From positions 276,627-340,626 of the forward strand of contig JBNKXG010000001.1 of NCBI GenBank assembly GCA_050300215.1: a stretch of 64,000 bases of DNA. The letters run 5' to 3'. How positions within the stretch are numbered: the first letter of the stretch is position 1; each line of letters starts with the position of its first letter. The notes below the pieces were generated by a model. It was not told the origin of the DNA, made no database searches, and saw only the letters and a program-made list of their open reading frames with translations. The position numbers and the translations under genes were made by a program. The stretch comes from Opitutaceae bacterium. GTDB lineage: Bacteria > Verrucomicrobiota > Verrucomicrobiia > Opitutales > Opitutaceae. Of the stretch, positions 1-64,000 are shown one piece after another.

Positions 1-435
1 GAGGTGAAGGTTGATGACGTCGACTTCGACTTCGTCCACGAGGAAGCAGGCCTCTAGAAAGCCTTTTTCGCCCAGCTCTCTGGAGCCGAAGGATTCCACT
101 TTCCAGTCCTTGACTGGGAATTTCGAGAGGAACGCGTTGCCGTAGGCGAGAGGTTTGCGGCCGAGGCGGCGGTTGTGGATGCCGTGAATCGAATGGGGAT
201 AGTCGGTGGCGGACTGCAGGTAATCCAGGAGGTTGATGTGTTGGTTCCAGTGGGAGGAGGCGTCGATTTCCTGGAGGGCCACGATGTCCGGCTGCAGTTC
301 GCGGATGATATGGGCGATGCGGTCGAGGTTTTTGGAAATCCTTCTGGCGCTGCTGAAGCCTTGGTAGAGCGAGAGACCGCGCCCGTGGGCGATGTTGAAG
401 GTCATCAATTTTATCTCTCGTGTAGGAATAGGCAT
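1..435 (-). CDS. Endonuclease/exonuclease/phosphatase (EEP) family protein, partial (C-terminus lies beyond the window edge)
   Basis: Hand translation of the minus strand from ATG at 435 (alternative ATG at 405) gives MPIPTREIKLMTFNIAHGRGLSLYQGFSSARRISKNLDRIAHIIRELQPDIVALQEIDASSHW...GNAFLSKFPV. The frame stays open to position 1, so it is absent from the ORF track. The listed 175..441 + ORF is its antisense shadow. Confidence 0.7.
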   Translation of the reverse strand, partial: MPIPTREIKLMTFNIAHGRGLSLYQGFSSARRISKNLDRIAHIIRELQPDIVALQEIDASSHWNQHINLLDYLQSATDYPHSIHGIHNRRLGRKPLAYGNAFLSKFPVKDWKVESFGSRELGEKGFLEACFLVDEVEVDVINLHL

Positions 436-553
436 CTGTAGTTTTCTTAACGCTATAGCTAAGCTATCGAATTCTGCGAACAACGAAAGCTCCGGTACGT
501 CCTTTATCGGTAAGTTTAAGCGAAGGCCTGAAATTTTGTAACTGAGACGAACC

Positions 554-3001
554 GTGAACCCATTTGGCGATCTAGACATACACCTCAAGATTCCTGACCT
601 CTGGCAGCAAGACGCCTTGCACCGGATCAAGGCGGGAGAGGATGTGGTAGTCAATGCTCCTACGGGAGCGGGCAAAACTTATCTGGTCGAACTGATCGCG
701 GAATCCTATCGCCATGGGCAAATCGTGTTGGCGGTGCCGACGCGCGCTCTTGCGAACGACAAGCTGCGAGAGTTTCGGGCCAAGGGCTGGCGCGTGGGAA
801 TCGTGACGGGCGATGTGGCGATCGATCCCGAGGCTCCAGTTGTGGTGGCGACTTTGGAGACCCAGAAGCCGCGTTTTCTGCATGGAAAGGGGCCACGCCT
901 TTTCGTGATCGACGAGTATCAAATGATCGGAGACGCAGTTCGAGGAGTAAACTATGAGCTTTGCGTTGCCCTTGCCCCTGCGCAAACGCAGCTTCTGCTT
1001 CTCAGCGGCAGCGTATCCAATCCTCAAGACATCGTGGACTGGCTGAGGCGTTTAGGGCGTAGCGCTCATTTGATTTCGGTGAATACGCGTCCGGTTCCCC
1101 TGGAGGAGATCAATCTCGATGCGCTTTCTTTCAATCCTCCTCGTAGCGTGACCGGCTTTTGGCCGCGCTTGCTGGCACGGGCCTTGATGGCCGATCTCGG
1201 GCCGATTCTGGTTTTCGCTCCGCAGCGAAAGGGGGCGGAGTCGCTGGCCCGTCAATTGGCGGCCGCCTTGCCGATCGAGAATACCTTGGCCTTGAGTCCG
1301 GCCCAGAAGCGGCTGGCGGGCGGGACTTTGGAGAAGCTGCTCAATAAACGAGTCGCCTACCATCACAGCGGACTGAGTTACCAGCAACGTGCGGGGCTGG
1401 TCGAGCCGCTGGCGAAGGCTGGGCAGCTGCGTATTGTGGTTTCCACTACTGGCCTCGCGGCAGGGGTGAATTTTTCGATGCGTTCGGTCCTCGTGACCGA
1501 GTCGCAATTTACGCTGGGCAATATCCAGCAGTTGATTCGCCCGGACGAGCTTTTGCAGATGTTTGGCAGGGCGGGGCGGCGTGGGTTCGATACGGTTGGT
1601 TATGCCTTGGTGGCTCCGGATCGTCCGCGTTTGAGAGAGGGAAAGGCGCGGCCTGTGCGTCGGCCGAAATTGCTCGATTGGCCGAGCTTGATCGGGATTC
1701 TCGACGTGGCTGCCCAGCGCGGGGTGGAGGCGTTTCCGGAAGTGGTGCAGGCGTGCGGTAGGCTGTTTGGCGAAACGTCTGCGACAGTTGGAGCCGAGCA
1801 TAGTATCCAGTTTCCCGATATGCCGTGTGGTTTGATGGTCGATGCGGAGCGCGCTCGTCATGCGACTGCCAATAGCGAAGAGATCCTCAATTCCCAAGGC
1901 GTCTGGGAGCCGCGGAATCAAAAGGTGAAGGCGAAGTGGAAGTACGCGTTCGTGAGAGAGGGCGAAGATCTGTTTCCTGCTCTTTCTCGAGCTTCAGTGC
2001 TTCAGGACCTCGGTGGCGGCAAAGCCCAGCGGATAGGCGATGTTTTTGGAAAGAAGCGATTGGTCGGATTTATCGACAAGAAGAAAAAGGGGATCGTGCA
2101 GCTTGCGGGCTGGCTTCTGGTGGAGTTTGAGAAACAAGGGGTTAAGGTTTCGAAGCGGCAAGCTATCGATACGCTCCGCGAGCTGCCTTGGAGTCGGTTG
2201 CCCGACTGTGGCGAGTTTGTGGATACGAAGCGCGAGGGTTTTCGCCTGCTCGGTACCTTCGACTATGCGGAAGTCATCGCTGAGTTTGACCAAGATGTAT
2301 GGGGCGTCTTTTTGCATTCTCCGGAAACGCGTCGGGCGTATCCGATAGAATGCCAGAGCTGTTCGCAGCGATCTGTTTGCGAAGGGGAGCTGAGCCCTTC
2401 GCGCAGTCCCGCTCTTGCCTGGAGGCAGCTCGGATTGATCGACGAACGCGGACGCCCGAGTCTTAGGGGGCGCATTTTCAGCTTGTTCCAAGGCGGGGAA
2501 GGGCTCGCGATTGCCGCCGCTTTGGAAGATGAAGCTTATGCGGTGGACGCGATTGCGAGGGATATTGCGAATCTGCGGGCGGGCTATCGCTTCGACGATT
2601 TTTCGCAATACAGTCACCGCCTTTCCAGGGCGTGTCGGGTCGCGTATCAGGATCGTACTTACGACGGCTATCTTCAGCACGGCTTGCCGCCGCAATACGG
2701 TGACGGAGCGGCGGAAGTGATTGCCCAATGGGCAGATTCTGCGGGCAAGGGCAGGCGTTTATTGGACGAGAACCTGAAGTTTGGCGACGTGCAGCGGGCT
2801 CGTCAGGAGTGGTTGAGTTTGCTGCGGCATATCGCGAATGCTCCGGCTCTCGAAAATGAGCGGTGGCAGGAGTTGCAGGCTTGCGCTCAGACGATCCTCG
2901 AAGTCGACGATCAGCGTTTGCTGGTGGATGACCTTCCGCCTCTCGAACCCGCTCAGCTGGGTCGAATCGAGCATCGGCTGCGGTTTCCTCGCAAGTGGTG
3001 A
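554..3001 (+). CDS. Superfamily-2 DEAD/DEAH-box (Ski2/Lhr-like) helicase, 815 aa
   Basis: Carries Walker A APTGAGKT, DEYQ box, and helicase-C motifs VAYHHSGL and QMFGRAGRRG. GTG start. The long C-terminal extension contains a small Cys cluster (ECQSCSQRSVC). Confidence 0.85.
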   Translation: MNPFGDLDIHLKIPDLWQQDALHRIKAGEDVVVNAPTGAGKTYLVELIAESYRHGQIVLAVPTRALANDKLREFRAKGWRVGIVTGDVAIDPEAPVVVATLETQKPRFLHGKGPRLFVIDEYQMIGDAVRGVNYELCVALAPAQTQLLLLSGSVSNPQDIVDWLRRLGRSAHLISVNTRPVPLEEINLDALSFNPPRSVTGFWPRLLARALMADLGPILVFAPQRKGAESLARQLAAALPIENTLALSPAQKRLAGGTLEKLLNKRVAYHHSGLSYQQRAGLVEPLAKAGQLRIVVSTTGLAAGVNFSMRSVLVTESQFTLGNIQQLIRPDELLQMFGRAGRRGFDTVGYALVAPDRPRLREGKARPVRRPKLLDWPSLIGILDVAAQRGVEAFPEVVQACGRLFGETSATVGAEHSIQFPDMPCGLMVDAERARHATANSEEILNSQGVWEPRNQKVKAKWKYAFVREGEDLFPALSRASVLQDLGGGKAQRIGDVFGKKRLVGFIDKKKKGIVQLAGWLLVEFEKQGVKVSKRQAIDTLRELPWSRLPDCGEFVDTKREGFRLLGTFDYAEVIAEFDQDVWGVFLHSPETRRAYPIECQSCSQRSVCEGELSPSRSPALAWRQLGLIDERGRPSLRGRIFSLFQGGEGLAIAAALEDEAYAVDAIARDIANLRAGYRFDDFSQYSHRLSRACRVAYQDRTYDGYLQHGLPPQYGDGAAEVIAQWADSAGKGRRLLDENLKFGDVQRARQEWLSLLRHIANAPALENERWQELQACAQTILEVDDQRLLVDDLPPLEPAQLGRIEHRLRFPRKW

Positions 3002-3023
3002 GGATGCGGGAGCGTGCTTGTCT

Positions 3024-3467
3024 TTAAAGGGCTTCTATTTCCCAGGTCCATTTGCCGGATTCGGGAAAACTGAGCCAGGCGAAGCTGGCGGCGCTGCCGT
3101 TTCGCGGGCCGGTGACCGCTCCGGGATTGAGGGCTCTTAGGCCGTGGTCGCAATCGTCGAGAGGCTGGTGGAGGTGCCCGTAGAGAATGGCGGTTGTGTT
3201 TTCCAGGTATCCGTGGGGCGGCAAGTGTTGGAGGCGAAAGGTGAAGCCTTCTCGCTCGAGGTCTCTTGTTTCGGGCCAAGTGCCGCGTGGATCGCAATTG
3301 CCCTTTACCACGAGCAAGGGCCGCCCGAGGTTTTGGATGGGAATGAGGATGTCGGGGCGAGTGACGTCGCCCAGATGCCAGATTTCGTCAGCTGATCCTA
3401 TGCATTCGAGCAGGCGATCCGGTACTGTGCCGTGCGTATCGGAGATGACTGCTATCTTGCGAGGCAT
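3024..3467 (-). CDS. YfcE/MJ0936-type metallophosphoesterase
   Basis: Calcineurin-like phosphoesterase motifs IAVISDTHG, WHLGDV, VKGNCD and YGHLH in a 147-aa protein. Confidence 0.85.
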   Translation of the reverse strand: MPRKIAVISDTHGTVPDRLLECIGSADEIWHLGDVTRPDILIPIQNLGRPLLVVKGNCDPRGTWPETRDLEREGFTFRLQHLPPHGYLENTTAILYGHLHQPLDDCDHGLRALNPGAVTGPRNGSAASFAWLSFPESGKWTWEIEAL

Positions 3468-3477
3468 GAGCTAGGAT

Positions 3478-4461
3478 TTATTCCGCTCTCAGACCGTTTG
3501 GCAACGTTTCCGCCTCTGGAATCGCCAGGCTTTCCTTTTTGTAGATGAGGTAAGCGAAGAGGGAGACAAATGCGAGGAGTACGATGCTAACCCAGTAGCC
3601 GTCGGCGACGTTCGTGGTGCCGCTGAAGCTGCTGGCTCGCTCGGTGGTCGTGAAGGCTCCGCCAAAGAGCTTGATGGTGAAGACCCAGCCCGCGTGGATG
3701 GCGATGTTTGCCCAGAGATTGTTGCTAAGCAGGAATATTTGGTGGAGCACGACGCCGACGAGGAAGATTGCGAGAATGTACTTCAGGTCGAATTCGGTGA
3801 ATACAGCGATTGCGGTGCTGCCTGCTATCCTAGCGGCTTCGGCGACTCCGATGTCGGAGGGGGCCATGCTTCCGAGCGAAACTTCCGGTGTCCTGAAGTG
3901 CAGCGCGGCGAAGAAGAGGGAAGATAGCAGAATCGCTGCGACCGGTTGCAACGCGGTGTAGAACATTCTGAATACAAGTCCGCGGAAGACGATTTCTTCT
4001 AGCGTTCCGATCAGGAGAGCCGCGATGATAGAGTCGACGATCTTGGACGTGATGATGTCGTTATCCCAAGAGAAGGAGAATGCTCCGGTGACGGTGTTGT
4101 AGCCGTAGATGATGAATATCATGGCAATGCCGCTTACGAACCAAGTGATGGAGGTCGAAGCGACCGGCCGGGAAAAGCCGATGGCTTTCCAACTGGTGAT
4201 ACGGCACTGTATAAACAGGTAGGGTAGAATTAATAAAACGCTTACCCAACGAGCTCGGTCGAAGAATCTTGGATACGGCTGGTTCGCGAGGTAGCTGTTC
4301 GCGTCCGGATCGAAGTAATGGGTCAGCTTGAACGCGATCAGGCTGAGAATCGCTCCTGCTACGAGGCTTCCGAAATAGAGGAGGCTGAGCAGCCAGATTC
4401 CTTTGAGCGAACTTTGCTCTGGCCTGAGGCCGTAGAGCAGGTGTTTCGGGTCGCGCTTCAT
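3478..4461 (-). CDS. CPBP family intramembrane glutamic endopeptidase (CAAX protease-like)
   Basis: Polytopic membrane protein with the CPBP motifs LEEIVFRG, FFAALHF and IHAGWV. Confidence 0.8.
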   Translation of the reverse strand: MKRDPKHLLYGLRPEQSSLKGIWLLSLLYFGSLVAGAILSLIAFKLTHYFDPDANSYLANQPYPRFFDRARWVSVLLILPYLFIQCRITSWKAIGFSRPVASTSITWFVSGIAMIFIIYGYNTVTGAFSFSWDNDIITSKIVDSIIAALLIGTLEEIVFRGLVFRMFYTALQPVAAILLSSLFFAALHFRTPEVSLGSMAPSDIGVAEAARIAGSTAIAVFTEFDLKYILAIFLVGVVLHQIFLLSNNLWANIAIHAGWVFTIKLFGGAFTTTERASSFSGTTNVADGYWVSIVLLAFVSLFAYLIYKKESLAIPEAETLPNGLRAE

Positions 4462-4706
4462 TGAGTCTCGAACTCTCCGCCGTCGAGGCGTTTCAAGACT
4501 TTAAAACCGGCAGCCTTGGCGTTGCTGACCGATGGTTTGACGTTAATTTTCATCTGAGGAGCTGTGAGCGTTGGACAAAGTTCGATGTCCTGCCCGCATT
4601 TCGGGCATTCCGCAGGAGGTTTGTCATGCGAGGCGATGTGGAGTTCCACTTCGCCTCGGCAAAGCTTGCAGCGGCCGGACTGGGGTCTGAAACGCAGCAG
4701 AGGCAT
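4458..4706 (-). CDS. Small zinc-ribbon protein (FmdB-like CxxC...CxxC)
   Basis: 82-aa protein with CKLC ... CPKCG. Its stop overlaps the CPBP start by 4 nt (ATGA), which suggests translational coupling. Confidence 0.6.
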   Translation of the reverse strand: MPLLRFRPQSGRCKLCRGEVELHIASHDKPPAECPKCGQDIELCPTLTAPQMKINVKPSVSNAKAAGFKVLKRLDGGEFETQ

Positions 4707-4719
4707 TGTTGATTGCGTG

Positions 4720-6357
4720 CTAGTTGGTCGGTTGAACCAATCCGAGGCGGAGCTGTTCTTGGAGCGTGAGCGTACGGATATATTGGTCGGCTGCGAACTG
4801 GTTGGACAGGTTCTTGAGCGATTGCTCGACCTGCGTGTACTGAGGGTCGCTTTTGTCCACTTCGGGTACGACCTTGGAGACTACGTAAATGTAGACGCCT
4901 TGGTTGTCGCCGTTGAGGCGAACGAAGTCCGATACTTGACCGGCCTCGAGTTCGAGCAAGGAGGAGAGGGTGCGGCGGTCGAGCCCTTCCGCTGGTTCGC
5001 TTAGGCTGAAGTCGCTGTAGGACTTTACGCTGAGGCCTGCTTCTTCCGCTACGGTGCCGAATGTCTCTTCGCTGGTGGCGGCGGCCTCGAGTTTAGCCTT
5101 CAATTCGAGGGCGTAGGCCGAGCGGGCTTCGCGGTACTTTTCGGCACGAACGTCTGCGGCGATGCGCTTGCTGAGCGTTTCGAAGCTTGGGACGGTTGGC
5201 GGGATGGCCTTGTCGAAGAAGAGGATGATCGTCTTGTTTCCCTGCTGCAAGGGCTCCGAGTAGTAGCGACCTTCGGTGAGCTGGAATGCTTCGTTGACGA
5301 TGTCACGGCCCCATGTCGTGCCGATTGGTGTTTCGTTAGCGGCGAAGGAGGAAGCGGTTTTGACCTCGAGGTTCATGGCTGCGATGGCGGCTTTGAGGCC
5401 TTCGGACTCGCGGGAGAAATCGTTTTCGTGAATGGATACGACGAGGTCGTAGGCGCGCTCGGCTGCTACGTCGCGGGCTTTTTCGAGGCGATAGTCCTGG
5501 CGTACGGCGAGGCGAGCTTGCTCGAAGGTGACGGGGGCGGCTGGCTCCGCTTCGGGGTCTTCGGCTGGCGCGGGCTGGTAGCGGTCGCTATTGGCATCGA
5601 AGTAAGTGATGAGCTCGTCTTCGCTTGGCTTGATTTCATCGACGAAGTCGGCGGCATCGATCTCTACGTAGTCGACCACGCGGCGCTCTGGAGTTTGGTA
5701 GGTGAAGCTGAAGTCTTTGTAGTGCTTCTGAAGCATCTCGTCGGTGATCTCGATTTCAGGGGTGTAGGTATTGAGATCGATTTCGGCTACCATGACGGAC
5801 CACTTGGCGAGTCGTTGGCTGAGGCTGTCGAGGATTTCGGATTCGTTCACGAAGCCGGCTCCGCGCAGTACGGTGTAAACCTTGGCGATGCGGTAGTCGT
5901 CCACGAGGACGCGGTGCAAGTCGTTCTTGTTCGCGAAGCTGCCCATGCTGAGACTGTCGAGAATCATGTTGTAGGCTTGCGGATCGAATTCGCCGAGCTG
6001 GTTTTGGAAGGCTGGCAGGCTCTTGATGAACTCGAGCAATTCCTCCTCGGTAGGTTCCGGAACCAAGTTCTGGTTCGCGATATGAAGGGCGGTGATGCGT
6101 TCGTAGGGGAGGTCTTTGCTGGCGCGTTGGTTGCGACTGAGCGAGACGCTAAGCTGCGCGTCGCGCTGAATCTGAGCGCGGGCCGCTTCGGTGTTCATTG
6201 GCGCTTCGTAGAAGAACATTTCGGCTGTTCTCTCCTTTTTCCCGCCCCAAGGACCCTGGTTGCCGATCTGCACGATGAATGCGATGATGAGTACGGCAAA
6301 GATGATGAATACGAGAAGCAGGTGCTTCTGGAGTTTGTTTTGTAGCCAGGAAATCAT
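4720..6357 (-). CDS. PpiD-like periplasmic chaperone (SurA N-terminal domain protein)
   Basis: The N-terminus MISWLQNKLQKHLLLVFIIFAVLIIAF (cytoplasmic tail plus a single TM) is typical of PpiD. It is followed by a long soluble chaperone-like region. I did not recognise a clear parvulin motif. Confidence 0.7.
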   Translation of the reverse strand: MISWLQNKLQKHLLLVFIIFAVLIIAFIVQIGNQGPWGGKKERTAEMFFYEAPMNTEAARAQIQRDAQLSVSLSRNQRASKDLPYERITALHIANQNLVPEPTEEELLEFIKSLPAFQNQLGEFDPQAYNMILDSLSMGSFANKNDLHRVLVDDYRIAKVYTVLRGAGFVNESEILDSLSQRLAKWSVMVAEIDLNTYTPEIEITDEMLQKHYKDFSFTYQTPERRVVDYVEIDAADFVDEIKPSEDELITYFDANSDRYQPAPAEDPEAEPAAPVTFEQARLAVRQDYRLEKARDVAAERAYDLVVSIHENDFSRESEGLKAAIAAMNLEVKTASSFAANETPIGTTWGRDIVNEAFQLTEGRYYSEPLQQGNKTIILFFDKAIPPTVPSFETLSKRIAADVRAEKYREARSAYALELKAKLEAAATSEETFGTVAEEAGLSVKSYSDFSLSEPAEGLDRRTLSSLLELEAGQVSDFVRLNGDNQGVYIYVVSKVVPEVDKSDPQYTQVEQSLKNLSNQFAADQYIRTLTLQEQLRLGLVQPTN

Positions 6358-6490
6358 AAGGGGATACGCAATTAAAGGCGGCTAAACTAGGCTAGGCGCC
6401 TAAGCTGTCAATGGGCAAAACAGCCCTCTAAAAAGGGATGCTCTGGCGGTTGTTCGGGGAGGGGGCGTCGGTTTTCAGCCCTGGGGATCG

Positions 6491-7921
6491 CTAAAGAGCT
6501 TCCTCGACCGTGAAAGCGTCGAGCGCTTCTGCCAGAGTGACTTGTTTGAAGCTAGATCTTCGGGCTTCTTCGATGAGCTGGTGGTAGCGGTGCACGAGGG
6601 GGTCGCGAGCGTCGAACAGGTTGTCGTCGGGGTTTGATCCGTAGGACTCGAAGCTCTTCTTGAATTCGAGCAGGGCAATCTTCTCCAGCGGGCGCGCGGG
6701 CTGGTAGCGATAGGCGTTGTAGGTGTCTTTCTCCTTTGCGGGGAGAGAGGAGGCGAGGCCGAGCTCGGCGAGTCGATTGAGGGCAGCTCCAGCCAAGGGG
6801 CGCGGCAGGTTGTTTCGCTGGGCGAGTTCGGTGCTCGAGTAGGCTTCGCCGCAATCGCGGAAGCGGCGGCTGATTTGGGCGAGCAGAAGCAGACAGAGGC
6901 TTTCTTGGGAAGCTTGGCTTAGCTCGTCCCAAGCCACTTTTCCGCTCTTGAAGCGGGCGTTTTGCACGGCGAAGGAAAGTCGCCCGCCCAGCAGCAAGCA
7001 TATCCAGAACGTGAAGAGTCCGATCATCAGGACCGGCAGAATGCTCAGGGAACCGTACAAGGTGCGCTGCATGGCCACTCGCTCCACGTAGAGGAAGGCG
7101 AAGGCGTTGTTTACGGCGAAGCAGCCTACGGAGAAAAGTCCGCCGACAAACGCTGCCTTCCACTCGACTTGGGTGTTGGGAATGAAGCGGTAGAAGACGG
7201 CGAGCAGGGAGGAGAGGGCGAGGAAGCTGCCGCACTTGACGCCGTAGGTGGATAGCCAGCCGTTTACGGTATCGGATCCGGGAATGCCTTCGGTCAGGGC
7301 GATGAACTGGTTGTTGAGCTCGATCAATTTCGAGACGGCGAGAGCGAGGCCTGCGAAAACGAGCACGGTGCCCAGGGTAATGACGGTCCAATAGAGGATG
7401 ATGCGGGTGATCAGTTTTCGACCTTTGGAAACGCCCCAAATATCGTTGAAAGCATCTTCGATGGTGATGAACAGCTGAATGACGATCATGCCCAGCATGA
7501 GGACGCCTCCTACGCCGACTGCTCCCGATTGGCTGGCTCCGATAAAGTCGGAAATGAGGTCGCTAAGGCTGCTTTCGTCGCTCGCCGCTTCGTTTTCGGT
7601 TAGGCTGACTTGCGGGGCGATATAGGACACGATGCGCTCGATCGTGTCGTGGGCCATGTCGGGCTCGGCCTGGTTTAGGACAAATCCGGATACGAGCACC
7701 GCGAGGGCGATCATGGGGCCGAGCCCGAGAAGGGAGCTGAAGCTGAGAGCGGCGGCTCGGGCGAGGAGCCGATTTTCCTTTAAGCCGGAAAACGTGATCG
7801 CGATCACGCGGCCGATGGCGAAGGCCGCGCTTTTCCGTTTGGAAAAAGCGCCGTCGTGTTTCCACATCTCCTTTTGCAGTATCCTGCCCTTGGATACTAG
7901 TTCTTGAAGACGTGGGTTCAT
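6491..7921 (-). CDS. YihY/BrkB family membrane protein with a C-terminal winged-helix (Rrf2-like) extension
   Basis: The core starts ...LLARAAALSFSSLLGLGP and has multiple TM segments. The C-terminal ~130 aa resembles an Rrf2-type wHTH (SLCLLLLAQISRRF...YSSTELAQRNNLPRPLAGAALNRLAELGL...YRYQPARPLEKIALLEF). The start could be the internal Met at 7867. Confidence 0.8.
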   Translation of the reverse strand: MNPRLQELVSKGRILQKEMWKHDGAFSKRKSAAFAIGRVIAITFSGLKENRLLARAAALSFSSLLGLGPMIALAVLVSGFVLNQAEPDMAHDTIERIVSYIAPQVSLTENEAASDESSLSDLISDFIGASQSGAVGVGGVLMLGMIVIQLFITIEDAFNDIWGVSKGRKLITRIILYWTVITLGTVLVFAGLALAVSKLIELNNQFIALTEGIPGSDTVNGWLSTYGVKCGSFLALSSLLAVFYRFIPNTQVEWKAAFVGGLFSVGCFAVNNAFAFLYVERVAMQRTLYGSLSILPVLMIGLFTFWICLLLGGRLSFAVQNARFKSGKVAWDELSQASQESLCLLLLAQISRRFRDCGEAYSSTELAQRNNLPRPLAGAALNRLAELGLASSLPAKEKDTYNAYRYQPARPLEKIALLEFKKSFESYGSNPDDNLFDARDPLVHRYHQLIEEARRSSFKQVTLAEALDAFTVEEAL

Positions 7922-7969
7922 TTTCGAGTGGAGACCTGGCTGGCCGTTTGGAAGCCGCTTGTTCTCGCT

Positions 7970-8908
7970 TTAGCCGAAGAAGGCGTAGGCGTAGCCAAGT
8001 ATGCCGAGTATGCCAGCCGCTCCGCATGCGATGAGGAAGCGGATTTTTATGATGGCGCTGCTAAAGTAGATGGCTGCCATCAAGAGCAAATTGCTGATAA
8101 GCAAGACGGTATCGCCGCTGGAGTAAAAGAGCATGGAAAGCAGTCCGGCCCCGATGGCTGCTCTGAATCGAAGAAGTGGATACACTTCGGTGACCTGTAG
8201 CAGGAGGGTGACGGTCACGATCAAGTCGAACGCAGCGATGATCAAGAAAGGGCTTTTCGCCATCGCGATGGCGTCCGCGGTCAGGACGAGGTCCTTCTCG
8301 ATGTAGGCCATGGCCAGGATCGAGCTAATAAAGAAGAGGGTAAGGAAGCGGAGTCCGAAGAAGGCGACCGCCGCCTGTTTTTCGCGGGGAGATTTTCCGC
8401 TTGGATCGTCGGCTCGGCCTTCTGCGAGCGCGAGCATCTTGGTGACTTCGAGCTTTTCGCGTTTTTCCGGGGCATCCTCTTTGCCCTTCTTCTTGGAATC
8501 GGCCTCTTCTTCGTCGACTTGCTCCTCTGTTGCGGTGTCTTCTGCCGCTTGATCGTCGTCGCTCGCTGCGTCTGCCTCTTGGCCGTCTTCGTCTGGAGCT
8601 GCGTTTTCTTTGGCTTCAGCTTCGGCGGCCGCTTTGGCCGCTGCGGCTTTGGCGGCTTCCTCTGCTTCGAGGCGTTTCTTTTCCGCTTCCGATTCTTCGG
8701 TGCGCAGGGTGAGCTTCCGCTTCTTGGGGAAAAGGGTGTCCATCAGCTCCTGGTTGGAGGAAATGGGAAGCCATGACTCGGTTTCGATGTCGTAGAAGTA
8801 GGCGCTGGCATCCAGTTTGTTCGCCTCGATCAATGATGATATTTGATCGATGTCGAACGGGCCGCTCGCATCTTCATCGCCTTCGCGTCGGATATAGTAT
8901 TCTCTCAT
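7970..8908 (-). CDS. GYF_2 (DUF4339)-like domain membrane protein with an acidic/Ala-rich linker
   Basis: N-terminus MREYYIRREGDEDASGPFDIDQISSLIEANKLDASAYFYD. This is followed by an E/A/D-rich low-complexity stretch and about 4 C-terminal TM helices. Confidence 0.6.
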   Translation of the reverse strand: MREYYIRREGDEDASGPFDIDQISSLIEANKLDASAYFYDIETESWLPISSNQELMDTLFPKKRKLTLRTEESEAEKKRLEAEEAAKAAAAKAAAEAEAKENAAPDEDGQEADAASDDDQAAEDTATEEQVDEEEADSKKKGKEDAPEKREKLEVTKMLALAEGRADDPSGKSPREKQAAVAFFGLRFLTLFFISSILAMAYIEKDLVLTADAIAMAKSPFLIIAAFDLIVTVTLLLQVTEVYPLLRFRAAIGAGLLSMLFYSSGDTVLLISNLLLMAAIYFSSAIIKIRFLIACGAAGILGILGYAYAFFG

Positions 8909-8983
8909 GGGCTAGGGAAGTAGCCCAATGAGACACTTGTAGCAGGTACTTTGTCAAGGCGCGGGAAGCGTCCGAACCTTCTA

Positions 8984-10795
8984 TTACATGCGTTCCAAAG
9001 TAGGAATGCCTAGCAGGCCTAGTCCTGTTTCCAGAACGTCTAGAGTGCGCTGACAGAGCATTAGGCGCCTGGACTGTATGTCTTCTTCGGGCACGATTAC
9101 TTTGTTGGCGTTGTAAAAGGAGCTGTAGGCGCCGGCCAACTCGAAGAGATAGGTGCAGAGCAGGTGCGGGCGTAGCGTTTCGATGGTCTGTTGCAGGACG
9201 CCGACGAAGCCGAGGATCTTGCGAGCGAGGGCGAGCTCTTCGGGTGTCTCGATGGTGCTGGCCTTGCTGGCCAGGTTCGCGAGGGCCGCTTGGTCGAAAT
9301 TGCGGAAGATGCTTTTGACGCGGGTGGCTGCGTAGAGCAGGTAGGGGGCGGTGTTGCCTTCGAAGCTGAGCAGCTTGTCCCAAGCGAAGACGTAGTCGCT
9401 GGTGCGGTTTTGGGAGAGTTCGGCGTAGCGGATCGAGCTGGTGCCGATGACCTTGGAGGCGGCGATGATTTCCTCTTCACTAAGCGGCGTTTGGCCTTTT
9501 TCGATCTTCTCCTGGTTCTTTTCGCGAATGAGTTTTTGGGCGCGTTCGATCGCCTCGGAGATGAGGTCCTTCAGCAGGACGGGATCGCCGGAGCGCGAAG
9601 CCATGGCTTTTCCGTTTTCGCCCATGATGGTGCCGTGGAAGACGTGGCTGAATTTCGGGAAGGTGCGACCGGTTTTTTCGAACCATTTCTTGGTGGTGAG
9701 CTCGAGCTGCTCGAAGTGGTCCTTTTGGCGGAAATCCGTTTCGATGATGATGCTGGACGCTTTGAAGTGCTCGGCGCGATACAGCATGGTCGCCAAGTCA
9801 GTGGTCGCATAGTTCGAGGCGCCGTCCGACTTGCGGTACATGAAGGGCTGGCTGGCGAAGCGCTTGTGCTCGGGGTGGAAGACTACCCAGGCTCCTTCGC
9901 TTTTTTCGCCAAGCCCGCATTCGTCCATCTCTTTATATACCTGTTCTACCATGTTGCGGTAGAAGCTCTCGCCGAGATAGTGGTCGAACTTGATGTCGAA
10001 GAGTTCGTAGACCTGCTTGATGCCGTTGATGCTGTGTCCGTTGACCTGTTCCCAGAGCTTCATGCTCTCTGGATCTTCGCTTTGCAATTTGACCAGTTCC
10101 TCGCGCGATTCGGTGACGACTGCCTCGTCTTCGCTGGCGAGTTGGCTGCCGAGCTTGTAGAGCCGCTCGAGTTCGCCGAGGGGATTGGCCTTCAGGTTTT
10201 CCTCGTCGAGGAAGCGCTTGTAGGCGTAGAAGAGGCGTCCGTAAGCGGTGCCCCAGTCGCCGATATGGTTGTCGCGAATGACTTTTGCCCCGCAAAATTC
10301 CAGCAGCTTGCAGATCGATTCGCCGATGATCAGCGAGCGAAGGTGCCCGATGTGCATCTGCTTGGCGGTGTTGGGGGAGCTGTAGTCAACGACTACGGTC
10401 TCGTTTTCCTGGAGTTGGGCGGAGGCTTTGCGGAGTTGTTCCGAGCCGGAGAAGGTCGTGAGCCAGGACTGGAGGAAGCTTGGCTTGAGGGCGAAGTTGA
10501 TGAAGCCCGGGCCGGCGATGGAGAGTTCGGCGACTTCTGCGAGCTCCTTGTTCTCCTGTAGCTTGTCGACGATGGACTGGGCGATTTGGCGCGGGTTGCT
10601 CTTGATTCGCTTGGCGTAGGGAAGGGCGCCATTGGCCTGCAAATCCCCAAATCGTGGATCCGCTGTTCGGATATCCGCCGAGAAGGAGTCTTCGAGCCCT
10701 GCTGAAGCCGCAGCTTCGAGCACGAGCGAGTCGATCTTTTTTGCGAGGTCGAACCAGTCTTGCATAGAGCGGGTACAAAATCTGGCTTCGCTCAA
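8984..10795 (-). CDS. argS: Arginine--tRNA ligase
   Basis: 603 aa with the class-I HIGH motif (MHIGHLRS) and an Arg-tRNA synthetase N-domain. The C-terminal anticodon-binding (DALR) domain ends ...GIPTLERM. Confidence 0.95.
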   Translation of the reverse strand: MSEARFCTRSMQDWFDLAKKIDSLVLEAAASAGLEDSFSADIRTADPRFGDLQANGALPYAKRIKSNPRQIAQSIVDKLQENKELAEVAELSIAGPGFINFALKPSFLQSWLTTFSGSEQLRKASAQLQENETVVVDYSSPNTAKQMHIGHLRSLIIGESICKLLEFCGAKVIRDNHIGDWGTAYGRLFYAYKRFLDEENLKANPLGELERLYKLGSQLASEDEAVVTESREELVKLQSEDPESMKLWEQVNGHSINGIKQVYELFDIKFDHYLGESFYRNMVEQVYKEMDECGLGEKSEGAWVVFHPEHKRFASQPFMYRKSDGASNYATTDLATMLYRAEHFKASSIIIETDFRQKDHFEQLELTTKKWFEKTGRTFPKFSHVFHGTIMGENGKAMASRSGDPVLLKDLISEAIERAQKLIREKNQEKIEKGQTPLSEEEIIAASKVIGTSSIRYAELSQNRTSDYVFAWDKLLSFEGNTAPYLLYAATRVKSIFRNFDQAALANLASKASTIETPEELALARKILGFVGVLQQTIETLRPHLLCTYLFELAGAYSSFYNANKVIVPEEDIQSRRLMLCQRTLDVLETGLGLLGIPTLERM

Positions 10796-11096
10796 CGAGC
10801 AAGCTCCGAATCAGTTTGGATGCGAATAGGTTTGCGAAAACTCACTGGTGATTACCTCAGTTTTGCCTGAGTAAAATCCTGATTGGACGTGTTCGGATAG
10901 GGGCTTGACACGTGTGGCATAATACGCTCTTCAAAATTGCCGCTTGGGCGGTCGTAGGTGTACGCGGTATGTCGTGGAATCCTTCGTAAGTCCAAGAGGG
11001 TCAATGGTGTGGGTGATGCTTTACTAGCGAATGGGTTCGCGGGTGTCGTCCATCCATGGCCGCAAACGGCAAGCAATACGTTCCCGTACAATCCAT

Positions 11097-12437
11097 ATGG
11101 TTAGAAAAACCTTAAGCAGCCGCCGTTTCATCAAGCCGAGCTACGCGTATCTTATCGAAAAGAAGCGCGAGGGCCAAGAATTCACCAAGGAAGAGATCAG
11201 GTATATAATCGACTCCATCTTGGATGGAGAAATGCCAGACTATCAAATGGCCGCCATGGCGATGGCCATCTTCTTCCAGGGAATGTCTGCCCAGGAAACG
11301 GCGATTCTAACGGAAGAAATGATGCTTTCCGGTGAAGTGATCGACCTGTCGCACATCGCGAAGCCGAAGATCGACAAGTACTCTACCGGTGGAGTTGGCG
11401 ATAAGACTTCGCTCGTGCTCGTTCCGCTCGCAGTGGCTTCTGGCATCGTAATCCCAATGATGGGCGGTATCGATCAGGACTTCGCCATCAGTTCGCTAGA
11501 CAAGCTCAGCGCGGTTCCCGGTTTCAAAGCCGACATGAGCATCGACGCCTTTGTCGCCCAGCTCGAGAAAATCGGTGGAGCGATGGTTCGCCAAAGTTCA
11601 GAATTGGCTCCTGCCGATGCCAAGCTCTACGATCTTCGCAAGAAGACCGCGACGATTCCAAGCCTCCCGCTCATCACTGGTAGCGTTCTTTCCAAGAAGC
11701 TCGCCGAAGGGGCGGAAGGCCTCGTGATCGACGTCAAGTGGGGCAATGGCTCCTTTATTCGCGACCTTGAGCAAGCCAAGCAACTCGCTCGTAGCATGAC
11801 CCGCGTTGGTCGTTCCATGAAGCGCCGCTGCGTCGCGCTGGTTACCGACATGAATCAGCCACTCGGCGATACGGTCGGCACGGCTCTCGAGCTCAAGGAA
11901 GCGATCCAGCTTCTTAAGGGCGAAGGACCGGAAGATCTGCAGGAGCTCGTGCTCAAGCTGGGTATGGAAATCGTGCGCCTCGCAGGCGTTGCCGGCTCGA
12001 CTCTCTCCGCGAAGCAAACGGTCCAGCGCCACATCGAGGACGGAACCGCCCTCGAAAAGCTCAAGGAAATCGTTGCCGCCCAAGGTGGAGACACGTCTTA
12101 CATCGACGACCCGGACAAGTTCCCAACCGCGAAGCACATTCGCAAGCTGCCCGCTCCGAAGCGTGGTTACGTCCACACCATCAACGCGGCGCAGATCGCC
12201 AAGGGAGTTCATCTTCTCGGGGCAGGCGCGGACGCGGATGGCAACATCGACTACGCGGTAGGCGTTTCCGAAATCAAGAAGGTTGGCACTCAGGTCAAGC
12301 AGGGCGAGCCGCTCATGATGATCCATTACAACGACGAAGCGAAACTCGAGCAGGCCCTCGAATACTTCAAGGCCGCCTACCGTCTCGCTCCGAAGCGTCC
12401 AACTCCACCGCCTCTCATTGTAGAGCGTGTTGCGTAA
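11097..12437 (+). CDS. deoA: Thymidine / pyrimidine-nucleoside phosphorylase
   Basis: Motifs YLIEKKREGQEFTKEEIRYII and YSTGGVGDKTS, plus a C-terminal PYNP domain. I chose the ATG at 11097 rather than the 22-codon upstream extension at 11031. Confidence 0.9.
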   Translation: MVRKTLSSRRFIKPSYAYLIEKKREGQEFTKEEIRYIIDSILDGEMPDYQMAAMAMAIFFQGMSAQETAILTEEMMLSGEVIDLSHIAKPKIDKYSTGGVGDKTSLVLVPLAVASGIVIPMMGGIDQDFAISSLDKLSAVPGFKADMSIDAFVAQLEKIGGAMVRQSSELAPADAKLYDLRKKTATIPSLPLITGSVLSKKLAEGAEGLVIDVKWGNGSFIRDLEQAKQLARSMTRVGRSMKRRCVALVTDMNQPLGDTVGTALELKEAIQLLKGEGPEDLQELVLKLGMEIVRLAGVAGSTLSAKQTVQRHIEDGTALEKLKEIVAAQGGDTSYIDDPDKFPTAKHIRKLPAPKRGYVHTINAAQIAKGVHLLGAGADADGNIDYAVGVSEIKKVGTQVKQGEPLMMIHYNDEAKLEQALEYFKAAYRLAPKRPTPPPLIVERVA

Positions 12438-12471
12438 GGATCGCATCGAGAAGAAATTCCAAACTTTCAAA

Positions 12472-12502
12472 AGCCGTCTCCCATTGGGAGGCGGCTTTTT
12501 TG
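12472..12502 (+). terminator. Rho-independent terminator after deoA
   Basis: GCCGTCTCCC-att-GGGAGGCGGC hairpin (one G-U pair) followed by TTTTTT. Confidence 0.6.
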
Positions 12503-12602
12503 TGGAGGGATCGGCTCCTGTCGGTCCGCGGACGACGTGGAAGTCGTCCCTCCTCTCTAAATCCTTGAATTCGTTTAACTTTGCTGCCACTAAGCGATCC
12601 CC

Positions 12603-13940
12603 ATGAAGCAACGCTCGATCCTGCGCGAAGTCTCTGTAAAAGGAGCATCCCTCCATACTGGCGACAAAACCCAGCTGACCCTCAAGCCGGCGCCCGCGAA
12701 CGCGGGCATCACGATCCGCCGCACTGACTTGCACGATAAGCCGGTGATCAAGCCGCATGTCTCGATCGTCACGGATCTCGTGCGAGCCACGACTTTGTCT
12801 TCTGGCCATGTCAAGGTCCACACGGTTGAGCACGTGCTTGCGGCTTTGCATGGCATGGGCATCGACAACGTCGAAATCGAGATGGATGCTTCCGAACCTC
12901 CTATTCTCGACGGTTCTTCGAAAGGCTTCGTTAACCTTATCCTCGAAGGCGAGCCGGTGGAGCAGGACGCCGAGCGCGAGTACTTCGTGCTCGACCAGCC
13001 GATTTCCGTGACCAAGGGCAATTCTTCGTTGATCGCTCTGCCTTACGACGGGTTCAAGATTTCCTGCACCTCGGCCGACGATCGCGGCATTCATACCCAG
13101 CACCTTTCCATCGAGATCGATCCCGATGTGTTCGCTACGCAGATCGCGGCGGCTCGTACCTTCACGGTTTACGAGGACATCGAAGAGCTGCTCAAGCTTG
13201 GCAAGATCAAGGGCGGCAGCCTCGAGAACGCGATCGTGCTCAAGGACGATAAGATCATGTCCAAGGAACCGCTTCGTTTCGACGACGAGCTCGTGCGCCA
13301 CAAGATTCTCGACGTGATCGGCGACGTCTTGCTGCTCGGCAAGCCGCTTAAGGCCCATATCGTGGCGGTTCGTCCCGGACACGCGGTCAATGCGGAGCTA
13401 ACTGCGAAGTTGGCGGAACGCATGGAAGAGCTCGCGAAAGGTGGGTCTAAAGCGGCTAAGGAAAAGCCCAAGACGGCGCGTATCGAGGAGGAGACCCAGC
13501 TCGACATCCGTCGCGTGATCGAGACTTTGCCGCACCGTTATCCGTTTTTGATGATCGACCGCGTGGTGGAGTTCCGCGGCGATGACGAGCTAACCGCGAT
13601 CAAGAACGTAACCATCAACGAACCGTATTTTCAGGGGCATTACCCCGGGCAGCCTATCATGCCCGGCGTGCTTCAAGTCGAAGCCATGGCTCAGGCGGCC
13701 GGCATTTTGATGCTTCGTAAGATCAACCAGGAAGGGAAGACCGCGGTTTTCATGAGCGTAGACAAGGTCAAGTGGCGCCGCAAGGTGATCCCCGGCGACC
13801 AGCTTCGAATCGACATCAAGCTTCTTAAGATCATGCGTGGCAAGATCGGTACGGCATCGGCTACTTGTTATGTAGGCGATGAAGTCGCGTCTTCTGGAGA
13901 GCTCAAGTTTATGATCTTGGGCGAGGGCGAAGACGTATAA
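12603..13940 (+). CDS. lpxC/fabZ: Bifunctional UDP-3-O-acyl-GlcNAc deacetylase / 3-hydroxyacyl-ACP dehydratase (LpxC-FabZ fusion)
   Basis: The N-terminal LpxC part has [20 protein letters not shown] and [13 protein letters not shown]-rich linker joins it to a C-terminal FabZ hotdog domain ([35 protein letters not shown]). Confidence 0.95.
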
Positions 13941-13961
13941 CCTTTTCAACTACGACGAGAC

Positions 13962-14753
13962 ATGAGTGGTAAAATTCATCCCACTGCGGTTGTTGATCCT
14001 AAGGCGGAGCTCGCCTCGGATGTGGAAGTTGGGCCGTTTGCTATCATCGGCCCGGGGGCGCGTATCGGCGCGGGGACCAAGGTCTGGCATCACGCCACGA
14101 TCTGGGGAAACACTACGATCGGTGAAGCCTGCGAGATCTATCCGTACTGCAGCATTGGCATGCAAACTCAGGATTTGAAGTTCAAGGGCGGCAGCCCGGG
14201 CGTGAAAATCGGGGATCGCAATATTTTCCGCGAGTACGTCTCGATCAACGCGGCCACCAACGACGGCGAGTTTACGGAGCTTGGAAACGATAACTACTTG
14301 CTGGCGTACTGCCACGTGGGGCATTGTTGCAAAATCGGAAACAACCTGATCGCCAGTAACGGAGCGACCTTCGCGGGCCACGTTATCGTAGAGGATCACG
14401 TGGGCGTAGGTGGTGGCGGTACCGCGATTCACCAGTTTTGCCATATCGGGAAACGCAGCTTTATCGGCGGTTGTTCCAAGGTGGAGCAGGACATTCCTCC
14501 GTTTATGCTTGGTGACGGAAATCCGGCGAAGATCCGCATGTTTAATAAGGTCGGCCTCGAGCGCAGCGGTTATACCCCTGAGCAGATGTCAGCCGTGAAA
14601 TTCATCTTCAAGGCCTTCTATCGACAGGGACTGAATCGCCAGCAGGCGGTGGAAGCAGTGCTCGGTAGCGAGTTCGCGGATACGGCAGAAGTGAAGGCTT
14701 ACGTGGCCTTCGTGGAAGCGTCCGAGCGCGGGATTACTGGCGGAACGAAGTAG
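13962..14753 (+). CDS. lpxA: Acyl-ACP--UDP-N-acetylglucosamine O-acyltransferase
   Basis: Hexapeptide-repeat left-handed beta-helix (IHPTAVVDPKAELASDVEVGPFAIIG...) with a C-terminal helical domain. It lies directly after lpxC/fabZ. Confidence 0.95.
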   Translation: MSGKIHPTAVVDPKAELASDVEVGPFAIIGPGARIGAGTKVWHHATIWGNTTIGEACEIYPYCSIGMQTQDLKFKGGSPGVKIGDRNIFREYVSINAATNDGEFTELGNDNYLLAYCHVGHCCKIGNNLIASNGATFAGHVIVEDHVGVGGGGTAIHQFCHIGKRSFIGGCSKVEQDIPPFMLGDGNPAKIRMFNKVGLERSGYTPEQMSAVKFIFKAFYRQGLNRQQAVEAVLGSEFADTAEVKAYVAFVEASERGITGGTK

Positions 14754-14758
14754 GGGTC

Positions 14759-14866
14759 CTCGTAGCGCGGAGCTTTAGCCCGCGTCCGCGGAGAATGGAT
14801 CTTGCACCGTGGACGCCTTTCGACTCAGCTCAAGATTTGCGTCGGGCTGAAGCTCCGCGCTACGAG
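14759..14866. repeat. Inverted pair of the REP-like element CGTAGCGCGGAGCTTYAGCCCGCG between convergent lpxA and the DUF72 gene
   Basis: CTCGTAGCGCGGAGCTTTAGCCCG (14759-14782) pairs with CGGGCTGAAGCTCCGCGCTACGAG (14843-14866). The same element recurs at 18953-18997, 48281-48308 and 56068-56099. Confidence 0.7.
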
Positions 14867-14872
14867 GTTGCT

Positions 14873-15766
14873 CTAAAACAAATCCAGTTGCTCGACTTCT
14901 TCTTCGGGTTTGATGCGATCGCTTTCGAATGCGGCGAGCTTGGGTAGCAGCGGATTGATGCGTTTGAGCTGCTGGTGCAGGCGGCGGGCGACGAATGGGG
15001 CGAAGGCATCGTCGCCGGCGTGGGCGAAGAGGTAGGGCTTTTTGCCTTCGAGTATCCACTTATTGATGACGGGTGCCCATTCCTTGATGAACATCTCGTT
15101 CTTCTCGATCTTGTTTTTGCCGACGAAGCGGAGGACGGGGTGTTTGGCGAGGGCGACATGACGAACTGGCATGTGCGGCTTTCGCTCGCGGGCTTCGCGT
15201 TCTTCGTTGTCGTCTGGTTCGCTGGCGTAGAGGGGCCGGGTGTCGAAGACGACTTTGTCTATGCCGCGGTTTTCGAGCAGGTCGTCGAGGCGTTTTTCGT
15301 TGTCGGCCTTGTCGTACCAACTGATGTGACGTGGCTCGACTGCGTACTCGAAGGAGTTGGGAAGCGATTTGAGGTAGGCGGCTAGCGTATCCAGGTTGTT
15401 GATATTGAAGGAGGGAGGCAGCTGGAGGAAGGTGACGCCGAGTTTGTCGCCGTGGGCGAGGGCTTCGAGGATTTTGAAGAAGGATTTGTTTTCTTCGTCG
15501 GCTCCGCTGAGGCGCCTCTCGTGGGAAATCGATTTCGGGAATTTGGGGGCGAAGCGGAATCCTTCGGCGGATTCGGCCATCCAGCGTTCGACGGTAGCCA
15601 GCGGCGGGAGGGCGTAGAAGAGGGTATTGCCTTCGACGGTATTGAATATGCGGGAATACTCGCGCAGCAGGTCGCTGGTTTCGACGCCTTTGCGAAACAC
15701 TTTGCCGATCCAGTCGCGATTTGACCATGCAGGGCAGCCGAGAAAGTAGGGAAGGTGTTTGGACAT
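14873..15766 (-). CDS. DUF72 (YecE/UPF0759) family protein
   Basis: N-terminus MSKHLPYFLGCPAWSNRDWIGKVF and overall TIM-barrel-like DUF72 pattern, 297 aa. Confidence 0.8.
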   Translation of the reverse strand: MSKHLPYFLGCPAWSNRDWIGKVFRKGVETSDLLREYSRIFNTVEGNTLFYALPPLATVERWMAESAEGFRFAPKFPKSISHERRLSGADEENKSFFKILEALAHGDKLGVTFLQLPPSFNINNLDTLAAYLKSLPNSFEYAVEPRHISWYDKADNEKRLDDLLENRGIDKVVFDTRPLYASEPDDNEEREARERKPHMPVRHVALAKHPVLRFVGKNKIEKNEMFIKEWAPVINKWILEGKKPYLFAHAGDDAFAPFVARRLHQQLKRINPLLPKLAAFESDRIKPEEEVEQLDLF

Positions 15767-15820
15767 GGGGGGGCGGACGAGTTGGATGGTTTGGGGATCG
15801 CGACCAAGGTCGCTCCTACA

Positions 15821-15857
15821 TAAAAAAAGAGGGGAGGCATTTAAGCCTCACCCTCTT
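15821..15857 (-). terminator. Rho-independent terminator after hisI (minus strand)
   Basis: On the minus strand: AGAGGGTGAGGC-ttaaat-GCCTCCCCTCT followed by TTTTTTT (the A-run at 15822-15828 on the + strand). Confidence 0.55.
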
Positions 15858-15867
15858 GGTAAAGTAG

Positions 15868-16305
15868 TTATTTCTTGTACACTTCGGCGGGATCGAAGAC
15901 CCGTTCCCCGCCGTCGTAGACGAGCTCTTCGCCCTCGAGCTTGCGATAGAAGCAGGACTTGTAGCCGGTGTGGCAAGCTGCTCCGTTTTCGCCGATGTCA
16001 GCCTTGATGAGGATGACGTCCTGGTCGCAGTCGGTGCGGAGCTCCTTGACCCATTGGATTTGGCCGGAGGATTCGCCCTTTACCCAGAGCTTTCCGCGGG
16101 AGCGGCTGAAGTAGGTGGCCTTACCGGTTTCGATGGTATGCTTGAGGGCTTCCTCGTTCATCCAGGCGAACATAATCACCTCGTTGGAATGGACCTCGGT
16201 CGTAATGCAGGGAATTAGGCCGTTGCTGTCGTACTTTGGCTGCAGCTTGTTGCCGTTTTCAATTTCCTCGTGCGAGGTGCGTTCGTGGATGCATGTGTGT
16301 GACAT
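15868..16305 (-). CDS. hisI: Phosphoribosyl-AMP cyclohydrolase (monofunctional HisI)
   Basis: Motifs LWVKGESSGQIQWVKELRTDCDQDVILIKA and ACHTGYKSCFY. I chose the ATG at 16305. The ORF extends to a GTG at 16404, so the start is uncertain. Confidence 0.85.
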   Translation of the reverse strand: MSHTCIHERTSHEEIENGNKLQPKYDSNGLIPCITTEVHSNEVIMFAWMNEEALKHTIETGKATYFSRSRGKLWVKGESSGQIQWVKELRTDCDQDVILIKADIGENGAACHTGYKSCFYRKLEGEELVYDGGERVFDPAEVYKK

Positions 16306-16547
16306 AACGCCGTGCAGGAAACGCGAGTGGCGGGGCTTTGTAAAGTCGGGAGTCGGTAAAGGCGCCCATCTCGTATGACCTTCGCGAATGGTCTCTATTA
16401 GCACGGGACCTAAATTACTGAGGGAATATGTAAAATTGAGAATTTCCTTCAGAGGCTTTCTTCGGCCGTCGAGTCCCTCGGTATGAAGATTCGATGGGTG
16501 GGTCTCTGAGATTCGGGGATTCTAGATGGAATTTGAAAGGGGTATTT

Positions 16548-18185
16548 ATGAGATTAGATAGTTTATCAATTCGTTGGCGGTTGAACGTTCTGCTAGGCGC
16601 AGTGGCGCTTCTTTTCATGGGGATGGCAGTCCTTTCCTTTCGCGTTACGAACGAGTCGAAGTCGATCGCCTCGGATGTGTTGGCCGATAGTCTTCTGAAG
16701 ATGCAGAAGGAGAAACTGAAGGTGGCAACGCACTCCCTTGCGGTTTCGCTTTCCGAGTCGATCGAAGGCTTGAAGACCGAGGAGGAAAAGGTGGAAGCTC
16801 TTCGAGCGGCGATCGATTTGGTTCGTTACGAGGATGACAAGTCTGGCTACTTTTTTATCTATCAGGATACGACGAATGTGGCCCTGCCGCCGAACAAGAG
16901 CTTGGTAGGCAAGGATCTCGGGCAAAAGAAGGATTCCAATGGCGTGTATTTTGTTCGGGACATGCGAGATCAAGCGAAGGCGGGAGGTGGTTTTGTTTCC
17001 TATCATTTTGAGAAGCCGGGCCAAGGTCTTGTGCCGAAACTCTCTTATGCGGAGGCTATTTCGGGAACGGACTTTTGGCTGGGTACGGGGATCTATCTCG
17101 ATAATATCGCTGCCCAGCGGGAGGCTCTTAGCCAGGCTTTTGGCGAGGAGCTATTTGGCGAACAGGCTCTCTTTTTCAGCGTTTCGGGGGGCTTGTTTCT
17201 ATTGGTGGTCCTTCCTATCTCGATCCTGATCGCGAGAAGCGTGACCAAGCCGCTGGATCGAGCGATGGTCCGGCTCAGGGATAGTTCGAAGAAGATCATG
17301 AGCTCCTCGAAGGAAATTGCAGACGCTTCGGATACGCTTGCCTCTGGTTCGTCTGAGCAGGCGGCTTCCATCGAAGAGACGGGAGCTTCGATTTGCGAGA
17401 TTGCCAATCTTTCGGACAAGAACGCGGACCGGGCCGAGAGCGCCTTTGGCTTGATGGAATCTGCCAACCGTTCGATTAGCGAGGTGAGCGATCATATCGA
17501 GGATTTGTATCAGTCGATGAAGAACATTTCGGATTCCAGCGCGGAGATGCAGGCAATCATCAAGACGATTGATCAGATCGCCTTCCAGACCAACATCCTT
17601 GCCTTGAACGCGGCTGTTGAAGCGGCCCGTGCGGGCGAGGCGGGAGCTGGCTTTTCGGTGGTAGCCGAGGAGGTGCGTTCTTTGGCGGGGCGTTCCGCGA
17701 CCGCTGCCAAGGACACGGCAGGCTTGATTGAGAATTCAGTCTCTACGGTAGGCCAAGGCACGCAGGTCATGGAGGCGGCGCGTCAGTCGTTTTCCGACAT
17801 GAAGGCGAAAACGACGGAAGTCGGCGCGATCTTGTCGGAGATCGAAGGTTTTTCCAGGGCCCAGTCCAGTGGCGTGCGTCAGGTAAATGTGGCGACTGAT
17901 CAGATGAACGAGGTCGTGCAGCAAAATGCGGCTCACGCCCAGGAGTGCGCCGCCGCCGCCGCTCAGCTCGACAAGTCGTTTCGCGATTTCGGCCAGATCA
18001 TTTCGATGATCGAGCAGGTGGTCAGCGGGGCTGGTCGCCCGGGCCAGAAGCGTCGAGAGTCGGAGCAAGCTCGCCCTTCTTTGGCCGCGACGGCGGGGAA
18101 TCCCTCGAGTGGAGACTCTTTTGATTGGGACGATCGAAGCCGCTACGAATCAAGCGACTCGTTTTCGAATGCGTTTGAGCGCTGA
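16548..18185 (+). CDS. Methyl-accepting chemotaxis protein with a periplasmic single-Cache-like sensor
   Basis: A TM segment is followed by a Cache-like region (YFFIYQDT..., GGFVSYHFEKPG, WLGTGIYLD) and a second TM. The signalling domain reads [40 protein letters not shown] at 16548 is preferred over the upstream extension. Confidence 0.9.
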   Translation: MRLDSLSIRWRLNVLLGAVALLFMGMAVLSFRVTNESKSIASDVLADSLLKMQKEKLKVATHSLAVSLSESIEGLKTEEEKVEALRAAIDLVRYEDDKSGYFFIYQDTTNVALPPNKSLVGKDLGQKKDSNGVYFVRDMRDQAKAGGGFVSYHFEKPGQGLVPKLSYAEAISGTDFWLGTGIYLDNIAAQREALSQAFGEELFGEQALFFSVSGGLFLLVVLPISILIARSVTKPLDRAMVRLRDSSKKIMSSSKEIADASDTLASGSSEQAASIEETGASICEIANLSDKNADRAESAFGLMESANRSISEVSDHIEDLYQSMKNISDSSAEMQAIIKTIDQIAFQTNILALNAAVEAARAGEAGAGFSVVAEEVRSLAGRSATAAKDTAGLIENSVSTVGQGTQVMEAARQSFSDMKAKTTEVGAILSEIEGFSRAQSSGVRQVNVATDQMNEVVQQNAAHAQECAAAAAQLDKSFRDFGQIISMIEQVVSGAGRPGQKRRESEQARPSLAATAGNPSSGDSFDWDDRSRYESSDSFSNAFER

Positions 18186-18196
18186 GGGAGTGGGGC

Positions 18197-18901
18197 CTAA
18201 TCGGCAAGCAGGAGGCCGGGCAGCTCTTCGAGGGCGCGGATGCTGCGGTATTGCTCGGCTTGGGCTTCGCTTTCGTCGCTGAATCGGATGGCGTGCCAGC
18301 CGGCGGCTTGGGCTCCTTCGATGTCGTGCTGGAGGGAGTCGCCGATGTGGAGAATCTGTTCGGGGGCGAGTCCGAGCGCTTTTTGGCAGTGTTCGAAGAT
18401 TTCCGGGACGGGCTTCTCGTGGCCGATTTCGCTGGAGACAAATAGGTGGTCGAAGCGATCGCTGAAGCCTGTTTCGGCTACGACGCGTCGCACGCGTTGG
18501 TCCCAATTGGTCAGTAGGGCGGTGGTGTAGCCGCGTTGGCGGAGCGTTTCTAGGGTTTTTGCTGCGGTGGGCTCTGGCTTCCAGCGGTGGCCGTGGGAGA
18601 ACTCGTCCCAGAGGGCTTGGAATAGGGATTCGAAATCGGTGGGTTGCGGACTGAGCTGGGAAATCGATTCGGAGACGATGGAGTGCCAATAGCTCCATTC
18701 TCGTCGCTCGCCGTCGAGGATGGCTGCGTCCTTGGAAACGGATTTGAAGGCGCGGCGAAAGCCCGCTTCGAGATCGGCGGCGGGATAGTCGAGCCCGTGT
18801 TGCTGCATGACTTCTCGGTAGATTTCGCCGACCGACGGGTAGGGATGGTAAATCGTGTGAGCCGCGTCGAAGGTGACGGCTTGGATTTGGGAGAAGGGCA
18901 T
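18197..18901 (-). CDS. HAD-IA family hydrolase (REG-2-like)
   Basis: Motif I is FDAAHT (DxYGT/DxVGT-type variant). Also has LLTNWD and the C-terminal motif HIGDSLQHDIEGA. Confidence 0.8.
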   Translation of the reverse strand: MPFSQIQAVTFDAAHTIYHPYPSVGEIYREVMQQHGLDYPAADLEAGFRRAFKSVSKDAAILDGERREWSYWHSIVSESISQLSPQPTDFESLFQALWDEFSHGHRWKPEPTAAKTLETLRQRGYTTALLTNWDQRVRRVVAETGFSDRFDHLFVSSEIGHEKPVPEIFEHCQKALGLAPEQILHIGDSLQHDIEGAQAAGWHAIRFSDESEAQAEQYRSIRALEELPGLLLAD

Positions 18902-18903
18902 GT

Positions 18904-18997
18904 GGGATCTTGCAGCGCGGTCGCGGTGGGGGAGGCCGTGCCGTTTGGGTTTGGGATCTTGCAGCGCGGTCGCGGGCTGAAGCTCCGCGCTACGGGA
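18904..18997. repeat. Tandem partial plus full copy of the REP-like element (GGGATCTTGCAGCGCGGTCGCG...GGCTGAAGCTCCGCGCTACG)
   Basis: GGGATCTTGCAGCGCGGTCGCGG occurs at 18904-18926. It occurs again at 18953-18975, where it extends into GCTGAAGCTCCGCGCTACGGGA up to 18997. Confidence 0.7.
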
Positions 18998-19006
18998 GGG
19001 GGGGGC

Positions 19007-19300
19007 TTATCCGAGGCTCTTTAGGAGCTCGTAGCTGTAGAGGCCGGTGGCGTGGCCGTCGGAGAATTTGAAGCGGATCGCGTAGTTGCCTACGAACTGC
19101 CAGCTGCGGATTTCGACTTTCGAGTAGTCTTTTCCGCGTTCTCCGCCGTGCAGGACGCCGAGGATGTCGCGTTCGCCTGCGGTTTCGGCGCTGGGTGAGG
19201 CGGCGCGCAGGACGGGGGCCTGGATATAGGTTTCGGTGCCGTCTTCCCAGAGAAGGGCGAGTTCGTTGCCGATGAGCTGAATATTTTTCGGAGGCGTCAT
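19007..19300 (-). CDS. DUF971 domain protein (gamma-butyrobetaine hydroxylase-like N-terminal domain)
   Basis: 97-aa protein: ...LALLWEDGTETYIQAPVLRAASPSAE...YAIRFKFSDGHATGLYSYELL. Confidence 0.8.
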   Translation of the reverse strand: MTPPKNIQLIGNELALLWEDGTETYIQAPVLRAASPSAETAGERDILGVLHGGERGKDYSKVEIRSWQFVGNYAIRFKFSDGHATGLYSYELLKSLG

Positions 19301-19390
19301 GTTTTTTCTGCCTCGGAGATACGGGGGCGGAGGTTTTCAGGCAAGTCTGGAGGCGCGCTTCGAGGGCAACTTATTCCACTTGTTCGCGAG

Positions 19391-19577
19391 TTATTCACAT
19401 GGCGTTTCGAGGAGCCGGAAAGAGGGCGAAAAATCGAGTTTTTTGAGCGGGTGATAACTTGTGGGTTTCGTGGGCTCCGAAAATGCGGGCCGATCGATTT
19501 TTCCTCCGTGTAGGGGGAAAAGCGTCCGAAATGTAAATCCAGTGTGAAGGAATGGGTTGTGAATAACTTGTGGATAG
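19391..19577. promoter_or_regulatory. Cluster of DnaA-box motifs (TTATNCACA) in the mraZ upstream region
   Basis: Perfect boxes are TTATTCACA (19391-19399) and TGTGAATAA (19558-19566, reverse orientation). An 8/9 box TGTGGATAG lies at 19569-19577. Weaker 7/9 matches lie at 19543-19551 and 19592-19600. Confidence 0.45.
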
Positions 19578-19614
19578 TAAAAAAGGGAGGTTGTGGAGTA
19601 TTTTAGTTGAAAAG

Positions 19615-19639
19615 TGGGGGAAAATGGGGAGCTTTGGGG
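19615..19639 (+). promoter_or_regulatory. Putative MraZ operator: three direct TGGGG repeats with exact 10-bp periodicity
   Basis: TGGGG-gaaaa-TGGGG-agctt-TGGGG, starting at 19615, 19625 and 19635. The last repeat ends 34 nt upstream of the mraZ ATG. Confidence 0.55.
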
Positions 19640-19672
19640 AAGTTTTTCACAGATCTACCGGAAACAAATTTA

Positions 19673-20125
19673 ATGAGCGCCTTGGGCAGACCAATTTTCG
19701 TTGGCAAACACCAACGAAACCTTGATTCGAAGAATCGTCTTACGATTCCTTCGAAGTGGCGCTTTGACGGCGACACAGAGGACGTCTATCTGGCACTTCC
19801 TGACCCTTGTGGAGCTATCCATGTATTGCCGCCGTCGCGTGTGGCGAAGTTGATGGAGCTGATCGAGTCGCAGAGTTTGAGCGACGAGGATATGGCGACT
19901 CTCCAGGACAAGCTCTTTTCGGAGGCTCACTCTTTTGGCTGTGATAAGCAGGGCCGGGTCAATTTGACCGAAGAGCTGCTGGAGCACGCTGGCATCACGA
20001 AGGAAGTGATGGTGGTGGGGCGTTTGACCGACTTTCGCATCTGGTCGCCTGAGCGTTGGACCACGGTCGATCCGAAGACCAACAACGACGACATGGGCAA
20101 GATCATGAAGCTCGCCGGAATTTAA
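19673..20125 (+). CDS. mraZ: Transcriptional regulator MraZ
   Basis: 150 aa with two SpoVT/AbrB-like halves (DSKNRLTIPSKWR and DKQGRVNLTEEL). It is the first gene of the dcw cluster. ATG at 19673 is preferred over TTG at 19607, which would overlap the operator. Confidence 0.9.
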   Translation: MSALGRPIFVGKHQRNLDSKNRLTIPSKWRFDGDTEDVYLALPDPCGAIHVLPPSRVAKLMELIESQSLSDEDMATLQDKLFSEAHSFGCDKQGRVNLTEELLEHAGITKEVMVVGRLTDFRIWSPERWTTVDPKTNNDDMGKIMKLAGI

Positions 20126-20372
20126 GGGAGACGCAGAACCATGAAGGACCGCCAATCGATACTCTCTAATTTAATGGAAGCAGTCGGGCTCGCTCCGCGC
20201 AAGAAGCTCGCTCCGGGCGCCGGCCGCTATCTCGGCATGGGCGGCACGTTTGGCCGGGCCAACATCCGCCACTGCTCCACATGGGATTTTGAATACAAGC
20301 TGCCCCGCGTAGCTTCTCGTAACAACAACAGTGATTTCGGTAATCGATAGTCTAGTAGGCATCGCCCCAAAA

Positions 20373-21290
20373 ATGGAAGGACATGTACCAGTACTTGCAG
20401 CGGAGACGCTGGAGCACCTCGCTCCACGCGACGGAGGCTTGTATCTGGATTGCACCTTCGGCGGGGGAGGGCACACCGAGTTGGTGCTCAATGCTGCGGA
20501 CTGCACGGTCGTAGGGCTGGACCAGGATCCGCAAGCGGTTGCCCGCGCGGCGGAGATCAAGCAGCGCTATGGCGACCGTTTCCGTTTTCACCGAATGAAT
20601 TTCGAAACCCTCGACCAGCTAGAGGAAGGTCCCTTCGATGGGATCCTCTTCGACTTTGGAGTAAGCTCCTTTCAGCTGGACGAGGTAGATCGAGGTTTCT
20701 CTTTCCGTGGAGAAGCCCCTCTCGATATGAGGATGAACCCCGAAGCGGGTGTATCCGCTGCCCAATGGCTCGCCACAGCCGACCGCGCAGCATTGATACA
20801 TGCGATTCGTGGATACGCGGAAGAAAAGAACTGGCGCAAAATCGTCGATGCGATCATTGCGGCCCGGGAAAAAAACGAATTGAGCACCACCACACAGCTC
20901 GCTGACCTTATTCTATCCTGCACTCCAGCGAGGATTCGTTTTTCTTCTAAGCTGCACCCGGCTACCAAGGTTTTCCAAGGTATCCGGATAGCGATCAACG
21001 ACGAGATTGGCGTTATCGAACGCGGACTGCCCGCTGCCTTCAACCAGCTAAAGATCGGAGGAGTCCTCTGCGCGATCAGCTTCCATTCATTGGAAGACCG
21101 CGTAGCGAAAGTCCTCTTTCGCCGCTGGGCTGGCAGGCCGGAAGGTTCGAAGGATAACCGCCCACAGGACATGCGGGAGACGCTCTGCGAGCTTCTCGGC
21201 AAGCGCCCGATATCGGCTAGTGACAAGGAAGTCGCCGAAAATCCGCGGAGCCGCTCGGCGAAGCTCCGTGTTCTGAGAAAGATAAAGTAA
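20373..21290 (+). CDS. rsmH: 16S rRNA (cytosine1402-N4)-methyltransferase
   Basis: HVPVLAAETLEHL and the SAM motif DCTFGGGGHT, with conserved dcw position. ATG at 20373 is preferred. Confidence 0.92.
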   Translation: MEGHVPVLAAETLEHLAPRDGGLYLDCTFGGGGHTELVLNAADCTVVGLDQDPQAVARAAEIKQRYGDRFRFHRMNFETLDQLEEGPFDGILFDFGVSSFQLDEVDRGFSFRGEAPLDMRMNPEAGVSAAQWLATADRAALIHAIRGYAEEKNWRKIVDAIIAAREKNELSTTTQLADLILSCTPARIRFSSKLHPATKVFQGIRIAINDEIGVIERGLPAAFNQLKIGGVLCAISFHSLEDRVAKVLFRRWAGRPEGSKDNRPQDMRETLCELLGKRPISASDKEVAENPRSRSAKLRVLRKIK

Positions 21291-21529
21291 CAAAAGATGA
21301 ATACGCTAACGCTACAGAGTCGCAGGATAATGAGAAATTCAACCACGCTAAAGTCGGTGCTGAACCGGCAGATTGTCACCCTAAGTCTAGGCAGCTCCCT
21401 GGGAGCTGGCTCTTTCGATTGCCGCCAGGAGGCGAGCATCGGCACCGTTTCACCAACCATCTCTTTCAAACCCTTCGAACGCGTCTACAAGATCCCTGCT
21501 CGCAGCCGGGAACTGGCGCTTGAAGCATC

Positions 21530-21907
21530 ATGAGCTCACGCAAAACTCAGAAAACTTCCCGCACACCTTCTATACTAAACCGCATCATCTGGCTTACCTT
21601 CGCTCTCACTTTGTTCGTCGGTATGTTTGGACTGGGTACCGTGTACCTGCGTCACGAAGCCGCTGTTCTCGCCAATGAGAATAAGGCCCTCTATGCTGGT
21701 ATCTCCGAGCAAAAGCGCGAGATAGCAGAACTTGGTGCTGTGATTGCCCGCAAGACGACCCGCGACCAACTCAAGGCGCTTAACAACTCCTATGGTCTTG
21801 GTCTTCGTCTGCCTACCGAACGCCAGATCGTTCATGTTTTGGAAGACCCCACGAAGCGTCTCTACGAAAAGCAATCGGATACGATGCTTACCGCTGCGAC
21901 CTTCTAA
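21530..21907 (+). CDS. ftsL: FtsL-like cell division protein
   Basis: 125 aa with a basic N-terminus and a single TM (IIWLTFALTLFVGMFGLGTVYL), followed by a coiled-coil-like segment. It lies between rsmH and ftsI. The call rests on position and topology only. Confidence 0.6.
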   Translation: MSSRKTQKTSRTPSILNRIIWLTFALTLFVGMFGLGTVYLRHEAAVLANENKALYAGISEQKREIAELGAVIARKTTRDQLKALNNSYGLGLRLPTERQIVHVLEDPTKRLYEKQSDTMLTAATF

Positions 21908-21913
21908 CGACTG

Positions 21914-23716
21914 ATGGCAAGCCGCCCCGGTACTAAATTCAGATTTTGGATACTCGCTCTCTTTTTTCTCTTCGGCTATGGAGCGATCGGCTTCCGCTTG
22001 GTCGAATTGCATGCTTTCAAAAGCACTGAACTCGTCGACGAGCTCGAAAGTACCCGGTTTCGCGTTTTGCGCGAGATGCCGCGTCGTGGGGATATCCTCG
22101 ATATCAACGGCGAGATACTCGCTACCAGCCACATTTTTCTAGAAGTTGGAGTTGATCGTCATGAGATCCAGGATACGGACCTGTCTCGCATCCCTGAGAT
22201 CGCTCGCAATTTGGATCTTACGGTGGCGGAGGTTCGGGAAGCCTTTGGGATTTCCAATGGTCGCTTGCCCTCTGATGTTAAGTCGCTCAGCCCGCGCTGG
22301 AAGTTGTTGAAGCGCCGGGTCGAGCCGCGTTCCTTCGAAACGCTCAAGCAGTTGGGCATCAAATGCGTGACCAGCACCAAAAGCTATGAGCGCGAGTACC
22401 CGCAGGGCGAGCTCGCGGCCCATGTGATCGGCTTCGTTCGCAAGGACGGACAAGCGGCTATGGGGGTTGAGCACGAATACGATTATTATTTGAGTGGTGA
22501 AGAAGGTTGGACCGAAACTGAAATTGGAGCCGGTCGCCGCGAGATGGCTCAGTTTCGCCGCCGCCAAGTTGCTTCTACCGATGGCCTCAATGTGGTCTTG
22601 ACCATCGATTCCTACGTGCAGGACGTGGTGCAGAAGGAACTGGTAGAAATCGCTAATAATTTTAAGCCGAAAGCGGCGACCATTATCGTTTCCGATCCTT
22701 ATACGGGCGAACTGCTGGGCTTGGGCAATTATCCAAGTTTTAATCCAAACACGTATTCGAAGTCCAACGACGAGTCGCGAAAGAACCGCGCTCTCACGGA
22801 CATCTTGGAACCTGGTTCCACTTTTAAGATCGTCGCGGCTACGGCTGCGTTGGAAGAGCGTCTCGTGAATGTGGATACTGAGATCGATTGCGCGAATCCT
22901 ATCGCGGTGATGCCTGATGGCTACCGCGTCAAATTGCCCAGAGACGACCATGCGATGGGCATTCTCACGGTGGGGCAGGTCATTTCCAAGTCCTCGAATC
23001 GCGGAGCCGCCCATCTCGGTTTTAAAATTGGTGGGAAAGATTTCTACGATTGGGTCGAGAGGTATGGCTTTGGCGACTACAGTGGTTTGGACTTGGGTTC
23101 CGAATCGAAGGGGATTCTCAATCCGCCCAATAAGTGGGACCGGCTTACGCTATCCCGCATGACGATGGGGCACTCCATCGCGGCCACGCCGATACAGATC
23201 CACATGGCTACGGCGACGCTGGCGAATGGCGGAGTGTTGATGACTCCGCGAGTGGTTGCTGCGATTACGAATTACGAAGGCGAAACGGTGGTCGCGTTTG
23301 GACCGGTGCCGAAGCGAAAAGTCGTTTCTCGCGATACGGCGCGGACAGTGGCAGGTTTTCTCGAGGAGGCCGCTTCAGAGAAGGGCACGGCGCGTCGCGC
23401 GATGGTCGAGGGGTATCGCGTAGCCGGCAAAACTGGAACCACGCAGAAGATCGTCAACGGACACTATTCGTCCCACGAGCACGTGGGTTCGTTCACTGGG
23501 TTTTTCCCAGCGGACAAGCCACAAGTCGTGATCACCGTGATCGTGGATGGGGGGCATCCCGCTTCGGGTGGACTCGCGTACGGTGGCATCGTGGCGGCTC
23601 CTTCGTTTCGCAATATCGCCAAGAAGTTGATTCCGCATTACGCGATCACTCCTTCTCCTGCGGCTACGGGCTACGCTCGAAACGAGGCCGAGAATTTAAG
23701 CTCGGGCGGCCATTGA
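21914..23716 (+). CDS. ftsI: Peptidoglycan D,D-transpeptidase FtsI (class B PBP)
   Basis: N-terminal TM, PBP dimerisation domain, and transpeptidase motifs STFK, SSN (SKSSN) and KTGT. Confidence 0.92.
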   Translation: MASRPGTKFRFWILALFFLFGYGAIGFRLVELHAFKSTELVDELESTRFRVLREMPRRGDILDINGEILATSHIFLEVGVDRHEIQDTDLSRIPEIARNLDLTVAEVREAFGISNGRLPSDVKSLSPRWKLLKRRVEPRSFETLKQLGIKCVTSTKSYEREYPQGELAAHVIGFVRKDGQAAMGVEHEYDYYLSGEEGWTETEIGAGRREMAQFRRRQVASTDGLNVVLTIDSYVQDVVQKELVEIANNFKPKAATIIVSDPYTGELLGLGNYPSFNPNTYSKSNDESRKNRALTDILEPGSTFKIVAATAALEERLVNVDTEIDCANPIAVMPDGYRVKLPRDDHAMGILTVGQVISKSSNRGAAHLGFKIGGKDFYDWVERYGFGDYSGLDLGSESKGILNPPNKWDRLTLSRMTMGHSIAATPIQIHMATATLANGGVLMTPRVVAAITNYEGETVVAFGPVPKRKVVSRDTARTVAGFLEEAASEKGTARRAMVEGYRVAGKTGTTQKIVNGHYSSHEHVGSFTGFFPADKPQVVITVIVDGGHPASGGLAYGGIVAAPSFRNIAKKLIPHYAITPSPAATGYARNEAENLSSGGH

Positions 23717-23794
23717 TTTTCCATGTAGCCAACGCTTCCGCGAAACAGGTGTTCAGCGGACGGGTCAGTTAGGGGAGTGAGAGTACATCAAACG

Positions 23795-25294
23795 ATGCAA
23801 ACCAAAGCGAAAAAATTGAGCAAGTTGCTGGGATCGGATTTTTCCAAAGCCCTTAAGGGGCAACCGGATCCGAAGATCGAGCGGCTTGCGATCGATAGTC
23901 GACGCGTGACGCCGGGTTCGCTGTTCTTTGCCTTGCCGGGCTTGAAGTCGGATGGAAACTCCTACGTGGACGAAGCGATTTCTCGCGGAGCGGTGGCCGT
24001 GGTTTCCGCGAAAGCGCGTCGTTTTCGGAGCTCTAAGGTCGCATATATTACGGTTGAGAATCCTCGGCTTGCCTTGGCTGCTGTGGCTCGCGCCTTTCAT
24101 AAGAAGCCGGACAAATCGCTTTCCTTGGCAGGCATCACGGGCACGAACGGGAAAACCACCGTTGCCTATTTGGTGAAGCAAATCATGGCAAATCTCGGCC
24201 AGCCTTACGCTTGCCTCGGCACGGTGGGCTACGATCTGGTGCGTCGCACGGTTCCGTCTTTTCGCACCACTCCCGAGTCATTGGACCTATGCGAGTTGTT
24301 GAGCCAAGCACGTGATTTCGAATGCAAGGGCGCGGTGATGGAAGTGAGCTCTCACGGGCTGGACCAGCATCGTGTCAGCGGATTGAAATTTCAGGTCGCG
24401 GCGTTTTTGAATCTCACGCGTGACCACCTCGACTACCACAATGACATGGAGTCGTACTACCTGGTGAAGCGGCGCTTGTTCAATGGGGAAAACGGGAAGT
24501 TGCCGAAAGTCGCCGTGGTAAATATTGACGACAAATATGGCGTCCGCTTGGTGGAAGATATTCCTGCCGAGGTTTCGGTCATCACTTTTGGCGAATCCAA
24601 GAATGCGGATTTTCGGGCTAGCTCGGTGGAACTAAGCGCGGCGGGAACGCGATTCGCGCTCGATTGTCCGGATGGGCACTTCGAGGTGCAGTCGGCACTG
24701 GTGGGCGACTACAATGTGAGCAACACTTTGGCAGCCCTCGCTGTTTGTAGCGGTTTGGGGCTGAATGTCGTCAACTGTATTAAGGATCTGGATTCTTTTC
24801 CTGGGATTCCGGGGCGTATGCAAAAAGTGGATGCCGGGCAAGCGGCCACCGTTCTCGTCGATTACGCTCATACGGAAGACGCTCTCGAGAACGCTTTGAG
24901 CATGTTGCGGGGAGTGACGCAGGGGAAGCTGCGAGTCGTTTTTGGCTGCGGAGGAAATCGCGATCGAGGCAAGCGTCCCATTATGACGAAGGTGGCGAAT
25001 TCGCTTTCCGACGAAGCGTGGGCGACCTCTGATAATCCGCGTAACGAGAAGGTCGAAGACATCTTTGCCGATATGAAGGAAGGTTTGGTCGATCCCACTC
25101 GGGTGCATTTCGTGAGCGATCGGCGTCGAGCCATCGAGCTCGCGTTGCAAGCGTCGAAGGCGGGCGACTGTCTTTTGATCGCAGGCAAAGGGCACGAGTC
25201 TTTTCAAGAGTACGGCGAAACCGTGGTTCCTTTCGACGATAGAAAAGTGGCTTTGGACTTGATCCAGAACATGCAGCTGGGAGGTCGGGTCTGA
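23795..25294 (+). CDS. murE: UDP-N-acetylmuramoyl-L-alanyl-D-glutamate--2,6-diaminopimelate ligase
   Basis: Mur ligase P-loop GITGTNGKTT. The DNPR motif (SDNPRNE) is typical of meso-DAP-adding MurE. ATG at 23795 is chosen; a GTG at 23777 is possible. Confidence 0.93.
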   Translation: MQTKAKKLSKLLGSDFSKALKGQPDPKIERLAIDSRRVTPGSLFFALPGLKSDGNSYVDEAISRGAVAVVSAKARRFRSSKVAYITVENPRLALAAVARAFHKKPDKSLSLAGITGTNGKTTVAYLVKQIMANLGQPYACLGTVGYDLVRRTVPSFRTTPESLDLCELLSQARDFECKGAVMEVSSHGLDQHRVSGLKFQVAAFLNLTRDHLDYHNDMESYYLVKRRLFNGENGKLPKVAVVNIDDKYGVRLVEDIPAEVSVITFGESKNADFRASSVELSAAGTRFALDCPDGHFEVQSALVGDYNVSNTLAALAVCSGLGLNVVNCIKDLDSFPGIPGRMQKVDAGQAATVLVDYAHTEDALENALSMLRGVTQGKLRVVFGCGGNRDRGKRPIMTKVANSLSDEAWATSDNPRNEKVEDIFADMKEGLVDPTRVHFVSDRRRAIELALQASKAGDCLLIAGKGHESFQEYGETVVPFDDRKVALDLIQNMQLGGRV

Positions 25295-26659
25295 GTGGAG
25301 ACGATTGATCCAGTCGCTTTTGCGCAATGGACTTCCGGTGAATGGAAGAATGGAGTCCCGGCGGCGATAAGCGGTATCCACAACGACTCGCGCAAGCTCG
25401 AATCCGGCCAGCTTTTTATCGCATTGCGAACAGTGGCCCGCGATGGGCACGACTTCTTGGAATCGGCGAGGGCTCGCGGCGCGGCTGGGGCGATCGTGGA
25501 TCGTTTTCAGCCGGATGCGGATTTGCCGCAACTGCTTGTTGAAGACGTATCCAAAGCGCTGATCGCGGCGGCAAAAGGGTATCGCTCTACTTGGAAGGCA
25601 AAGGTAGTGGGGATTACGGGGAGCTGTGGCAAGACGACTTGCAAGGAAGTTCTCTCGTGTTTGCTCGCTGGGCAAAAGACCCTGAGTACTCCGGGCAATT
25701 TGAATAACTTGATCGGCGTGCCCATGACCGTGCTGCGTCCGCAGGCGAGCGAGGCGCGATTTGCGGTCTTGGAAGCGGGAATTTCGGAACCTGGGGAGAT
25801 GCAGCAACTGGCAGCGGCGATCGATCCGGAATGGGGCATCGTGACCGCGATCGGTCCGGCTCATCTGCGAGATCTTGGCAGCGTCGAAACGATCGCTTTC
25901 GAAAAAGGCAAGCTGCTGCAGGGCGGTCGCCTTCGTGGGGCGTTTGTCGGTGAATCGGCAGAGCCGTACCTGAAGGAGTTGGCTTGCCCGAATGCGGTTT
26001 TGGTGAAGCGCGATTCTGGGTTCGTTAGCGACTGGTCTTACGATTTCGAGTCGCTGGCCGGAAGGAGTCTGCTCCGCCAAAAGTTAGCGGGGGAAATACA
26101 AGAATTTGAATACGCTGGCGTCGGCGCGGGCTTGGCCTCCAATGTCGCTCTAGCGATCGCGGTAGCATGTACCTTGGGGCTTAGCGTCGAGGAGATCAGG
26201 ACTGCCTTGAAGTCTTGGGCTCCCGCTCAGATGCGAAACGAATGGCGCGAGCTCGAAAACGGCCGCGTTTTCCTTGATTGCTACAATGCGAATCCGCTTT
26301 CGATGCGGGATTCTTTGGCTACTTTTATAGGGGAAACATCGGAGGATTTGCCTCGTTTCTACCTTATCGGCTGCATGGAAGAGCTCGGCGCGGAGGCCGC
26401 TTGTTTGCATGCGGAATTGGGGCGCGAGTTACCCCTCCGAAAACAAGATTTCCTGCTTGTGATTGGAGGCGAAGCGAAGAGCGTGTTGCGAGGTATGAAG
26501 GACGCGGGACGCGATACAGAAAATTGCTTTGAAATAGCTTCGGTAGAGGAGGCGAGGGAACGTCTCTCTCGCTTCTCGGGCAGTGTGTTTTTAAAGGGAA
26601 GCCGTCGTTATAGATTGGAGACAGCTCTCGAGTTTTTGGGAGGAGGCGTTTCGTGTTAA
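25295..26659 (+). CDS. murF: UDP-N-acetylmuramoyl-tripeptide--D-alanyl-D-alanine ligase
   Basis: P-loop GITGSCGKTT and Mur ligase middle and C-terminal domains. The GTG start directly abuts the murE stop. Confidence 0.92.
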   Translation: METIDPVAFAQWTSGEWKNGVPAAISGIHNDSRKLESGQLFIALRTVARDGHDFLESARARGAAGAIVDRFQPDADLPQLLVEDVSKALIAAAKGYRSTWKAKVVGITGSCGKTTCKEVLSCLLAGQKTLSTPGNLNNLIGVPMTVLRPQASEARFAVLEAGISEPGEMQQLAAAIDPEWGIVTAIGPAHLRDLGSVETIAFEKGKLLQGGRLRGAFVGESAEPYLKELACPNAVLVKRDSGFVSDWSYDFESLAGRSLLRQKLAGEIQEFEYAGVGAGLASNVALAIAVACTLGLSVEEIRTALKSWAPAQMRNEWRELENGRVFLDCYNANPLSMRDSLATFIGETSEDLPRFYLIGCMEELGAEAACLHAELGRELPLRKQDFLLVIGGEAKSVLRGMKDAGRDTENCFEIASVEEARERLSRFSGSVFLKGSRRYRLETALEFLGGGVSC

Positions 26660-27753
26660 GTTATCTCGCTCAATACGAAGAGTACTTCGGCCCGTTTCGT
26701 CTGCTGAGGTTTATCACTTTTAGGACGCTTTTCGCTTCGGGCACGTCTTTGTTGATTGGATACATGCTGGGTCCTTGGGTGATTGCGAAGCTGCGTTCGT
26801 TTAGCTTTCAGCAAAGCCTGCGCGACAAGAGCGAAGTGGGAAAGCTCGCCGAGTTGCACGAGGGGAAGAAGAATACCCCGACCATGGGCGGATTGCTCAT
26901 TTGCTTGAGCGTGACTTCTAGCAGCTTGCTTTGGGCGCAATGGAATGTGTGGGTGCTGACGGCCTTGATGGTTTACGTAAGCCTGACGGCCTTGGGGTTC
27001 ATGGACGACTATCTAAAAGTCTCCAAGCGGAACAGCAAGGGAGTGAGCTCTCGATTTAAGTTGGTGTGGCAAAGCCTTACCACGGTCGTGGCCCTGTTGA
27101 TATTGGTAAACAATCCTTCGAGCGCCGCTCAGACGCGCGAGTTGTGGCTACCGTTTTTTAAGGACGCGGTTTGGGTTTCGATGCCGCTTTGGTTCCTTTT
27201 TGTCTTCCTGTTTTTCGTACTGGTAGGCTCGAGCAACGCGATCAACTTGACCGATGGAATCGATGGGCTCGCGATCGGTTGCACGATTTCGGCCGCCTTG
27301 GTTTATGCCGTAATGGCCTATGCGGCGGGTAACGCGATCATCTCGGACTATCTCTTGATTTCCTACGTGCCGGGAGTGGGTGAACTCACTGTCATTTGCG
27401 GATCTCTGGTGGGAGCGGGCTTAGCGTTTTTATGGTTCAACACCCATCCGGCGGAGGTTTTCATGGGCGACACAGGATCGCTTGCTCTGGGCGGATTGAT
27501 CGGTATTATTGCCTTCATGGTGCATCAGCCGGTAACATTGGTAATCGTGGGCGGAATTTTCGTGATGGAAGCGATGTCGGTGATTTTGCAGGTCGGCTCG
27601 TTTAAGTTGACGGGTAAGCGGATCTTCCGCATGGCGCCGATTCATCATCACTTCGAGTTGAAGGGGTGGGCGGAATCGAAGGTCGTTGTCAGATTTTGGA
27701 TACTTTCGCTCATATTTGCGATTGCAGGGCTGGGGACCTTGAAGCTGCGGTGA
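26653..27753 (+). CDS. mraY: Phospho-N-acetylmuramoyl-pentapeptide transferase
   Basis: Polytopic membrane protein with NAINLTDGIDGLA and PIHHHFEL. The GTG start overlaps the murF end by 7 nt. Confidence 0.95.
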   Translation: MLSYLAQYEEYFGPFRLLRFITFRTLFASGTSLLIGYMLGPWVIAKLRSFSFQQSLRDKSEVGKLAELHEGKKNTPTMGGLLICLSVTSSSLLWAQWNVWVLTALMVYVSLTALGFMDDYLKVSKRNSKGVSSRFKLVWQSLTTVVALLILVNNPSSAAQTRELWLPFFKDAVWVSMPLWFLFVFLFFVLVGSSNAINLTDGIDGLAIGCTISAALVYAVMAYAAGNAIISDYLLISYVPGVGELTVICGSLVGAGLAFLWFNTHPAEVFMGDTGSLALGGLIGIIAFMVHQPVTLVIVGGIFVMEAMSVILQVGSFKLTGKRIFRMAPIHHHFELKGWAESKVVVRFWILSLIFAIAGLGTLKLR

Positions 27754-29039
27754 GCGTGCAAGCGACAGATTTACCTGAATGGTTGAAAACGCGACTGGAT
27801 GCGCCGGTCGCGATTTTCGGTCGCGCTTCGAGTGGCCAAGCGGCCAGCGCCTTGCTCGAGGGGCTTGGCTGCGAATGTCACGTTTTCGACGAGCGGCATG
27901 AGTCGGTCGCGATGCGCTCGTTTGCTGCGGAAGAAGCGAAGCATTACAAGCTGGTGGTTTGTAGTCCTGGCTTTGCGAGCGATCATCCGTGGTTGCTTGC
28001 GGCAGGGGAAGCGGGCTGCAAAATCATACCAGAACTCGACTTGGGATGCTGCCTCTGGAAGGGGCCGATCGTGGCCATTACCGGCACGAATGGGAAAACC
28101 ACGCTGACTGAATTTTTGACCTCCGCATTTTGCAGCGCCGGAATCGAGGCCTATGCCTGCGGAAATATTGGCCGTCCGATTTCGAGCCTAGTCGCCGACG
28201 ATTTCAACCTCGAGGCCATCGCGGTTTGCGAGGTGAGTTCCTTCCAAGCAGAGCTGACAAATCACTTGCACGCGGATTCCTTGCTGTGGACGAATTTCGA
28301 CGAAGACCACCTCGATCGTCATAAGTCGCTGGGATCGTATTTCGAAAGCAAATACAGCTTGGCTTTGCTGCAGCGAGGAGACGTCTTTCTCTATGACGAT
28401 AGCGTTCGGTCTTTCGCCGAGGGATTTGGCCATGAGTTGCCTGGGGGAGGCCTCGTCGATAATAGCTTGGATGCGGGAGAGCTCGGAGTGACGGGCACGA
28501 TTTTCGAAACCTATCCAGAGCGGAACACCTACTTGATTGCCCGGGCCCTTTGGTTGCGGATGGGCTTGGACGAAGGGGAGCTGATCGAAGCGGCGAACAA
28601 TTTCAAGAAGAGCCCGCACCGGATGGAGCTGATCGAGAACCGAGACGGCGTCTCCTACTGGGATGACTCGAAGTCTACGAACTTCCACGCAGTTTACGGC
28701 GCTCTCAAACGATTTGAGAATCCGGTCGTTTGGATTGGCGGCGGCAAGAACAAGGGGGGGGACCTGCAGCGGTTTGTGGCGAAAATCGCATCTCGGATCC
28801 ACTCCGCCCATCTTATTGGCGAAACATCGATCAAATTGGCGCCAGCTTTTGAGGAGCATGGCGTGTTCGTGCGTGTCTATGAGGATTTGGACGACGCCGT
28901 CGCGGGGGCTACAGCGGTCGCTGAGTCCGGAAGCAACATTTTATTGAGCCCAGGCTTTGCGAGTCTCGACATGTTCGACGGCTATTCGCAGCGTGGAGAA
29001 GCATTTAGGAGAGCCATCAGCCATTTGTCAGACCTATGA
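27750..29039 (+). CDS. murD: UDP-N-acetylmuramoylalanine--D-glutamate ligase
   Basis: P-loop ITGTNGKTT and Mur ligase domains. I chose the GTG at 27750, which overlaps the mraY stop (GTGA), instead of the ORF-track start at 27666 inside mraY. Confidence 0.9.
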   Translation: MSVQATDLPEWLKTRLDAPVAIFGRASSGQAASALLEGLGCECHVFDERHESVAMRSFAAEEAKHYKLVVCSPGFASDHPWLLAAGEAGCKIIPELDLGCCLWKGPIVAITGTNGKTTLTEFLTSAFCSAGIEAYACGNIGRPISSLVADDFNLEAIAVCEVSSFQAELTNHLHADSLLWTNFDEDHLDRHKSLGSYFESKYSLALLQRGDVFLYDDSVRSFAEGFGHELPGGGLVDNSLDAGELGVTGTIFETYPERNTYLIARALWLRMGLDEGELIEAANNFKKSPHRMELIENRDGVSYWDDSKSTNFHAVYGALKRFENPVVWIGGGKNKGGDLQRFVAKIASRIHSAHLIGETSIKLAPAFEEHGVFVRVYEDLDDAVAGATAVAESGSNILLSPGFASLDMFDGYSQRGEAFRRAISHLSDL

Positions 29040-30280
29040 AACTATCAGCGTACAAAACCCTCGAATCGAGCAAGCGCGCCCAGACCTTGAGCCGCATCAT
29101 TTTGATTGCGGGAGCCCATCTCGTAATCATAGGAGGCACCTACCTAGTGACCAATTTTGGCGACAAGCCAAGCAGCGACTCCGTGGCCTTGGCTGGAGTC
29201 GGAACGTGGTCGAGCCAGAGCCCGACTGCTAGCGAAGCAAGTGTCGACGCCTCTTCGAGCACGCTTTTCGATTCGCGCGCGAGCGACCTGGATGGATACA
29301 ACGCAGGCGAAGGGGAGCCGACGCTGCTCGCCAGCAACTCCGCTCCATCGAGCAGCGGTTCGGAAGCGCGCTACGCGCCGCGCCGGCCTAGCCCGTCGAG
29401 CACGCTTAACAATTCAAGCCAGCCAAGCTCTTCGAGCTCGGTTTCGCGAGACGATGGGTTCTTGGAACCGATCGGCCGTTCGGATTCCGAGCTTTATCCG
29501 GAGCGCTCAGGGAGTTCGTCTTCGTCCAGCTTGTCGCAAACCATCGAGTACAAGGTTCAGAATGGGGACAGTCTTTGGGGGATTTCCAAGCGCTTCAAGG
29601 TTGCGGTCGCGGATATCACGGCAGTGAACCCAGGCATCAAGGCGAATGCGATCCGTGTCGGCCAAACCTTGAATATCCCGCGCAGCGCGGATGCGGCGTC
29701 GGATGTCTTCACTTCTTCTGCCTCCAGTTCCGCTCCCCAGGTCAAGCCGGTTAACGGAAGTATTTATACCGTTAAGGCCGGTGATGTCCTTTCTCGTATC
29801 GCCTCGCGCCAAGGGGTAACCGTTGCAGAGCTTAAGGCGGCGAATGGTCTTCGCAACGACGTGATCCGTATCGGCCAGGAACTCGTTGTCCCTACCCGCA
29901 AGAGCAGCGCGGCTCTCGTTTCCAATCAGCATCGCGGTCCGAAGGTAACGATCGAGGCGGGTGACACGCTCGATAAGTACGCTGCCATTTATGGTGTCTC
30001 CGTGGCGGAGTTGATGAAGCTCAACAATATCAAGAACGCGCGTCTTATCCGCATCGGTCAGGTCCTGCTCATTCCAGAAAAGGGCCAGTCCCGCATTCCC
30101 GCTTCGGAACCACGTTTGCCGGCTCGGACAACGACTCAGCCAGCCGCCGATCCTGTTGAGGATTTGCCAACGCTTGAGGAGCTCCCGCGCGAGCGAGCCC
30201 AGCCCACTTTGCCGACTCTCGACGACGCGTTTGGCGCGGAAGACTTGGAAGAACAGCCACTGATCCAGATTCAGGAATAA
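29036..30280 (+). CDS. Membrane-anchored protein with three LysM peptidoglycan-binding domains
   Basis: N-terminal TM (IILIAGAHLVIIGGTYLV) and a Ser-rich disordered linker. The three LysM repeats are YKVQNGDSLWGISKRF...VGQTLNIP, YTVKAGDVLSRIASRQ...IGQELVVP and VTIEAGDTLDKYAAIY...IGQVLLIP. The ATG overlaps the murD stop (ATGA). Confidence 0.85.
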   Translation: MKLSAYKTLESSKRAQTLSRIILIAGAHLVIIGGTYLVTNFGDKPSSDSVALAGVGTWSSQSPTASEASVDASSSTLFDSRASDLDGYNAGEGEPTLLASNSAPSSSGSEARYAPRRPSPSSTLNNSSQPSSSSSVSRDDGFLEPIGRSDSELYPERSGSSSSSSLSQTIEYKVQNGDSLWGISKRFKVAVADITAVNPGIKANAIRVGQTLNIPRSADAASDVFTSSASSSAPQVKPVNGSIYTVKAGDVLSRIASRQGVTVAELKAANGLRNDVIRIGQELVVPTRKSSAALVSNQHRGPKVTIEAGDTLDKYAAIYGVSVAELMKLNNIKNARLIRIGQVLLIPEKGQSRIPASEPRLPARTTTQPAADPVEDLPTLEELPRERAQPTLPTLDDAFGAEDLEEQPLIQIQE

Positions 30281-30310
30281 GCCCTGTAGTAGGCTTCTCA
30301 CTACAGAGCT

Positions 30311-31480
30311 ATGGCGAAGAAGAGTAAGAAGAAGGCCCATGTCGGATCGAGCGGTGTACTGAACCCAGCACTCGTCGTCTTGATCTGCGCGGGCTTGCTT
30401 AGCGTGTTGGGGATTATCGTTCTCTTCAGCGCGAGCATGGGCATAAACAAAGACTCGCCTTACTACTTCATCGAGAAGCAAGGGATGTGGGTGGGACTTA
30501 CCATCGTGGTTGGTCTCTTGATTATGTTGGTGAATCTCGATTGGATTCGCCGCTTCATTTGGGTCGGGTATTTTCTGGGTATTGGCATGTTGCTTTTGGT
30601 GTTCGTGCCTGGTGTTGGGACCACGATCAATGGCAGCCGTAGTTGGGTGCGCCTGGGGCCGTTCGGTTTCCAGGTCGCTGAGATTGCGAAGGTCAGCTTC
30701 GTCTTTTTCGCCGCTCACTATTTCAGTTCGATCCGTTCCGAGAATACGAAATTCCTCAGAGGCTTCATCTATCCAGGCATCGGCATGGGTGTCTACATCG
30801 CCCTCGTGATCGCTCAGCCCGACCTCGGGACGGCTTTGATTTACGTGATGGTGGCAGTGAGTTTGCTCTATCTCGCTGGAGTGCGACTTGTCTATTTGGT
30901 TCCATCGGTTTTGGCAGGATTCGTGGGCGTGGTTGGTTTGATTTACAACGACGTCGAACGCTGGAGTCGCCTGACCGCGTTTTGGAATATGGAGGCGGAG
31001 AAAGCCGGTGACGCTTACCAAGGTTGGCAGGCCTTGCTCGCTTTTGGGGCGGGAGGAATCGACGGTGTCGGTTTGGGCAACGGTCGCCAGCAGCAAAGCT
31101 TTTTGCCGGAAGCCCATAACGACTTTATCTTTGCGGTGATCGGAGAGGAGATGGGGCTGATTGCTACGTTGGCCGTCGTCGCTATTTATGGCATCCTCTT
31201 TTTCGCCGGGGTCATGCACATGCGCAGAGCTCCCAATACCTACCAGTACTTGTTGGCAGCGGGTAGCGTATTGATGATTTCCGTACAATCGATTTTGAAC
31301 CTCGGCGTGGTGACCGGAGTGCTTCCGACCACTGGTCTTCCGCTTCCATTCATTAGTTATGGGGGGTCGAATTTCCTGACTATGGGGATCTTTGTCGCTG
31401 TAATCTTGAATACGAGCCTCGCTTGGCGTGGTCCTGTGCTCGAGCAATCGAAACGTAAGCTGAAGGATATCGAGGGATGA
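30311..31480 (+). CDS. ftsW: SEDS-family peptidoglycan glycosyltransferase FtsW
   Basis: About 10 TM helices, FtsW/RodA-type sequence (...LPEAHNDFIFAVIGEE..., GLPLPFISYGGS), and dcw position. Confidence 0.93.
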   Translation: MAKKSKKKAHVGSSGVLNPALVVLICAGLLSVLGIIVLFSASMGINKDSPYYFIEKQGMWVGLTIVVGLLIMLVNLDWIRRFIWVGYFLGIGMLLLVFVPGVGTTINGSRSWVRLGPFGFQVAEIAKVSFVFFAAHYFSSIRSENTKFLRGFIYPGIGMGVYIALVIAQPDLGTALIYVMVAVSLLYLAGVRLVYLVPSVLAGFVGVVGLIYNDVERWSRLTAFWNMEAEKAGDAYQGWQALLAFGAGGIDGVGLGNGRQQQSFLPEAHNDFIFAVIGEEMGLIATLAVVAIYGILFFAGVMHMRRAPNTYQYLLAAGSVLMISVQSILNLGVVTGVLPTTGLPLPFISYGGSNFLTMGIFVAVILNTSLAWRGPVLEQSKRKLKDIEG

Positions 31481-32607
31481 AACGGGCAATCATCGCTTGC
31501 GGAGGGACCGGCGGACACATGTCTCCCGGCATCGCCTTGGCGGAGGAGCTGACTTCGCGGAACTGGAAGTGCACCTTGCTGATCAGCAATAAGCAGGTCG
31601 ATTCGCGCCTCGTTAAAAAGTACGGTCAATTTGAATACGAGACGGTTGATGGTCGGCCGTTTTCTATCCGCCCTGACCGTTTGCTGCTCTTTTTAGTCAG
31701 TTTGGTTCGGGGAACGGTCAAGTGCAGCCGGATGATCCATGCCAAGAATCCTGACGTGGTGATTGGCTTCGGCGGCTTCCTTTCCATGCCGGCGATGTTG
31801 GCCGGATTTTTTGCTGGCTTGCCGACTGTTATCCATGAAGCGAATCGTGTCGCGGGTCGGGTGACGCGGATCGTCAGTTGGTTTGCTCGAAGAATTTACC
31901 TGCCGAAGGGCGTCTCGGTGCGGACCAAGCGCAGCAGCCGTATCCGTTTTATTGGTATGCCGGTGCGAAATGAGATCGTGAGCCTGTCCAAGTCGACGGC
32001 GAAACGTAAGCTCGGGCTGGATCCTCAGTTGAAACTGCTGGTGATCATGGGCGGCAGCCAAGGTGCGGAGTCGCTCAACAAATGGGTAAAGGCGAGCCTG
32101 CCTTCGCTCGCTCAGAAAGAGGTGCAAGTTTTCTGCCTGACCGGAGGTTCGGAGGCGGATAGCTCGATGACCTTTAAGTCCCCGATGGGCACGGAAGTGA
32201 AGTCGTTGTTTCGTCGATTCTCAGACGAGATGGCAATCGTCTTGTCGGCTGCGGATCTGGTGGTTTCGCGCTCAGGAGCGGGAAGTATCGCGGAGATGAT
32301 TCGCTGTCGCACTCCCGGGATTCTCATTCCGTATCCGTATTCCGCGGACGACCATCAGGTCGCGAACGCGGAGAATTTTGAGATGCTCGGATGCGGCATC
32401 CACATGTCTCAAGACTATCTTGGCGACTTGTCGAAGGAAGTCCAAGACGTGCTCTTTAACGAGTGGCTGTTGCAAAAGTTCCGTCGCAACTTAGAGTTGG
32501 CGGATCGGAGCGATGTGCGGGCGTTCATGGCGAACGATTTGGAACGGATCATATCGGGGAATGGTATGAGCATGGCAGCTCGTACGGAACAGGGACTTCG
32601 CACGTGA
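31477..32607 (+). CDS. murG: UDP-N-acetylglucosamine--N-acetylmuramyl-(pentapeptide) pyrophosphoryl-undecaprenol GlcNAc transferase
   Basis: N-terminal ACGGTGGHMSPGIALAEEL and GT28 N- and C-domains. ATGA overlap with ftsW. Confidence 0.93.
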   Translation: MKRAIIACGGTGGHMSPGIALAEELTSRNWKCTLLISNKQVDSRLVKKYGQFEYETVDGRPFSIRPDRLLLFLVSLVRGTVKCSRMIHAKNPDVVIGFGGFLSMPAMLAGFFAGLPTVIHEANRVAGRVTRIVSWFARRIYLPKGVSVRTKRSSRIRFIGMPVRNEIVSLSKSTAKRKLGLDPQLKLLVIMGGSQGAESLNKWVKASLPSLAQKEVQVFCLTGGSEADSSMTFKSPMGTEVKSLFRRFSDEMAIVLSAADLVVSRSGAGSIAEMIRCRTPGILIPYPYSADDHQVANAENFEMLGCGIHMSQDYLGDLSKEVQDVLFNEWLLQKFRRNLELADRSDVRAFMANDLERIISGNGMSMAARTEQGLRT

Positions 32608-34883
32608 TCAAGGGCTTGCCGGAACGTATTCATTGTTTGGGGGCAGGAGGGGCGGGGATGGTGCCGCTGGCGCTTTTCCTTGCGGAAGCTGGGCATCGTG
32701 TCAGCGCGGAAGACGACGCCATGGCCGCGGAGAGCAGGGAGCTTCTCGAATCTCGAGGAGTGGAATTGAAGGCTTTTTCGGAAGCAGAGGGAATCGGGGT
32801 CGTTTACTCTTCTGCAATCGCGCCGTCTCATCCGGTACGTCGTTTCGCTGATGAAAACGGAAATCTCTGCCTTCGCCGGGGAGAATGCCTCGCGATCGTC
32901 GTGAAGGAGAAGAAGTTGGTCGCAATCACTGGCTCTCACGGCAAGACGACGACCTGCGGGATGTTGATCGATACGTTGAAGCAATCCGGTCTCGCGTTTT
33001 CCTACCTGCTCGGAGCGCAATTCGACGGTCTGGCGCCGAGCCAGTTTTCGGAGAGCGAATGGTTGGTTGCCGAGATTGACGAGAGTGATGGAACGATCGA
33101 AGGTTTTAGTCCCGAGATAACGTTGGTGTTGAATGTCGACCACGATCATCACGCTCGCTATCAAACGGAAGCGGACTATCTGGCGGCATTTTCCCGTTTG
33201 CTGGAGCGGACGAAGAAGCGGGCGTTTATCGATGCCGGGCTCGAGGAGCGTTTGGCGGCGGTTTCTGCTTTGCCGATTGTTCGAGTCGGGGAAGGTGGAG
33301 ATGTCTCTATCTCGTCAACGCCAGCTGGCACAGGTTGGAGCGAGGTCAGGTTTTCAGGGATGACTGATCTGGATACAGTTTCGATTAATCGTTGCGGGCG
33401 AATGAACGTGATGGATGCGGCCTTTTCGTTGCTTGCTGCGGAGGCAATGGGAGCTCGATCCCGTTCTGGGCAAATTTTGGAATTTACTCCGGTCAAGCGT
33501 CGTCAGCGTTGCTGGTACAATAGCTCGGAGATTCAAGTTTTCGAAGACTACGCCCACCATCCGCGCGAGATTGACGCGGTACTCGATAGTTTGGGCGAAA
33601 AGCCAGGTTGGCAAACTGTAGTTGTTTTTCAAGCGCATCGTTATTCGCGGACGCGGGAGTTGAAGGCGGAATTTGCCAAGAGCTTGGCCGCTTGCGAGGA
33701 GCTTGTCCTGCTCGATGTCTATCCCGCGAGCGAAGAGCCGATCGAAGGTGGTACGGGGCAGGATCTTTACGAAGAGTGTCGCAAGCTCACGAACCGTGTC
33801 CTCTTTATTTCGAGCGTGGTGGATCCGGTTTTGACCTTGAAGGCGCTGGTACAAGGACGCTCGGTGCGAATGGTGTTTTTGGGAGCGGGAGTGGGAGACC
33901 AAGTCGCTCGACGTTTGAGCGAAGGGCTTGCTGCTGAGGACAAGCGCTGGGGCGAAGTGAATCGAGCTCTTGCGGCGGTATCCAGTTTTTCGACATCCTT
34001 GCGTTCGGACGAGCCGATGGCGGCTAAGACGACGATGCGGGTGGGCGGAGTGGCTGAACGTTATCTCGAGCCGGAGTCGCTCGCTCAGTTGGTTGCGGTT
34101 CTCAAAGCTTGCCATGCGGAAGGAATCGTTGTGCGCCCGCTTGGGCGTGGTTCGAATTTGGTCGTGCCCGACGAAGGCGTATCAGGTTTGGTGGTACGTT
34201 TGAGTCATCCGTACTGGAGTCGTTTCGAGCTCTTGGGCGAGGGGCGGGCCCGTCTTGGAGCTGGCATGAGAATTAAGGCTCTTTGTGGTCAGGCTGCCAA
34301 GGAAGGTTTGGAAGGCTTCGAGTTTTTGGAAGGAATCCCAGGAAGTCTTGGAGGTGTGCTGCGGATGAACGCGGGCGCCATGGGTGGTTGGGTTTTCGAC
34401 GTGGTCGAATCGATTCGCTATGTTACTTTGCAGGGAGAGGTTCTGGAGGCGACGAAGGGCGATTTGGATTTTGGATACCGCTATTGCAAGGAGTTGGAAT
34501 CGGCGATCGCGATCGATGCGGTTTTCGTTTCCAAGAAGTCGGACGGCTCGCAGGCGGAGATTCGCCGTACCATCGATACTTACCAAAGCAAGCGGAAGGA
34601 GTCGCAGCCCCGGGAACCCAGCGCGGGCTGTATCTTTAAAAATCCCGAGGGCGATTCGGCGGGCCGCTTGATTGATGAGCTCGGCTTGAAGGGAGCCGTG
34701 GTGGGCGGAGCTGAGATCAGCACGGTCCATGGAAATTTCATTATTAATCGGGGAGGTGCGACCAGCGCTGACATCATTGAGCTGGTACGCTTTGCCCGTA
34801 AGGTCGCTTTGGAGCGAAAAGGGGTGGAATTGCATCCCGAAGTTCTGCTCTTTGGCTCAAATTGGGAAGATGCTCTGAAATGA
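32604..34883 (+). CDS. murC/murB: Fused UDP-N-acetylmuramate--L-alanine ligase / UDP-N-acetylenolpyruvoylglucosamine reductase (MurC-MurB)
   Basis: One uninterrupted frame. The MurC part has IHCLGAGGAGM and ITGSHGKTTT. The MurB part begins about residue 465 with TTMRVGGVAERY, GRGSNLVV and SAGCIFKNP. The GTG at 32604 overlaps the murG stop (GTGA). The ORF-track start at 32463 lies inside murG. Confidence 0.9.
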   Translation: MIKGLPERIHCLGAGGAGMVPLALFLAEAGHRVSAEDDAMAAESRELLESRGVELKAFSEAEGIGVVYSSAIAPSHPVRRFADENGNLCLRRGECLAIVVKEKKLVAITGSHGKTTTCGMLIDTLKQSGLAFSYLLGAQFDGLAPSQFSESEWLVAEIDESDGTIEGFSPEITLVLNVDHDHHARYQTEADYLAAFSRLLERTKKRAFIDAGLEERLAAVSALPIVRVGEGGDVSISSTPAGTGWSEVRFSGMTDLDTVSINRCGRMNVMDAAFSLLAAEAMGARSRSGQILEFTPVKRRQRCWYNSSEIQVFEDYAHHPREIDAVLDSLGEKPGWQTVVVFQAHRYSRTRELKAEFAKSLAACEELVLLDVYPASEEPIEGGTGQDLYEECRKLTNRVLFISSVVDPVLTLKALVQGRSVRMVFLGAGVGDQVARRLSEGLAAEDKRWGEVNRALAAVSSFSTSLRSDEPMAAKTTMRVGGVAERYLEPESLAQLVAVLKACHAEGIVVRPLGRGSNLVVPDEGVSGLVVRLSHPYWSRFELLGEGRARLGAGMRIKALCGQAAKEGLEGFEFLEGIPGSLGGVLRMNAGAMGGWVFDVVESIRYVTLQGEVLEATKGDLDFGYRYCKELESAIAIDAVFVSKKSDGSQAEIRRTIDTYQSKRKESQPREPSAGCIFKNPEGDSAGRLIDELGLKGAVVGGAEISTVHGNFIINRGGATSADIIELVRFARKVALERKGVELHPEVLLFGSNWEDALK

Positions 34884-35812
34884 AGGAACCGAGGATTGCT
34901 GTACTATTGGGAGGAATTTCCGCAGAGCGAGAGGTCTCGCTTGGATCTGGCAAGGCGGCGGCTGCGGCCTTGGCGACGCGGTTCGAAGTCGATGTGTTCG
35001 ACGTGCAATCGTATTCAGAATTGCCAGACGGTTTGGATCCCGAGACCCATGTCGTTTTTTCCACCTTGCATGGTTCGTTCGGCGAAGACGGTCAGGCTCA
35101 AAAGCTGATGGACGATGCGGGAGTGATTTACGCGGGCTGCGATGCGGCGGCGAGCTCGCTCACCTTCGACAAGGTGGCGACCAAGGCGAAGCTGGCGGCC
35201 GCGGGTGTTCCTGTGCCAGTGGAAATCGTATTCGAAGGCGGCGATGTTCCTTTGGCGTCGACGATCGTTTCCGTTCTCGGTCCATCGGTGGTTTTGAAGC
35301 CGGTCTCCGAAGGCAGCAGCGTAGGGCTGATGTTTGCCGAGAGCGAAGACGAAGTGGCGTCTTGCCTCGAGAAGTGCGGGGAAGGGCGATGGCTCGTCGA
35401 ACCGCGGATTTCCGGCAAGGAAGTGACCGTGGGAATCCTGCATGGGGAAGCGATGGGAGTGGTCGAGATTCGTCCCCGTAGCGGGCGCTTCGACTACGAG
35501 AGCAAATACACCAAAGGCCTGACCGAGTACATTGCTCCGGCGGAAATCAGCGCGGAGTTGAGCGAGCGCATCCGTAAACTGACTACACGCGCCTTCGAGG
35601 CTTGTGGCTGTCGGGACTATGCCCGCATCGACTGCATGCTCGATTCTGCAGGAAATCCTTACTTTTTGGAGATAAACACGCTGCCAGGGCTCAAGGAAAC
35701 GAGCCTTTTGCCCATGTCCGCTGCGCTTTTTGGATACAATTTCGAAGAACTACTGCAAAAGCTTGTAGAACCGGCATTGTTGAGGTATAAAAACCGCAAT
35801 TCTTCTCGCTAA
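34880..35812 (+). CDS. ddl: D-alanine--D-alanine ligase
   Basis: RIAVLLGGISAEREVSLGSG and an ATP-grasp domain (...YFLEINTLPGL). ATGA overlap with murC/B. Confidence 0.93.
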   Translation: MKEPRIAVLLGGISAEREVSLGSGKAAAAALATRFEVDVFDVQSYSELPDGLDPETHVVFSTLHGSFGEDGQAQKLMDDAGVIYAGCDAAASSLTFDKVATKAKLAAAGVPVPVEIVFEGGDVPLASTIVSVLGPSVVLKPVSEGSSVGLMFAESEDEVASCLEKCGEGRWLVEPRISGKEVTVGILHGEAMGVVEIRPRSGRFDYESKYTKGLTEYIAPAEISAELSERIRKLTTRAFEACGCRDYARIDCMLDSAGNPYFLEINTLPGLKETSLLPMSAALFGYNFEELLQKLVEPALLRYKNRNSSR

Positions 35813-35813
35813 A

Positions 35814-36710
35814 ATGGCTGCCAGCAATCCCACCTCAGCAAGTCGACGTAAGCGTAAAGCTAATACGTGGAAAGACATCGACCAAAGCGTAAAGCCAAAG
35901 GCTATGAGCTCGGCTTCGGAGCGTCGTGTTTGGATGGGGCGGATCAAGGTGACTGGCGTGACGCTCCTGTTCGTCGCTGTCATTGCCGCAGCGCTACACT
36001 TTTTGCCAAAACTGGAGGGTGGACCTGAGATTTTGACCAAAGCGGGCGAGTCGATGCCGATCCAGTTGATCGATGTGCAGACCGATGGAAATCTGGAGCG
36101 CGACTACGTCTTGCGCCAATTGGATGTGCCGGAGGATGCGAATCTTTTGAGCGTGGACCTCGATTTGCTGAAAGCTCGTTTGGAAGCGATCGGGCAGGTG
36201 AAAAGCGCGGTGGTTTCGCGGCGTTTTCCGGACGCCCTGGAAGTTACGATTAAGGAGCGCCAGCCGATCGTTCGTATTTTGGCTCAACGCGCTAATGGCG
36301 AAACCTTGAAGCTCTTCGTCGATGACGAGGGCAATGTTTTCGAAGCGGATCGCATGGATCCCAAGATCTCTCGCACCTTGCCGTTCTTGGCCGGGGTGGC
36401 GCTTTCGAAACAGGACAATGGCTACTCGCGCATCGAAGGCATCAAGCCGTTGGCGGACTTGCTTTCCGAGGCTCAGGCGATTGCCCCGCATCTTTATCGT
36501 CGTTGGCAAATCGTTTCGCTCGAGCGCGACGACGTTTTGATTGCCAAGGGGAAGTCAGCCAAAGAGGTGATATTCGCTCGCAACGAGGATTTTCGGAACC
36601 AGCTTGGGAAGTTGGACTACATTTTGGACTACTATCGGAGTTCTCAAGGCGGAAAAATTGAGAGCGTGGATTTGACCTTAGGGGATCAAGTGCCAGTAAG
36701 ATCGTTGTAG
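35814..36710 (+). CDS. ftsQ: Cell division protein FtsQ (POTRA domain)
   Basis: Basic N-terminus, single TM (VTLLFVAVIAAALHFL) and a POTRA-like region. It lies between ddl and ftsA. Confidence 0.8.
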   Translation: MAASNPTSASRRKRKANTWKDIDQSVKPKAMSSASERRVWMGRIKVTGVTLLFVAVIAAALHFLPKLEGGPEILTKAGESMPIQLIDVQTDGNLERDYVLRQLDVPEDANLLSVDLDLLKARLEAIGQVKSAVVSRRFPDALEVTIKERQPIVRILAQRANGETLKLFVDDEGNVFEADRMDPKISRTLPFLAGVALSKQDNGYSRIEGIKPLADLLSEAQAIAPHLYRRWQIVSLERDDVLIAKGKSAKEVIFARNEDFRNQLGKLDYILDYYRSSQGGKIESVDLTLGDQVPVRSL

Positions 36711-36768
36711 ACTCGAAGTATCGTGTTGAAATAATCCGAGAAACAGTCAGCCGTACGGTCAAAGCAAG

Positions 36769-37980
36769 GTGTATAAGACGAAAGTAATTGCAGGCGTAGA
36801 TATTGGGACGAGCAAGGTTACCGTGCTTCTTGGAGAGATCCATGAGGGCAGGAAACTCAATGTGATCGGCCTCGGACAATCATCTTCCAAGGGTCTGCTC
36901 AAAGGGGAAATCGTTGATTATCATCTCGCTAGCGATTGTGTGCACGCGGCGATCTTGGCTGCTGAAAGCCAAGCGGGCGTTTCGATTGATGGCGTCTACC
37001 TGGCTCAGACCGGTGGGCATATCGAAGGGTTTCCCAGCGAGGCGTCGGTCAATATCACGGATCCCGACGGCCGCGTGCAAGCTGAGGATGTGGAGCAAGC
37101 TTGCTCGCTCGCTCAAGGTCGCGAACTGCCCGCGAATCGCACCACGATCCATCATTTGCGTCGCCCTTATAGGCTAGATGGCCGCTTGGTGGAATCTCCC
37201 GTGGGCATGGAGGGCGAGCGCCTCGAGGTGGGCTATTGGACCATGCACGGTGATTCCCGAAAGATCGGCGATGCGATTCACATCATCAACGGCTTCAATT
37301 TGCATGTGGACGACATCGTGTTGGCAGGGCTCGCCAGCAGCGCGGCGGTGGCTACTGCCGACCAGAAGAAGAGCGGCGTGCTGATTATCGATATGGGCCG
37401 CGGCACGACCGATTACGCCCTTTTTGTGGACGGCCGTTGTACCAAGGCAGGCTGCTTGGCCATCGGCGGCGACCATATTTCCAATGACCTAAGCATCGGG
37501 CTGCGCATGCGTTTGAAGCAGGCGGAAAGCCTTAAGCTCCGCTATGGTTCGGCGATCGTCGAACACAGGGACAAGACGGAGAAGGTTTGGCTTAACAACG
37601 ATTTCGAGATCGGGGATCGTCCGATTCCGCTTTGGAGCATCGAGAAGATTATCGAGCTGCGGGTCAGCGAGATCTTCGAGGTGGTCCGCAAGAAGCTCGG
37701 CGCCCAGTTCGTGCCTGAAAAGATTTCCTCAGGCGTCATACTATCGGGTGGTTCGAGTAAGCTGGCCAATATCGACCAGTGCGCGGAAAACGTATTTGGA
37801 ATCCAAGCGCACGTAGGCGACAACGCGGCGATGGCGAGTGGGGAGTTGAAGGACTCCCAGTATAGCACGGCCTTGGGACTCTTGCACTATGGCCTGCAGT
37901 ACCAGAGCGAAAAGGAATACAGCAACCATCGGCAGAGCGGCATCTTCGGTCGGCTCAAAAGCCTCTTCCAAAAAGCTTAA
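36769..37980 (+). CDS. ftsA: Cell division protein FtsA
   Basis: Actin-like ATPase with AGVDIGTSKV and IIDMGRGTTD. GTG start. Confidence 0.92.
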   Translation: MYKTKVIAGVDIGTSKVTVLLGEIHEGRKLNVIGLGQSSSKGLLKGEIVDYHLASDCVHAAILAAESQAGVSIDGVYLAQTGGHIEGFPSEASVNITDPDGRVQAEDVEQACSLAQGRELPANRTTIHHLRRPYRLDGRLVESPVGMEGERLEVGYWTMHGDSRKIGDAIHIINGFNLHVDDIVLAGLASSAAVATADQKKSGVLIIDMGRGTTDYALFVDGRCTKAGCLAIGGDHISNDLSIGLRMRLKQAESLKLRYGSAIVEHRDKTEKVWLNNDFEIGDRPIPLWSIEKIIELRVSEIFEVVRKKLGAQFVPEKISSGVILSGGSSKLANIDQCAENVFGIQAHVGDNAAMASGELKDSQYSTALGLLHYGLQYQSEKEYSNHRQSGIFGRLKSLFQKA

Positions 37981-38002
37981 TAGAAATTTCCAGCCCGAAC
38001 CC

Positions 38003-39250
38003 ATGAGCGATCCAGTCAACCACGAGCAAGACGACTCCACCCAAATCCGCATGAAAGTGATCGGAGTGGGCGGAGCGGGCTCGAACATTGTTGACCGGCT
38101 CATGCTATCGCAGGTTTCGGGAGTGGACTTGGTCGCGGTCAATACAGACCTGCAGGCCCTCGCTGACTCTCCCGTCGTCGAGAAGCTCTGTATTGGGAAA
38201 TCCGTTACCGGAGGTTTGGGAACGGGAGGCGATGCCGAGGTGGGCCGTGAAGCAGCCTTAAAGCATATCGATGCCATTGACGCCTTGGTGAGCGACGTGG
38301 ATTTGCTCTTCATCACTGCTGGCCTAGGAGGCGGCACCGGTACGGGAGCGGCTCCGGTTATTGCCGAGCAAGCGCTTCGCAGCGGAGCCATCGTCATCGC
38401 ATTTGTAGCGCTGCCCTTTACCATTGAGCGCTCCGCTCGTGGCAATCTCGCCCAAGAAGGCCTCAAGCGCCTTCGCGATACTTGTAACGCGGTGGTGCCT
38501 TTGCCCAATGACTTGCTCATTCAGGAGTCGGATCCGGACGCATCCTTGCTCGACGCTTTCGCGAAGGCGGACGCGTGGATCGAGAAGGCGATTCGCTCGA
38601 TCTGGTGCATGATGAACAAGACGGGCATGATCAATTTGGACTTCGCCCAGCTCCGTCAGATGTTGGCGAAGAAGGCGGGCAAGACACTGTTTGGATTGGG
38701 AAGCGGCGACGGTGAAAACGCAGCGGTCGAGGCAGTTGCGGACTTGAGGCTTTGCCCGTTGTTGCACACTCCGGAATTTTCCAAGAAAGCAGACCAGCTG
38801 CTGGTAAATATCGTGGGCGGAACGCGTATCGGGATGGCCGATACGCAGATGATCATGGAAGCGGTTTCCGAGGAATTCGGGGCTGACGCGAATGTAACCA
38901 TGGGGGCAGTCGTCGACGAGGATCTCGGAGATTCCGTGGAAATCTGTATCCTTGGCACGAGCGAGGTGAGCAGCGTCCCGTTTACCAAAGTCCTGAAGCC
39001 GAGGGCTTCGAGCTCGGCCAAAAGCGAGGAGCTTGCTCCGCGTGAAAAGACCGAAACGGCGCCTCGAAAGAAGGTCCCGGCTTCACGTCCTACCACTCAC
39101 AAGAGCGTGAAGAACGCGGCCCAGGAGGAATTCTCGTTTTCCGAAGGCGACCCCAAGGGCGAGTTCGAGAATGCCGATGGCACCCTTTTCGAAGGACAGG
39201 ATTTGGATTCGCCTACCTACCTGCGCCGTGGGGTGAAGATCGTTCTTTAG
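38003..39250 (+). CDS. ftsZ: Cell division GTPase FtsZ
   Basis: IGVGGAGSNIV and the tubulin signature GLGGGTGTGAAPVIA. A long disordered linker is followed by the C-terminal peptide DSPTYLRRGVKIVL. ATG at 38003 is preferred over the extension into ftsA. Confidence 0.95.
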   Translation: MSDPVNHEQDDSTQIRMKVIGVGGAGSNIVDRLMLSQVSGVDLVAVNTDLQALADSPVVEKLCIGKSVTGGLGTGGDAEVGREAALKHIDAIDALVSDVDLLFITAGLGGGTGTGAAPVIAEQALRSGAIVIAFVALPFTIERSARGNLAQEGLKRLRDTCNAVVPLPNDLLIQESDPDASLLDAFAKADAWIEKAIRSIWCMMNKTGMINLDFAQLRQMLAKKAGKTLFGLGSGDGENAAVEAVADLRLCPLLHTPEFSKKADQLLVNIVGGTRIGMADTQMIMEAVSEEFGADANVTMGAVVDEDLGDSVEICILGTSEVSSVPFTKVLKPRASSSAKSEELAPREKTETAPRKKVPASRPTTHKSVKNAAQEEFSFSEGDPKGEFENADGTLFEGQDLDSPTYLRRGVKIVL

Positions 39251-39395
39251 GGCGTTTTTCGCTCGGTATGTCGCGTAAGGAGGGTCGGCTTCTCTCGGAG
39301 AAGACGATTTTCTGGGAGGCCAACGCGCAGAGCGTCTTCGGAGAAGCCGCGCCACCCTTGTTGAAATATCCCGTCTGCTTGTAGCGGGACGTATA

Positions 39396-40967
39396 TCAAT
39401 TGAAAGAGGAGGTGGAAAACGAATCGCTGGTGCGGTGGGATTCGTCGAAACTCCAAGGATCGTCTGAATTTGAAGGGGTGGAACGTGGTTTGAACGCCTT
39501 TCTTGAAAATGGTTTTTGTGTACTCGAAGATTCGATACCAAGTATTTCGGAAAGCTCCTCCACCATGTTGTGAAGTCTGTTGGCCTGTTGGTCGAGTTGG
39601 ACCGTAGCGCTTGCTGTTTCCTCAGCCGAAGCCGCGTTGGTTTGGGTGACTCGGTCCATTTGGCTGAGCGCTGAATTCAGCTGGGTGATACCGGCTGACT
39701 GTTCTTGGGAAGAGGTGGCCATGTTGCGCATCAGCTCGTCCATCTCGAAGGCTTTGTTGCAAATCCGTTCCAGTACTTCGGCAACGCGCTCGCTGGTGCG
39801 CAGTCCCGCTTCACTGCGCTGGGTAGATTCCTCGATACGGTCGGAGGTTTCGCGTGCGGCTTTTGCGCATCGCTGGGCGAGGGCGCGAACTTCGTCGGCT
39901 ACGACTGCGAATCCCGCTCCCGCTTCGCCGGCTCGAGCGGCTTCAACGGCAGCGTTGAGGGCGAGGATGTTGGTTTGGAATGCGATTTCGTCGATCGTCT
40001 TCAAAGTGCTTGCTATGTTTCCGCTGGATTCCGCGATTCGCTTCATGGCCTCAATCATGGAGCTCATTTCCGAGCTGCCTTGTTGGGCGGCAAGAGTCGT
40101 CTCCTCCGAGACGTTTTTGATCTGTTGAGCGGCGGTGGCGCTGCTCTGAATGGTGGCGGAGCTTTCTTCGAGCGAAGCGCTTGTCTCTTCCAAGGAAGCG
40201 GCTTGCTCGGACGCTCCCTCTGCGACACGACGGCTGCTGTCGCTAATCTGGGAGGTGGTTTCGGCTGTCTCGGAGGCGGTGGTTGCTATGCTGTTGGCAA
40301 TACTCTTGAGCTTGTTTGCAGTCGTGTATCCGATTTTCCACGTCATGAGAGCTCCGACGGCAAGACTCACGATTATGCTGCTCATGATTGTAACCAATCC
40401 GCGAGTTGCGGCGCTCATGGAGTCTTCCTTGATTTCGCCGGTGCGACCTTCGAGGCTTTTGGTAAGCTTGTCGATTTGCTCCCGAGCCGCGTTGAACTGG
40501 CTGAGGACCTCTGTTTTCACAAATTTGATGCCGGTAGCCCTTGTTACGGGATTCGTACTGGAGAGTTGCGTTATCGCCTGATCGCAGGCGTTACGCCAGC
40601 TGATGAAACCGGATTCGAACGCCTCTTGGTCGCGGCGTACTTCGCTATCGGCGTAAGGTGAAACGGCCACCTTGAAGAGTTCCCAACGCTCGGCGACTTG
40701 TTCGATATTATCTGTAGAATCTTTGATCAGGGCTGATCGGCTTTTGTCGCTTGTATTGCCGAGTATGAGTTGAGCGACGAGCGCTTGGTGCATGTCTTTG
40801 TCGAGTTGGAGCAAATACTCCGTCGCGGGAAGGACATTGTTGGAGAAGAGATCGAGGTCCTTCAATATCGACTTGTTGGTGTAGATGCCGACTCCTCCGA
40901 TCATAAGACTGAGAAGAGATAGTGTCGCGAATGCGAGGGTGGTCTTTTTCGAGAACGTAAGTTTCAT
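39396..40967 (-). CDS. Methyl-accepting chemotaxis protein (four-helix-bundle type sensor)
   Basis: N-terminal TM followed by a helical periplasmic region and a second TM. The signalling domain reads [37 protein letters not shown]. Confidence 0.9.
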
Positions 40968-41337
40968 GCTAACTTCTTTAGTGTGGATCAGGTCTTCAGG
41001 CTCTATCGATACATAGGCTTGGGAGCTTAAGCTCGAAATGCCTTAGGTACTGCACATTCTATGCTTTTTTCCGATATTGAGGAGAAGTCCCTGTTCTTAT
41101 CTGGGGAAGATCTCTCGGTCCTAAACTGGGGCGATGCTTGTTCGTTGTTATGCCGACTTTTTCCGCGAAGCGATTCGAAGAGTTTTCAGTTAGTTCCTGG
41201 AAGGATGCTGGGATGGCATAGGCTCGAGCGCGGCGAAGCGGGCTTGGTCAAGAAGGCCAAGCACCATGCTACAAGCGTGGTTCGCTCGCTTTTGATTAAT
41301 GGCCTTATGGAAGGCCTCGGAGTTGACCGGAGTCCGT

Positions 41338-41559
41338 CTAGCGCAGCCAGACTTGACGCGAGCGGGGGTTGCCCGAGCATTCGAAGTCGAGTCCTTCTTC
41401 GTCGAGGAATTCTTCGAGCTCAGAGACGGAAAAATCGTAGCCATCCTCTTTGGCGGCTGCGACGAATTTTTCTTTCGTTTCGATGACGTTGTACTTCGCT
41501 CGGAGAACCTTGTCGGAACCGCCAGCAAGCAGGAGTTTTTCTACGCTTTCTTTTGACAT
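41338..41559 (-). CDS. Nif11-like domain small protein (possible leader-peptide-type precursor)
   Basis: 73-aa protein: MSKESVEKLLLAGGSDKVLRAKYNVIETKEKFVAAAKEDGYDFSVSELEEFLDEEG-LDFECSGNPRSRQVWLR. The first ~55 aa follow the Nif11 pattern (helical, ...AAKEDGYDFS..EL). Codon usage resembles its neighbours. Confidence 0.6.
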   Translation of the reverse strand: MSKESVEKLLLAGGSDKVLRAKYNVIETKEKFVAAAKEDGYDFSVSELEEFLDEEGLDFECSGNPRSRQVWLR

Positions 41560-41711
41560 GATTTGCTTGAGTTTGAAGCAAACCGGGAAGCAGCGCGTGT
41601 ACCACTCCTAGCGTTTGATCGAATCAGAGCAGCAGTAATTACTCCACTTTATGGATACGATAAGAGTGGTCGGTTGCCGTTTTAGGGGCTATATTTTCGG
41701 GCGAGCAGTGC

Positions 41712-43502
41712 TTAAAGCGTAGCGATGTAGTTTCGCCAGTTGCCGTACTGCGTGACCTCGGTCGCTTCTGCGGTGGCGTAGGTTTCGCAGGAGAAGCCTT
41801 TGACGTGGGTGCCGTCGGCGAGCTCGACGTTGGCGATACCGAGAGGGGCGAGAATCTGGGCGACAAAGGCGGCCCATTGGGATTTGGGCAGATCCCAAAT
41901 CTCCAGTTCGATAGTGGCGCCGTTTTGTGAATCGCGGATCATGCCGGGCTTGGGAGGCGTGGTGCCCGGGAGGGCGAAGAGTCGATAGTGCGGGCTGGTG
42001 GCGGCAGTTCGATTAAAGGTGGCCCCGAGCTCGGTGAGCTGGTGGTTGAGGGGGAGGCCGCTCATGTGGGCGCCGCAGACGGCGATGGGAAGGGAGTCGT
42101 AGGTGGTGGGCTGGAGCTTGGCGTAGACTGTGTGTTCGGTAGCTCCGAGGGGGAGATCGCTGGCCTTTTGTAGTTGGTTGGCGATGACGAGAAGCTTTTC
42201 GTCGTGGAAGGCGGGAGCGATGAGGGTGATGCCGAAAGGCATCTTTTTCGGAGTGAAACCTGTAGGGACCGCGATGGAGGCGAGGTCGAGCAGGTTCATG
42301 AAGTTGGTATAGTATCCGAGGTTTGAATTCAGCTGGATGGGATTGGCCTCGACTTCGGCGATGGTGTAGTGGGTGCCGGCAGTGGGTGTTGCGAGGAAGT
42401 CGACCGAGTCCCAAAGGGGTAGTGTCTCCTGGCGGAAGGCTTGCAGTTTGTAGGAGGCGTCGAAGGCGTCTACCGCGGTGCCGTCGATGCCTTTCTCGAT
42501 GATGGCGCGGGTGACGGGGTGGAGGCTATCAGGCGCTTCTTTGATGAGCTCTTGGATGGCCCAGTAGCGCTCGGCAACCCATGGACCTTCGTAGAGGAGG
42601 CGGGCGGCGGCGAGGAAGGGAGAGAAGTCGATAACTTGGCGCTTGAAGCCGAGGGACTCGAGGCGCTCAAGGGATTTGAGGTAGAGATCGAGGTAGGCTT
42701 CGTCGCCGAAGAATTGGAGTTGCTCCGGTGAAGGCACCCCGAAAGTCATGCCTGGGCGATAGGTGCGGCGCGGTGTATCGAGATTTTGGGGAGTGTGACG
42801 CGAATAGGCGTCGGAAGCGTCGAAGCCTTGGGCGATGCGGAGAGCGCTTTGGGCGTCGGCGGCGTTGAGGGCGAAGATGGAAATGCAGTCCAGCGACTTG
42901 CAGGCGGGGACGAGGCCGGAATTGCTGAGCAGACCGCGGGATGGCTTGAGGCCGACGAGGTTGTTGAAACAAGCCGGGACGCGACCGGAGCCAGCAGTGT
43001 CGGTGCCGAGCGAGAAGGAAACTTGTCCAAGGGCAACGGATACGGCGGAGCCGGAGCTGGAGCCGCCGGGGATGTACTCTGGGTTGAAGGCGTTGCCGGG
43101 AACTCCGTAGGGAGAGCGGACGCCGACGAGCCCGGTGGCGAATTGGTCAAGATTGGTTTTACCGATAGGAATAGCTCCGGCGGCGCGAAGCTGGGCGACT
43201 ACGGTGGCGTCGGATTTGGCGAAATAGCGAAAGTCAGGACAAGCGGCGGTGGTGGGAAGGTTGGCGACGTCGATATTGTCTTTGACGGCGAAGGGGATGC
43301 CGTAGAGCGGGAGTTCCGCGGGGTTCTTGCTTTCGAGCTCGGCGGCTTGGGCGAGGAGGCGTTCAGCCGAGTCAACGCATATCCAGATTTTGGAGTCGCC
43401 TGATTCGATGCGGTCGAGGGTCTCGCGGATGATGTCGGTGGGCGTGAAATCTCCAGCAATGTAGCCTTGGCGGAGGGTGGTAATGTCGAAAGAGAGAGTC
43501 AT
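41712..43502 (-). CDS. Allophanate hydrolase (amidase signature family plus C-terminal AtzF-type domain)
   Basis: 596 aa with the amidase signature GGSSSGSAVSVALG and a conserved KDNIDV. The C-terminal ~120 aa is typical of allophanate hydrolases. It lies next to the urea carboxylase gene. Confidence 0.9.
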   Translation of the reverse strand: MTLSFDITTLRQGYIAGDFTPTDIIRETLDRIESGDSKIWICVDSAERLLAQAAELESKNPAELPLYGIPFAVKDNIDVANLPTTAACPDFRYFAKSDATVVAQLRAAGAIPIGKTNLDQFATGLVGVRSPYGVPGNAFNPEYIPGGSSSGSAVSVALGQVSFSLGTDTAGSGRVPACFNNLVGLKPSRGLLSNSGLVPACKSLDCISIFALNAADAQSALRIAQGFDASDAYSRHTPQNLDTPRRTYRPGMTFGVPSPEQLQFFGDEAYLDLYLKSLERLESLGFKRQVIDFSPFLAAARLLYEGPWVAERYWAIQELIKEAPDSLHPVTRAIIEKGIDGTAVDAFDASYKLQAFRQETLPLWDSVDFLATPTAGTHYTIAEVEANPIQLNSNLGYYTNFMNLLDLASIAVPTGFTPKKMPFGITLIAPAFHDEKLLVIANQLQKASDLPLGATEHTVYAKLQPTTYDSLPIAVCGAHMSGLPLNHQLTELGATFNRTAATSPHYRLFALPGTTPPKPGMIRDSQNGATIELEIWDLPKSQWAAFVAQILAPLGIANVELADGTHVKGFSCETYATAEATEVTQYGNWRNYIATL

Positions 43503-43508
43503 GTGTTA

Positions 43509-43787
43509 TTTGCCCACGAAGGACACGAAGTTCACTAAATCGGGAATGGATTTGGGATGAATGGGTTGCTCTTTTTTTTACCGCAGATGGACGCAGATGG
43601 GGAGGCTTGTGTTTGGTGGCGGTTGTGGGATTGCTCTGATGAGCAAGGTAGCGTGTTGTTGGGTTGTGTTTTTTTGCCTGTGACGGGCACGAATGGGCAC
43701 TAATTGATTTTAAAAGTATGAGTGAGGATTCGTGAGATTGGTGGGTTCACGAAGCTTTCGTTTTTCTTCGTGTACTTCGTGGGCAAA
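43509..43787. repeat. About 280-nt intergenic block bounded by 22-nt inverted repeats (MITE-like)
   Basis: TTTGCCCACGAAGGACACGAAG (43509-43530) pairs with CTTCGTGTACTTCGTGGGCAAA (43766-43787), matching at 21 of 22 positions. The block also contains the 85-nt repeat at 43563-43648. Confidence 0.45.
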
Positions 43788-43790
43788 AAA

Positions 43791-46700
43791 TTACGTTCTA
43801 AGAATTACTAGGTTTTGGCCTTTGTTGGAGGGGGATCCTTCTTGGGTGAGGAGTTGTTCGATGGTGCCGTCGGCGGGGGCGTTGATGTTGATTTCCATCT
43901 TCATGGATTCGACTATGAGGAGTACGTCGCCCTTTTTGACGGTGTCGCCTTCTTGTACGCAGATTTTCCATACGCTGCCGGGGACGTGGCTTTGGATGGC
44001 GCGGCAACCTTCGGGAATTTCGTTTTCTTCGATGGCTCCGCTAGAGAGTTCCTCGGCGACGTAGGTGGCTTGACCGGTTTCGATCCAGCGTTGGCGTTCG
44101 GCGTCGAAGGAGGCTTGTTGGTGGTCCTTGAAGGTCTTGATGTCTGCTTCGTTGTCCGAGAGAAACTTGTTGTACTCGGCGAGATCGAAGGTGGATTCTT
44201 CGACGCGGAGCTGGAAGCGGCCATGGACGAAGTCTTCGCGCATGGTGAGGAGCTCTTCTGAGGAGACTTCGTAGAAGCGGATTTGGTCGAAGAAGCGCAG
44301 GAGCCAGGGCTTTCCTTCCTTGAAGTCTTTGGTTTGCTTGTAGCGGTTCCACATTTGCACGGTTCTGCCGACGAACTGGTAGCCACCGGGGCCTTCCATG
44401 CCGTAGACGCAGAGGTAGGCACCGCCGATACCGACTGCGTTCTCCGGAGTCCAGGTGCGGGCGGGATTGTACTTTGTAGTGACGAGGCGGTGACGCGGAT
44501 CGACGGGGGTGGCGACGGGAGCGCCGAGGTAGACGTCGCCGAGGCCCATGACGAGGTAGGAGGCGTTGAAGAGGATGTCCTTGACGTCCTGGATCGAATC
44601 GAGGCCGTTGATACGGCGGATGAATTCGATGTTTGATGGGCACCACGGAGCGTTTTTGCGCACGGACTCGTATTTTTGGATAGCGAGCTGGGTGGCGGCG
44701 TCGTCCCATGAAAGCGGAAGGTAGACGGTGCGAGTGGGCACCTTCATCTCGGTTATGGCAGGGAGCTCGTCTTCGATTTGCTTGAGGCGGTCGACGAGGG
44801 TGTCGAGCGGGAGCTGCAAGCTTTGGTAGTGGATCTGAAGAGAGCGGATGCCGGGAGTGAGTTCTTGGATACCGGGAATGTTGGCGGACCGGACGGCTTC
44901 CATGAGAGCGTGAGCTCGGAAGCGGAGGTTGAGGTCGAGCTTCATTTCTCCGTATTCGACGAGCAGATACGCGTCGCCGGCGCGGCGGTAGGTGACGGCG
45001 GGGCGGTCGAGGATGGGCTGTTCTTCGATTTGTTCGAGGATGGCGTCATTTAGGCCGAAGCGCGACGCAAGGTCGCTTCCCACGGGAGAGGACGAATCGG
45101 AGAAAACTGTCTCTTGGGCGGCTTCGAGTTTGGTGGCGGTGCTTTGGTCGACTTTGGTGAAGCGGATGGTGTCGCCGGGCTTGAGTTGGCCCATTATCCA
45201 GAGGTCGGCTTTGATGATGGTAGCGGGGCAGACAAAGCCGCCGAGACTGGGGCCGTCGGGGCCGAGGATGACGGGCATGTCGCCGGTGAAGTCGATCGCT
45301 CCGATGGCGTAGGCGTTGTCGTGGATATTGGATGGATGAAGGCCCGCTTCGCCGCCGTCGGTGCGGGCCCACTTTGGCTTGGGACCGATGAGGCGCACGC
45401 CGGTACGGGCGGAGTTGTAGTGCACCTCCCAGTTGGCGGCGAAGAAGGTTTCGATGTCTTCGTCTGTGAAAAAGTCGGGCGCTCCGTGCGGGCCGTAGAG
45501 GACGCGGATATTCCAGTTGTTGGTGTATTCGGGAAGCTGTGACGGGAGGACGGTGGAGAGAGATTGAAGCTCTTGCGCGGATCGCGACGCTAGGTCGCTT
45601 CCCACATGGTGGTGGAAGTGGAGGACGTCGCCGGGGAGGAGGGTGCGTCCGCAGTGTCCTCCGAATTGCCCGAGCGTGAAGGTGGATTTCGAATCGAGGT
45701 AGTCGGGAACGTCGAAGCCTCCTTGGATGGAAAGGTAGGCGCGGCAGCCGTGTTCGGTGATTTTTCCGCAGTCAAGCTCGTCGCCGACGGCGATGGGGAT
45801 GGGCTGCCAGAAGGGTACGGGTTCGCCGTTGAGAGTGGCGTTGGTGGTAGCTCCGGTTAGGACGATGGTGGTGGCGTGGTTGAAGGCCAAGGTAGGGCCT
45901 GTCACCGTAATTTCGATACCGGCAGCGGATTCGGGGTTGCCGAGGATCTTGTTGCCGAGACGGAAGGAGTAGGGATCGAAGGGGCCGGAGGGCGGGACGC
46001 CGATGTCCCAGTAGCCGACGCGTCCGGGATAGTCTTGGATGGTGGTTTGGGTTCCCGCTTCGAGTACGTCGATGGTGCGGGGATGGTAGACGAGGGAGTC
46101 GCAGAACTTGGTGGTGTGCTCGGCGTCGAGAAAAGCGGGAGCGGCGAGGATGTTCTCTAGGTATTCGAGGTTGGTTTCGATGCCTTCGACTCGAGAGTCG
46201 GCGAGGGCTGTAGCGAGCTTTTTGATCGCGTCGTTACGATCGCTGCCTTTGGCGATGACTTTGGAGAGCAGGGGATCGTAGAAGGCGGAGACTTCGGTTG
46301 AGGTTTCGATCCAGGAATCGACGCGTACGTCGGAGGGGAAGTGGACTTGGGTGAGGAGGCCGGATGAGGGTTGGAAGTCCTTATTTGGGTCTTCGGCGTA
46401 GACGCGGGCTTGGATGGCGGCTCCGGTAGGTTTGATGGAAAGCGTATCCAGATCTGGCATCTCGCCCGCGGCTTGCTTGATCATCCACTCGACGAGATCG
46501 ACTCCGGTGACTTCTTCGGTGACGCAGTGTTCGACTTGAAGGCGGGTATTGACTTCGAGGAAGTAGAACTGGGCGGCATCGACGTCGTAGACGAATTCGA
46601 CGGTGCCGGCAGAGCGGTAGTTGACGCCTTTGGCGAGGCGGACGGCGGTATCCAGAAGTTCCTGACGCTGGCTTTCGGAGAGGGCGGGAGCGGGGGTTTC

Positions 46701-47417
46701 TTCGATGACCTTTTGGTTGCGGCGCTGCACGGAGCAATCGCGTTCGCCGAGGGCGATGACTTTGCCTTGGCCGTCGCCGAAGATTTGGGCTTCAATGTGG
46801 CGGGCGCGTTGGACGAACTTTTCGAGGAAGATTCCGGCGTTGGCGAAATTGTTTTGTCCGAGGCGTTTTACGGATTCGTAGGCGTCGCGGAGTTCGATCT
46901 CGGTCCAGCAGAGGCGCATGCCGATGCCTCCGCCGCCGGCGGTGGATTTGAGCATGACTGGGTAGCCGATGCGAGTGGCTTCGGAGCAGGCTTCTTCGAG
47001 CGTATCCACGAGGTCGCTACCGGGGAGGAGCGGAGCGTCGTTGGCGACGGCGATTTCGCGAGCGGTATGCTTGAGGCCGAACTCGATCATTTGCTGAGGA
47101 GTTGGGCCGATGAAGGCGAGGCCTGCGGCTTCGACTTGGGTGGCGAAGTCGGCGTTTTCGGAGAGTAGGCCGTAGCCGGGATGGATGGCTTGGGCTCCGG
47201 TGGATTGGGCGGCGGCGAGGATGGCTGCGGTGTTCAGGTAGCTCTCCTTGACAGGGGCGGGGCCGAGGCGGATGGCTTCATCGGCGAGGTCGACGTGTTG
47301 GGCGAAGCGGTCGGCGTCGGAGTAGACGGCGACGGACTGGATGCCCATCTTGCGAAGGGTGCGGATGATGCGGCAGGCGATTTCGCCTCGGTTGGCTATG
47401 AGAACTTTGTTGAACAC
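43791..47417 (-). CDS. Biotin-dependent urea carboxylase family enzyme (urea or guanidine carboxylase)
   Basis: 1208 aa. The biotin carboxylase N-terminus reads [20 protein letters not shown]. The central region resembles allophanate-hydrolase subunits 1/2 (KipI/KipA-like carboxyltransferase domains). The C-terminal biotinyl motif is IVESMKMEI. Confidence 0.95.
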
Positions 47418-47449
47418 GGTGGTTTGGTGGAGAGTGATTGGGTTGTGCT

Positions 47450-47534
47450 TTTTTTACCGCAGATGGACGCAGATGGGGTGTTTTGTGTTTGGTGGCGGTG
47501 GTGGGATTGCTCTGATGAGCAAGGGGGCGGTTTT
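47450..47534. repeat. Second copy of the 85-nt repeat GGGTTG..TTTTTTACCGCAGATGGACGCAGATGGGG..GTGTTTGGTGGCGGTKGTGGGATTGCTCTGATGAGCAAGG
   Basis: Roughly 90% identical by eye to 43563-43648, in the same orientation. It includes the hairpin TTGCTC-tgat-GAGCAA. Confidence 0.7.
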
Positions 47535-47578
47535 TAGAATTCTTTGTGCCGTTTGCGGTAGAGTACTGTTTTGCTGGT

Positions 47579-48214
47579 TTAGTCCCAGATGAGGGCTTCG
47601 ACGGGGGTGGGATTGTAGGCGTTGCAGGGGTTGTTGAGCTGCGGGCAGTTGGAGATGAGGGCGATGACGTCCATGAGGGCGACCATCTCGACGTAGCGGC
47701 CGGGGGCGGAGATGCCGTCGGCGAAGCTGAGTCCGCCTTCGGGGGTGACGGGCACGTTCATGAAGAAGTTGATGTTGCAGGTGATGTCGCGTTTGCCGAG
47801 GTCGTCGGAGTGGTCGTGGAGGCCGCAGATGAAGGAGTCGCGGCAGGCGTGCATGGGCTCCTTTTCGATTGCGTAACGCATGGTGTTGGATTCGCGGGAG
47901 CAGGCGCCGCCGATGGTGTCGTGGCGTCCGCAGGTGTCGGCGGTGATCTCGAGGAGGGCGTTGCCTTGGCTCGACATGAGCTTGGTGCCGGTGGTGAGGT
48001 AGAGGGCTTGTTGACAGCGGATGGTGTCGCTGGCGGAGTAGCGGTCTACGGGGTCGTGGGCGTTGTAGAAGAGTGTATCCGCTGCTTGGTTACCTTCGAG
48101 GTCGAGGATGCGGAAGGTTTGGCCTTTTTTGATGACGTGGCTCCAGTGGTCGCCAGCTTTGATGACCTGGCGGTAGACGGCGTCGGCGGGATTGAGGGTG
48201 GATTCGGTTAGCAT
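47579..48214 (-). CDS. DUF1989 protein (urea-carboxylase-associated protein 2 / carboxyguanidine deiminase subunit-like)
   Basis: 211 aa and paralogous to the upstream 238-aa protein, sharing DTLFYNAHD.., DT.G.HDT..G.C. It lies immediately upstream of the carboxylase. Confidence 0.85.
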
Positions 48215-48226
48215 GGTGGAGAAATT

Positions 48227-48308
48227 GGTAATTATGAATTATGAAGGATGAATTATGAGGGGACTGGATCGGGGTGGTGTGGACGCGGGCTGAAGCACCG
48301 CGCTACGC
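48227..48308. repeat. AT-rich repeat AATTATGAATTATGAAGGATGAAT followed by a copy of the REP-like element
   Basis: GGTAATTATGAATTATGAAGGATGAATTATGAGGGG lies at 48227-48262, and a related copy at 49037-49072. GGACGCGGGCTGAAGCACCGCGCTACGC lies at 48281-48308. Confidence 0.6.
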
Positions 48309-48314
48309 TTCTTG

Positions 48315-49031
48315 CTAGAAGCGGAGGGTGTTGTAGGTGATGGTGTTTTGGTAGGCTCGCTGGTTCTCGGAGCGGACTTGGAGGCTGGGATCGTCCGGGG
48401 CGACGGGCGCGGCTTCGGTGACGGTGAGCTGGATGGGTTTCGGGCTGTATTGGGGATTTGGATCGAAGGGGTGCGGGCAGGTGTTGAGGACGACGAGGGT
48501 GTCGAGCTCGAAGCGGAGCTCGACGTGGTCGCCTGCTTGGGAATGGTTTTCGACGTAGCTGAGCTTGCCGTCTTCGTCGGCGATCACTTTGGAGAACCAG
48601 TTGATGTTTGGTACGAGGTCGCGTTTGCCGAGGCCCCATTTGGTGAGCTCGATGAGGAAGCACTCTTGGGCGTTGCGGTAAAAGTCGTTGCGGAGGGTTT
48701 GGTAGTCGCCTTCGCCGTATTTGGATTTTACGGACGCAGCGTCGGAGGCGCCGCAGACGGTGTCGTGCCAGCCGCAGGTGTCGGCGGTGATGGAGGCGAA
48801 GAGACGGCCCATGTCGGAGTGTAGACAGTAGGGGGCCTTGAGGTGGAAGATGTATTGGCCTTTGAGAGTGTCGGGCATGTTGTAGCGCTCGTGCTTTTCG
48901 TAGGCGTTGTAGAGCAGCATGCCGACGTTGGCGCCGCCTTCGAGGTCGGTGAGGCGGAGGGTGCGGCCGCGCTTGATGACTTTGGACCACATGCCGGCTC
49001 CGGTGAGGGTTTCTTGATGGATGAGAGACAT
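48315..49031 (-). CDS. DUF1989 protein (urea-carboxylase-associated protein 1 / carboxyguanidine deiminase subunit-like)
   Basis: 238 aa and paralogous to 47579-48214. Its position is conserved in urea-carboxylase-region operons. Confidence 0.85.
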
Positions 49032-49036
49032 TTTTT

Positions 49037-49072
49037 GGAATTATGAATTATGAATTGTGAAGGATGAATGGG
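49037..49072. repeat. Second copy of the AT-rich repeat (GGAATTATGAATTATGAATTGTGAAGGATGAATGGG)
   Basis: It begins 6 nt upstream (in minus sense) of the start of the first DUF1989 gene. The copy at 48227-48262 sits 13 nt upstream of the second DUF1989 gene. Confidence 0.6.
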
Positions 49073-49074
49073 CG

Positions 49075-49521
49075 CTACTTTTGGTGGAGCGGGGGCATGA
49101 TGGTGGAGGAGAGGTTGAGCTTGCCGGTTTTGACGCCTTTGCAGGTGATGAGCTCGTTGGCAATGGCTCGTAGCTTTTGGGCGGGGCCCTGGACGACGAG
49201 GACTTCCATGATGTGATCGTCTTCGAGCTGGACGTGGAGGGAGCTGATGACTTCGGCGAGGTGCTTGCGCTGGATCTTGCTCAGGGTGCCTTGCAGGTTG
49301 TTGCGGCGGGTGCTGTAGAAGAGCGTGATGGTGCCGGCCATGACTTGCTCGTCCTCCTCGGCGCTGGCTTCGATTATCTCGCGGTTGAGAATCTCGGCGA
49401 TGGCTTGGGAGCGGTTGGCGAATCCACGCTGCTCCAGCACGCTGTCGAACTTGGCGAGCACGGAGCGCGGGATGGAGACACTGACGCGTTCTGCGGGATC
49501 TGTCATGTTTTCTTGATTCAT
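49075..49521 (-). CDS. NikR-family ribbon-helix-helix regulator with an ACT-like C-domain (nickel ligands mostly not conserved)
   Basis: The RHH domain reads RVSVSIPRSVLAKFDSVLEQRGFANRSQAIAEILNREI. The C-domain reads ...ITLFYSTRRNNLQGTLSKIQRKHLAEVISSLHVQLEDDHIMEVLVVQG.... An alternative start lies at 49506. Confidence 0.8.
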   Translation of the reverse strand: MNQENMTDPAERVSVSIPRSVLAKFDSVLEQRGFANRSQAIAEILNREIIEASAEEDEQVMAGTITLFYSTRRNNLQGTLSKIQRKHLAEVISSLHVQLEDDHIMEVLVVQGPAQKLRAIANELITCKGVKTGKLNLSSTIMPPLHQK

Positions 49522-49523
49522 AT

Positions 49524-49553
49524 AGTATTACGAATTTAGGAAAACGTAATACT
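49524..49553. promoter_or_regulatory. Perfect dyad AGTATTACG-N12-CGTAATACT, candidate operator of the NikR-like regulator
   Basis: 9-bp perfect inverted arms (49524-49532 and 49545-49553) lie between the GS-like stop (49589) and the regulator start (49521). Confidence 0.6.
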
Positions 49554-49588
49554 TTTGGTTCTGGTTAGGGCAAGCGTTTTTTGGAAAA

Positions 49589-50926
49589 TCAGTAGAGTCG
49601 AGCGTAGCGATCGATTTCCCACTGGCTGACGGTTTGGTGGTATTGGCGCCACTCTTCGCTTTTGTATTTTATGAACTCGTTGCGGAGGTCGGTGCCGAGG
49701 GTTTCTTCGACGAATGGATCGGCGGCAAAGGCGGCTACGGCTTCGTCGAGGGAGCGTGGGAGTTCGCAGATGCCGCGTGCGGCGAGTTGCTCGGGAGAGA
49801 GTTCGTAGAGGTTGTCCTCTTGGGCGTCGCCTGGGTCGAGGTTCTCTTTGATGCCTTGCAGGCCGGCGGCGATGGCGAGGGCGGCGGCGAGGTAGGGATT
49901 GCAAGCGGCGTCGGCGTTGCGGGATTCGACGCGTCCGCCTCCCATGGGTACGCGGAGGGAGTTCGTGCGGTTGTTGCTACCGTAGGAATTGAAGACGGGA
50001 GCCCAGGAGTAGTAGGACATGAGGCCTTTGCGGACGAGGCGCTTGTAGCTGTTGACGGTGGGGGCGAAGGCGGCGCAGAGGGCGGGGCCGTGCTTGAGGA
50101 TGCCGGCGCTGAATTGGTAGCCCAGTTTGGAGAGGCCGAGGCCGCGTGGATCGTCTTTGTCTTCGAAGAGGTTTTTGCCCGTTTTCGCGTCGGCGATGGA
50201 CATGTTGAAGTGGGCGCCGCTGCCGGTTTTGTTGGCGAAGGGCTTGGGCATGAAGGTAGCGACGAGGCCTTCTTCCGCGGCGTATTGCTTGGCCATCATG
50301 CGGAAGAAGATGTAGCGGTCGCACATGGTGAGGGCGTCGGCGTACTTGAAGTCGAACTCGAACTGGGAGTTGGCGTCTTCGTGGTCGAGCGAGTAGAGAT
50401 CCCAGCCAAGGTCGTTGATGGTAGTGGATACCTTGTCGATCCAGGTGTAGCGGTCCATGAAACGCTTCACGTCGTAGCAGGACTTCTCGAGGTTGTCGTC
50501 GTCGTTGGGGATCTCGAGTTTGCCGTCTTCGGTGAGGCGAACGACAAAGAGTTCGCACTCGATGCCGAGGTTGACGGCGAATCCCATGGCTTCGGCTTCG
50601 GCGAGGACTTTTTTGAGGGCGACGCGGGTGTTCACTTCGTAGGGTTGCCCTTTGAAGGTGTTGTCGGCGGGCATCCAGGCGACTTCCGGCTGCCAAGGGA
50701 GTTGGATGATGTGATTGGTATCGGGGAGGGAGGCGATTTCGTCGTCGTTGGGCGACTGTCCGAGTCCGTCGAGGGCGTATCCTGTGTAGAGCTCGGATCC
50801 GGAGGCGAAGTGTTCGAAATGGTCGATGGGTACGAACTTGCCCTTGGGCACGCCGTGGATGTCAACGTAGGCGCCGACGCAGTATTTGACGCCCTGGGCC
50901 TTGAGTTTGTTTTTGAGTTCTTCCAT
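49589..50926 (-). CDS. Glutamine synthetase family protein, type III / GlnT-GmaS-like (445 aa)
   Basis: N-terminus [33 protein letters not shown]...[18 protein letters not shown]. The catalytic domain has [22 protein letters not shown] and [23 protein letters not shown]. The start is the ATG at 50926. The 976-aa ORF-track entry is a spurious upstream read-through. Confidence 0.88.
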
Positions 50927-50987
50927 CTGGTGTTTTGTTCGGTGCGGGGCGAGTTTTTTGCCGCTTGGGCGTTGTTGCTGTTGCGTG

Positions 50988-51014
50988 TGGCCGCTGAGAC
51001 AGCGGCCGCTACCT
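50988..51014. repeat. 27-nt hairpin repeat TGGCCGCTGRGACAGCGGCCGCTACCT (copy 1)
   Basis: GGCCGCTG-aga-CAGCGGCC stem-loop. A near-identical copy (1 mismatch) lies at 57312-57338. Confidence 0.6.
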
Positions 51015-51024
51015 AGGTGGTGGT

Positions 51025-51822
51025 TTAGTTGTAGAATCCATCGGGGGCTCCTGACCATTGGTGGGCGGGCAGGGGCGGCTGTTCGGTTTTTGCTTTCTCG
51101 AGCTTTTCGGCGATGGCGGTGGTCATTTTTTGGAAGAGACGCGCTCCGTCTTCGGCATTGCCTAGGGAAGGGGCTCCGGTGGTGCCGTTTAAGCTTGTCT
51201 GGGAAACTGGATACGTGAATACGAGGCCGTCGGTACGGTCTTCGTCGTCGGCGGAGTTGAAGGCGGCTTGGTCGACGGTGTCCGGGGCGAGGTGGAGCAT
51301 GAGGTCGCACTCGCCTTTGTTGGCGTGGAGGTCGGCGGCGTCTTGGGTGAAGTGGTCCTCGATTTCCGAGTCGATGAAGAAGGTGTTCAGGAAACCTACT
51401 TGGAGGCGTCCCATCAGTTCGATGCGTATTTGATCTACGGCTACACGTATGGGAGCGTCGTTGCCGGCATGGGCATTGACGATGTAGAGCTTTTTCCAGC
51501 CGGTGGCTTCCGCCCATTTGGCGAATTGGACGAGGGTGTCGATGAAGGTCTTGGGCGAGAGCGAGAAGGTGCCCGGCCATTTGGTGGTGTGGCCTCCCGA
51601 GGAGGTGTAGGGCATGACGGGCGCCATGGCGACGTCGGCCTGGGCGCAGGCGGCTTGGCAAAGGGCGGTGGCGATCGTTGTATCCGTATTTATGGGAAGA
51701 GCGGGGCCGTGTTGCTCCGTTGCGCCTAGTGGCAGGACCAAGAGCGAGCTGCGTTCCTGCAGCTGTTTGATCTGCGGCCATGTCAGTTGCTCGATGCAAA
51801 TGCCTGGAAGGGTGGAGCTCAT
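51025..51822 (-). CDS. Creatininase-family amidohydrolase
   Basis: [18 protein letters not shown] (compare the creatininase motif LPVGALEQHG...D), plus IVNAHAGN and LHANKGECD. 265 aa. Confidence 0.85.
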
Positions 51823-51828
51823 GGGCGA

Positions 51829-52728
51829 TTACTCGACGTCGTCCTTGACGTTGGTCATGCGAATGATGGGCAGGTCGTGGTCGGTCGCTTCTTCCTTGGG
51901 ATGGATGAGTTCTTCCAGCCGTTGTTTGGTGGCGAGGAACTCGGGGCTGAGCAGGTGCTCGGGGGTGCGCGGTCTCGGCACGGGGACTTCGATGAATTCC
52001 TGGATTTCGCCCGGATTCGCTTTCAGCACGAGAATGCGGTCGGACAAGTAGATGGCTTCGTCGAGGTCGTGGGTGACGAACATGATGGTGACGTCCACGT
52101 TTTGCCAAATCTGCAGGAGGTGGGCCTGCATTTGGTTGCGAGTGTGCGGATCGAGAGCGCCAAAGGGCTCGTCCATGAAGAGGATTTGCGGCTGGTTGGC
52201 GAGGGCTCGGGCGATGGCGACGCGTTGTTTCATGCCTCCTGAAAGCTGGCTCGGATAGGCTTCGGCGGCGTGGGAAAGGCCGACTAGGTCGATCCATTGC
52301 ATGGCTTCTTGTTCGACGGCACTGCCCGAGCGTCCGTTGACTTCGAGACCGAACATGACGTTCTTCTTGACGCTCAGCCAGGGGAACAAGGTGTAGCCCT
52401 GGAAAACCATTCCGCGGTCGGCGCCCGGGCCGGAAGGGGCGTTGCCGTCGAGGAGGAAGGAGCCGCCGGAGAGGGTTTCCAGTCCAGCCAGCATGCGGAT
52501 GAGGGTCGACTTGCCGCAACCCGAGGGGCCGATGACGGAAATGAACTCGCGGCGATGGACGTTGAAATCGATCGGGCTGAGTACGTTGACGGTCCCCTTG
52601 GCGGTGGTGAAGCTCTTGCTGATGCCTTTGACCTCTAACTTGATCGGGCGTTTGTAGATGTCGGCGAAGCGCGCTTGTACGGCTTCGCTCTGCTCCTTGT
52701 AACTCGGCAGCGTTATGGATTCGCTCAT
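51829..52728 (-). CDS. ABC transporter ATP-binding protein (NitT/TauT family)
   Basis: Walker [10 protein letters not shown], signature [15 protein letters not shown] and Walker [13 protein letters not shown]. Confidence 0.92.
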
Positions 52729-54116
52729 GATTTAGCCTTTCCGTTGAGAGGTTCGGCGTAGACTTTCCGGTCTACTAGCCAGAAGAGGAAGCGGCCGATG
52801 GGGCCGTGTTTCTTGTCGGATGCCTCGGGCGTCCAAGGGAAGAGGTACTTGCGCAGGGACGACAGGAATTGGTCGGTGACGAAGCCTGAAATGCCGATGA
52901 GGATGATGATCGGGAAAACGCTGTCGAAGTTGCGCCAGCGGCCTTGCGTTTCGAGGAATTCGGTGAGGCCGCTCTTAACGCCGATGAGCTCCGCGATTAC
53001 CAGCCAGGTCCAGGCCCAGCCCAGGAGGATGCGGAGGTCGTTGAAGAGATTTGGCGTGATGCCCGGCAGGATGACGCGGCGGATGAGGGTGAAGTTTTTC
53101 GCTCCGAGGGTTTGGGCCGCTTCGAGTAGGGAAGCGTCGAGTTGGCGAGTGGTATTGGCCACGACGAGCACGAGTTGGAAGAAGGTTCCCACGAAGACCA
53201 AGGCGATCTTCGGGGCGTCGTGAGCGAGGAAGACGGCGACCAGCAGGGTGCTGAACGCGGGCGCCGGCATGTAGCGGAAGAAGTCGATGAAGGGCTCGAA
53301 GAGTTTGGAGAAGAAGTCGAAGGTTCCGCAAAGCACGCCGATGGGGACGCCGATCACGGCCGCCAGGAGGAAGCCGAAGAAGACGATGCGCAGCGAATGC
53401 TTGTAGCGCTCGAACATGGACGGCTTGTCGTCGTCGGATGAAAAGGTGAAGTCTTGGAAGCCTTTGATCAGGACCTCGTGCGGAGCGGGCAGGTAGACGG
53501 GATTGGTGGAGACGCCTTGGGGCACGAGTTTTTCCAAGGGGATTTCCGGGAGCAGCTTGGAGTCGAAGGTCGGTGAGCGTTCCGACATGAGAGCCCAGTT
53601 GCGAGTGGCGATGCCCTGGTTTTCGTCGGTGAACTTCACCTTTTTGTAGGGCAATTTTCCTTCGGCGACTCCTTGCCAGACTTGGTAGAGCAAGGCGTCT
53701 TCCTTGGCCTCGTCGCGGGAGAGCCATTGATTGGCGATGGCGGCGTCCGAGATGTGCCGCATGATCTTGAGGTTGGCGCGGCGTACTGCGAAGCCGGAGC
53801 CTTTGATATTTCCCGATTTTCGTTCGGCCAGAATGGCGGCGTTGTCGGACTGGATGGCGGCGACGAACTCCGGGAAGTAGCTCTTGGAAAGGTGGTCGCC
53901 CGCGGTGTAGACGGTGGTCACATCCGAGCGGTCGGCTGAGATGTGCAGCTTGATGTCGGGATGCCAGATGAAACTCGAGTAGCTGACAAAGGCCCAAACG
54001 AGCAGCGGCAGTATAAAAGAGGAGCAGGTCAGGACGAGCCTTTGCTTCGCGTCAAGGTCTTTGCGGATGGCGAACCACGGCCTAGATGCCTTGTTGTTTT
54101 TGTTTGCTTGGGTCAT
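52725..54116 (-). CDS. ABC transporter permease (NitT/TauT family) with a ~190-aa N-terminal extracytoplasmic extension
   Basis: One N-terminal TM is followed by a long soluble segment and then a BPD-transport core (...[27 protein letters not shown]...). 463 aa. 4-nt overlap with the ATPase gene. Confidence 0.88.
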
Positions 54117-54219
54117 GTACGCGTTTCGGAAATCGGGCTCGAGTCAGAGGGTGGGCAACAAGAAGGCGGGCCGGGCTGGGCCCGCCTTCGATTGGTTGAA
54201 GCTTGTATCCAACGAACCG

Positions 54220-55212
54220 TTACTTAACGGACTTGGCGTATTCCAAGGTCAGGCTTGGATCGAGATACTGGGAGGTCTTCAGCGGCTCGGGATAGACGCC
54301 CATGGATACGTTGAACTCGTCTGAAATAGCGGTGGAACCGTAGACGGAACCAAATCCTTCGGCTTCCTTCCAGATTGGAAGCACCTCGTCGAGGCCCAAG
54401 ATGTAGGTGCCGCTGAGGAATGGCTCGTACTCTTCAGGGCTGATGGCTACGCGGCCTGAGAGGATTTCGAGCACTTCGTCGATGTTGTCCTCGTCCTTCA
54501 TGTAGTCGACGATTCGATACCAGACCTTGACGACTTTCATCCAATCGTCGCGGCGCTTTTCGAGACTTTCGGGATCGACGCTCAAAAGGTCGTAGATGAC
54601 GCCAGGAACGTCGGCGGAAGTGAGCACTGGCTTGGAATTGGCGATGGTCTTGAGGGCCTGTCCGGAGTTGGGCTGCCAAGCGCCGATGGCGTCGACGGCG
54701 CCCGATGCGAGTACCTGTGGCGTTTCGTTGGTTGGCGTGTTGACGATGGTAAATTCGGACGGGTCGATGCCGGCGGCTTCGGCTCCCTTTATGAGGAGAA
54801 GGTGTTCCACGAAACCCTCTTCGAGGCCGATCTTCTTGCCCTTGAGATCCTCGAGCGAGTTGAATCCGGGAGCGGCTACGATCATGTCGTTGCCGTTGGA
54901 GAAGTCGTTGATGATGATGCCGACGGAAGGCTTGCCGGTGCCGCCGGTGACGAGGGCGTCGCCGTTGGTCATGGTGACCGCGTCGATCAATCCTGCGGCG
55001 TAGGCGTCCATGGAAGCGACGTAGTCCATCCACTGGAAGTTAACTTCGACGCCTTCCTCTTCGAACCAGCCCTTTTGGATGCCGATTTCCCAGGCGACCC
55101 AGCCTGGCCAGTCGGAGTAGCCGATTTTAAGAGGTTCCGCTTGAGTGAAAGGCAGAGCGGCGAGGAGGGAGAGCCCGGCGAGGGCGCGGGTAGCGAGGCG
55201 AGCGAACTTCAT
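54220..55212 (-). CDS. ABC transporter substrate-binding protein (NMT1/THI5-like, urea-carboxylase-region type)
   Basis: Signal peptide [25 protein letters not shown], followed by [18 protein letters not shown]..., as in NitT/TauT-family binding proteins. Confidence 0.88.
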
Positions 55213-55242
55213 ATGATTTTGGTCGTTCAGGTTTTATTAAGT

Positions 55243-55268
55243 TAATACGAAAAAGAATAATCGTATTA
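55243..55268. promoter_or_regulatory. Dyad TAATACGA-N10-TCGTATTA (core TAATACG-N12-CGTATTA), second candidate operator
   Basis: It lies 31-56 nt upstream of the binding-protein start codon. It has the same core and spacing as the dyad at 49524-49553, giving the consensus TAWTACG-N12-CGTAWTA. Confidence 0.55.
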
Positions 55269-55623
55269 CGATTCTGTCCGACTTTAAGCATTGCGCGCGC
55301 CATCTGCCTGTAATGGTTAGAATCAGGCTTAAACGAGCAAAAATGCGCAGCGGTTTGCCGAATAGGCGTTGAGAAATGATCAAATGAGTCTCCGCTCTGA
55401 AAGCGTCACGAGCTGACGGGCGCGAACATCGAATGTGCTTCAGTATGCCAGCCTGCAGTCGCTGGAGCGGGGGGATCACGTCTTGGACGCGAAGGATATC
55501 GAGCTTGCGATCGTGCGGGAGTATGAGAAAGAAGGGCGACTGGGCTAGGGGTAGGTTAGTGTTTCGCTTGTTGATCAAAAATTCGCTTTAGTTGTCGCTG
55601 TTCAGTCTTACTTCCTAACTACC

Positions 55624-56046
55624 ATGAGTCATTCGCGTAAACTTGAAGAGCTGGCGCTGGCGCTCGATATGTCCAGTGGTTCCGAAGACATTCCTGTTTA
55701 TGTATGCAAGTCGACAGGTGAGATCGTTTACGATGCGGAAGAGTATTCCGGAGAACCGTGCCCCGTTGAAGACATTGAAAACGACAATCGCTACGTGTGC
55801 CTTCCGGACAAGCACGATTTCGATTTGGGAACGCGGCTGGTGTGGCGTTTCGTCGAGCAAGGAATACCGGCATTGGAGCCGAAAGTTCGAAGGATTTTTT
55901 CGAGTCGCGGAGCCTATCGAAGGTGGAAGGATTTTCTGGACGACAACGATTTGCTGGAGGCTTGGTACAATTTCGAAAAGACGGCCCAAAATGAGGCCTT
56001 GCTAGAATGGTGTCGCGCTGAGGGTATCCAAATCGAAGGCGACTAG
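55624..56046 (+). CDS. Hypothetical protein (possibly UPF0158-like)
   Basis: 140-aa acidic protein whose C-terminal part reads ...SSRGAYRRWKDFLDDNDLLEAWYNFEKTAQNEALLEWCRAEGI. The family assignment comes from memory of a similar motif and carries low certainty. Confidence 0.5.
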   Translation: MSHSRKLEELALALDMSSGSEDIPVYVCKSTGEIVYDAEEYSGEPCPVEDIENDNRYVCLPDKHDFDLGTRLVWRFVEQGIPALEPKVRRIFSSRGAYRRWKDFLDDNDLLEAWYNFEKTAQNEALLEWCRAEGIQIEGD

Positions 56047-56067
56047 GTCGTTTTTTGGATACGGATG

Positions 56068-56099
56068 CTCGTAGCGCGGAGCTTTAGCCCGCGTCCGCG
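56068..56099. repeat. Copy of the REP-like element (CTCGTAGCGCGGAGCTTTAGCCCGCGTCCGCG)
   Basis: Identical over 32 nt to 14759-14790. Confidence 0.7.
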
Positions 56100-56273
56100 T
56101 TAACCTCGGGTTTCCAGCCGTTGAGACAGGTTCTTTCCTTTGCGTTGGTCGTAGCGGCTGTGACGAGCGAAGTTATTCAGGTTGGCAGGGACATTGAAGT
56201 AGGATTCGTCCAGCACCACGCTTGTTGGGTGTATCCAAAAATTGAGACGCAACGTTATCGGGTTTTTGTTTTG

Positions 56274-57245
56274 TTACGTTTCTTTGTAGTTGAGCAGGTT
56301 TGGGTCGAGGAGAGCCGCTGCTGGCAGTCTTTTCTGGGCGAGGTCTGCTAACGCTTCGTCGACAAAGGGGTATCGAAAGAGGAAGCGTTGCTCGAGCAGT
56401 TTAGCGGGGATGGCGTAGCGGCTTTTTAGGGTAAGTTCCGTTTCGGTGCGCATGAGCCAGGCTGCTATTTCGAGGATGGGTTTTAGATGGGGAATGCCGA
56501 AGGTCCTGCCTACGCTTTCGCGTAGGATTTTCATGAATACGGTATTTCGTACTGGAGCGGGTGCAGTTACGTTTATGGCTCCGGCGAGTTCCTCGTTGTT
56601 TATGACGAATTCTATGGCTCGAACAAAATCTGTCTCGTGGATCCAGCTGACCATTTGTTGTCCGTGGCTGATCTTGCCGCCGAGCCCGAAGCGAGCGAGG
56701 CGGGCGAGGATCGGGTAGACGCTGTTTTTGCCGTGACCGAGTACCATGCTGGTACGCAGGGCGACGCGTCGGATCGATGGAAGGTCGGTGGCGAAGAAGG
56801 CGGCTTCCCAGGCTTTGCATACTTCGACGGAGAAACCGTGTCCGTGCTCGCCGGTGTAGTCGTCCATCGGCTTGTTCAAACTATGGTGGTAGGTGGTGGC
56901 GCTGGCGGCGTTGAGCCAAACGTTTGGGGGATTTTTTGCAGTTTGTAGGGCTTCAGCCAATACGCGGGTGGGGCGGGTTCGGCTTTCTAGGATTTTGTTT
57001 CGGTTTTGGCGATTGTAGCGGCAGTTGACCGATTTTCCGCAGAGGTTGACGAGGGCGGTGGCGTTTTCGAGTTCTGCGGTCCAGGGGCCAAGGGTTTCTC
57101 CCTCCCAAGCTACGAGGCGTCCGACTAGGGGGCGGGCATGCGTATCGCGAGTGAGGATGACGACTTGCCAGCTTTTTTGAGCGAAGTGGCGAGCGAGGGC
57201 TTGCCCGAGGAAACCGGTGCCACCGGCGATGATGAGCTTGTTCAT
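56274..57245 (-). CDS. TIGR01777-type NAD-dependent epimerase family protein (SDR39U1-like, C-terminal DUF1731)
   Basis: N-terminus MNKLIIAGGTGFLGQALARHF (Rossmann GxxGxxG), 323 aa. ATG at 57245 is preferred over the 22-codon extension. Confidence 0.85.
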   Translation of the reverse strand: MNKLIIAGGTGFLGQALARHFAQKSWQVVILTRDTHARPLVGRLVAWEGETLGPWTAELENATALVNLCGKSVNCRYNRQNRNKILESRTRPTRVLAEALQTAKNPPNVWLNAASATTYHHSLNKPMDDYTGEHGHGFSVEVCKAWEAAFFATDLPSIRRVALRTSMVLGHGKNSVYPILARLARFGLGGKISHGQQMVSWIHETDFVRAIEFVINNEELAGAINVTAPAPVRNTVFMKILRESVGRTFGIPHLKPILEIAAWLMRTETELTLKSRYAIPAKLLEQRFLFRYPFVDEALADLAQKRLPAAALLDPNLLNYKET

Positions 57246-57311
57246 GGTGATGGGGGGGAAGGTTGTGGGATGGTCGCTGGCTTCGGCCGTGAGCTCGGCC
57301 GAGCGGGACAA

Positions 57312-57338
57312 TGGCCGCTGGGACAGCGGCCGCTACCT
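57312..57338. repeat. 27-nt hairpin repeat TGGCCGCTGRGACAGCGGCCGCTACCT (copy 2)
   Basis: Matches 50988-51014 at 26 of 27 positions. Confidence 0.6.
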
Positions 57339-57348
57339 TGCTTGGGGG

Positions 57349-57723
57349 TTAGGTGGTGGCGGGGGCAGGTGGGAGGTGTTTTCTCTCTCCTTTGCGGACT
57401 TTGTTGATCATGCGCATGTTGAAGAAGTGGATGAGCCCGATGGTGAGAAGCTCGAGGCCGAGACGGTATCCGGCGACGTTGATCGCTTCTATGAAGGTTG
57501 TCGCTTCGAGGGCGTACTTGAGGCTGGTGCCGATGATGCCGAAGTTGAGCAGGTAGAAGCCGGTGTTGAGGAGGACGTTGATCGCGTCCGCGAGTTCCGG
57601 TTTTTCATGGAAGGCCTCCTCGAGGAAGGGGCGTCCGTGAACGCGAAGGACGCGTCCGACGTAGAGGGTCATGCCGACGGCGGCGACTAGGTATGCGAGA
57701 GTGGCGGTGAGTGTATAGTTCAT
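57349..57723 (-). CDS. Small integral membrane protein (about 4 TM), function unknown
   Basis: 124 aa with hydrophobic segments. It lies directly downstream of the GbsR-like regulator on the same strand. Confidence 0.6.
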   Translation of the reverse strand: MNYTLTATLAYLVAAVGMTLYVGRVLRVHGRPFLEEAFHEKPELADAINVLLNTGFYLLNFGIIGTSLKYALEATTFIEAINVAGYRLGLELLTIGLIHFFNMRMINKVRKGERKHLPPAPATT

Positions 57724-57795
57724 GACGATTTGATTTTATGTAATATTGAAATTTTCGGAAAATATTGAAAACAAGAGCGAAATAAAAAGCGGCTT

Positions 57796-58302
57796 TTAGA
57801 GCAGCTTGAGTATTTTCGGGAGAAGAGTGCTTTGCTCTTTGGAAGCAATCTTCTCCATGATGGAGTTTGCGAGCATGACGAAGTCGTTGAGGGCGGTGAG
57901 TTGTTTGTGGAGTTCTTGGGCTTCGAGGGACTGGAGGTCCTTGGAGCGGTCGATGCAGTCTTTGAGGACTTGGCTGGCGGGCTCGGTTTCGCGGCGTTTG
58001 CGTTCGCGGGCGACGGTGCAGAAAATCTTCCAGGTATCTTTCTCGGCCTCGTAGTGGTCCTTGCGTTCGCCTTTGACGATGACTTGGCGGATGAGGCCCC
58101 AGCTGACGAGGTCGCGCAGGTTGGTATTGGCGTTTCCGCGGCTGACGGAGAGCTCGGCCATGATCTGGTCGGTGGTAAGCGGCTTGGGCGAAACGAGCAG
58201 GAGGGCGTGGATCATGGCCATGCTGCGGTTGATGCCCCATTGGCTGCCAAGGGCGCCCCATTGGGTGACGAAGTCGTCTTTGATTTGCACTAGTTCGCTC
58301 AT
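57796..58302 (-). CDS. GbsR/MarR-family winged-helix transcriptional regulator
   Basis: FVTQWGALGSQWGINRSMAMIHALLLVSPKPLTTDQIMAELSVSRGNANTNLRDLVSWGLI matches the COG1510/GbsR-type pattern. Confidence 0.8.
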   Translation of the reverse strand: MSELVQIKDDFVTQWGALGSQWGINRSMAMIHALLLVSPKPLTTDQIMAELSVSRGNANTNLRDLVSWGLIRQVIVKGERKDHYEAEKDTWKIFCTVARERKRRETEPASQVLKDCIDRSKDLQSLEAQELHKQLTALNDFVMLANSIMEKIASKEQSTLLPKILKLL

Positions 58303-58310
58303 GTTTATGT

Positions 58311-58332
58311 ATTTTCAGAAAATACTGAAAAT
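58311..58332. promoter_or_regulatory. Dyad ATTTTCAG-N6-CTGAAAAT upstream of the GbsR-like gene (candidate autoregulatory operator)
   Basis: 8-bp perfect inverted arms lie 9-30 nt upstream of the start codon at 58302. A related ATTTTC-g-GAAAAT, flanked by direct AATATTGAAA repeats, lies at 57742-57770 before the membrane-protein gene. Confidence 0.45.
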
Positions 58333-58363
58333 TGAGAATGTCAAGTTTGGGATTGGGGAAATT

Positions 58364-58407
58364 GGGAGGAGGGGCGAGGGGCAAGGGACGAGGGGAGAGG
58401 GACGGGG
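58364..58407 (+). repeat. G-run tract (seven runs of G3-4) with quadruplex-forming potential
   Basis: GGGAGGAGGGGCGAGGGGCAAGGGACGAGGGGAGAGGGACGGGG. Confidence 0.5.
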
Positions 58408-58518
58408 TGATGGATCTGTTGGGTGAATCTCGTTAGTGTTTTTTTACCACAGATTGCTCGGATCTTTTTTGATGGATCTTATGGGGAAGATCGCGTCAAG
58501 AGCACGCTCCCACGATTG

Positions 58519-58962
58519 CTACAGGAAGGGGGTGAACTCTTCGGGGAAGGTGGTGATGGGGAGCTCCTTGATTCGTTCGCCGCTTGGGGAGAGGACGAGG
58601 AGGGTGGGGAAGCTGTGGACGTCGTACTTTTTCATGAAGGCTTCGCCTTCTTCGGATTCGTACTCGATACGGGCGAAGACGTAACGTTCATTGATCTTGG
58701 CCTGTACTTCGGGATTTGAGAATAGGTGCTTGTCGAGGCTGCGGCAGGTCGGGCACCAGATGGCGGACATGTCTGCGAGAACGAGTTTGTTTTCGGCTTT
58801 GGCCTGGGCGAGGGCTTCGGGGAGGCTGTGTCTCTCGAGGGTCATTTCTTCCAGGACGCTTTGTCCGAGTCGCGTTTGCACTTCGACGTTGATGAAATAG
58901 GCGGCGATGACGATGGCTGCGAAGACGGCGTATTTGATCCAAGGAGATTTCTTTTCTGGCAT
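58519..58962 (-). CDS. Membrane-anchored thioredoxin-fold protein
   Basis: N-terminal TM and active-site-like WCPTC within a thioredoxin-like domain, 147 aa. Confidence 0.8.
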   Translation of the reverse strand: MPEKKSPWIKYAVFAAIVIAAYFINVEVQTRLGQSVLEEMTLERHSLPEALAQAKAENKLVLADMSAIWCPTCRSLDKHLFSNPEVQAKINERYVFARIEYESEEGEAFMKKYDVHSFPTLLVLSPSGERIKELPITTFPEEFTPFL

Positions 58963-59107
58963 GGCTAGGCGGGATTGGCTGTGGGAAGGACGAACGGAGT
59001 GCTGATTGGGATGCGAGGCAAACGAGTTTGTTGGATCGACTGCAGGGAATTCTTAATGGAAAGTTAACCATTGCCAAGCGAGAGTCTGCTCGAACAATGG
59101 CCGCGAA

Positions 59108-59545
59108 ATGAAAGACAAGCTCAAGGAACTTCATCAAAAAGCCCGAATCGCTCGCGACCCTGCAGCGATCGAGGCCTACGGCGCTGCATTGGCGGCAATT
59201 CAGGAGGGCGAAGTGAGAGCCAACGAGGACTTTTCGGAAGCGAAAGTACTGTCGGTCGTAGAAAAGGAAGCCGGCAAGTTCGCCGAGTCTGCAGCCGCTT
59301 TCGAGAAGGCCGGTCGCGAGGACAAGGCTGCGGAGATCGCCCAGAGGGCGGATCTGTTGGAAGCGCTGCTTCCTGCCAAGCTGGAAGCGGACGCTTATCC
59401 GAAGCTGATCGCGGATGCGGTCGAGGCTACTGGAGCGTCTTCGATGCGCGACATGGGCGCGGTGATGGCTAAGCTGAAGGCGGACATCGGTTCCGCTCTC
59501 GACATGAAGCTCGCATCGGCCGAGGTGAAGAAGGTCCTCGGGTAG
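59108..59545 (+). CDS. GatB/YqeY domain protein
   Basis: 145-aa helical protein: ...VLSVVEKEAGKFAESAAAFEKAGREDKAAEIAQRADLLEALLP...MGAVMAKLKADIGSALDMKLASAEVKKVLG. Confidence 0.85.
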   Translation: MKDKLKELHQKARIARDPAAIEAYGAALAAIQEGEVRANEDFSEAKVLSVVEKEAGKFAESAAAFEKAGREDKAAEIAQRADLLEALLPAKLEADAYPKLIADAVEATGASSMRDMGAVMAKLKADIGSALDMKLASAEVKKVLG

Positions 59546-59666
59546 GCCTTTTTTTGTTTCTTTTCCGCGAGCAGTGGAAATTGCTCCTGTGGCGTGGCGC
59601 CATTTGACCAGCTCGTGGCCTGCGGCGAACGCCAGCCCTGCATTGGGAATTTGGTCGAAAGCCTTG

Positions 59667-61439
59667 TTAGGCTTTGGGCTCCATTTTAACGGCGACGAGG
59701 CAAATATCGTCGTCGAACTCTTCGGTTCCAGCGGTGAGTCGTAGAGCGGACTTTATGGTTTTTAGCTGGTTCGCTAGATCGTCGCCTTGGTTGTTTAGGA
59801 GGATTTCCTCGAGTTTCTTTATGCCGAACTCGTTGCCCATGGCGTCTTTTTGTTCGATGATCCCGTCGGTGTAGAGAAGGAACTCGGTGGTTTCGTAGCA
59901 GGTGAATTCGTGTCGAGGGAAGTCTTGGTCTGGGATGAGGCCGAGGGCGGGGCCGATTTCGCCGGCGGGGCAAGGCTCGAAAATCTCGCGGCCGTTGGCG
60001 TCTCTGGTTTTCCAGAGCGGGCCGGGGTGCCCGGCATTTGCGACGCGGGCTTCTCCGGATTCCAGGTCTAGGGTGAGGTAGACTGCAGTGGTGAAACGGG
60101 GGAATTCCTGGTCTTCTGCCAGCGAGCAGAGGCGTTTGTTCAATTGTCCGAGCACTCTTCCGGGTTGGTCGAGTATGCTGGCGAATTCGGAAGTCAAGCC
60201 GCGCAGGAGCATGGTGACGAGGGCGGCTTTCACGCCGTGCCCCATGACGTCGCAAACGAGTATGCCGATCTTGGTCTCGGATACTTGAATAAGGTCGAAG
60301 AAGTCTCCCGCCAGGTGGTGGCTCGGCTTGTAGAAGTAGCTAGAGCTGAGGGTCCAATTCGTACCAACTCTTGAATACTGGCGATGCTCGTCGAAGCCCA
60401 TGGACATCAAGGTCTCTTGGAGTTGGCGAGCTACGAGGAGTTCGGCTTCGAACTGGGCGTTTTTGCCGCGGAGTTCTTCGGATAGCTGGCGCGCTTCCTC
60501 TTCCGCTCTCTTTTGTTCCGTGATGTCGTAGGTCATGCCTACGATGCCTTCGATGACTCCTTCTCGGCCGCGGAGCGGTACTTTGGAGGTTACGATCCAG
60601 CTGTCCTTCTTGAATACGCTTAGGTCGAAATCTATTTTGTTGAGGACGGGGGTGCCCTTTTGGCAGATCCGGTCATCCTCGCTCTGGATCTTGGCAACTC
60701 TTTTTTCGTCGCTGAATTCCGACAGGGTGTGTCCGATTATCTGATCTGCTGAATTGATGCCTAAGGCAGTCTTGTAGGTCTGGTTGGCGAGGACGAAGCG
60801 ATGCTCGAGGTCTCTGACGAATATGCGGCAAGGCAGGATGTCTATGATCGCCTTGAGCAGGTTTCGCTGTCGCTTGACCTCTTGTTCGGCGAGGTAGCGG
60901 GTCGTAATATCTCGGGAAATGCCGAAGGTCCCTTGGATTTGCCCTTCTTTGTTGAACAGGGGGAGTTTACTGGAAATGACGAATCGCTGCAGGATGTCGT
61001 TCTTGATGTGTTCTTCTTCGTGCAGGCTGTAGCCCACGCCGGTGGCAATGATTTCCTGCTCTTCCTGGAACTGCACTTTGGCCAGTTCTTCAGGGAAAAA
61101 GTCGAAGTCGGACAAGCCGATGGCGTCATTGGGGTCTTCGAGCCCGAGGAATCGGGCTTGGGCGCGATTGACGCAGGTGAAGCGGCTGCGCGTATCCTTG
61201 AAATAGACGTTGTCCGGCAGGTTGTCCATTAACTGCCAGAAGAGCATGTCTGGGTCGGCGGTGTGCTTGCTTTCGTATTTTCCGTGGTTGGACCCTGCGA
61301 TCACGGCTCCTTGTATCGCGCTCCTCAACTGGGCTATGCTGAAGGTGGCTTTCTGTTCCGGGGGGGAGGAGCGATCCGTGCCCAGTATGACGGCAGAAAG
61401 GGATTTTGGATATGATAGATTGTCCGATTCCGGAATCAT
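59667..61439 (-). CDS. PAS-domain sensor fused to a PP2C/SpoIIE-type serine phosphatase (RsbU-like)
   Basis: Tandem PAS-like segments (FWQLMDNLPDNVYFKD..., LKAIIDILPCRIFVRD...) and a coiled linker precede the C-terminal SpoIIE domain (GDFFDLI..., LVCDVMGHGVKAAL, YTDGIIE). Confidence 0.88.
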   Translation of the reverse strand: MIPESDNLSYPKSLSAVILGTDRSSPPEQKATFSIAQLRSAIQGAVIAGSNHGKYESKHTADPDMLFWQLMDNLPDNVYFKDTRSRFTCVNRAQARFLGLEDPNDAIGLSDFDFFPEELAKVQFQEEQEIIATGVGYSLHEEEHIKNDILQRFVISSKLPLFNKEGQIQGTFGISRDITTRYLAEQEVKRQRNLLKAIIDILPCRIFVRDLEHRFVLANQTYKTALGINSADQIIGHTLSEFSDEKRVAKIQSEDDRICQKGTPVLNKIDFDLSVFKKDSWIVTSKVPLRGREGVIEGIVGMTYDITEQKRAEEEARQLSEELRGKNAQFEAELLVARQLQETLMSMGFDEHRQYSRVGTNWTLSSSYFYKPSHHLAGDFFDLIQVSETKIGILVCDVMGHGVKAALVTMLLRGLTSEFASILDQPGRVLGQLNKRLCSLAEDQEFPRFTTAVYLTLDLESGEARVANAGHPGPLWKTRDANGREIFEPCPAGEIGPALGLIPDQDFPRHEFTCYETTEFLLYTDGIIEQKDAMGNEFGIKKLEEILLNNQGDDLANQLKTIKSALRLTAGTEEFDDDICLVAVKMEPKA

Positions 61440-62156
61440 GCTCGGTGTAATGTACGCAGTGACCTGCGCTTGCCAAGTAGGGATATGTCAAAAAAAGCAA
61501 AATCCGCGATCTCCTTGGATCAATTGTGAGCGTATCAACAAAATTGTGACAATCTTGAAATATTTTTGGAAGGAGGGCTGATAGGCTCGGTTTTGACAGG
61601 CTTCGCGAGAATTGTTTCCCTTGCTCGGGTATTGATTCACTGAGCTGACCGGGGGCGGAGCCGATTGGCCGGAGTGGACTGGGTCCAGTGGCGACGATGC
61701 AGAGTTCGCTCGATAGGCGGGTTAGACGCCCTCGCCTAGAGGGTGGCGAGGAGGAAGGCTCCGCTTCGCTTGGGGCGAAAGGTGACTCCTTGTCTCGCAC
61801 TTTAAGTCTGTGGCGCGTTTTCCTTCGGGGAGGGTTGAGGCTCGCGAAGGTTTTCCCGTTAAATGGAAGGCTTGAGTATCCGCCGATTCACTACGATCTG
61901 GATTCTGCGTTTCGGTCCGCTGTCGCTTGGAGGTCGGGGTTGCTCGAACTTGCCTTGGCGGTAGAGGCTCGAACTCGGGCACACGGATCCTTGGCTCTCG
62001 GCTGGGGCTTGAAAACGCTCTCGCGAGAGCGCCGTAAATCCTCCCCGCCGGGGTATTCAATAATGTGGGACGGGTGCTTGACGCACGTCTTAATTGCCCG
62101 GCGGAGCGGCCGATCCACCACCAAGTGGACGCCGCAGTGAGCCGTGGAGAAGCCGG

Positions 62157-62933
62157 TTACTTGCCGGCTGTAAAGCTGTTGCCCGTGGCGGCCCAATAGA
62201 TGCCGCCGAAGATATGGTGCATGAAATCGGCATCGGAGTAGGTGCCGGGCAAGTGCCCTAGGGCCGTGTAGAAGGCGCGGCCGCCTTCGTACTCCTTATA
62301 CCAGCTGACCGGGTGGAATTCGCCCATGCCTACGCCCTTTCTCGAGCCCCAGTCCGCTTCGGGGCGGTAGGTTTTTTCGTCGACGCTGAGCAGGTAGTGC
62401 AAGTCGTCGGTGCGCGGCGCGTCAAACTCGTACCATTCCTCGGTGAAGAGGAATCGCGGAGCGAATCGATCCATGCCGGGAAAGTTTGGCTCTTCGACTT
62501 TGATGACTCCGGTTTGCACGGCGGGGTGGATGTGGAACATGTGGCCGACCATTTTGGTGTACCAGTCCCATTCGTATTCCGTGTCCGACGCGCTATGGAT
62601 GCCTACGAAGCCGCCGCCATTGTTGATGTATCGTTCGAAGGCGGCCTGTTGTTCATCGTTTAAGATATTGCCGGTTGTGAGAAGGAAAATGACGACGTCG
62701 TACGTTTTGAGGGATTCGTCGTTCATCACGCGTCCGGCGTCTTCTGTCCAGAACACGCTGAAATCGTGCAGCTTTGCGAGCTCTTGGATGGCGGTTACGC
62801 CTGCGTTGATCGAGTCGTGGTGCCACCCGTCGGTTTTGGTGAAAAGCAGAACTCTAAACTGCTCGGCGAAGCAGGAACTGTAAGAAAAGGCAGCCACGAG
62901 GACTAGGGTTTTTGCGATTTTTCCAAGGGTCAT
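62157..62933 (-). CDS. ThuA domain protein (class-I glutamine amidotransferase-like fold), secreted
   Basis: Signal peptide, followed by FRVLLFTKTDGWHHDSI...VVIFLLTTGNILNDEQQAAFERYINNGGGFVGIHSA. Confidence 0.88.
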   Translation of the reverse strand: MTLGKIAKTLVLVAAFSYSSCFAEQFRVLLFTKTDGWHHDSINAGVTAIQELAKLHDFSVFWTEDAGRVMNDESLKTYDVVIFLLTTGNILNDEQQAAFERYINNGGGFVGIHSASDTEYEWDWYTKMVGHMFHIHPAVQTGVIKVEEPNFPGMDRFAPRFLFTEEWYEFDAPRTDDLHYLLSVDEKTYRPEADWGSRKGVGMGEFHPVSWYKEYEGGRAFYTALGHLPGTYSDADFMHHIFGGIYWAATGNSFTAGK

Positions 62934-63230
62934 AATGTGGAGGATTCCGAGCAGAAATTGGTCTTTAGGGCGACGGGAAATTCGCGGAGAAGTGTTCTTA
63001 CAAATTCACCGCATTGCTGAGCGCCTCGGAGAGGCGGTTGGGGCGATTGAGGTGGTTCAAGCACGACGAATTTCAAAGGATGGAGATGATTTGGGAATTT
63101 GTCCACTTTTCAAGCGGGTTGAGGAGACCGCTGGAGCTTCGCTCTTTGGCGTCTTGCTAGGGAAAGTGCGATAAACGTCGTTTACGTCTCGATCTCGAAT
63201 CGGCTCGGAGTAACGTGGTTCCTTTTCTCT

Positions 63231-64000
63231 ATGGTTTCTCCTATTTCGACTCCTGATCGCAGATTCTGCCCAGCTCTTGGTTCATCGATTACCGTACAAC
63301 GTTGCGTCGCAGATCGTGTGCGCGAACTCAAGTGCCCGATGACGTGTCCTTTCAATCCCTTCAATGCCGATGCGCCTAAAGCCTTCGATGCGATTGTGGG
63401 CAAGGGGCTCGCGGTCGCGTCGCGTTGGCTTGAAAAGAAGGTGGGGCCGGACGAGTGGGCTCGCCGCTTCGATGCCATGGATCGCAGGTTCGCCCCCGAG
63501 CGCGATTTGCCCTTGATCGCCTATGAAACGCAGTGGGCGCTGCTTAATCTCGCTTTGGAAGGTCGCGGTTTTCCTGAGGTCAGAAAAGCGCTCGAGGACG
63601 CGGAAGATTTGAGCCTGAAGAATGATGCGCGGCTGGTATTCGAAAAATTGGCGCAGAGTAGGGCTTTGTTGGTGCAAGTTGCGGAAGCGGACGGGTCTTT
63701 GCCGTATTATCGGGTAAGGGACGTTTTCAATCCGGAGGACGAATACTTGTATGTCGATTTTGGAGACCAGGAGCCGCTTGAGCGAGGGGCGCTTATGTTT
63801 GGTCGATTCCTCGTGCATGAAAATTGCATCTATGTGATCCCCGGGGTTTTTGTGGGGACCGGAGAGGTTCTCGGCCCGATCGTGGACTCGATTATCGAGT
63901 TTTTGGATACCGAGCCGTCGCTCGCCAACGAGGCGATGCTTGGCTCTTTGCCGGAGGTTTGGAATCTTTGTACGGCCATCCAGGATGAATTCGATGGAGT
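63231..64000 (+). CDS. Hypothetical protein, partial (runs off the right edge), Cys-rich N-terminus
   Basis: Hand translation from ATG at 63231 gives MVSPISTPDRRFCPALGSSITVQRCVADRVRELKCPMTCPFNPFNADAPKAFDAIVGKG...LVHENCIYVIPGVFVGTGEVLGPIVDSII.... There is no stop before position 64000. The listed minus-strand ORFs here are antisense shadows. Confidence 0.55.
   Translation, partial: MVSPISTPDRRFCPALGSSITVQRCVADRVRELKCPMTCPFNPFNADAPKAFDAIVGKGLAVASRWLEKKVGPDEWARRFDAMDRRFAPERDLPLIAYETQWALLNLALEGRGFPEVRKALEDAEDLSLKNDARLVFEKLAQSRALLVQVAEADGSLPYYRVRDVFNPEDEYLYVDFGDQEPLERGALMFGRFLVHENCIYVIPGVFVGTGEVLGPIVDSIIEFLDTEPSLANEAMLGSLPEVWNLCTAIQDEFDG

Follow-up and report, generated by a model that had tools for sequence, protein, structure and literature searches.

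Guanidine Carboxylase Operons and the Locus Studied Here

Riboswitch-controlled guanidine carboxylase operons are known from Pseudomonas syringae, Raoultella terrigena and Klebsiella michiganensis (Schneider 2020 and Sinn 2021, as related in PMC12186494 and PMC11410670). As far as these two accounts describe them, they share with our locus an ABC importer, a heteromeric DUF1989 carboxyguanidine deiminase, a biotin-dependent carboxylase with an Asp signature and an allophanate hydrolase, with regulatory elements at the same two positions. Our locus differs from them in that it has no riboswitch but a NikR-family protein with two DNA dyads, and in that a creatininase-fold hydrolase and a GmaS-type ligase lie within the transporter operon. 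It also resembles the Vreelandella boliviensis operon with MgdH/MgdL (PMC12508155), where a guanidine carboxylase operon likewise comes with two accessory enzymes and with control by guanidine, a control that we propose here as well. However, the V. boliviensis operon is riboswitch-controlled, and its accessory enzymes are a 2OG dioxygenase and a lyase, whereas ours are an unrelated GS-fold ligase and a creatininase-fold hydrolase.

The locus belongs to a Pelagicoccus-like verrucomicrobium and lies in a stretch of 64,000 nucleotides (the window). Its ten co-directional minus-strand genes are listed in Table 1; Pfam and NCBIfam searches confirmed that they are real, at the coordinates and with the identities given in the initial annotation, the true start of the GS-like gene falling within a spurious 976-aa ORF. 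We read the locus, with a probability of about 70%, as a guanidine-assimilation regulon with a NikR-family regulator at riboswitch positions and two conserved accessory enzymes. This variant of the guanidine carboxylase regulon is widespread and undescribed, and its NikR-family regulator is a candidate for responding to guanidine.

Table 1. Features of the locus (positions in the window; cut-offs are those of the respective models).
Feature	Position	Strand	Evidence or remark
Allophanate hydrolase	41712-43502	-	TIGR02713, 789 bits (cut-off 511); PF01425 and PF21986 also match
81-nt intergenic repeat, copy 1	43573-43653		93% identical to copy 2
Biotin-dependent guanidine carboxylase, 1208 aa	43791-47417	-	TIGR02712, 1908 bits
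Asp961 codon	44535-44537	-	Equivalent to K. lactis Asp1584; GLGDV motif conserved
Asp709 codon	45291-45293	-	Equivalent to K. lactis Asn1330; GAIDFTGD vs GAINFTGD in K. lactis
81-nt intergenic repeat, copy 2	47449-47529		93% identical to copy 1
DUF1989 paralog, UAAP2 type	47579-48214	-	TIGR03424, 328 bits (cut-off 285)
DUF1989 paralog, UAAP1 type	48315-49031	-	TIGR03425, 335 bits (cut-off 206)
NikR-like ribbon-helix-helix regulator	49075-49521	-	PF08753, 80 bits; NF003381, 126 bits (cut-off 105)
Operator O2, TATTACG-N12-CGTAATA (+ strand)	49526-49551		Exact match; 4 nt upstream of nikR-like start codon
GS-like (GmaS-type glutamate-amine ligase)	49589-50926	-	TIGR03105, 642 bits
Creatininase-fold metal amidohydrolase (CREA)	51025-51822	-	PF02633, 202 bits
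ABC ATPase	51829-52728	-	PF00005 (ABC_tran); NitT/TauT-type NCBIfam matches
ABC permease, 463 aa	52725-54116	-	PF00528 (BPD_transp_1)
Extra hydrophilic permease loop (residues ~52-238, between TM1 and core)	53403-53963	-	Hydropathy
Periplasmic substrate-binding protein, NitT/TauT-type ABC importer	54220-55212	-	NMT1 family; PF09084/PF13379
Operator O1, TAATACG-N12-CGTATTA	55243-55268		Exact consensus match; 31-56 nt upstream of binding-protein start codon

Catabolic Core

Guanidine carboxylases are told apart from urea carboxylases by the residue at K. lactis position 1330 (PMC11410670). When the carboxylase of the window is aligned to the K. lactis urea amidolyase (5i8i/3va7), Asp709 and Asp961 fall at positions 1330 and 1584, which is the published guanidine-carboxylase signature, and all 38 carboxylases of related loci have Asp at the 709 equivalent. 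These residues support the initial proposal that the core is a guanidine carboxylase/carboxyguanidine deiminase/allophanate hydrolase module, in which the UAAP1- and UAAP2-type DUF1989 paralogs are the predicted deiminase subunits. Going by family membership and the published pathway, guanidine would enter through the ABC importer, be converted by the carboxylase to carboxyguanidine and be deiminated by the DUF1989 pair to allophanate, from which the hydrolase would release the remaining nitrogen as ammonia.

Conservation across Genomes

Related loci were gathered with the creatininase-fold protein as seed. The ten-gene block recurs in Verrucomicrobiota, Gamma- and Betaproteobacteria, and parts of it in Planctomycetota and Alphaproteobacteria. 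We found it in Lentimonas (L001), Luteolibacter (L005), Methylobacillus flagellatus (L051) and Parasulfuritortus (L057), as well as, with the carboxylase module divergently oriented, in Thalassolituus (L038) and Psychromonas (L043); in L038, the locus ends about 1.3 kb past the carboxylase match and yielded no allophanate hydrolase gene. In Halothiobacillus (L045) and Thiobacillus (L071), the fetched DNA stops at the carboxylase, and the gene order is the same as far as that point. In nearly all of 85 loci, the creatininase-fold and GS-like genes are neighbours, and, in a search from the NikR side, the nikR-like gene was found next to carboxylase genes even in loci that lack these two extras. 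The initial annotation had presented the extra genes as an insertion peculiar to this locus; they are real, but that part was overstated, as they belong to a widespread conserved block. It had also named a lack of synteny as one argument against its grouping, and this argument falls away because both genes are syntenic with carboxylase genes across phyla.

A NikR-Family Regulator at Riboswitch Positions

No riboswitch was detected by Rfam in the whole window at the gathering threshold, and no relevant one in 41000-56500 at E ≤ 10; a guanidine-I model built from orthologous loci and run with filters off reached at most 8.5 bits in the window, against 87-121 bits for real guanidine-I riboswitches. 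The lack of a riboswitch claimed at the outset is thus borne out. Among orthologous loci, on the other hand, both guanidine-I and guanidine-II riboswitches occur. The binding-protein gene directly follows a guanidine-I riboswitch in the NikR-less loci L032, L040 and L073, and also in L058, whose contig ends within the GS-like gene and which was therefore not counted as NikR-less (75-93 bits; gathering score, 63); a second one precedes the DUF1989 genes in L032 and L040. The best NCBIfam match of the window's binding protein, TIGR03427 (urea-carboxylase-region binding protein), scores 142 bits, below the cut-off of 334. Orthologs of this protein are the ones that stand behind these four riboswitches, and the importer is probably a guanidine importer. 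Rfam found no riboswitch in nine NikR-containing sources (the window, L001, L005, L035, L039, L041, L045, L048 and L057), while L038, L043 and L051 are hybrids with both a riboswitch and NikR.

The positions held by riboswitches in NikR-less versions of the cluster are those where the window has the NikR-like protein and its dyads, which supports the earlier suggestion that a protein regulator takes the riboswitch's place. With up to two mismatches allowed, TAWTACG-N12-CGTAWTA matches only twice in the 64 kb (0.06 expected), both times exactly, with one 26-bp dyad ahead of each of two proposed units. The first unit would comprise the binding protein, permease, ATPase, creatininase-fold hydrolase and GS-like ligase, and the second the nikR-like gene, both DUF1989 genes, the carboxylase and the allophanate hydrolase. 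The NikR-like protein would probably act as a repressor released by its ligand; as no sigma-70-like promoter turned up in a consensus scan, both the layout and the repressor mode are drawn from position.

Across 1.29 Mb of loci, we counted 37 dyad sites, of which 26 precede the binding-protein gene: 19 in NikR-containing loci, so that 19 of these 32 loci have an O1-type dyad there, and 7 in loci without a nikR-like gene in the fetched DNA. O2 is conserved in L033. In one clade, the binding-protein gene is preceded by GTRTGA-N16-TCAYAC, and so is nikR in the loci that include it. The DNA-reading strand of the protein changes with the box, from R-x-S-x-S with TAWTAC boxes to R-x-T-V-S with GTATGA boxes. 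This co-occurrence and protein-operator covariation suggest that the NikR-family protein of the locus binds the dyads.

The regulator has the architecture of NikR from E. coli, H. pylori and P. horikoshii (PDB 1q5v, 2ca9, 2bj1), namely an N-terminal ribbon-helix-helix and a C-terminal, ACT-like NikR_C domain, and its top PDB match is the P. horikoshii protein (102 bits). The dyads are also like NikR operators, with arms of 6-7 nt placed 12-16 nt apart. Unlike in NikR, the His3Cys nickel site is not conserved: the ligands H, H, H and C read R, H, Q and I in the window, the Cys is missing from 40 of 40 cluster-linked orthologs, and the His ligands vary. Since three of the four ligands are kept in L034, L035, L045 and L067, metal binding is possible for these orthologs. 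The cluster proteins further differ from NikR by an extra conserved C-terminal tail, (L/I)(I/M)PP(L/I)H, and by a predicted regulon of guanidine catabolism rather than nickel uptake. The lost nickel site and the occupied riboswitch positions make guanidine, rather than nickel, the most likely signal. Hybrid loci have a riboswitch as well as NikR, so the protein may sense something further, for example nitrogen status or an intermediate of the pathway. As a NikR-like protein without a nickel site appears to replace the usual RNA switch, with the extras conserved alongside, it is a candidate for the first protein sensor of guanidine.

Two Accessory Enzymes

The creatininase-fold hydrolase shares the fold of the creatininase/MftE/ArfB family (PF02633; PDB 1j2t, 3no4) and keeps the equivalents of Glu34, His36, Asp45, His120 and His178. 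Unlike creatininase, it has NAHAGN in place of NGHYEN, so that the metal ligand Glu122 is Gly, and it lacks the creatinine-binding Tyr121 and the substrate-binding tryptophans. As it also scores 101 bits against a creatininase equivalog cut-off of 235 (NCBIfam), we rejected creatininase as its identity; it is below the MftE equivalog cut-off too.

The GS-like protein has as its top PDB match 9qur, a glutamate--methylamine ligase (409 bits). With GmaS (PDB 7cql, 9qur; PMC7948447) it shares about 50% identity, the catalytic Asp/Glu/Arg set, Lys30', a Trp (Trp308) for the GS flap Glu and the absence of the ammonium residue Asp50' (here Thr48), hallmarks on which we rejected a true glutamine synthetase. 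In contrast to GmaS, Gln175 and Asn188 of the amine pocket are replaced by Ser179 and Asp192, invariably so in every cluster-linked ortholog (more than 70), and the partner gene encodes the creatininase-fold hydrolase, not N-methylglutamate synthase/dehydrogenase. Judging from the PDB match and these residues, the protein is a GmaS-type glutamate-amine ligase of a distinct subfamily.

Comparison of the loci shows both enzymes to be conserved members of the guanidine regulon. In L082, where an arginase-family enzyme takes the place of the carboxylase, the pair even stands behind a guanidine-I riboswitch. Most likely, the ligase would gamma-glutamylate guanidine, or a small cationic amine close to it, at the expense of ATP, and the creatininase-fold enzyme would then hydrolyse the conjugate; if the bond that is made is also the one cut, the two steps might form a futile cycle.

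Alternative Explanations

Current annotation would make the locus an ordinary urea amidolyase system, in which urea carboxylase and allophanate hydrolase serve urea use, and the NCBIfam names (urea carboxylase, urea amidolyase-associated proteins, putative urea ABC binding protein) say as much. We hold this to be very improbable: the carboxylase has Asp where urea carboxylases have Asn, urea use needs no DUF1989 pair, and the riboswitches of orthologous loci are of guanidine classes. Less easily dismissed, though still unlikely, is that, through the extras, the pathway takes in a substituted or cyclic guanidino compound, for instance creatinine, creatine or methylguanidine, which the creatininase-fold enzyme would open or cleave while the GmaS-like enzyme captured the methylamine set free. 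The closeness of the GS-like protein to glutamate--methylamine ligase fits such a scheme, expanded guanidine carboxylase operons that feed in methylguanidine are known (PMC12508155), and some cluster variants add Rieske or 2OG oxygenases and deacetylase-family and FGE-like proteins. [quoted passage not shown] The creatinine or cyclic-guanidine pathway put forward in the initial annotation thus finds no support in the hydrolase and is further opposed by the orthologous operons under guanidine-I control.

The regulator could instead be a genuine nickel sensor that, when nickel is plentiful, represses the nickel-free, ATP-costly carboxylase route in favour of nickel enzymes (urease, guanidinase). 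Such a nickel-sparing switch makes biological sense, as both of these enzymes depend on nickel (PMC11410670); moreover, the protein passes the NikR equivalog cut-off (Table 1), homologs are named NikR in databases, the clade with GTATGA boxes has the classical NikR box GTATGA-N16-TCATAC, and three His ligands survive in a few orthologs. Against this stand the universal loss of the Cys among cluster-linked orthologs, the replacement of three of the four ligands in the window, the lack of an alternative invariant His/Cys set, and the placement of protein and operators exactly where NikR-less loci have guanidine-I riboswitches. We consider a nickel sensor doubtful, a shade more so than the substituted-guanidine pathway, and favour a NikR-like protein that would answer to guanidine.

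Lineage-Specific Features

Two further features singled out initially do exist, but are lineage-specific and outside the conserved system. The extra domain of the permease is one: BPD_transp_1 spans only residues 256-418 of the protein, and hydropathy analysis places a single TM helix at about 26-51, followed by about 187 hydrophilic residues ahead of the core, without any Pfam match in this loop. Verrucomicrobial orthologs have the loop (461 and 454 aa), whereas L003 (348 aa) and L086 (338 aa) lack it. The other is the repeats in the spacers. The 288-bp spacer between carboxylase and hydrolase has a 25-nt inverted repeat on both sides, a 27-nt REP-like element has one copy at 48281 and three more elsewhere in the window, and L033, the closest relative, is the only other locus with the 81-nt repeat.

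Gene content of the guanidine locus

The guanidine locus consists of ten genes that run in one direction on the minus strand (41712-55212), as seen from ORF listing and translation; Pfam and NCBIfam searches confirmed each of the ten gene identities proposed in the initial annotation. The genes are listed in the table below, together with two predicted operators.

Genes and predicted operators of the guanidine locus, in window coordinates
Feature	Position	Strand	Evidence
Allophanate hydrolase	41712-43502	-	TIGR02713, 789 bits
1208-aa biotin carboxylase	43791-47417	-	TIGR02712, 1908 bits
DUF1989 paralog	47579-48214	-	TIGR03424, above cut-off
DUF1989 paralog	48315-49031	-	TIGR03425, above cut-off
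NikR-like protein	49075-49521	-	PF08753, 80 bits; NF003381
Glutamine synthetase (GS)-like protein	49589-50926	-	TIGR03105
Creatininase-fold protein (CREA)	51025-51822	-	PF02633
ABC ATPase	51829-52728	-	PF00005
ABC permease, 463 aa	52725-54116	-	PF00528
Binding protein	54220-55212	-	NMT1 family
Predicted operator O1	55243-55268		Exact dyad, 31-56 nt upstream of binding-protein start
Predicted operator O2	49526-49551		Exact dyad, 4 nt upstream of nikR-like start

Guanidine carboxylases are defined by two residues, an Asp at K. lactis position 1584 and an Asp instead of an Asn at position 1330 (Palatinszky et al. 2024, PMC11410670, Methods). We aligned the window carboxylase with the K. lactis urea amidolyase chain 5i8i: Asp961 (GLGDV) corresponds to Asp1584 and Asp709 (GAIDFTGD) to Asn1330 (GAINFTGD), and the window enzyme has both guanidine-carboxylase residues; the first signature position is Asp in all 38 carboxylases of the related loci. 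The architecture is complete, with all Pfam domains present (biotin carboxylase, carboxyltransferase domains, biotinyl carrier), the DUF1989 paralogs adjoin the carboxylase gene, and an allophanate hydrolase is also encoded. This combination of signature, DUF1989 pair and hydrolase identifies the predicted core of the locus as the published guanidine carboxylase pathway. Control by a guanidine riboswitch, frequent but not obligatory in that pathway, is absent here.

Conservation of the block across lineages

Related loci were sampled through CREA: an alignment scan with one genome per species gave 80 loci, against all of which the ten window proteins were then compared by tblastn, and the counts reported here refer to loci sampled in this way. 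CREA homologs at 54-97% identity in the homolog search all belong to Verrucomicrobiota; in Lentimonas, Luteolibacter and a metagenomic lineage, CREA and the GS-like gene are flanked by the transporter genes on one side and the carboxylase module on the other. The order of the block is binding protein, permease, ATPase, CREA, GS-like, NikR-like, two DUF1989 genes, carboxylase and hydrolase. It is complete and in one direction in Methylobacillus flagellatus (L051), Parasulfuritortus (L057), Lentimonas and Luteolibacter; Thalassolituus (L038) and Psychromonas (L043) have it with the carboxylase module divergently oriented, the allophanate hydrolase gene not being recovered in L038, which ends about 1.3 kb past the carboxylase match. 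The order is kept in Halothiobacillus (L045) and Thiobacillus (L071) as far as the carboxylase, where the fetched DNA stops. The NikR-like gene is missing from the block in Methylotenera and likewise in a Tepidisphaeraceae locus (Planctomycetota), whose contig stops just after CREA.

The block thus recurs across lineages, and the CREA and GS-like genes, which the initial annotation described as inserted and as possibly extending the pathway towards a creatinine- or methylguanidine-like substrate, are therefore clearly syntenic with carboxylase genes in relatives. The variant cluster is widespread and not peculiar to the window genome. CREA and the GS-like gene are neighbours in almost every locus; the GS-like protein is unusually conserved across phyla (65-87% identity), CREA only at 39-77%.

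The closest relative is an Opitutaceae MAG (L033), whose ATPase, NikR-like, DUF1989, carboxylase and hydrolase proteins are 82-97% identical to those of the window and whose spacers are 96% identical; over window 49075-52728, CREA is only 42% and the GS-like protein 75% identical. It therefore appears that close relatives have exchanged the middle part of the operon. An optional gene set recurs between the GS/CREA and NikR/DUF1989 genes in five loci (L003, L009, L011, L029, L060); it comprises a Rieske oxygenase alpha subunit, one FGE-sulfatase-like and one polysaccharide-deacetylase-family protein, and a further protein of about 280 aa whose Pfam matches are weak or lacking. Some loci add an SDR, a hydrolase of the alpha/beta type or another ABC transporter. 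This set may feed substituted guanidines into the pathway.

Riboswitches and the NikR-like regulator

The initial annotation held that a protein regulator stands in place of a guanidine riboswitch, and the absence of the latter is borne out: no Rfam family reached its gathering score in the window, 41000-56500 gave nothing relevant at E<=10, and our own guanidine-I covariance model, built from orthologous loci and run with filters off, gave at most 8.5 bits in the locus. We further searched 22 related loci with Rfam at the gathering threshold and all 84 with our own model. In L032, L040, L073 and L058 a guanidine-I riboswitch lies immediately 5' of the binding-protein gene (75-93 bits, against a gathering score of 63), the aptamer ending about 75 nt before the start codon in L040; L032 and L040 have a second one between the GS-like and DUF1989 genes. 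L032, L040 and L073 have no NikR-like gene, and the L058 contig stops inside the GS-like gene, before any nikR position. Free guanidine therefore probably switches the transporter-CREA-GS operon on in some bacteria. Nine sources with the NikR-like gene (the window, L001, L005, L035, L039, L041, L045, L048 and L057) gave no Rfam riboswitch. A predicted protein regulator stands at the riboswitch places in these bacteria. Three loci are hybrids: in L038 and L043 the NikR-like gene is present and the divergent DUF1989 operon has a guanidine-I riboswitch, and L051 combines the NikR-like gene with a guanidine-II riboswitch before the carboxylase; they leave room for a second signal sensed by the NikR-like protein.

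The regulator has a ribbon-helix-helix N-terminal domain followed by NikR_C; among known structures it comes closest to P. horikoshii NikR (102 bits, 129 residues aligned), its nearest named relatives are from Pelagicoccus species (86-89% identity), and databases label its homologs nickel-responsive NikR. The high-affinity nickel site consists of His78, His89, His91 and Cys97 in P. horikoshii (H76', H87, H89 and C95 in E. coli). In the window regulator the four residues are Arg, His, Gln and Ile; among 40 cluster-linked orthologs, the Cys is absent from all (Thr, Ile, Leu, Tyr or Ser instead), every His position varies, and the alignment holds no alternative invariant His/Cys set. On this residue-level test of the site, a true nickel sensor was rejected. 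Cluster-linked orthologs have in common an extra C-terminal tail, (L/I)(I/M)PP(L/I)H.

NikR nickel regulators use a dyad operator near the promoter, and the window locus likewise has dyads. A 26-bp dyad, TAWTACG-N12-CGTAWTA, occurs in exactly two exact copies, O1 and O2, with no further match at up to two mismatches in the 64 kb (0.06 expected). Across the loci there are 37 matches (at most two mismatches) in 1.29 Mb, 26 of them no more than 350 bp 5' of the binding-protein gene: 19 in the 32 NikR-bearing loci with enough upstream sequence, and seven where the fetched DNA has no nikR-like gene. The four loci with a riboswitch before the binding-protein gene have no dyad. The Luteolibacter/Akkermansiaceae clade has no TAWTACG dyad and instead has GTRTGA-N16-TCAYAC upstream of the binding-protein gene, and also upstream of nikR in those loci that include this gene; the predicted two-operator layout of the window is repeated in this clade. 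GTATGA-N16-TCATAC is the classical E. coli NikR box. A TATTAC-N14-GTAATA dyad was also seen upstream of the binding-protein gene in four loci of the Hydrogenovibrio/Thiomicrorhabdus group (L044, L047, L052, L076) with no NikR-like gene within 10 kb; L047 has in addition a guanidine-II riboswitch match (4922-4965, 38 bits).

The DNA-contacting side of the protein covaries with these boxes: the beta-strand reads R-x-S-x-S in TAWTAC-box loci (ERVSVSIP in the window) and R-x-T-V-S in GTATGA-box loci, that of E. coli NikR being R-V-T-I-T. Of the evidence at hand, this covariation speaks most strongly for the NikR-like protein as the reader of the dyads, and we infer that the protein binds the predicted operators. 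NikR nickel regulators govern nickel uptake and nickel enzymes, whereas here a guanidine carboxylase cluster adjoins the gene in every locus examined; a look-up from the NikR side found homologs next to carboxylase and hydrolase genes even in L086 and L087, although CREA and the GS-like gene are absent there. On the simplest reading, a NikR-family regulator has been recruited to a guanidine regulon, with guanidine as its putative effector. In L086 (10001-19067), the homolog is 56% identical and lies beside carboxylase, hydrolase and ABC transporter genes, with no DUF1989 pair and no CREA or GS-like gene within 10 kb; the carboxylase still has the guanidine-type Asp.

The ligase and the hydrolase

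The GS-like protein is closest to glutamate--methylamine ligase (GmaS) structures (9qur, 409 bits; 7cql, 314 bits). It has Trp308 at the position of the catalytic flap Glu of glutamine synthetases and Thr48 at Asp50', and is therefore not an ammonia-using glutamine synthetase; with the flap Glu and the Asp50' ammonium residue replaced, a true glutamine synthetase was rejected. Of the GmaS hallmarks, which also include Arg312, a column-by-column check covered the flap Trp, the absence of Asp50', Asp177 and Glu186, and showed these to be conserved. The methylamine pocket of Rhodovulum GmaS, which supplies our reference residues, is formed by Tyr147, Gln175, Asp177, Glu179, Glu186, Asn188 and Lys30' (PMC7948447). 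This pocket is not fully matched: the Tyr, Asp, two Glu and Lys30' are kept, but Gln175 is replaced by Ser179 and Asn188 by Asp192. More than 70 CREA-linked orthologs, divergent ones (42-53%) among them, carry both changes without exception, and in a 50%-identity representative library the cluster-linked enzymes form one cluster, canonical GmaS representatives keeping Gln and Asn.

Creatininase, the enzyme on which the CREA family was founded, cuts the acyl-guanidine bond of creatinine. Its binuclear site includes Glu122, and Tyr121, Trp154 and Trp174 bind creatinine. CREA keeps the equivalents of Glu34, His36, Asp45, His120 and His178; a Gly replaces Glu122 (NAHAGN in place of NGHYEN), the tryptophans are not aligned and the creatinine-binding aromatics are absent. 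Its score on TIGR04448 is 101 bits against a creatininase equivalog cut-off of 235. A true creatininase was rejected on the residue-level test.

The pair is also met in other company. In an actinobacterial MAG (L082, 8223-13890), a guanidine-I riboswitch (74.9 bits) is followed by 2OG-Fe(II) oxygenase, CREA, GS-like, arginase-family and putative cyclase-family genes, with no carboxylase nearby, and an ABC transporter has a guanidine-I riboswitch of its own in front of it; the guanidine operons in which the pair is found therefore include one that lacks a carboxylase. Greedy ORF calling was unreliable in the high-GC loci L053, L054 and L082, and L082 was annotated by stop-to-stop segments and tblastn; its GS-like gene carries a frameshift. 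A class-I amidotransferase/PuuD-like gamma-glutamyl hydrolase is a further companion of the pair in L054 and L023, and several Verrucomicrobial variants add Rieske oxygenase, FGE-like and deacetylase-family proteins.

A working model

Our working model is conjectural throughout. The ligase would use ATP to gamma-glutamylate guanidine, or a very similar small cationic amine, giving an acylguanidine; such a conjugate should be far easier to hydrolyse than guanidine itself, and CREA would act on it by cleavage or deimination, in a route that would run beside the carboxylase and guanidinase routes. The ligase might instead capture methylamine released from methylguanidine, as its family membership would lead one to expect; this fits less well with the altered pocket, with the specificity of the riboswitches and with the absence of N-methylglutamate pathway genes, the partners of GmaS, from the cluster at any locus examined. 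Coming back to glutamylation of guanidine, we can join it to the regulatory observations: the NikR-like protein might be the first guanidine-sensing protein transcription factor, repeatedly swapped with guanidine-I riboswitches in evolution, and ligase and CREA might provide a third, acyl-activation chemistry for guanidine. We hold this joint reading tentatively, at a probability of about 0.3.

According to a 2025 review, riboswitches are the only known guanidine receptors and guanidine-binding transcription factors are still to be found (PMC12186494); expanded guanidine carboxylase operons with accessory enzymes are known, with MgdH/MgdL (PMC12508155). Full-text literature searches (carboxylase or ykkC with creatininase, glutamine synthetase or NikR) returned no description of the cluster, and the searched literature held no protein regulator for the pathway, no dyad operators and no ligase/hydrolase pair in a guanidine regulon. 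The cluster thus offers a concrete candidate guanidine sensor, with a defined regulator protein, two defined operators and riboswitch-bearing orthologous loci as natural controls. The guanidine regulon gains two conserved enzymes, carried by marine Verrucomicrobiota, methylotrophs and sulfur oxidisers, which points to a step not yet accounted for in environmental guanidine nitrogen cycling. The analysis also points to systematic misannotation of four products, as "NikR", "type III glutamine synthetase", "creatininase" and "urea carboxylase".

Further features of the locus and the window

Two peculiarities listed in the initial annotation are present in the window but are not conserved. Between the single N-terminal TM helix of the permease and its conserved core lie about 187 hydrophilic residues, a loop that is missing in L003 and L086; the spacer repeats (two copies of an 81-nt repeat, a 25-nt inverted repeat and a REP-like 27-mer) are shared with L033 alone. 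That the 81-nt repeat might be a novel cis-regulatory RNA ahead of the carboxylase and hydrolase genes was considered and rejected, because the repeat is shared with L033 only and matches no Rfam family. The REP-like element, GGACGCGGGCTRAAGCWCCGCGCTACG, has four copies in both orientations (14761-14787, 18968-18994, 48281-48307 and 56070-56096), the third in the spacer between the two DUF1989 genes. A sigma-70 promoter scan gave no match, and terminator matches were at chance level.

The plus-strand GC skew is positive across the window (1-64000) except in two 2-kb bins (about -0.02, at 12-14 kb and 20-22 kb), and peaks at 0.21-0.33 over the minus-strand guanidine locus, most strongly at 42000-54000. 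Long spurious ORFs arise there because of this strong strand composition bias; the start codon of the GS-like gene falls within one of 976 aa (49589-52519).

Elsewhere in the window, a single plus-strand ORF (12603-13940) joins LpxC (PF03331) to a FabA/FabZ-like dehydratase domain (PF07977). A co-directional plus-strand gene run (21914-39250) ends with FtsZ (37889-39250) and, judged with FtsZ alone checked, looks like a division/cell-wall (dcw) cluster. Methyl-accepting chemotaxis protein genes lie at 16494-18185 (+) and 39396-40967 (-); the latter encodes a four-helix-bundle sensor and shares its strand with the allophanate hydrolase gene, which lies 744 bp upstream of it.

Follow-up and report, generated by a model that had tools for sequence, protein, structure and literature searches.

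The operator of the E. coli metalloregulator NikR is GTATGA-N16-TCATAC, that is, two inverted hexamers 16 bp apart. In regulators of another type, exemplified by Lrp/AsnC, small metabolites are sensed by an ACT/RAM-like βαββαβ domain attached to a small DNA-binding domain. For guanidine, riboswitches are the only known receptors, and guanidine-binding transcription factors are still to be found according to a 2025 review (PMC12186494). In the known guanidine operons with the layout considered here, from Raoultella, Klebsiella and Vreelandella, a guanidine-I (ykkC) riboswitch lies upstream of the genes for an ABC importer and cgdAB, and an internal guanidine-II riboswitch precedes the carboxylase gene (PMC12186494, PMC12508155).

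Gene content of the locus and its orthologs

We analyzed a 64-kb stretch of Opitutaceae DNA (the window) containing a comparable series of genes, all on the minus strand. In the direction of transcription, the first three genes encode the substrate-binding protein (54220..55212), the permease (52725..54116) and the ATPase (51829..52728) of an ABC transporter. The substrate-binding protein is NMT1/SsuA-like and shows a distant match to the “putative urea ABC” model TIGR03427. Next follow the genes for a creatininase-family amidohydrolase (51025..51822) and a type III glutamine-synthetase-family ligase (49589..50926; TIGR03105 at 642 bits, cutoff 470), and then the gene of interest, an open reading frame for a regulator of 148 amino acids (49075..49521). 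Two DUF1989 genes of the UAAP1 (48315..49031) and UAAP2 type (47579..48214), a gene for a biotin-dependent carboxylase (43791..47417) and an allophanate hydrolase gene (41712..43502; TIGR02713 at 789 bits) lie downstream. The first-pass annotation had placed the regulator gene at the head of a DUF1989-carboxylase-allophanate hydrolase series, and in the window it is indeed located directly upstream of these genes.

The two DUF1989 proteins score above the cutoffs of the family models TIGR03425 and TIGR03424. The function of such a pair, here called cgdAB, as the subunits of a carboxyguanidine deiminase goes back to Schneider 2020 (cited in PMC11410670 and PMC12186494). The family models assign the carboxylase as a urea carboxylase. 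However, it carries aspartates at both positions that are diagnostic of guanidine carboxylase, K. lactis 1330 and 1584 (PMC11410670): D709 corresponds to position 1330 (GAIDFTGD, compared to GAINFTGD in the K. lactis protein) and D961 to position 1584. The same two aspartates are present in essentially all neighboring carboxylases of the other loci.

In 72 of the 80 loci that we inspected, from several phyla, the regulator gene is followed directly by the two DUF1989 genes. A carboxylase gene is present in 55 and an allophanate hydrolase gene in 44, both after cgdAB where the contigs reach that far. The distribution of these regulators beside carboxylase loci, a check that had been called for earlier, thus spans several phyla. 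An ABC importer usually accompanies the cgdAB-carboxylase-allophanate hydrolase loci, with the ATPase in 55, the substrate-binding protein in 46 and the permease in 43 of the 80; the type III glutamine-synthetase-like (GS-III) gene was found in 36 and the creatininase-like gene in 35. Genes for a Rieske oxygenase, a TIM-barrel isomerase-like protein, a polysaccharide deacetylase-like protein and a Gcw_chp outer-membrane protein also recur; none of these is nickel-related, and no gene for a nickel transporter or nickel enzyme was found among the recurrent neighbors at the 80 loci.

Riboswitches point to the same substrate. In 7 of 14 proteobacterial loci scanned with Rfam, the carboxylase gene is directly preceded by a guanidine-II riboswitch, and a pattern scan yielded three further loci. 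Guanidine-I riboswitches were found neither in 21 loci nor in the window. Riboswitch control within the window was considered and rejected: Rfam gave no match at gathering score over the 64 kb and none at E ≤ 5 over positions 41000–56000. Given the aspartate signature and the guanidine-II riboswitches in orthologous loci, the earlier designation “urea/guanidine pathway” can be narrowed: the guanidine carboxylase part stands, whereas the urea part does not.

The regulator and its lost nickel site

The regulator consists of an RHH domain (approximately residues 11–56), a NikR_C/ACT-like domain (residues 60–138) and a clade-specific C-terminal tail, I-x-P143-P144-L-H146. Pfam assigned NikR_C (PF08753) to residues 62–137 with an E-value of 1.5e-22. 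Among the NCBIfam models, NF003381 (“NikR”) matched at 126 bits, above its cutoff of 105, and NF002815 was borderline (83.4 bits, cutoff 83); TIGR02793 (nikR) remained below its cutoff (74 bits, cutoff 175), as did NF002169 and NF001884. By phmmer, the protein aligns almost without gaps with NikR of P. horikoshii (2bj1; E-value 2.6e-28, 41% identity), E. coli (1q5v) and H. pylori (2ca9). Its RHH domain matches residues 2–45 of the E. coli protein, so that R12 corresponds to the conserved β-strand arginine R3, S14 to T5 and S16 to T7. The AlphaFold2 monomer model (mean pLDDT 84.8) shows the two RHH helices and a βαββαβ C-domain. The top PDB matches found for it with Foldseek are all NikR structures, and the C-domain superimposes on 2y3y and 1q5y at an rmsd of approximately 1 Å. 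The NikR architecture of an RHH plus an ACT-like domain, first read from the sequence by eye, is therefore borne out, and the regulator shares both the two-domain architecture and the fold with the canonical NikR proteins (1q5v/2hzv, 2ca9/6mrj and 2bj1). An assignment as an RHH antitoxin of the HicB/CopG type was rejected: the match to HicB_lk reached 19.8 bits, below the cutoff of 27, the NikR_C domain is present, and no toxin gene occurs among the neighbors.

The nickel site is lost. At the positions of the four canonical ligands of E. coli NikR, the alignments with the three crystallized NikRs place R85 (H76), H96 (H87), Q98 (H89) and I104 (C95), and T71 replaces the second-shell H62, which is a histidine in 99% of 71 canonical NikRs. 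One of four ligands is thus kept, or one of five if His62 is counted, at positions (H62, H76’, H87, H89 and C95) that are 99–100% conserved among the canonical proteins. The by-eye alignment of the first-pass annotation, which had given Arg, His, Gln and Ile with one ligand kept, was reproduced exactly by phmmer, with no shift that would restore all four ligands.

This loss is a property of a large group. The ligand cysteine was absent from all 120 closest homologs, and the Cys-less NikR-like clade occurs in at least 582 species genomes from Verrucomicrobiota, Beta-, Gamma- and Alphaproteobacteria and Kiritimatiellia. The clade is monophyletic: when representatives were sampled at 50% identity, all but two of the 68 that lack the Cys grouped together (66), without any Cys-containing member. 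Databases label its members “NikR” or “nickel-responsive regulator NikR” in at least hundreds of genomes, a label that would mislead reconstructions of nickel regulons. No description of the clade was found in the literature that links NikR to guanidine, to urea carboxylase or to allophanate hydrolase, that links RHH proteins to guanidine, or that deals with guanidine-responsive transcription factors. Two co-mentions of NikR and urea carboxylase, as well as one in a paper on metformin hydrolase, were unrelated to it.

Among orthologs verified by gene context, the former ligand positions are free to vary, reading for instance QRQQV, ERHLT, NYHHT, RYHHM or HHHHS. Some members retain up to four histidines at the old site (HHHHS or HHHHT), and one member without any ligand (RNLS) has the same gene context. 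Other residues are strongly conserved and specific to the clade, namely Q39, E43, M61, E90, S94, E100, M105, Q111, P113, C127 (97%) and the PP-x-H tail; His96 is conserved to 97% and His146 to 82%. Three of the changes are conserved replacements (E30 to Q39, D34 to E43 and Q118 to C127) at positions that we take to be the K+ site of E. coli NikR. Several conserved clade residues fall on the former nickel and K+ sites and speak for a site under constraint, with a function other than oligomerization. The size and conservation of the clade, its own signature residues and its conserved operators rule out a degenerate or pseudogenized NikR.

Predicted operators and σ54-type promoters

Two dyads had been noticed in the window, and both are present as NikR-type operator boxes. 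Box 1 (49525..49552, no strand assigned) reads GTATTAC-N14-GTAATAC, is a perfect match to GTATKA-N16-TMATAC and lies 3 nt upstream of the regulator ATG; its full dyad is AGTATTACG-N12-CGTAATACT at 49524–49553. Box 2 (55242..55269, minus strand) reads GTAATAC-N14-GTATTAA, with one mismatch to GTAWTAC-N14-GTAWTAC, and precedes the ATG of the substrate-binding-protein gene by 29 nt.

Both placements recur. A box lies 3–4 nt before the regulator ATG in many orthologous loci, and boxes before the substrate-binding-protein gene are common. Allowing a maximum of one mismatch, we counted 64 matches to the 28-bp box GTATKA-N16-TMATAC in the loci, compared to 1–3 matches at spacers of 14, 15, 17 or 18 and to five matches in shuffled DNA. 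The gene that immediately follows the match is that of the regulator or of the substrate-binding protein. At the heads of the proteobacterial operons, a box occupies the place where a guanidine-I riboswitch would sit, and guanidine-I is absent there.

The operator design is common to the clade and to canonical NikR, and the boxes covary with the protein. Regulators with a serine at the position of E. coli T5 are associated with GTATTA boxes (56 T-type, none G-type, 7 mixed), and those with a threonine with GTATGA boxes (10 G-type, 1 mixed and 4 poor T-type calls with two mismatches); Fisher's test gave 2.5e-9 for this covariation, uncorrected for phylogeny. The same β-strand residue as in canonical NikR thus appears to read operator position 5, and the predicted DNA recognition by the clade remains canonical NikR-like.

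Scanning for the σ54 consensus TGGCAC-N5-TTGCW, with GG and GC 10 nt apart, we identified a promoter-like element TGGCGCGCGCAATGCT (55287..55302, minus strand) 17 nt upstream of box 2. It has two mismatches, with GG and GC in register. In the related Pelagicoccus locus, a σ54 element likewise lies 17 nt from the box. In approximately 30 loci a predicted σ54 promoter ends 3–18 nt before a box, several of them with perfect consensus; outside the window, sites with at most one mismatch are thus placed in many loci. Upstream of box 1, the only σ54 match had three mismatches and lay inside the GS-like coding sequence, so it was rejected; no promoter was recognized there, and scans for σ70 promoters and terminators around both boxes were negative. 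The placement of the boxes at σ54 promoters implies a repressor role. As in canonical NikR, the operator position is compatible with repression; the predicted σ54-type target promoters set the clade apart from it.

Proposed regulation and alternative explanations

An earlier suggestion, that a NikR-fold regulator was re-purposed in association with the carboxylase pathway, gains strong support from the clade, the synteny, the operators and the covariation. The regulator differs from canonical NikR by H62T, H76R, H89Q and C95I (E. coli numbering), by the changed K+-site positions and by the extra conserved tail, and the neighborhoods of the 80 loci suggest a regulon for the guanidine carboxylase pathway in place of one for nickel uptake or nickel enzymes.

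We propose, with a confidence slightly above even, that this nickel-site-less protein represses one or more σ54-linked guanidine-assimilation operons and is most likely released by guanidine or a close metabolite. The regulator, its NikR fold kept, would bind both 28-bp boxes in the window, one just past the σ54-type promoter before the ABC importer genes and the other abutting its own start codon, ahead of cgdA-cgdB-guanidine carboxylase-allophanate hydrolase, and would repress the operon or operons from there. The σ54 promoter would provide the nitrogen-limitation input and the NikR-like protein the pathway-specific one. Free guanidine (guanidinium), or a pathway metabolite very close to it, would most likely bind to the remodeled C-domain or to the remodeled interface of the two domains and thereby release the repressor; we infer this effector from gene context alone. 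Because canonical NikR binds DNA in its liganded form, as a co-repressor, the role of guanidine as an inducer would require an inverted logic.

The regulator would then fill the place of the guanidine-I riboswitch in the enterobacterial and Vreelandella operons, which share with the NikR-like proteobacterial loci the internal guanidine-II riboswitch before the carboxylase gene. Unlike that RNA aptamer, it would be a protein, a putative repressor that works on the DNA of a σ54 promoter, with guanidine binding as a proposal. The working principle would match that of Lrp/AsnC-type regulators, in which an oligomeric ferredoxin-like sensor binds a nitrogen metabolite at its subunit interfaces and DNA binding is modulated. 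The clade has an RHH instead of their HTH domain, shows no sequence relationship to them and is clearly derived from NikR.

A more far-reaching version, which we offer tentatively and rate somewhat short of even, would make the clade the first protein-based guanidine sensor. Remodeling for guanidinium would have affected both its metal and its cation sites, through the replacement of the His and Cys of the nickel site (Arg85 at His76), the conserved Glu90 and Glu100, and the exchange of E30, D34 and Q118 of the K+ site for Gln, Glu and Cys. The ligand would free the repressor from σ54 promoters, so that a protein now mis-annotated as a nickel regulator would be the counterpart of the guanidine-I riboswitch in several phyla.

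The clade is a strong and concrete candidate for a guanidine-responsive transcription factor, with defined predicted operators and with Methylobacillus, Methylovorus and Thiobacillus as tractable hosts. A metalloregulator family regarded as nickel-specific holds a large sister clade in which the metal site is lost and the DNA code kept; this would exemplify clearly how an effector can be exchanged while operator recognition is retained. In Verrucomicrobiota and methylotrophs, nitrogen assimilation from guanidine would be controlled by σ54 together with a specific repressor. If the effector is confirmed, a protein-based guanidine biosensor would follow.

The ACT-like domain might respond to a different effector, such as urea, carboxyguanidine, allophanate, an ABC-imported substituted guanidine, or glutamine or arginine as a co-repressor signaling nitrogen sufficiency. 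ACT-like domains commonly bind amino acids, and the creatininase-like and GS-III genes are co-regulated in 35–36 of the 80 loci. Furthermore, the guanidine-II riboswitch already senses guanidine at the carboxylase gene in the proteobacterial operons, so the regulator could add a different input. However, guanidine-I and guanidine-II occur together in the known operons of the same layout, so redundancy does not argue against guanidine. A second sensor of nitrogen sufficiency would be redundant with the input from the σ54 promoters, and no partners other than cgdAB and the guanidine carboxylase are invariant throughout the clade. We consider such an effector unlikely, although it is the best of the alternatives.

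Distinctly less probable is a nickel-sparing switch, in which nickel or another metal would be sensed at a relocated site (e.g., Cys127, His96, His103 and His146) and the ATP-costly, nickel-independent carboxylase route repressed when there is nickel available to a nickel-dependent guanidinase and urease. This would preserve the canonical logic, in which the metal-bound form represses, and would agree with the box positions. The conservation of Cys127, His96 and His146 and the four histidines at the old positions in some members are in line with it, and nickel-dependent breakdown of guanidine and urea exists in nature (PMC11410670; PMC12623156). On the other hand, the thiolate of Cys95 is missing from every clade member, His62 is lost, and the other old ligand positions, that of His87 among them, can be occupied by Q, N, R, L or S despite identical gene context. 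His87, His103 and His146 are not invariant, and genes for nickel transporters or nickel enzymes do not recur near the loci.

Finally, an effector-less constitutive auto-repressor or architectural factor, with a C-domain serving tetramerization only and an occupancy that depends on nothing but its own abundance or a partner protein, would fit the unconstrained old ligand positions and the autoregulation implied by box 1 abutting the regulator's own start codon, but is very improbable in view of the conserved clade-specific residues, several of them at the former nickel and K+ sites.

Family and fold of the regulator

The first-pass annotation had assigned the 148-aa product of the ORF at 49075–49521 (minus strand) to the NikR family, with a ribbon-helix-helix (RHH) and an ACT-like C-domain. 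Domain searches and structure modelling agree with this architecture. Residues 62–137 match NikR_C in Pfam (E 1.5e-22); in NCBIfam the protein passes the NF003381 "NikR" model (126 bits, cutoff 105) and fails the TIGR02793 nikR model (74 bits, cutoff 175). An AlphaFold2 model built on a 29-sequence alignment (mean pLDDT 84.8) has RHH helices followed by a βαββαβ domain. Its best PDB matches are NikR throughout, and its C-domain lies ~1 Å from Ni-bound NikR C-domains.

Three NikRs of known crystal structure, from P. horikoshii (2bj1, E 2.6e-28), E. coli (1q5v) and H. pylori (2ca9), align to the protein in phmmer with essentially no gaps. These alignments reproduce the ligand assignment previously made by eye, in which one of four high-affinity nickel ligands is kept: E. 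coli H76, H87, H89 and C95 correspond to R85, H96, Q98 and I104. At a fifth nickel-site position, E. coli H62, 99% of 71 canonical NikRs carry His, whereas this protein has T71. Ligand mapping, domain matches and model therefore confirm a NikR with a degenerate site.

The nearest named relatives belong to Pelagicoccus spp. (Verrucomicrobiota), labeled "nickel-responsive transcriptional regulator NikR" in the database. Cys is missing from the C95 position in all of the 120 best homologs, which extend down to about 50% identity; their ligand patterns include RHQT, RHQM, RHQI, RHLT and HHHT. Searched exhaustively, the 50%-identity representatives contained 1231 NikR-family clusters (E ≤ 1e-3). 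Among these representatives, the canonical site is absent from all of the top ~28 matches, and the first canonical HHHC proteins appear at about E 3e-27. In a rough neighbor-joining tree, 66 of the 68 Cys-less representatives fall into a single clade lacking any Cys-containing member. Judged from these sequences, the site-less NikR represents a whole clade rather than a single gene in decay. Scanning one genome per species, we found relatives encoded in at least 582 genomes, among them members of Verrucomicrobiota, Methylophilaceae, Thiobacillus, Parvibaculum, other Gammaproteobacteria and Kiritimatiellia. The NikR family is known and the functional variant seen in this clade is new; databases currently annotate the clade as a nickel regulator.

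Association with guanidine carboxylase clusters

We searched 80 orthologous loci for homologs of the neighboring genes in the window. Two DUF1989 genes lie directly 3′ of the regulator gene in 72 of them, most exceptions being contig ends, and a carboxylase (55/80) and an allophanate hydrolase (44/80) are frequent. This upholds the proposed placement at the head of such genes and extends the link with carboxylases across the clade. Further recurrent neighbors encode an ABC ATPase (55 loci), a substrate-binding protein (46), a permease (43), a type III glutamine-synthetase-like protein (36) and a creatininase-like protein (35). The order ABC, regulator, two DUF1989 genes, carboxylase, allophanate hydrolase is unchanged for P0140, a much more divergent clade protein with the pattern R-N-L-S and zero ligands left.

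The DUF1989 pair of the window matches UAAP1/UAAP2 in NCBIfam, the subunits of carboxyguanidine deiminase according to Schneider 2020 as cited in PMC11410670 and PMC12186494. Guanidine carboxylases are defined by two Asp residues, at positions 1584 and 1330 of the K. lactis enzyme, the latter separating them from urea carboxylases (Palatinszky et al., PMC11410670). Aligned with K. lactis urea carboxylase and amidolyase (3va7, 5i8i), the window carboxylase has D709 opposite N1330 (GAIDFTGD vs GAINFTGD) and D961 opposite D1584. The same Asp occurs in all clade-adjacent carboxylases with a readable motif, a count that leaves out three ORFs not cleanly readable (L033 and two L071 fragments). The sole Asn form, GAINFTGD as in urea carboxylase, belongs to a second, opposite-strand carboxylase in locus L018 (18021–20423, minus). 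As the NikR-adjacent carboxylase there is a separate gene, guanidine and urea types may coexist in one genome. Of the urea/guanidine pathway suggested initially, the guanidine part stands and urea drops out: by these residues, the pathway next to the regulator is guanidine, not urea. With good confidence, we consider the protein the DNA-binding regulator dedicated to the guanidine carboxylase cluster.

The ABC permease of the window (52725–54116, minus; 463 aa) has its transport domain at residues 256–418 only, leaving an N-terminal extension of ~230 aa, whereas typical permeases of this family have ~250 aa and no such extension. In some verrucomicrobial loci the ABC genes are separated from the regulator gene by insertions coding for a Rieske ring-hydroxylating oxygenase α-subunit, a TIM-barrel protein resembling xylose isomerase or a polysaccharide-deacetylase-like protein (L002, 5322–6767 and 9077–9925; L031, 7441–8328); these products may contribute additional steps that handle substituted guanidines. 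A tandem direct repeat, GAATTATGAATTAT / GAATTGTGAAGGAT, lies at 49038–49065 of the window within the 43-nt spacer that runs from the regulator stop codon to the first DUF1989 gene.

Operators, promoters and riboswitches

Both dyads claimed for the window were found. Box 1, a perfect dyad upstream of the regulator ATG (AGTATTACG-N12-CGTAATACT, 49524–49553), has the core GTATTA-N16-TAATAC and is thus arranged like the nik operator of E. coli (GTATGA-N16-TCATAC). Box 2 (GTAATAC-N14-GTATTAA, 55242–55269) is located 29 nt upstream of the substrate-binding-protein gene ATG. Across the 80 loci and the window, GTATKA-N16-TMATAC matched 64 times at ≤1 mismatch, compared with 1–3 matches for each control spacer (14, 15, 17, 18) and five in shuffled DNA. 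One box position is a few nt upstream of the regulator gene, typically 3–4 nt before the ATG; the other is upstream of the ABC substrate-binding-protein gene, the operon head in Proteobacteria.

Ser at the E. coli T5 position goes with GTATTA boxes in 56 loci (G type 0, mixed 7), and Thr, as in E. coli, with GTATGA boxes in 10 (plus four poor 2-mismatch calls and one mixed). Fisher's exact test gave 2.5e-9, with loci counted irrespective of phylogeny. Such covariation between box type and a β-strand residue is good evidence that the regulator binds these predicted boxes in the canonical NikR manner.

Scoring TGGCAC-N5-TTGCW with GG and GC in register, we found a σ54 motif ending 3–18 nt upstream of the box in about 30 loci, with perfect instances including L046, L052, L065, L068 and L072. 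In the window, 17 nt separate box 2 from the σ54-type element TGGCGCGCGCAATGCT upstream of it (55287–55302, minus, 2 mismatches), a distance shared with a Pelagicoccus relative; scanning around both boxes detected no σ70-type promoter. A σ54 motif just upstream places the box over the transcription start region, which fits repression, not activation, and the regulator probably acts as a repressor. Upstream of the ABC importer operon, this putative element would place guanidine uptake in this verrucomicrobial genome under nitrogen control of the NtrC/RpoN type; many orthologous loci have a perfect σ54 site at the corresponding position.

Rfam scans detected no riboswitch in the window. None of 21 other loci carried a guanidine-I, -III or -IV riboswitch by Rfam, and seven verrucomicrobial loci in the final scan had no riboswitch of any kind. 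Guanidine-II (mini-ykkC) lies immediately upstream of the carboxylase gene in 7 of 14 proteobacterial loci, and a pattern scan added three (together L033, L044, L047, L052, L065, L069, L070, L071, L077 and L079; about 11.9–12.5 kb within each locus, 2429–2479 in L077). In these NikR-like loci it follows the second DUF1989 gene and precedes the carboxylase gene, so that protein regulator and riboswitch act on one operon. In enterobacteria and Vreelandella, guanidine-I heads the importer and cgdAB, the two DUF1989 genes, and an internal guanidine-II heads carboxylase and allophanate hydrolase (PMC12186494; PMC12508155). The proteobacterial clade loci share this layout, but with a σ54 promoter and NikR box in place of guanidine-I.

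Candidate effector and sensor site

We propose that the regulator would be a NikR-derived tetrameric repressor occupying 28-bp boxes both ahead of its own gene and across the start region of a σ54 promoter under nitrogen control, until a pathway-specific ligand frees it. Guanidine appears the most likely ligand, an assignment we make tentatively, at somewhat less than even confidence. A 2025 review (PMC12186494) knows of no guanidine receptors other than riboswitches and regards guanidine-binding transcription factors as still awaiting discovery; in the literature searched, no paper connected operons for guanidine or urea carboxylase with proteins of the NikR family.

That the protein senses a different metabolite or a signal of nitrogen status seems unlikely. 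Between ABC transporter and regulator, the window encodes two further proteins (49589–51822, minus), a ligase of the type III glutamine synthetase family (642 bits to TIGR03105) and a hydrolase of the creatininase family, which might process substituted guanidines or capture released ammonia; the literature surveyed describes no role for either in guanidine metabolism. A nickel-sparing switch through a non-canonical metal site is quite improbable, and no nickel-related genes occur among the other recurrent neighbors. The five canonical nickel-site positions vary freely in context-verified orthologs (QRQQV, ERHLT, NYHHT, RYHHM, HHHHS and others), so a shared function cannot depend on them; the canonical site is very probably unused.

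Least plausible, at a very low probability, is a regulator without any effector. Comparing 120 clade members with 71 canonical (HHHC) NikRs, we found residues conserved in the clade and absent from canonical NikRs, Q39 and E43 (E. coli E30 and D34), besides M61, E90 (100%), S94 (100%), E100 (99%), M105, Q111 and P113. C127 (E. coli Q118) is conserved at 97%, and a C-terminal tail, I-x-P-P-L-H, is lacking in canonical NikRs. By the i, i+2 rule, S94, H96, residue 98 and E100 would line the old nickel site on one β3 face. In E. coli NikR bound to DNA, the K+ site at the junction of the two domains is formed by E30, D34 and Q118, and their change to Gln39, Glu43 and Cys127 is conserved across the clade. 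For guanidine as ligand, either this region or the old nickel-site face could have room for a small cation such as guanidinium.

Follow-up and report, generated by a model that had tools for sequence, protein, structure and literature searches.

A conserved gene pair of a GS-like ligase and a creatininase-fold hydrolase in a urea/guanidine carboxylase operon of Opitutaceae, possibly a gamma-glutamylation branch

Guanidine has been recognised only recently as a real nitrogen source. Its known degradation proceeds by a carboxylase route or by a nickel guanidinase. In Vreelandella boliviensis the guanidine carboxylase operon includes the accessory enzymes MgdH and MgdL, a 2-oxoglutarate dioxygenase and a lyase, which widen the substrate range (PMC12508155). 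The accessory enzymes of the operon described here are of other kinds, namely a glutamine synthetase (GS)-like ligase and a creatininase-fold hydrolase.

Pathways that proceed by gamma-glutamylation offer a second comparison. The Puu and Ipu pathways comprise a ligase, a hydrolase and an oxygenase-type step. In the AtdA1-A5 and NpaA1-A5 systems, which act on aniline and 1-naphthylamine, a GS-like ligase glutamylates the amine, a GAT-like hydrolase deglutamylates it, and a Rieske oxygenase acts on the glutamylated form (PMC11335346). A third comparison is GmaS. [quoted passage not shown]

The window is a stretch of 64,000 nucleotides from an Opitutaceae bacterium (contig JBNKXG010000001.1). Ten co-oriented genes on its minus strand, with gaps of -4 to 288 nt, form one operon. 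The operon opens with three ABC transporter genes. The first (54220..55212) encodes an NMT1/SsuA-like substrate-binding protein (SBP; PF09084 and PF13379), which scores 141.9 bits against TIGR03427, under the cut-off of 333.9, and appears as a distant relative of the urea-carboxylase-associated SBP. The permease (52725..54116; 463 aa, PF00528) has its BPD_transp_1 domain at residues 256-418, after a long N-terminal extension. Its gene overlaps by 4 nt that of a NitT/TauT-type ATPase (51829..52728; PF00005), whose top NCBIfam matches are the SaoA, nitrate and taurine ATPases. Six nucleotides separate the ATPase stop codon from the start codon of the creatininase-fold binuclear-metal amidohydrolase (51025..51822; 265 aa, PF02633). 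The next gene encodes GS1 (49589..50926; 445 aa, PF00120 and TIGR03105), a predicted GS-family glutamate-amine (gamma-glutamyl) ligase. Both genes are intact members of the operon. The GS1 frame is merely open further upstream, and a 976-aa ORF with a TTG start (49589-52519) was rejected; the homologs are 445-473 aa long, and the ATG at 50926 is therefore taken as the start of GS1.

The remaining genes correspond for the most part to the guanidine carboxylase pathway. Two of them encode DUF1989 proteins (PF09347) resembling the carboxyguanidine deiminase subunits CgdAB, one of the UAAP1 type (48315..49031; TIGR03425, 335 bits, cut-off 206) and one of the UAAP2 type (47579..48214; TIGR03424, 328 bits, cut-off 285). 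They are followed by a biotin-dependent urea/guanidine carboxylase of 1208 aa (43791..47417; TIGR02712, 1908 bits, cut-off 1304) and an allophanate hydrolase (41712..43502; PF01425 and PF21986; TIGR02713, 789 bits, cut-off 511). With all four models above cut-off the pathway gene set is complete, and the ABC transporter adds to the likeness. The presence of the DUF1989 pair is the one feature that points to a preference of the carboxylase for guanidine over urea.

Between GS1 and the first DUF1989 gene lies a gene for a NikR-like protein (49075..49521) with a ribbon-helix-helix and a NikR_C domain (PF08753, 80 bits; NF003381, 126 bits), which probably regulates the operon. Among 68 homologs no His or Cys column is conserved at 90% or more. 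An earlier, sequence-only reading of this DNA had located the ligase and hydrolase genes correctly within a carboxylase locus and had quoted their motifs accurately, including NAHAGN in the hydrolase, but it had overlooked the NikR-like gene. The window operon differs from that of the guanidine carboxylase pathway in having this protein instead of a guanidine riboswitch. No Rfam match was obtained at gathering score in the window, and none that was relevant in 41000-56600 at E up to 1. Terminator and promoter scans of the operon gave no signal above chance. In a search of sequencing runs, the sequence was present in DNA metagenome runs only.

GS1 belongs to the GS family (PF00120, 1.5e-94 in a profile search). 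It matches TIGR03105, named 'type III glutamate--ammonia ligase', at 642.2 bits (cut-off 469.6) over residues 5-442 of 445. Against the GlnA model TIGR00653 it scores 297.6 bits, below the cut-off of 429.15. The best solved relatives are the GmaS structures 9qur and 7cql (RhGmaS), with scores of 409 and 314 bits, and identity to canonical GmaS is about 41-45%. The TIGR03105 match, the structures and the phylogeny agree with the sequence-only reading, which had assigned the protein to the short GlnT/GmaS-like group. In a simple neighbor-joining (NJ) distance tree with bootstraps, which is not a maximum likelihood tree, the GS1 clade is monophyletic in 60/60 bootstraps, and the GmaS structures and Acinetobacter GmaS fall elsewhere. 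By this comparison GS1 sits in a clade distinct from both GlnA and canonical GmaS. The relatives found when a plasmid collection was searched with GS1 were all of the canonical GmaS type, none above 45% identity, and one of them (Acinetobacter) was accompanied by the full N-methylglutamate gene set. Unlike that plasmid GmaS, GS1 has no N-methylglutamate synthase or dehydrogenase genes in its operon or flanks, and its partner is the creatininase-fold hydrolase.

In the alignment GS1 retains every metal, glutamate and phosphate ligand. Residues R320, D181, E190, W308 and T48 agree with the RhGmaS features given above, and GS1 shares with GmaS the lack of Lys30' as well as of Asp50' (PMC7948447). 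At the positions that are diagnostic for GlnA versus GmaS, GS1 has the GmaS state in 4/4, with T48 and not Asp50', A51 and not Ser53', D181 and not His, and W308 and not the flap Glu (Glu327). The GlnA-like representatives have D, S, H and E in the same four columns. We infer that GS1 is an active ATP-dependent ligase by which glutamate is phosphorylated on its gamma-carboxylate and coupled to an organic amine, and that it is not an ammonia-assimilating GS. The local assimilation of released ammonia, a role suggested in the sequence-only reading, is disfavoured by the same four positions.

GS1 differs from canonical GmaS at four pocket and ATP residues. S179, D192, F193 and N241 stand opposite the GmaS residues Gln175, Asn188, Trp/Tyr189 and His237, and all four are invariant in 74/74 Verrucomicrobial orthologs and across phyla. 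N241 aligns with the adenine contact His237 of RhGmaS, and Asn is invariant at this position throughout the GS1 family. The second His of the motif had been suspected to be Asn; it is, as the normal conserved state. A defect is ruled out, since Asn is conserved and occurs also in GlnA-like representatives (GHNS rows). The D192, F193 and N241 states are found in GlnA-like proteins too, and these residues may for that reason be ancestral and not adaptations to a new amine. One Armatimonadota cluster contains a GmaS with the canonical signature beside GS1. Because of this coexistence and the four invariant pocket changes, GS1 is probably not specific for methylamine, which the sequence-only reading had named as an example of its amine.

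The hydrolase matches PF02633 at 202 bits (1e-59) over model positions 1-237 of 238. Across 129 sequences there is no variation in its metal ligands E36, H38, D47, H118 and E171 or in the catalytic H166. In the Pseudomonas putida creatininase the corresponding residues are the metal ligands Glu34, His36, Asp45, His120 and Glu183, together with His178. The likeness to creatininase (P. putida 1j2t; Nostoc homolog 3no4) thus extends to the full-length fold family, with five metal ligands and the catalytic His identical in the window protein. The difference lies in the substrate pocket, where there is no conservation of S78, Y121, E122 and W174. In the alignment H118-A119-G120 of the window protein stands opposite H120-Y121-E122 of P. 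putida. The reported change of the Glu of the NGHYEN motif to Gly is borne out by G120, and the protein has a creatininase fold without the creatinine-specific Glu. At the creatinine-pocket positions (Ser78, Tyr121, Glu122, Trp154, Trp174), which vary in the family, the window protein has G76, A119 and G120 and no equivalent of Trp174.

The score against the creatininase model TIGR04448 is 100.9 (cut-off 235). With this score and the missing pocket residues, a bona fide creatininase (EC 3.5.2.10) was rejected. The closest NCBIfam model is MftE (TIGR03964, 148.7 bits), again below its cut-off of 172. No mycofactocin genes are present in the operon or its flanks, and MftE was likewise rejected. 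The conserved ligands point instead to an active binuclear-metal amide hydrolase with a substrate other than creatinine. In the plasmid collection the creatininase-family matches, from Sinorhizobium and haloarchaea, are remote (24-31%), and their gene surroundings are unrelated. The 'creatininase' msmeg_1425 of M. smegmatis was discarded as a carboxylase-linked case; it is not near the carboxylase genes msmeg_2187 and 2189, and its locus number places it beside the mycofactocin genes.

GS1 was found at 141 unique loci; the sequence extends for at least 2 kb to either side in 111 of them, and the flanks reach at least 9 kb in 76. The loci derive from Verrucomicrobiota, Gammaproteobacteria, Armatimonadota and Thermodesulfobacteriota. 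The hydrolase gene lies within 1 kb of GS1 in 88/111 loci and within 3 kb in 96/111. The sequence-only reading had made its proposal depend on whether the two genes stay together near carboxylase genes in relatives, and the pair is strongly conserved beside carboxylase loci. In the 76 wide-flank loci the neighbours are the hydrolase (73), SBP (71), DUF1989 (50), NikR-like (46), Rieske (41) and carboxylase (37) genes. About a third of these loci have neither DUF1989 nor carboxylase within 10 kb. The pair is bound to the ABC transporter at least as tightly as to the carboxylase, a link that the sequence-only reading had missed.

The same ten-gene order is found in Gammaproteobacteria, for example in Thioalkalivibrio sulfidiphilus ALJ17 and Ca. 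Thiodiazotropha. In the NJ tree the gammaproteobacterial GS1 sequences group with those of Luteolibacter and the window, and Chthoniobacter falls outside; this pattern suggests horizontal transfer. As the layout recurs in distant phyla, the operon travels as a unit. Two metagenome contigs have one tight operon in the order DUF1989-DUF1989-UC-AH-SBP-perm-ATPase-(SDR)-deacetylase-creat-GS-Rieske-FGE-TIM. Larger loci also contain a PuuE-like ring hydrolase and a GbcA-like N-demethylase-type Rieske oxygenase.

A sister GS clade from Actinobacteria has 42% identity to GS1 and the same pocket signature in 60/60 sequences, and a creatininase-like gene adjoins it in 46/47 loci. The 37 wide-flank actinobacterial loci include Peptidase_C26 (21), carboxylase (15), arginase family (11) and isochorismatase family (8) genes. 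Adjacency of the pair is kept in at least five bacterial phyla. Carriers include marine and freshwater Verrucomicrobiota and sulfur-oxidising Gammaproteobacteria, with the sister form in mycobacteria and Acidimicrobiia. Other loci contain the pair in the absence of the carboxylase. In an Abditibacteriaceae locus it has a GGT gene on one side and an arginase-family gene on the other, and two isochorismatase-family genes are also present. In Capsulimonadaceae it is found among methylated-amine genes; a glutamate-synthase-like gene and a DAO-type oxidase come after it, and no carboxylase lies within 10 kb. A search of the literature on guanidine/urea carboxylase, allophanate hydrolase, creatininase, GS and gamma-glutamyl found no paper describing the pair. 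The statement of the sequence-only reading that neither enzyme belongs to the described guanidine or urea carboxylase pathways stands, and no paper linking them was found.

We favour, at a probability of roughly 0.4, a reading in which GS1, as a ligase, and its partner, as a hydrolase, constitute a gamma-glutamylation branch for nitrogen compounds of the guanidine type. The amine to which GS1 would attach glutamate would be small, nitrogen-rich and probably cationic; the best guess is free guanidine or a substituted guanidine. The creatininase-fold enzyme would then hydrolyse an intermediate of the acyl-guanidine type, or the precursor of that intermediate; creatinine, too, is an acyl-guanidine, in cyclic form. 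Urea or guanidine would result, along with Glu or Gln, and would feed the carboxylase, CgdAB and allophanate hydrolase, by which ammonia is released. In relatives, dedicated gamma-glutamyl hydrolases of the Peptidase C26 or GGT kind would complete the branch, and Rieske oxygenases would extend it.

By analogy, the arrangement with C26 or GGT and Rieske genes beside the pair is built like the aniline and isopropylamine gamma-glutamyl pathways. The differences from the aniline/1-naphthylamine, Puu and Ipu systems are that the GS1 clade is distinct and that its constant partner is a creatininase-fold metallohydrolase and not a GAT-like enzyme. In addition, the context in the window is the scavenging of C1-nitrogen compounds and not aromatic or polyamine catabolism, and the window operon has the ligase with no oxygenase, C26 or GGT gene. 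This last difference weighs against the proposed branch; a ligase and a hydrolase that simply reverses it would be futile. A second guanidine route also looks redundant, since the described carboxylase route handles free guanidine without helpers. Further points against it are the Capsulimonadaceae pair, which lies amid methylated-amine genes in the absence of the carboxylase, and the third of the wide-flank loci that have no DUF1989 or carboxylase gene.

A more specific scheme, which we consider speculative, is a third, ATP-activated route of guanidine breakdown. GS1 would convert the unreactive guanidinium ion into an acyl-guanidine, gamma-glutamylguanidine, and the creatininase-fold enzyme would hydrolyse the conjugate to glutamine and urea or to gamma-glutamylurea and ammonia. 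In some lineages a C26 or GGT hydrolase might complete the step. The urea would enter the carboxylase and allophanate hydrolase reactions. If true, this route would involve new reactions for both enzyme families.

The strongest rival, although still unlikely, follows the first of the two roles suggested in the sequence-only reading. The hydrolase would act on an imported, creatinine-like guanidino or ureido compound, opening it if it is cyclic or deacylating it if it is acylated, the carboxylase route would remove the guanidino carbon, and GS1 would trap the leftover small alkylamine as a gamma-glutamyl amide. The family of the hydrolase does comprise enzymes that hydrolyse cyclic and other amides, GS1 belongs to the GmaS type, and in translational terms the hydrolase gene is close to those of the transporter. 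The glutamate-synthase-like and DAO-type oxidase genes of Capsulimonadaceae resemble N-methylglutamate-type amine pathways, and the PuuE-like and GbcA-like genes of the larger loci are in keeping with this scheme. However, the hydrolase lacks the creatinine-binding residues, and nothing in the window operon would process a gamma-glutamyl alkylamide. The altered GmaS pocket and the cluster in which canonical GmaS coexists with GS1 also speak against it, and the ATP-costly capture of a by-product amine does not account for the pair being the operon's most constant accessory.

Two further rivals are less probable again. GS1 might couple glutamate to excess imported guanidine, or to some other analogue of ammonia, and the hydrolase might undo the coupling, so that the free toxic cation or the conjugate stays at a safe level during slow turnover by the carboxylase. 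Aniline dioxygenase systems offer a documented precedent for a ligase whose action a hydrolase reverses, as their GAT-like enzyme keeps toxic gamma-glutamylanilide in check (PMC11335346). In the window operon no further enzyme stands between ligase and hydrolase, and amidase action on an acyl-guanidine seems plausible for the creatininase fold, creatinine being an acyl-guanidine. Such a cycle, however, would spend ATP with no net conversion, and the actinobacterial loci that contain both a creatininase-like enzyme and a C26 hydrolase argue against simple reversal.

The other, equally doubtful, is that GS1 is a true glutamine synthetase and the hydrolase an unrelated amidase that releases extra ammonia. 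Ammonia is common to all the neighbouring enzyme sets (carboxylase route, arginase family and isochorismatase family), D192, F193 and N241 are GlnA-like states, and GmaS enzymes take ammonium weakly (PMC7948447). Against this, Asp50', Ser53' and the flap Glu are missing from GS1, an Asp occupies the position of the GlnA His, and the TIGR00653 score is 298 bits (cut-off 429). Gammaproteobacteria, into which the operon has moved, already possess their own GlnA. A neighbouring C26 or GGT would make a glutamine synthetase futile, and the tight pairing with the hydrolase would be left unexplained. That nothing but chance or shared regulation keeps the genes together, and that they take no part in guanidine or urea use, is very improbable: the third of wide-flank loci lacking a carboxylase-pathway gene within 10 kb and the differing Capsulimonadaceae context are compatible with it, but adjacency holds in at least five phyla down to 42% GS identity, the pair lies inside single tight operons with carboxylase genes, and it also accompanies the non-homologous arginase and isochorismatase families, among whose members are hydrolases of guanidine, guanylurea and biuret.

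The favoured gamma-glutamylation branch can be tested directly, as both enzymes are of an ordinary soluble kind and several carriers, among them Luteolibacter sp. AS25, Haloferula and Thioalkalivibrio sulfidiphilus ALJ17, are in culture. The database names of homologs, 'type III glutamate--ammonia ligase' and 'creatinine amidohydrolase', are misleading, and knowledge of the reaction would set them right. The pair points to an unrecognised step in the bacterial use of guanidine-type compounds. Once solved, its reaction would reveal either new substrates that feed the guanidine pool (substituted, cyclic or acylated guanidines, for example) or a new chemistry of guanidine activation.

Ten genes lie in one direction on the minus strand of the window, between 41.7 and 55.2 kb, with intergenic gaps of -4 to 288 nt. 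Pfam and NCBIfam scores identify them, from high to low coordinates, as an NMT1-type substrate-binding protein (SBP, 54220-55212), an ABC permease (52725-54116), an ABC ATPase (51829-52728), a 265-aa creatininase-family hydrolase (51025-51822), the 445-aa glutamine-synthetase-family protein GS1 (49589-50926), a 148-aa NikR-like protein with ribbon-helix-helix and NikR_C domains (49075-49521), two DUF1989 proteins of the UAAP1 (48315-49031) and UAAP2 (47579-48214) types, a 1208-aa urea/guanidine carboxylase (43791-47417) and an allophanate hydrolase (41712-43502). The flanks are unrelated, with a chemotaxis receptor at one end and an epimerase at the other. An Opitutaceae MAG contig (L001) matches the window at 95-100% protein identity.

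Spurious long ORFs shadow the real genes across 42-52 kb, some on the opposite strand (for example a 460-aa plus-strand ORF). GC skew measured on the plus strand is strongly positive here (0.26-0.33), yet the minus strand is the coding one and so is markedly C-rich. A 976-aa minus-strand ORF (49589-52519) is not a real gene; the GS frame is merely open upstream, and homologs are 445-473 aa long. The 463-aa permease has its transport domain limited to residues 256-418, following an N-terminal extension of about 250 residues, and tblastn matches in relatives cover most of its length.

GS1 scores above the curated TIGR03105 cut-off (642 vs 470 bits) and below the one for the GlnA model (298 vs 429 bits). 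Its best solved relatives are two gamma-glutamylmethylamide synthetase (GmaS) structures. Residue roles described for Rhodovulum GmaS (PMC7948447) were transferred to GS1 by alignment. GS1 shares with the Rhodovulum enzyme all metal ligands (E123, E125, E183, E190, H239, E334), the glutamate and phosphate arginines (R296, R320, R325, R336), D181 as the base typical of GmaS, and W308 as the Trp flap. Substitutions are found at four pocket or nucleotide positions (Q175 to S179, N188 to D192, W/Y189 to F193, and H237 to N241). Asp50' is absent, with T48 at that position. All 74 Verrucomicrobial orthologs carry the same S179/D192/F193/N241 signature, which recurs in those of Gammaproteobacteria, Armatimonadota and Thermodesulfobacteriota, as well as in 60 of 60 sequences from an actinobacterial sister clade whose overall identity to GS1 is only 42%.

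Four columns discriminate GS from GmaS: GS1 has T, A, D and W there, and GlnA-like representatives have Asp, Ser, His and Glu. D192, F193 and N241 are also frequent in those representatives. The sequence-only reading had noted that the second His of the GS motif appears as Asn; the substitution is real, but given its frequency in GlnA-like representatives it is a normal state and not damage. Its other sequence statements are correct too, including the N-terminus quoted for GS1 and, in the hydrolase, the creatininase metal motif with its Asp and NAHAGN. When 1.8 billion representatives clustered at 50% identity were searched, scores fell steeply, from 674 bits for the GS1 family itself to 504, 419 and about 390 for GmaS-like clusters. 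In a neighbor-joining tree GS1 is monophyletic (60/60 bootstraps), apart from canonical GmaS and GlnA-like sequences.

PF02633 spans the whole hydrolase, which scores below the curated cut-offs of creatininase (101 vs 235 bits), MftE (149 vs 172 bits), IolN and ArfB. The five metal ligands and catalytic His of the Pseudomonas putida creatininase are invariant in 129 orthologs, but the creatinine-holding residues S78, Y121, E122 and W174 are not conserved and vary within the family.

Conservation of the pair was assessed in 141 unique genomic loci whose GS1 orthologs have 58-100% identity to that of the window. Of the 111 loci that extend 2 kb or more to either side of GS1, 88 have the hydrolase gene no more than 1 kb away and 96 no more than 3 kb away, in either order. 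Where at least 9 kb is available on both sides (76 loci), a hydrolase gene is found in 73, an SBP in 71, DUF1989 in 50, a NikR-like gene in 46 and a carboxylase in 37. The creatininase-like gene adjoins the sister-clade GS in 46 of 47 actinobacterial loci, from Mycobacterium palustre, M. asiaticum, Dactylosporangium and many Acidimicrobiia. In two metagenome contigs the full gene complement runs in a single direction, as an operon of 13-14 genes. Several Gammaproteobacteria, including Thioalkalivibrio sulfidiphilus ALJ17, Ca. Thiodiazotropha, Spongiibacteraceae and Sedimenticolaceae, have the ten genes in exactly the window's order. Because the GS1 proteins of these gammaproteobacteria cluster with Luteolibacter and the window sequences, with Chthoniobacter outside, the tree suggests transfer of the whole operon. 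The genes are intact, lie in one operon and form distinct subfamilies, and the pair members are linked to each other and to guanidine/urea-type catabolic genes in at least five phyla.

In most Verrucomicrobiales loci inserted genes separate the pair from those of the carboxylase route. The constant set beside the pair (L016, L025, L047, L239, L241 and about 40 other loci) consists of a GbcA-like Rieske oxygenase, an FGE/PvdO-like protein and a TIM-barrel protein, often accompanied by a GFA-family protein and a second transporter, and sometimes by a PuuE-like deacetylase, an SDR or a GS paralog. These additions, all of them missing from the window, look like an oxidative extension of the pathway, possibly N-demethylating. 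The GS paralog (42-45% identical) directly follows the hydrolase gene in some loci (L013, 6804-8228; L016, 6921-8345; L060, 7999-9426; others similar). It shares S179, D192 and N241 with GS1 and has G235 replaced by R and R296 by G, suggesting that the carboxylate-binding Arg has moved and perhaps that another acid is the substrate.

Other contexts are found outside this group. The 37 actinobacterial sister loci with wide flanks include a PuuD-like Peptidase_C26 gamma-glutamyl hydrolase in 21, a carboxylase in 15, an arginase-family gene in 11 and an isochorismatase-family gene in 8. An Abditibacteriaceae locus lacks the carboxylase; its pair is flanked by a gamma-glutamyltranspeptidase and an arginase-family gene, and two isochorismatase-family genes adjoin. 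On a Capsulimonadaceae chromosome (Armatimonadota; L083, 2676-15334) the pair lies among methylated-amine genes in a different nitrogen island, preceded by a DmmA-like reductase, a haem-dependent N-demethylase-like protein, an APC permease, a MOSC protein and a molybdopterin oxidoreductase. After the pair come an FMN protein resembling glutamate synthase, a DAO oxidase and a second GS with the canonical GmaS signature.

Since GS1 has GmaS states at all discriminating positions and co-occurs with gamma-glutamyl hydrolases, we infer that the partner it ligates to glutamate is an organic amine and not ammonia. Methylamine is probably not that amine, given the altered pocket and the presence of a canonical GmaS alongside GS1. 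The enzyme sets beside the pair (carboxylase route, arginase family, isochorismatase family) are non-homologous. Known members of these families include guanidinase and guanylurea and biuret hydrolases, and the theme common to the sets is guanidine and related C1-nitrogen compounds. This shared theme favors a gamma-glutamylation branch whose substrate would be guanidine or a substituted guanidine and in which the creatininase-fold enzyme would cleave a bond of the acyl-guanidine type, a tentative reading to which we give a probability of roughly 0.4. A narrower form of it, with activation and then hydrolysis of guanidine itself, is unlikely. Weak points of the gamma-glutamylation reading are these: the window operon has neither a separate gamma-glutamyl hydrolase nor an oxygenase, and the described carboxylase route handles free guanidine unaided. 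Precedents for the architecture are the aniline/naphthylamine dioxygenase systems, where the enzymes working on the glutamylated amine are a GS-like ligase, a GAT-like hydrolase and a Rieske oxygenase (PMC11335346), and a Vreelandella guanidine carboxylase operon into which the accessory enzymes MgdH and MgdL have been inserted (PMC12508155).

The NikR-like gene between GS1 and DUF1989, not mentioned in the sequence-only reading, travels with the operon; its homologs either point away from the transporter genes or immediately precede DUF1989. Across 68 homologs, no alignment column has His or Cys conserved to 90% or more, so a nickel site appears unlikely despite the NikR family score, and the protein may sense something other than nickel. 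RNA family searches found no riboswitch in the window or operon region, and the NikR-like protein may replace the guanidine riboswitch missing here. The promoter and operator may lie in the roughly 1 kb upstream of the transporter genes (55213-56273), which has no RNA family match and no Pfam-matching ORF, its 113- and 124-aa ORFs being without matches.

Among the searchable literature, no paper was found on the pair in a guanidine/urea carboxylase context. The operon is best regarded as a new form of guanidine carboxylase operon, one with two new enzyme subfamilies.
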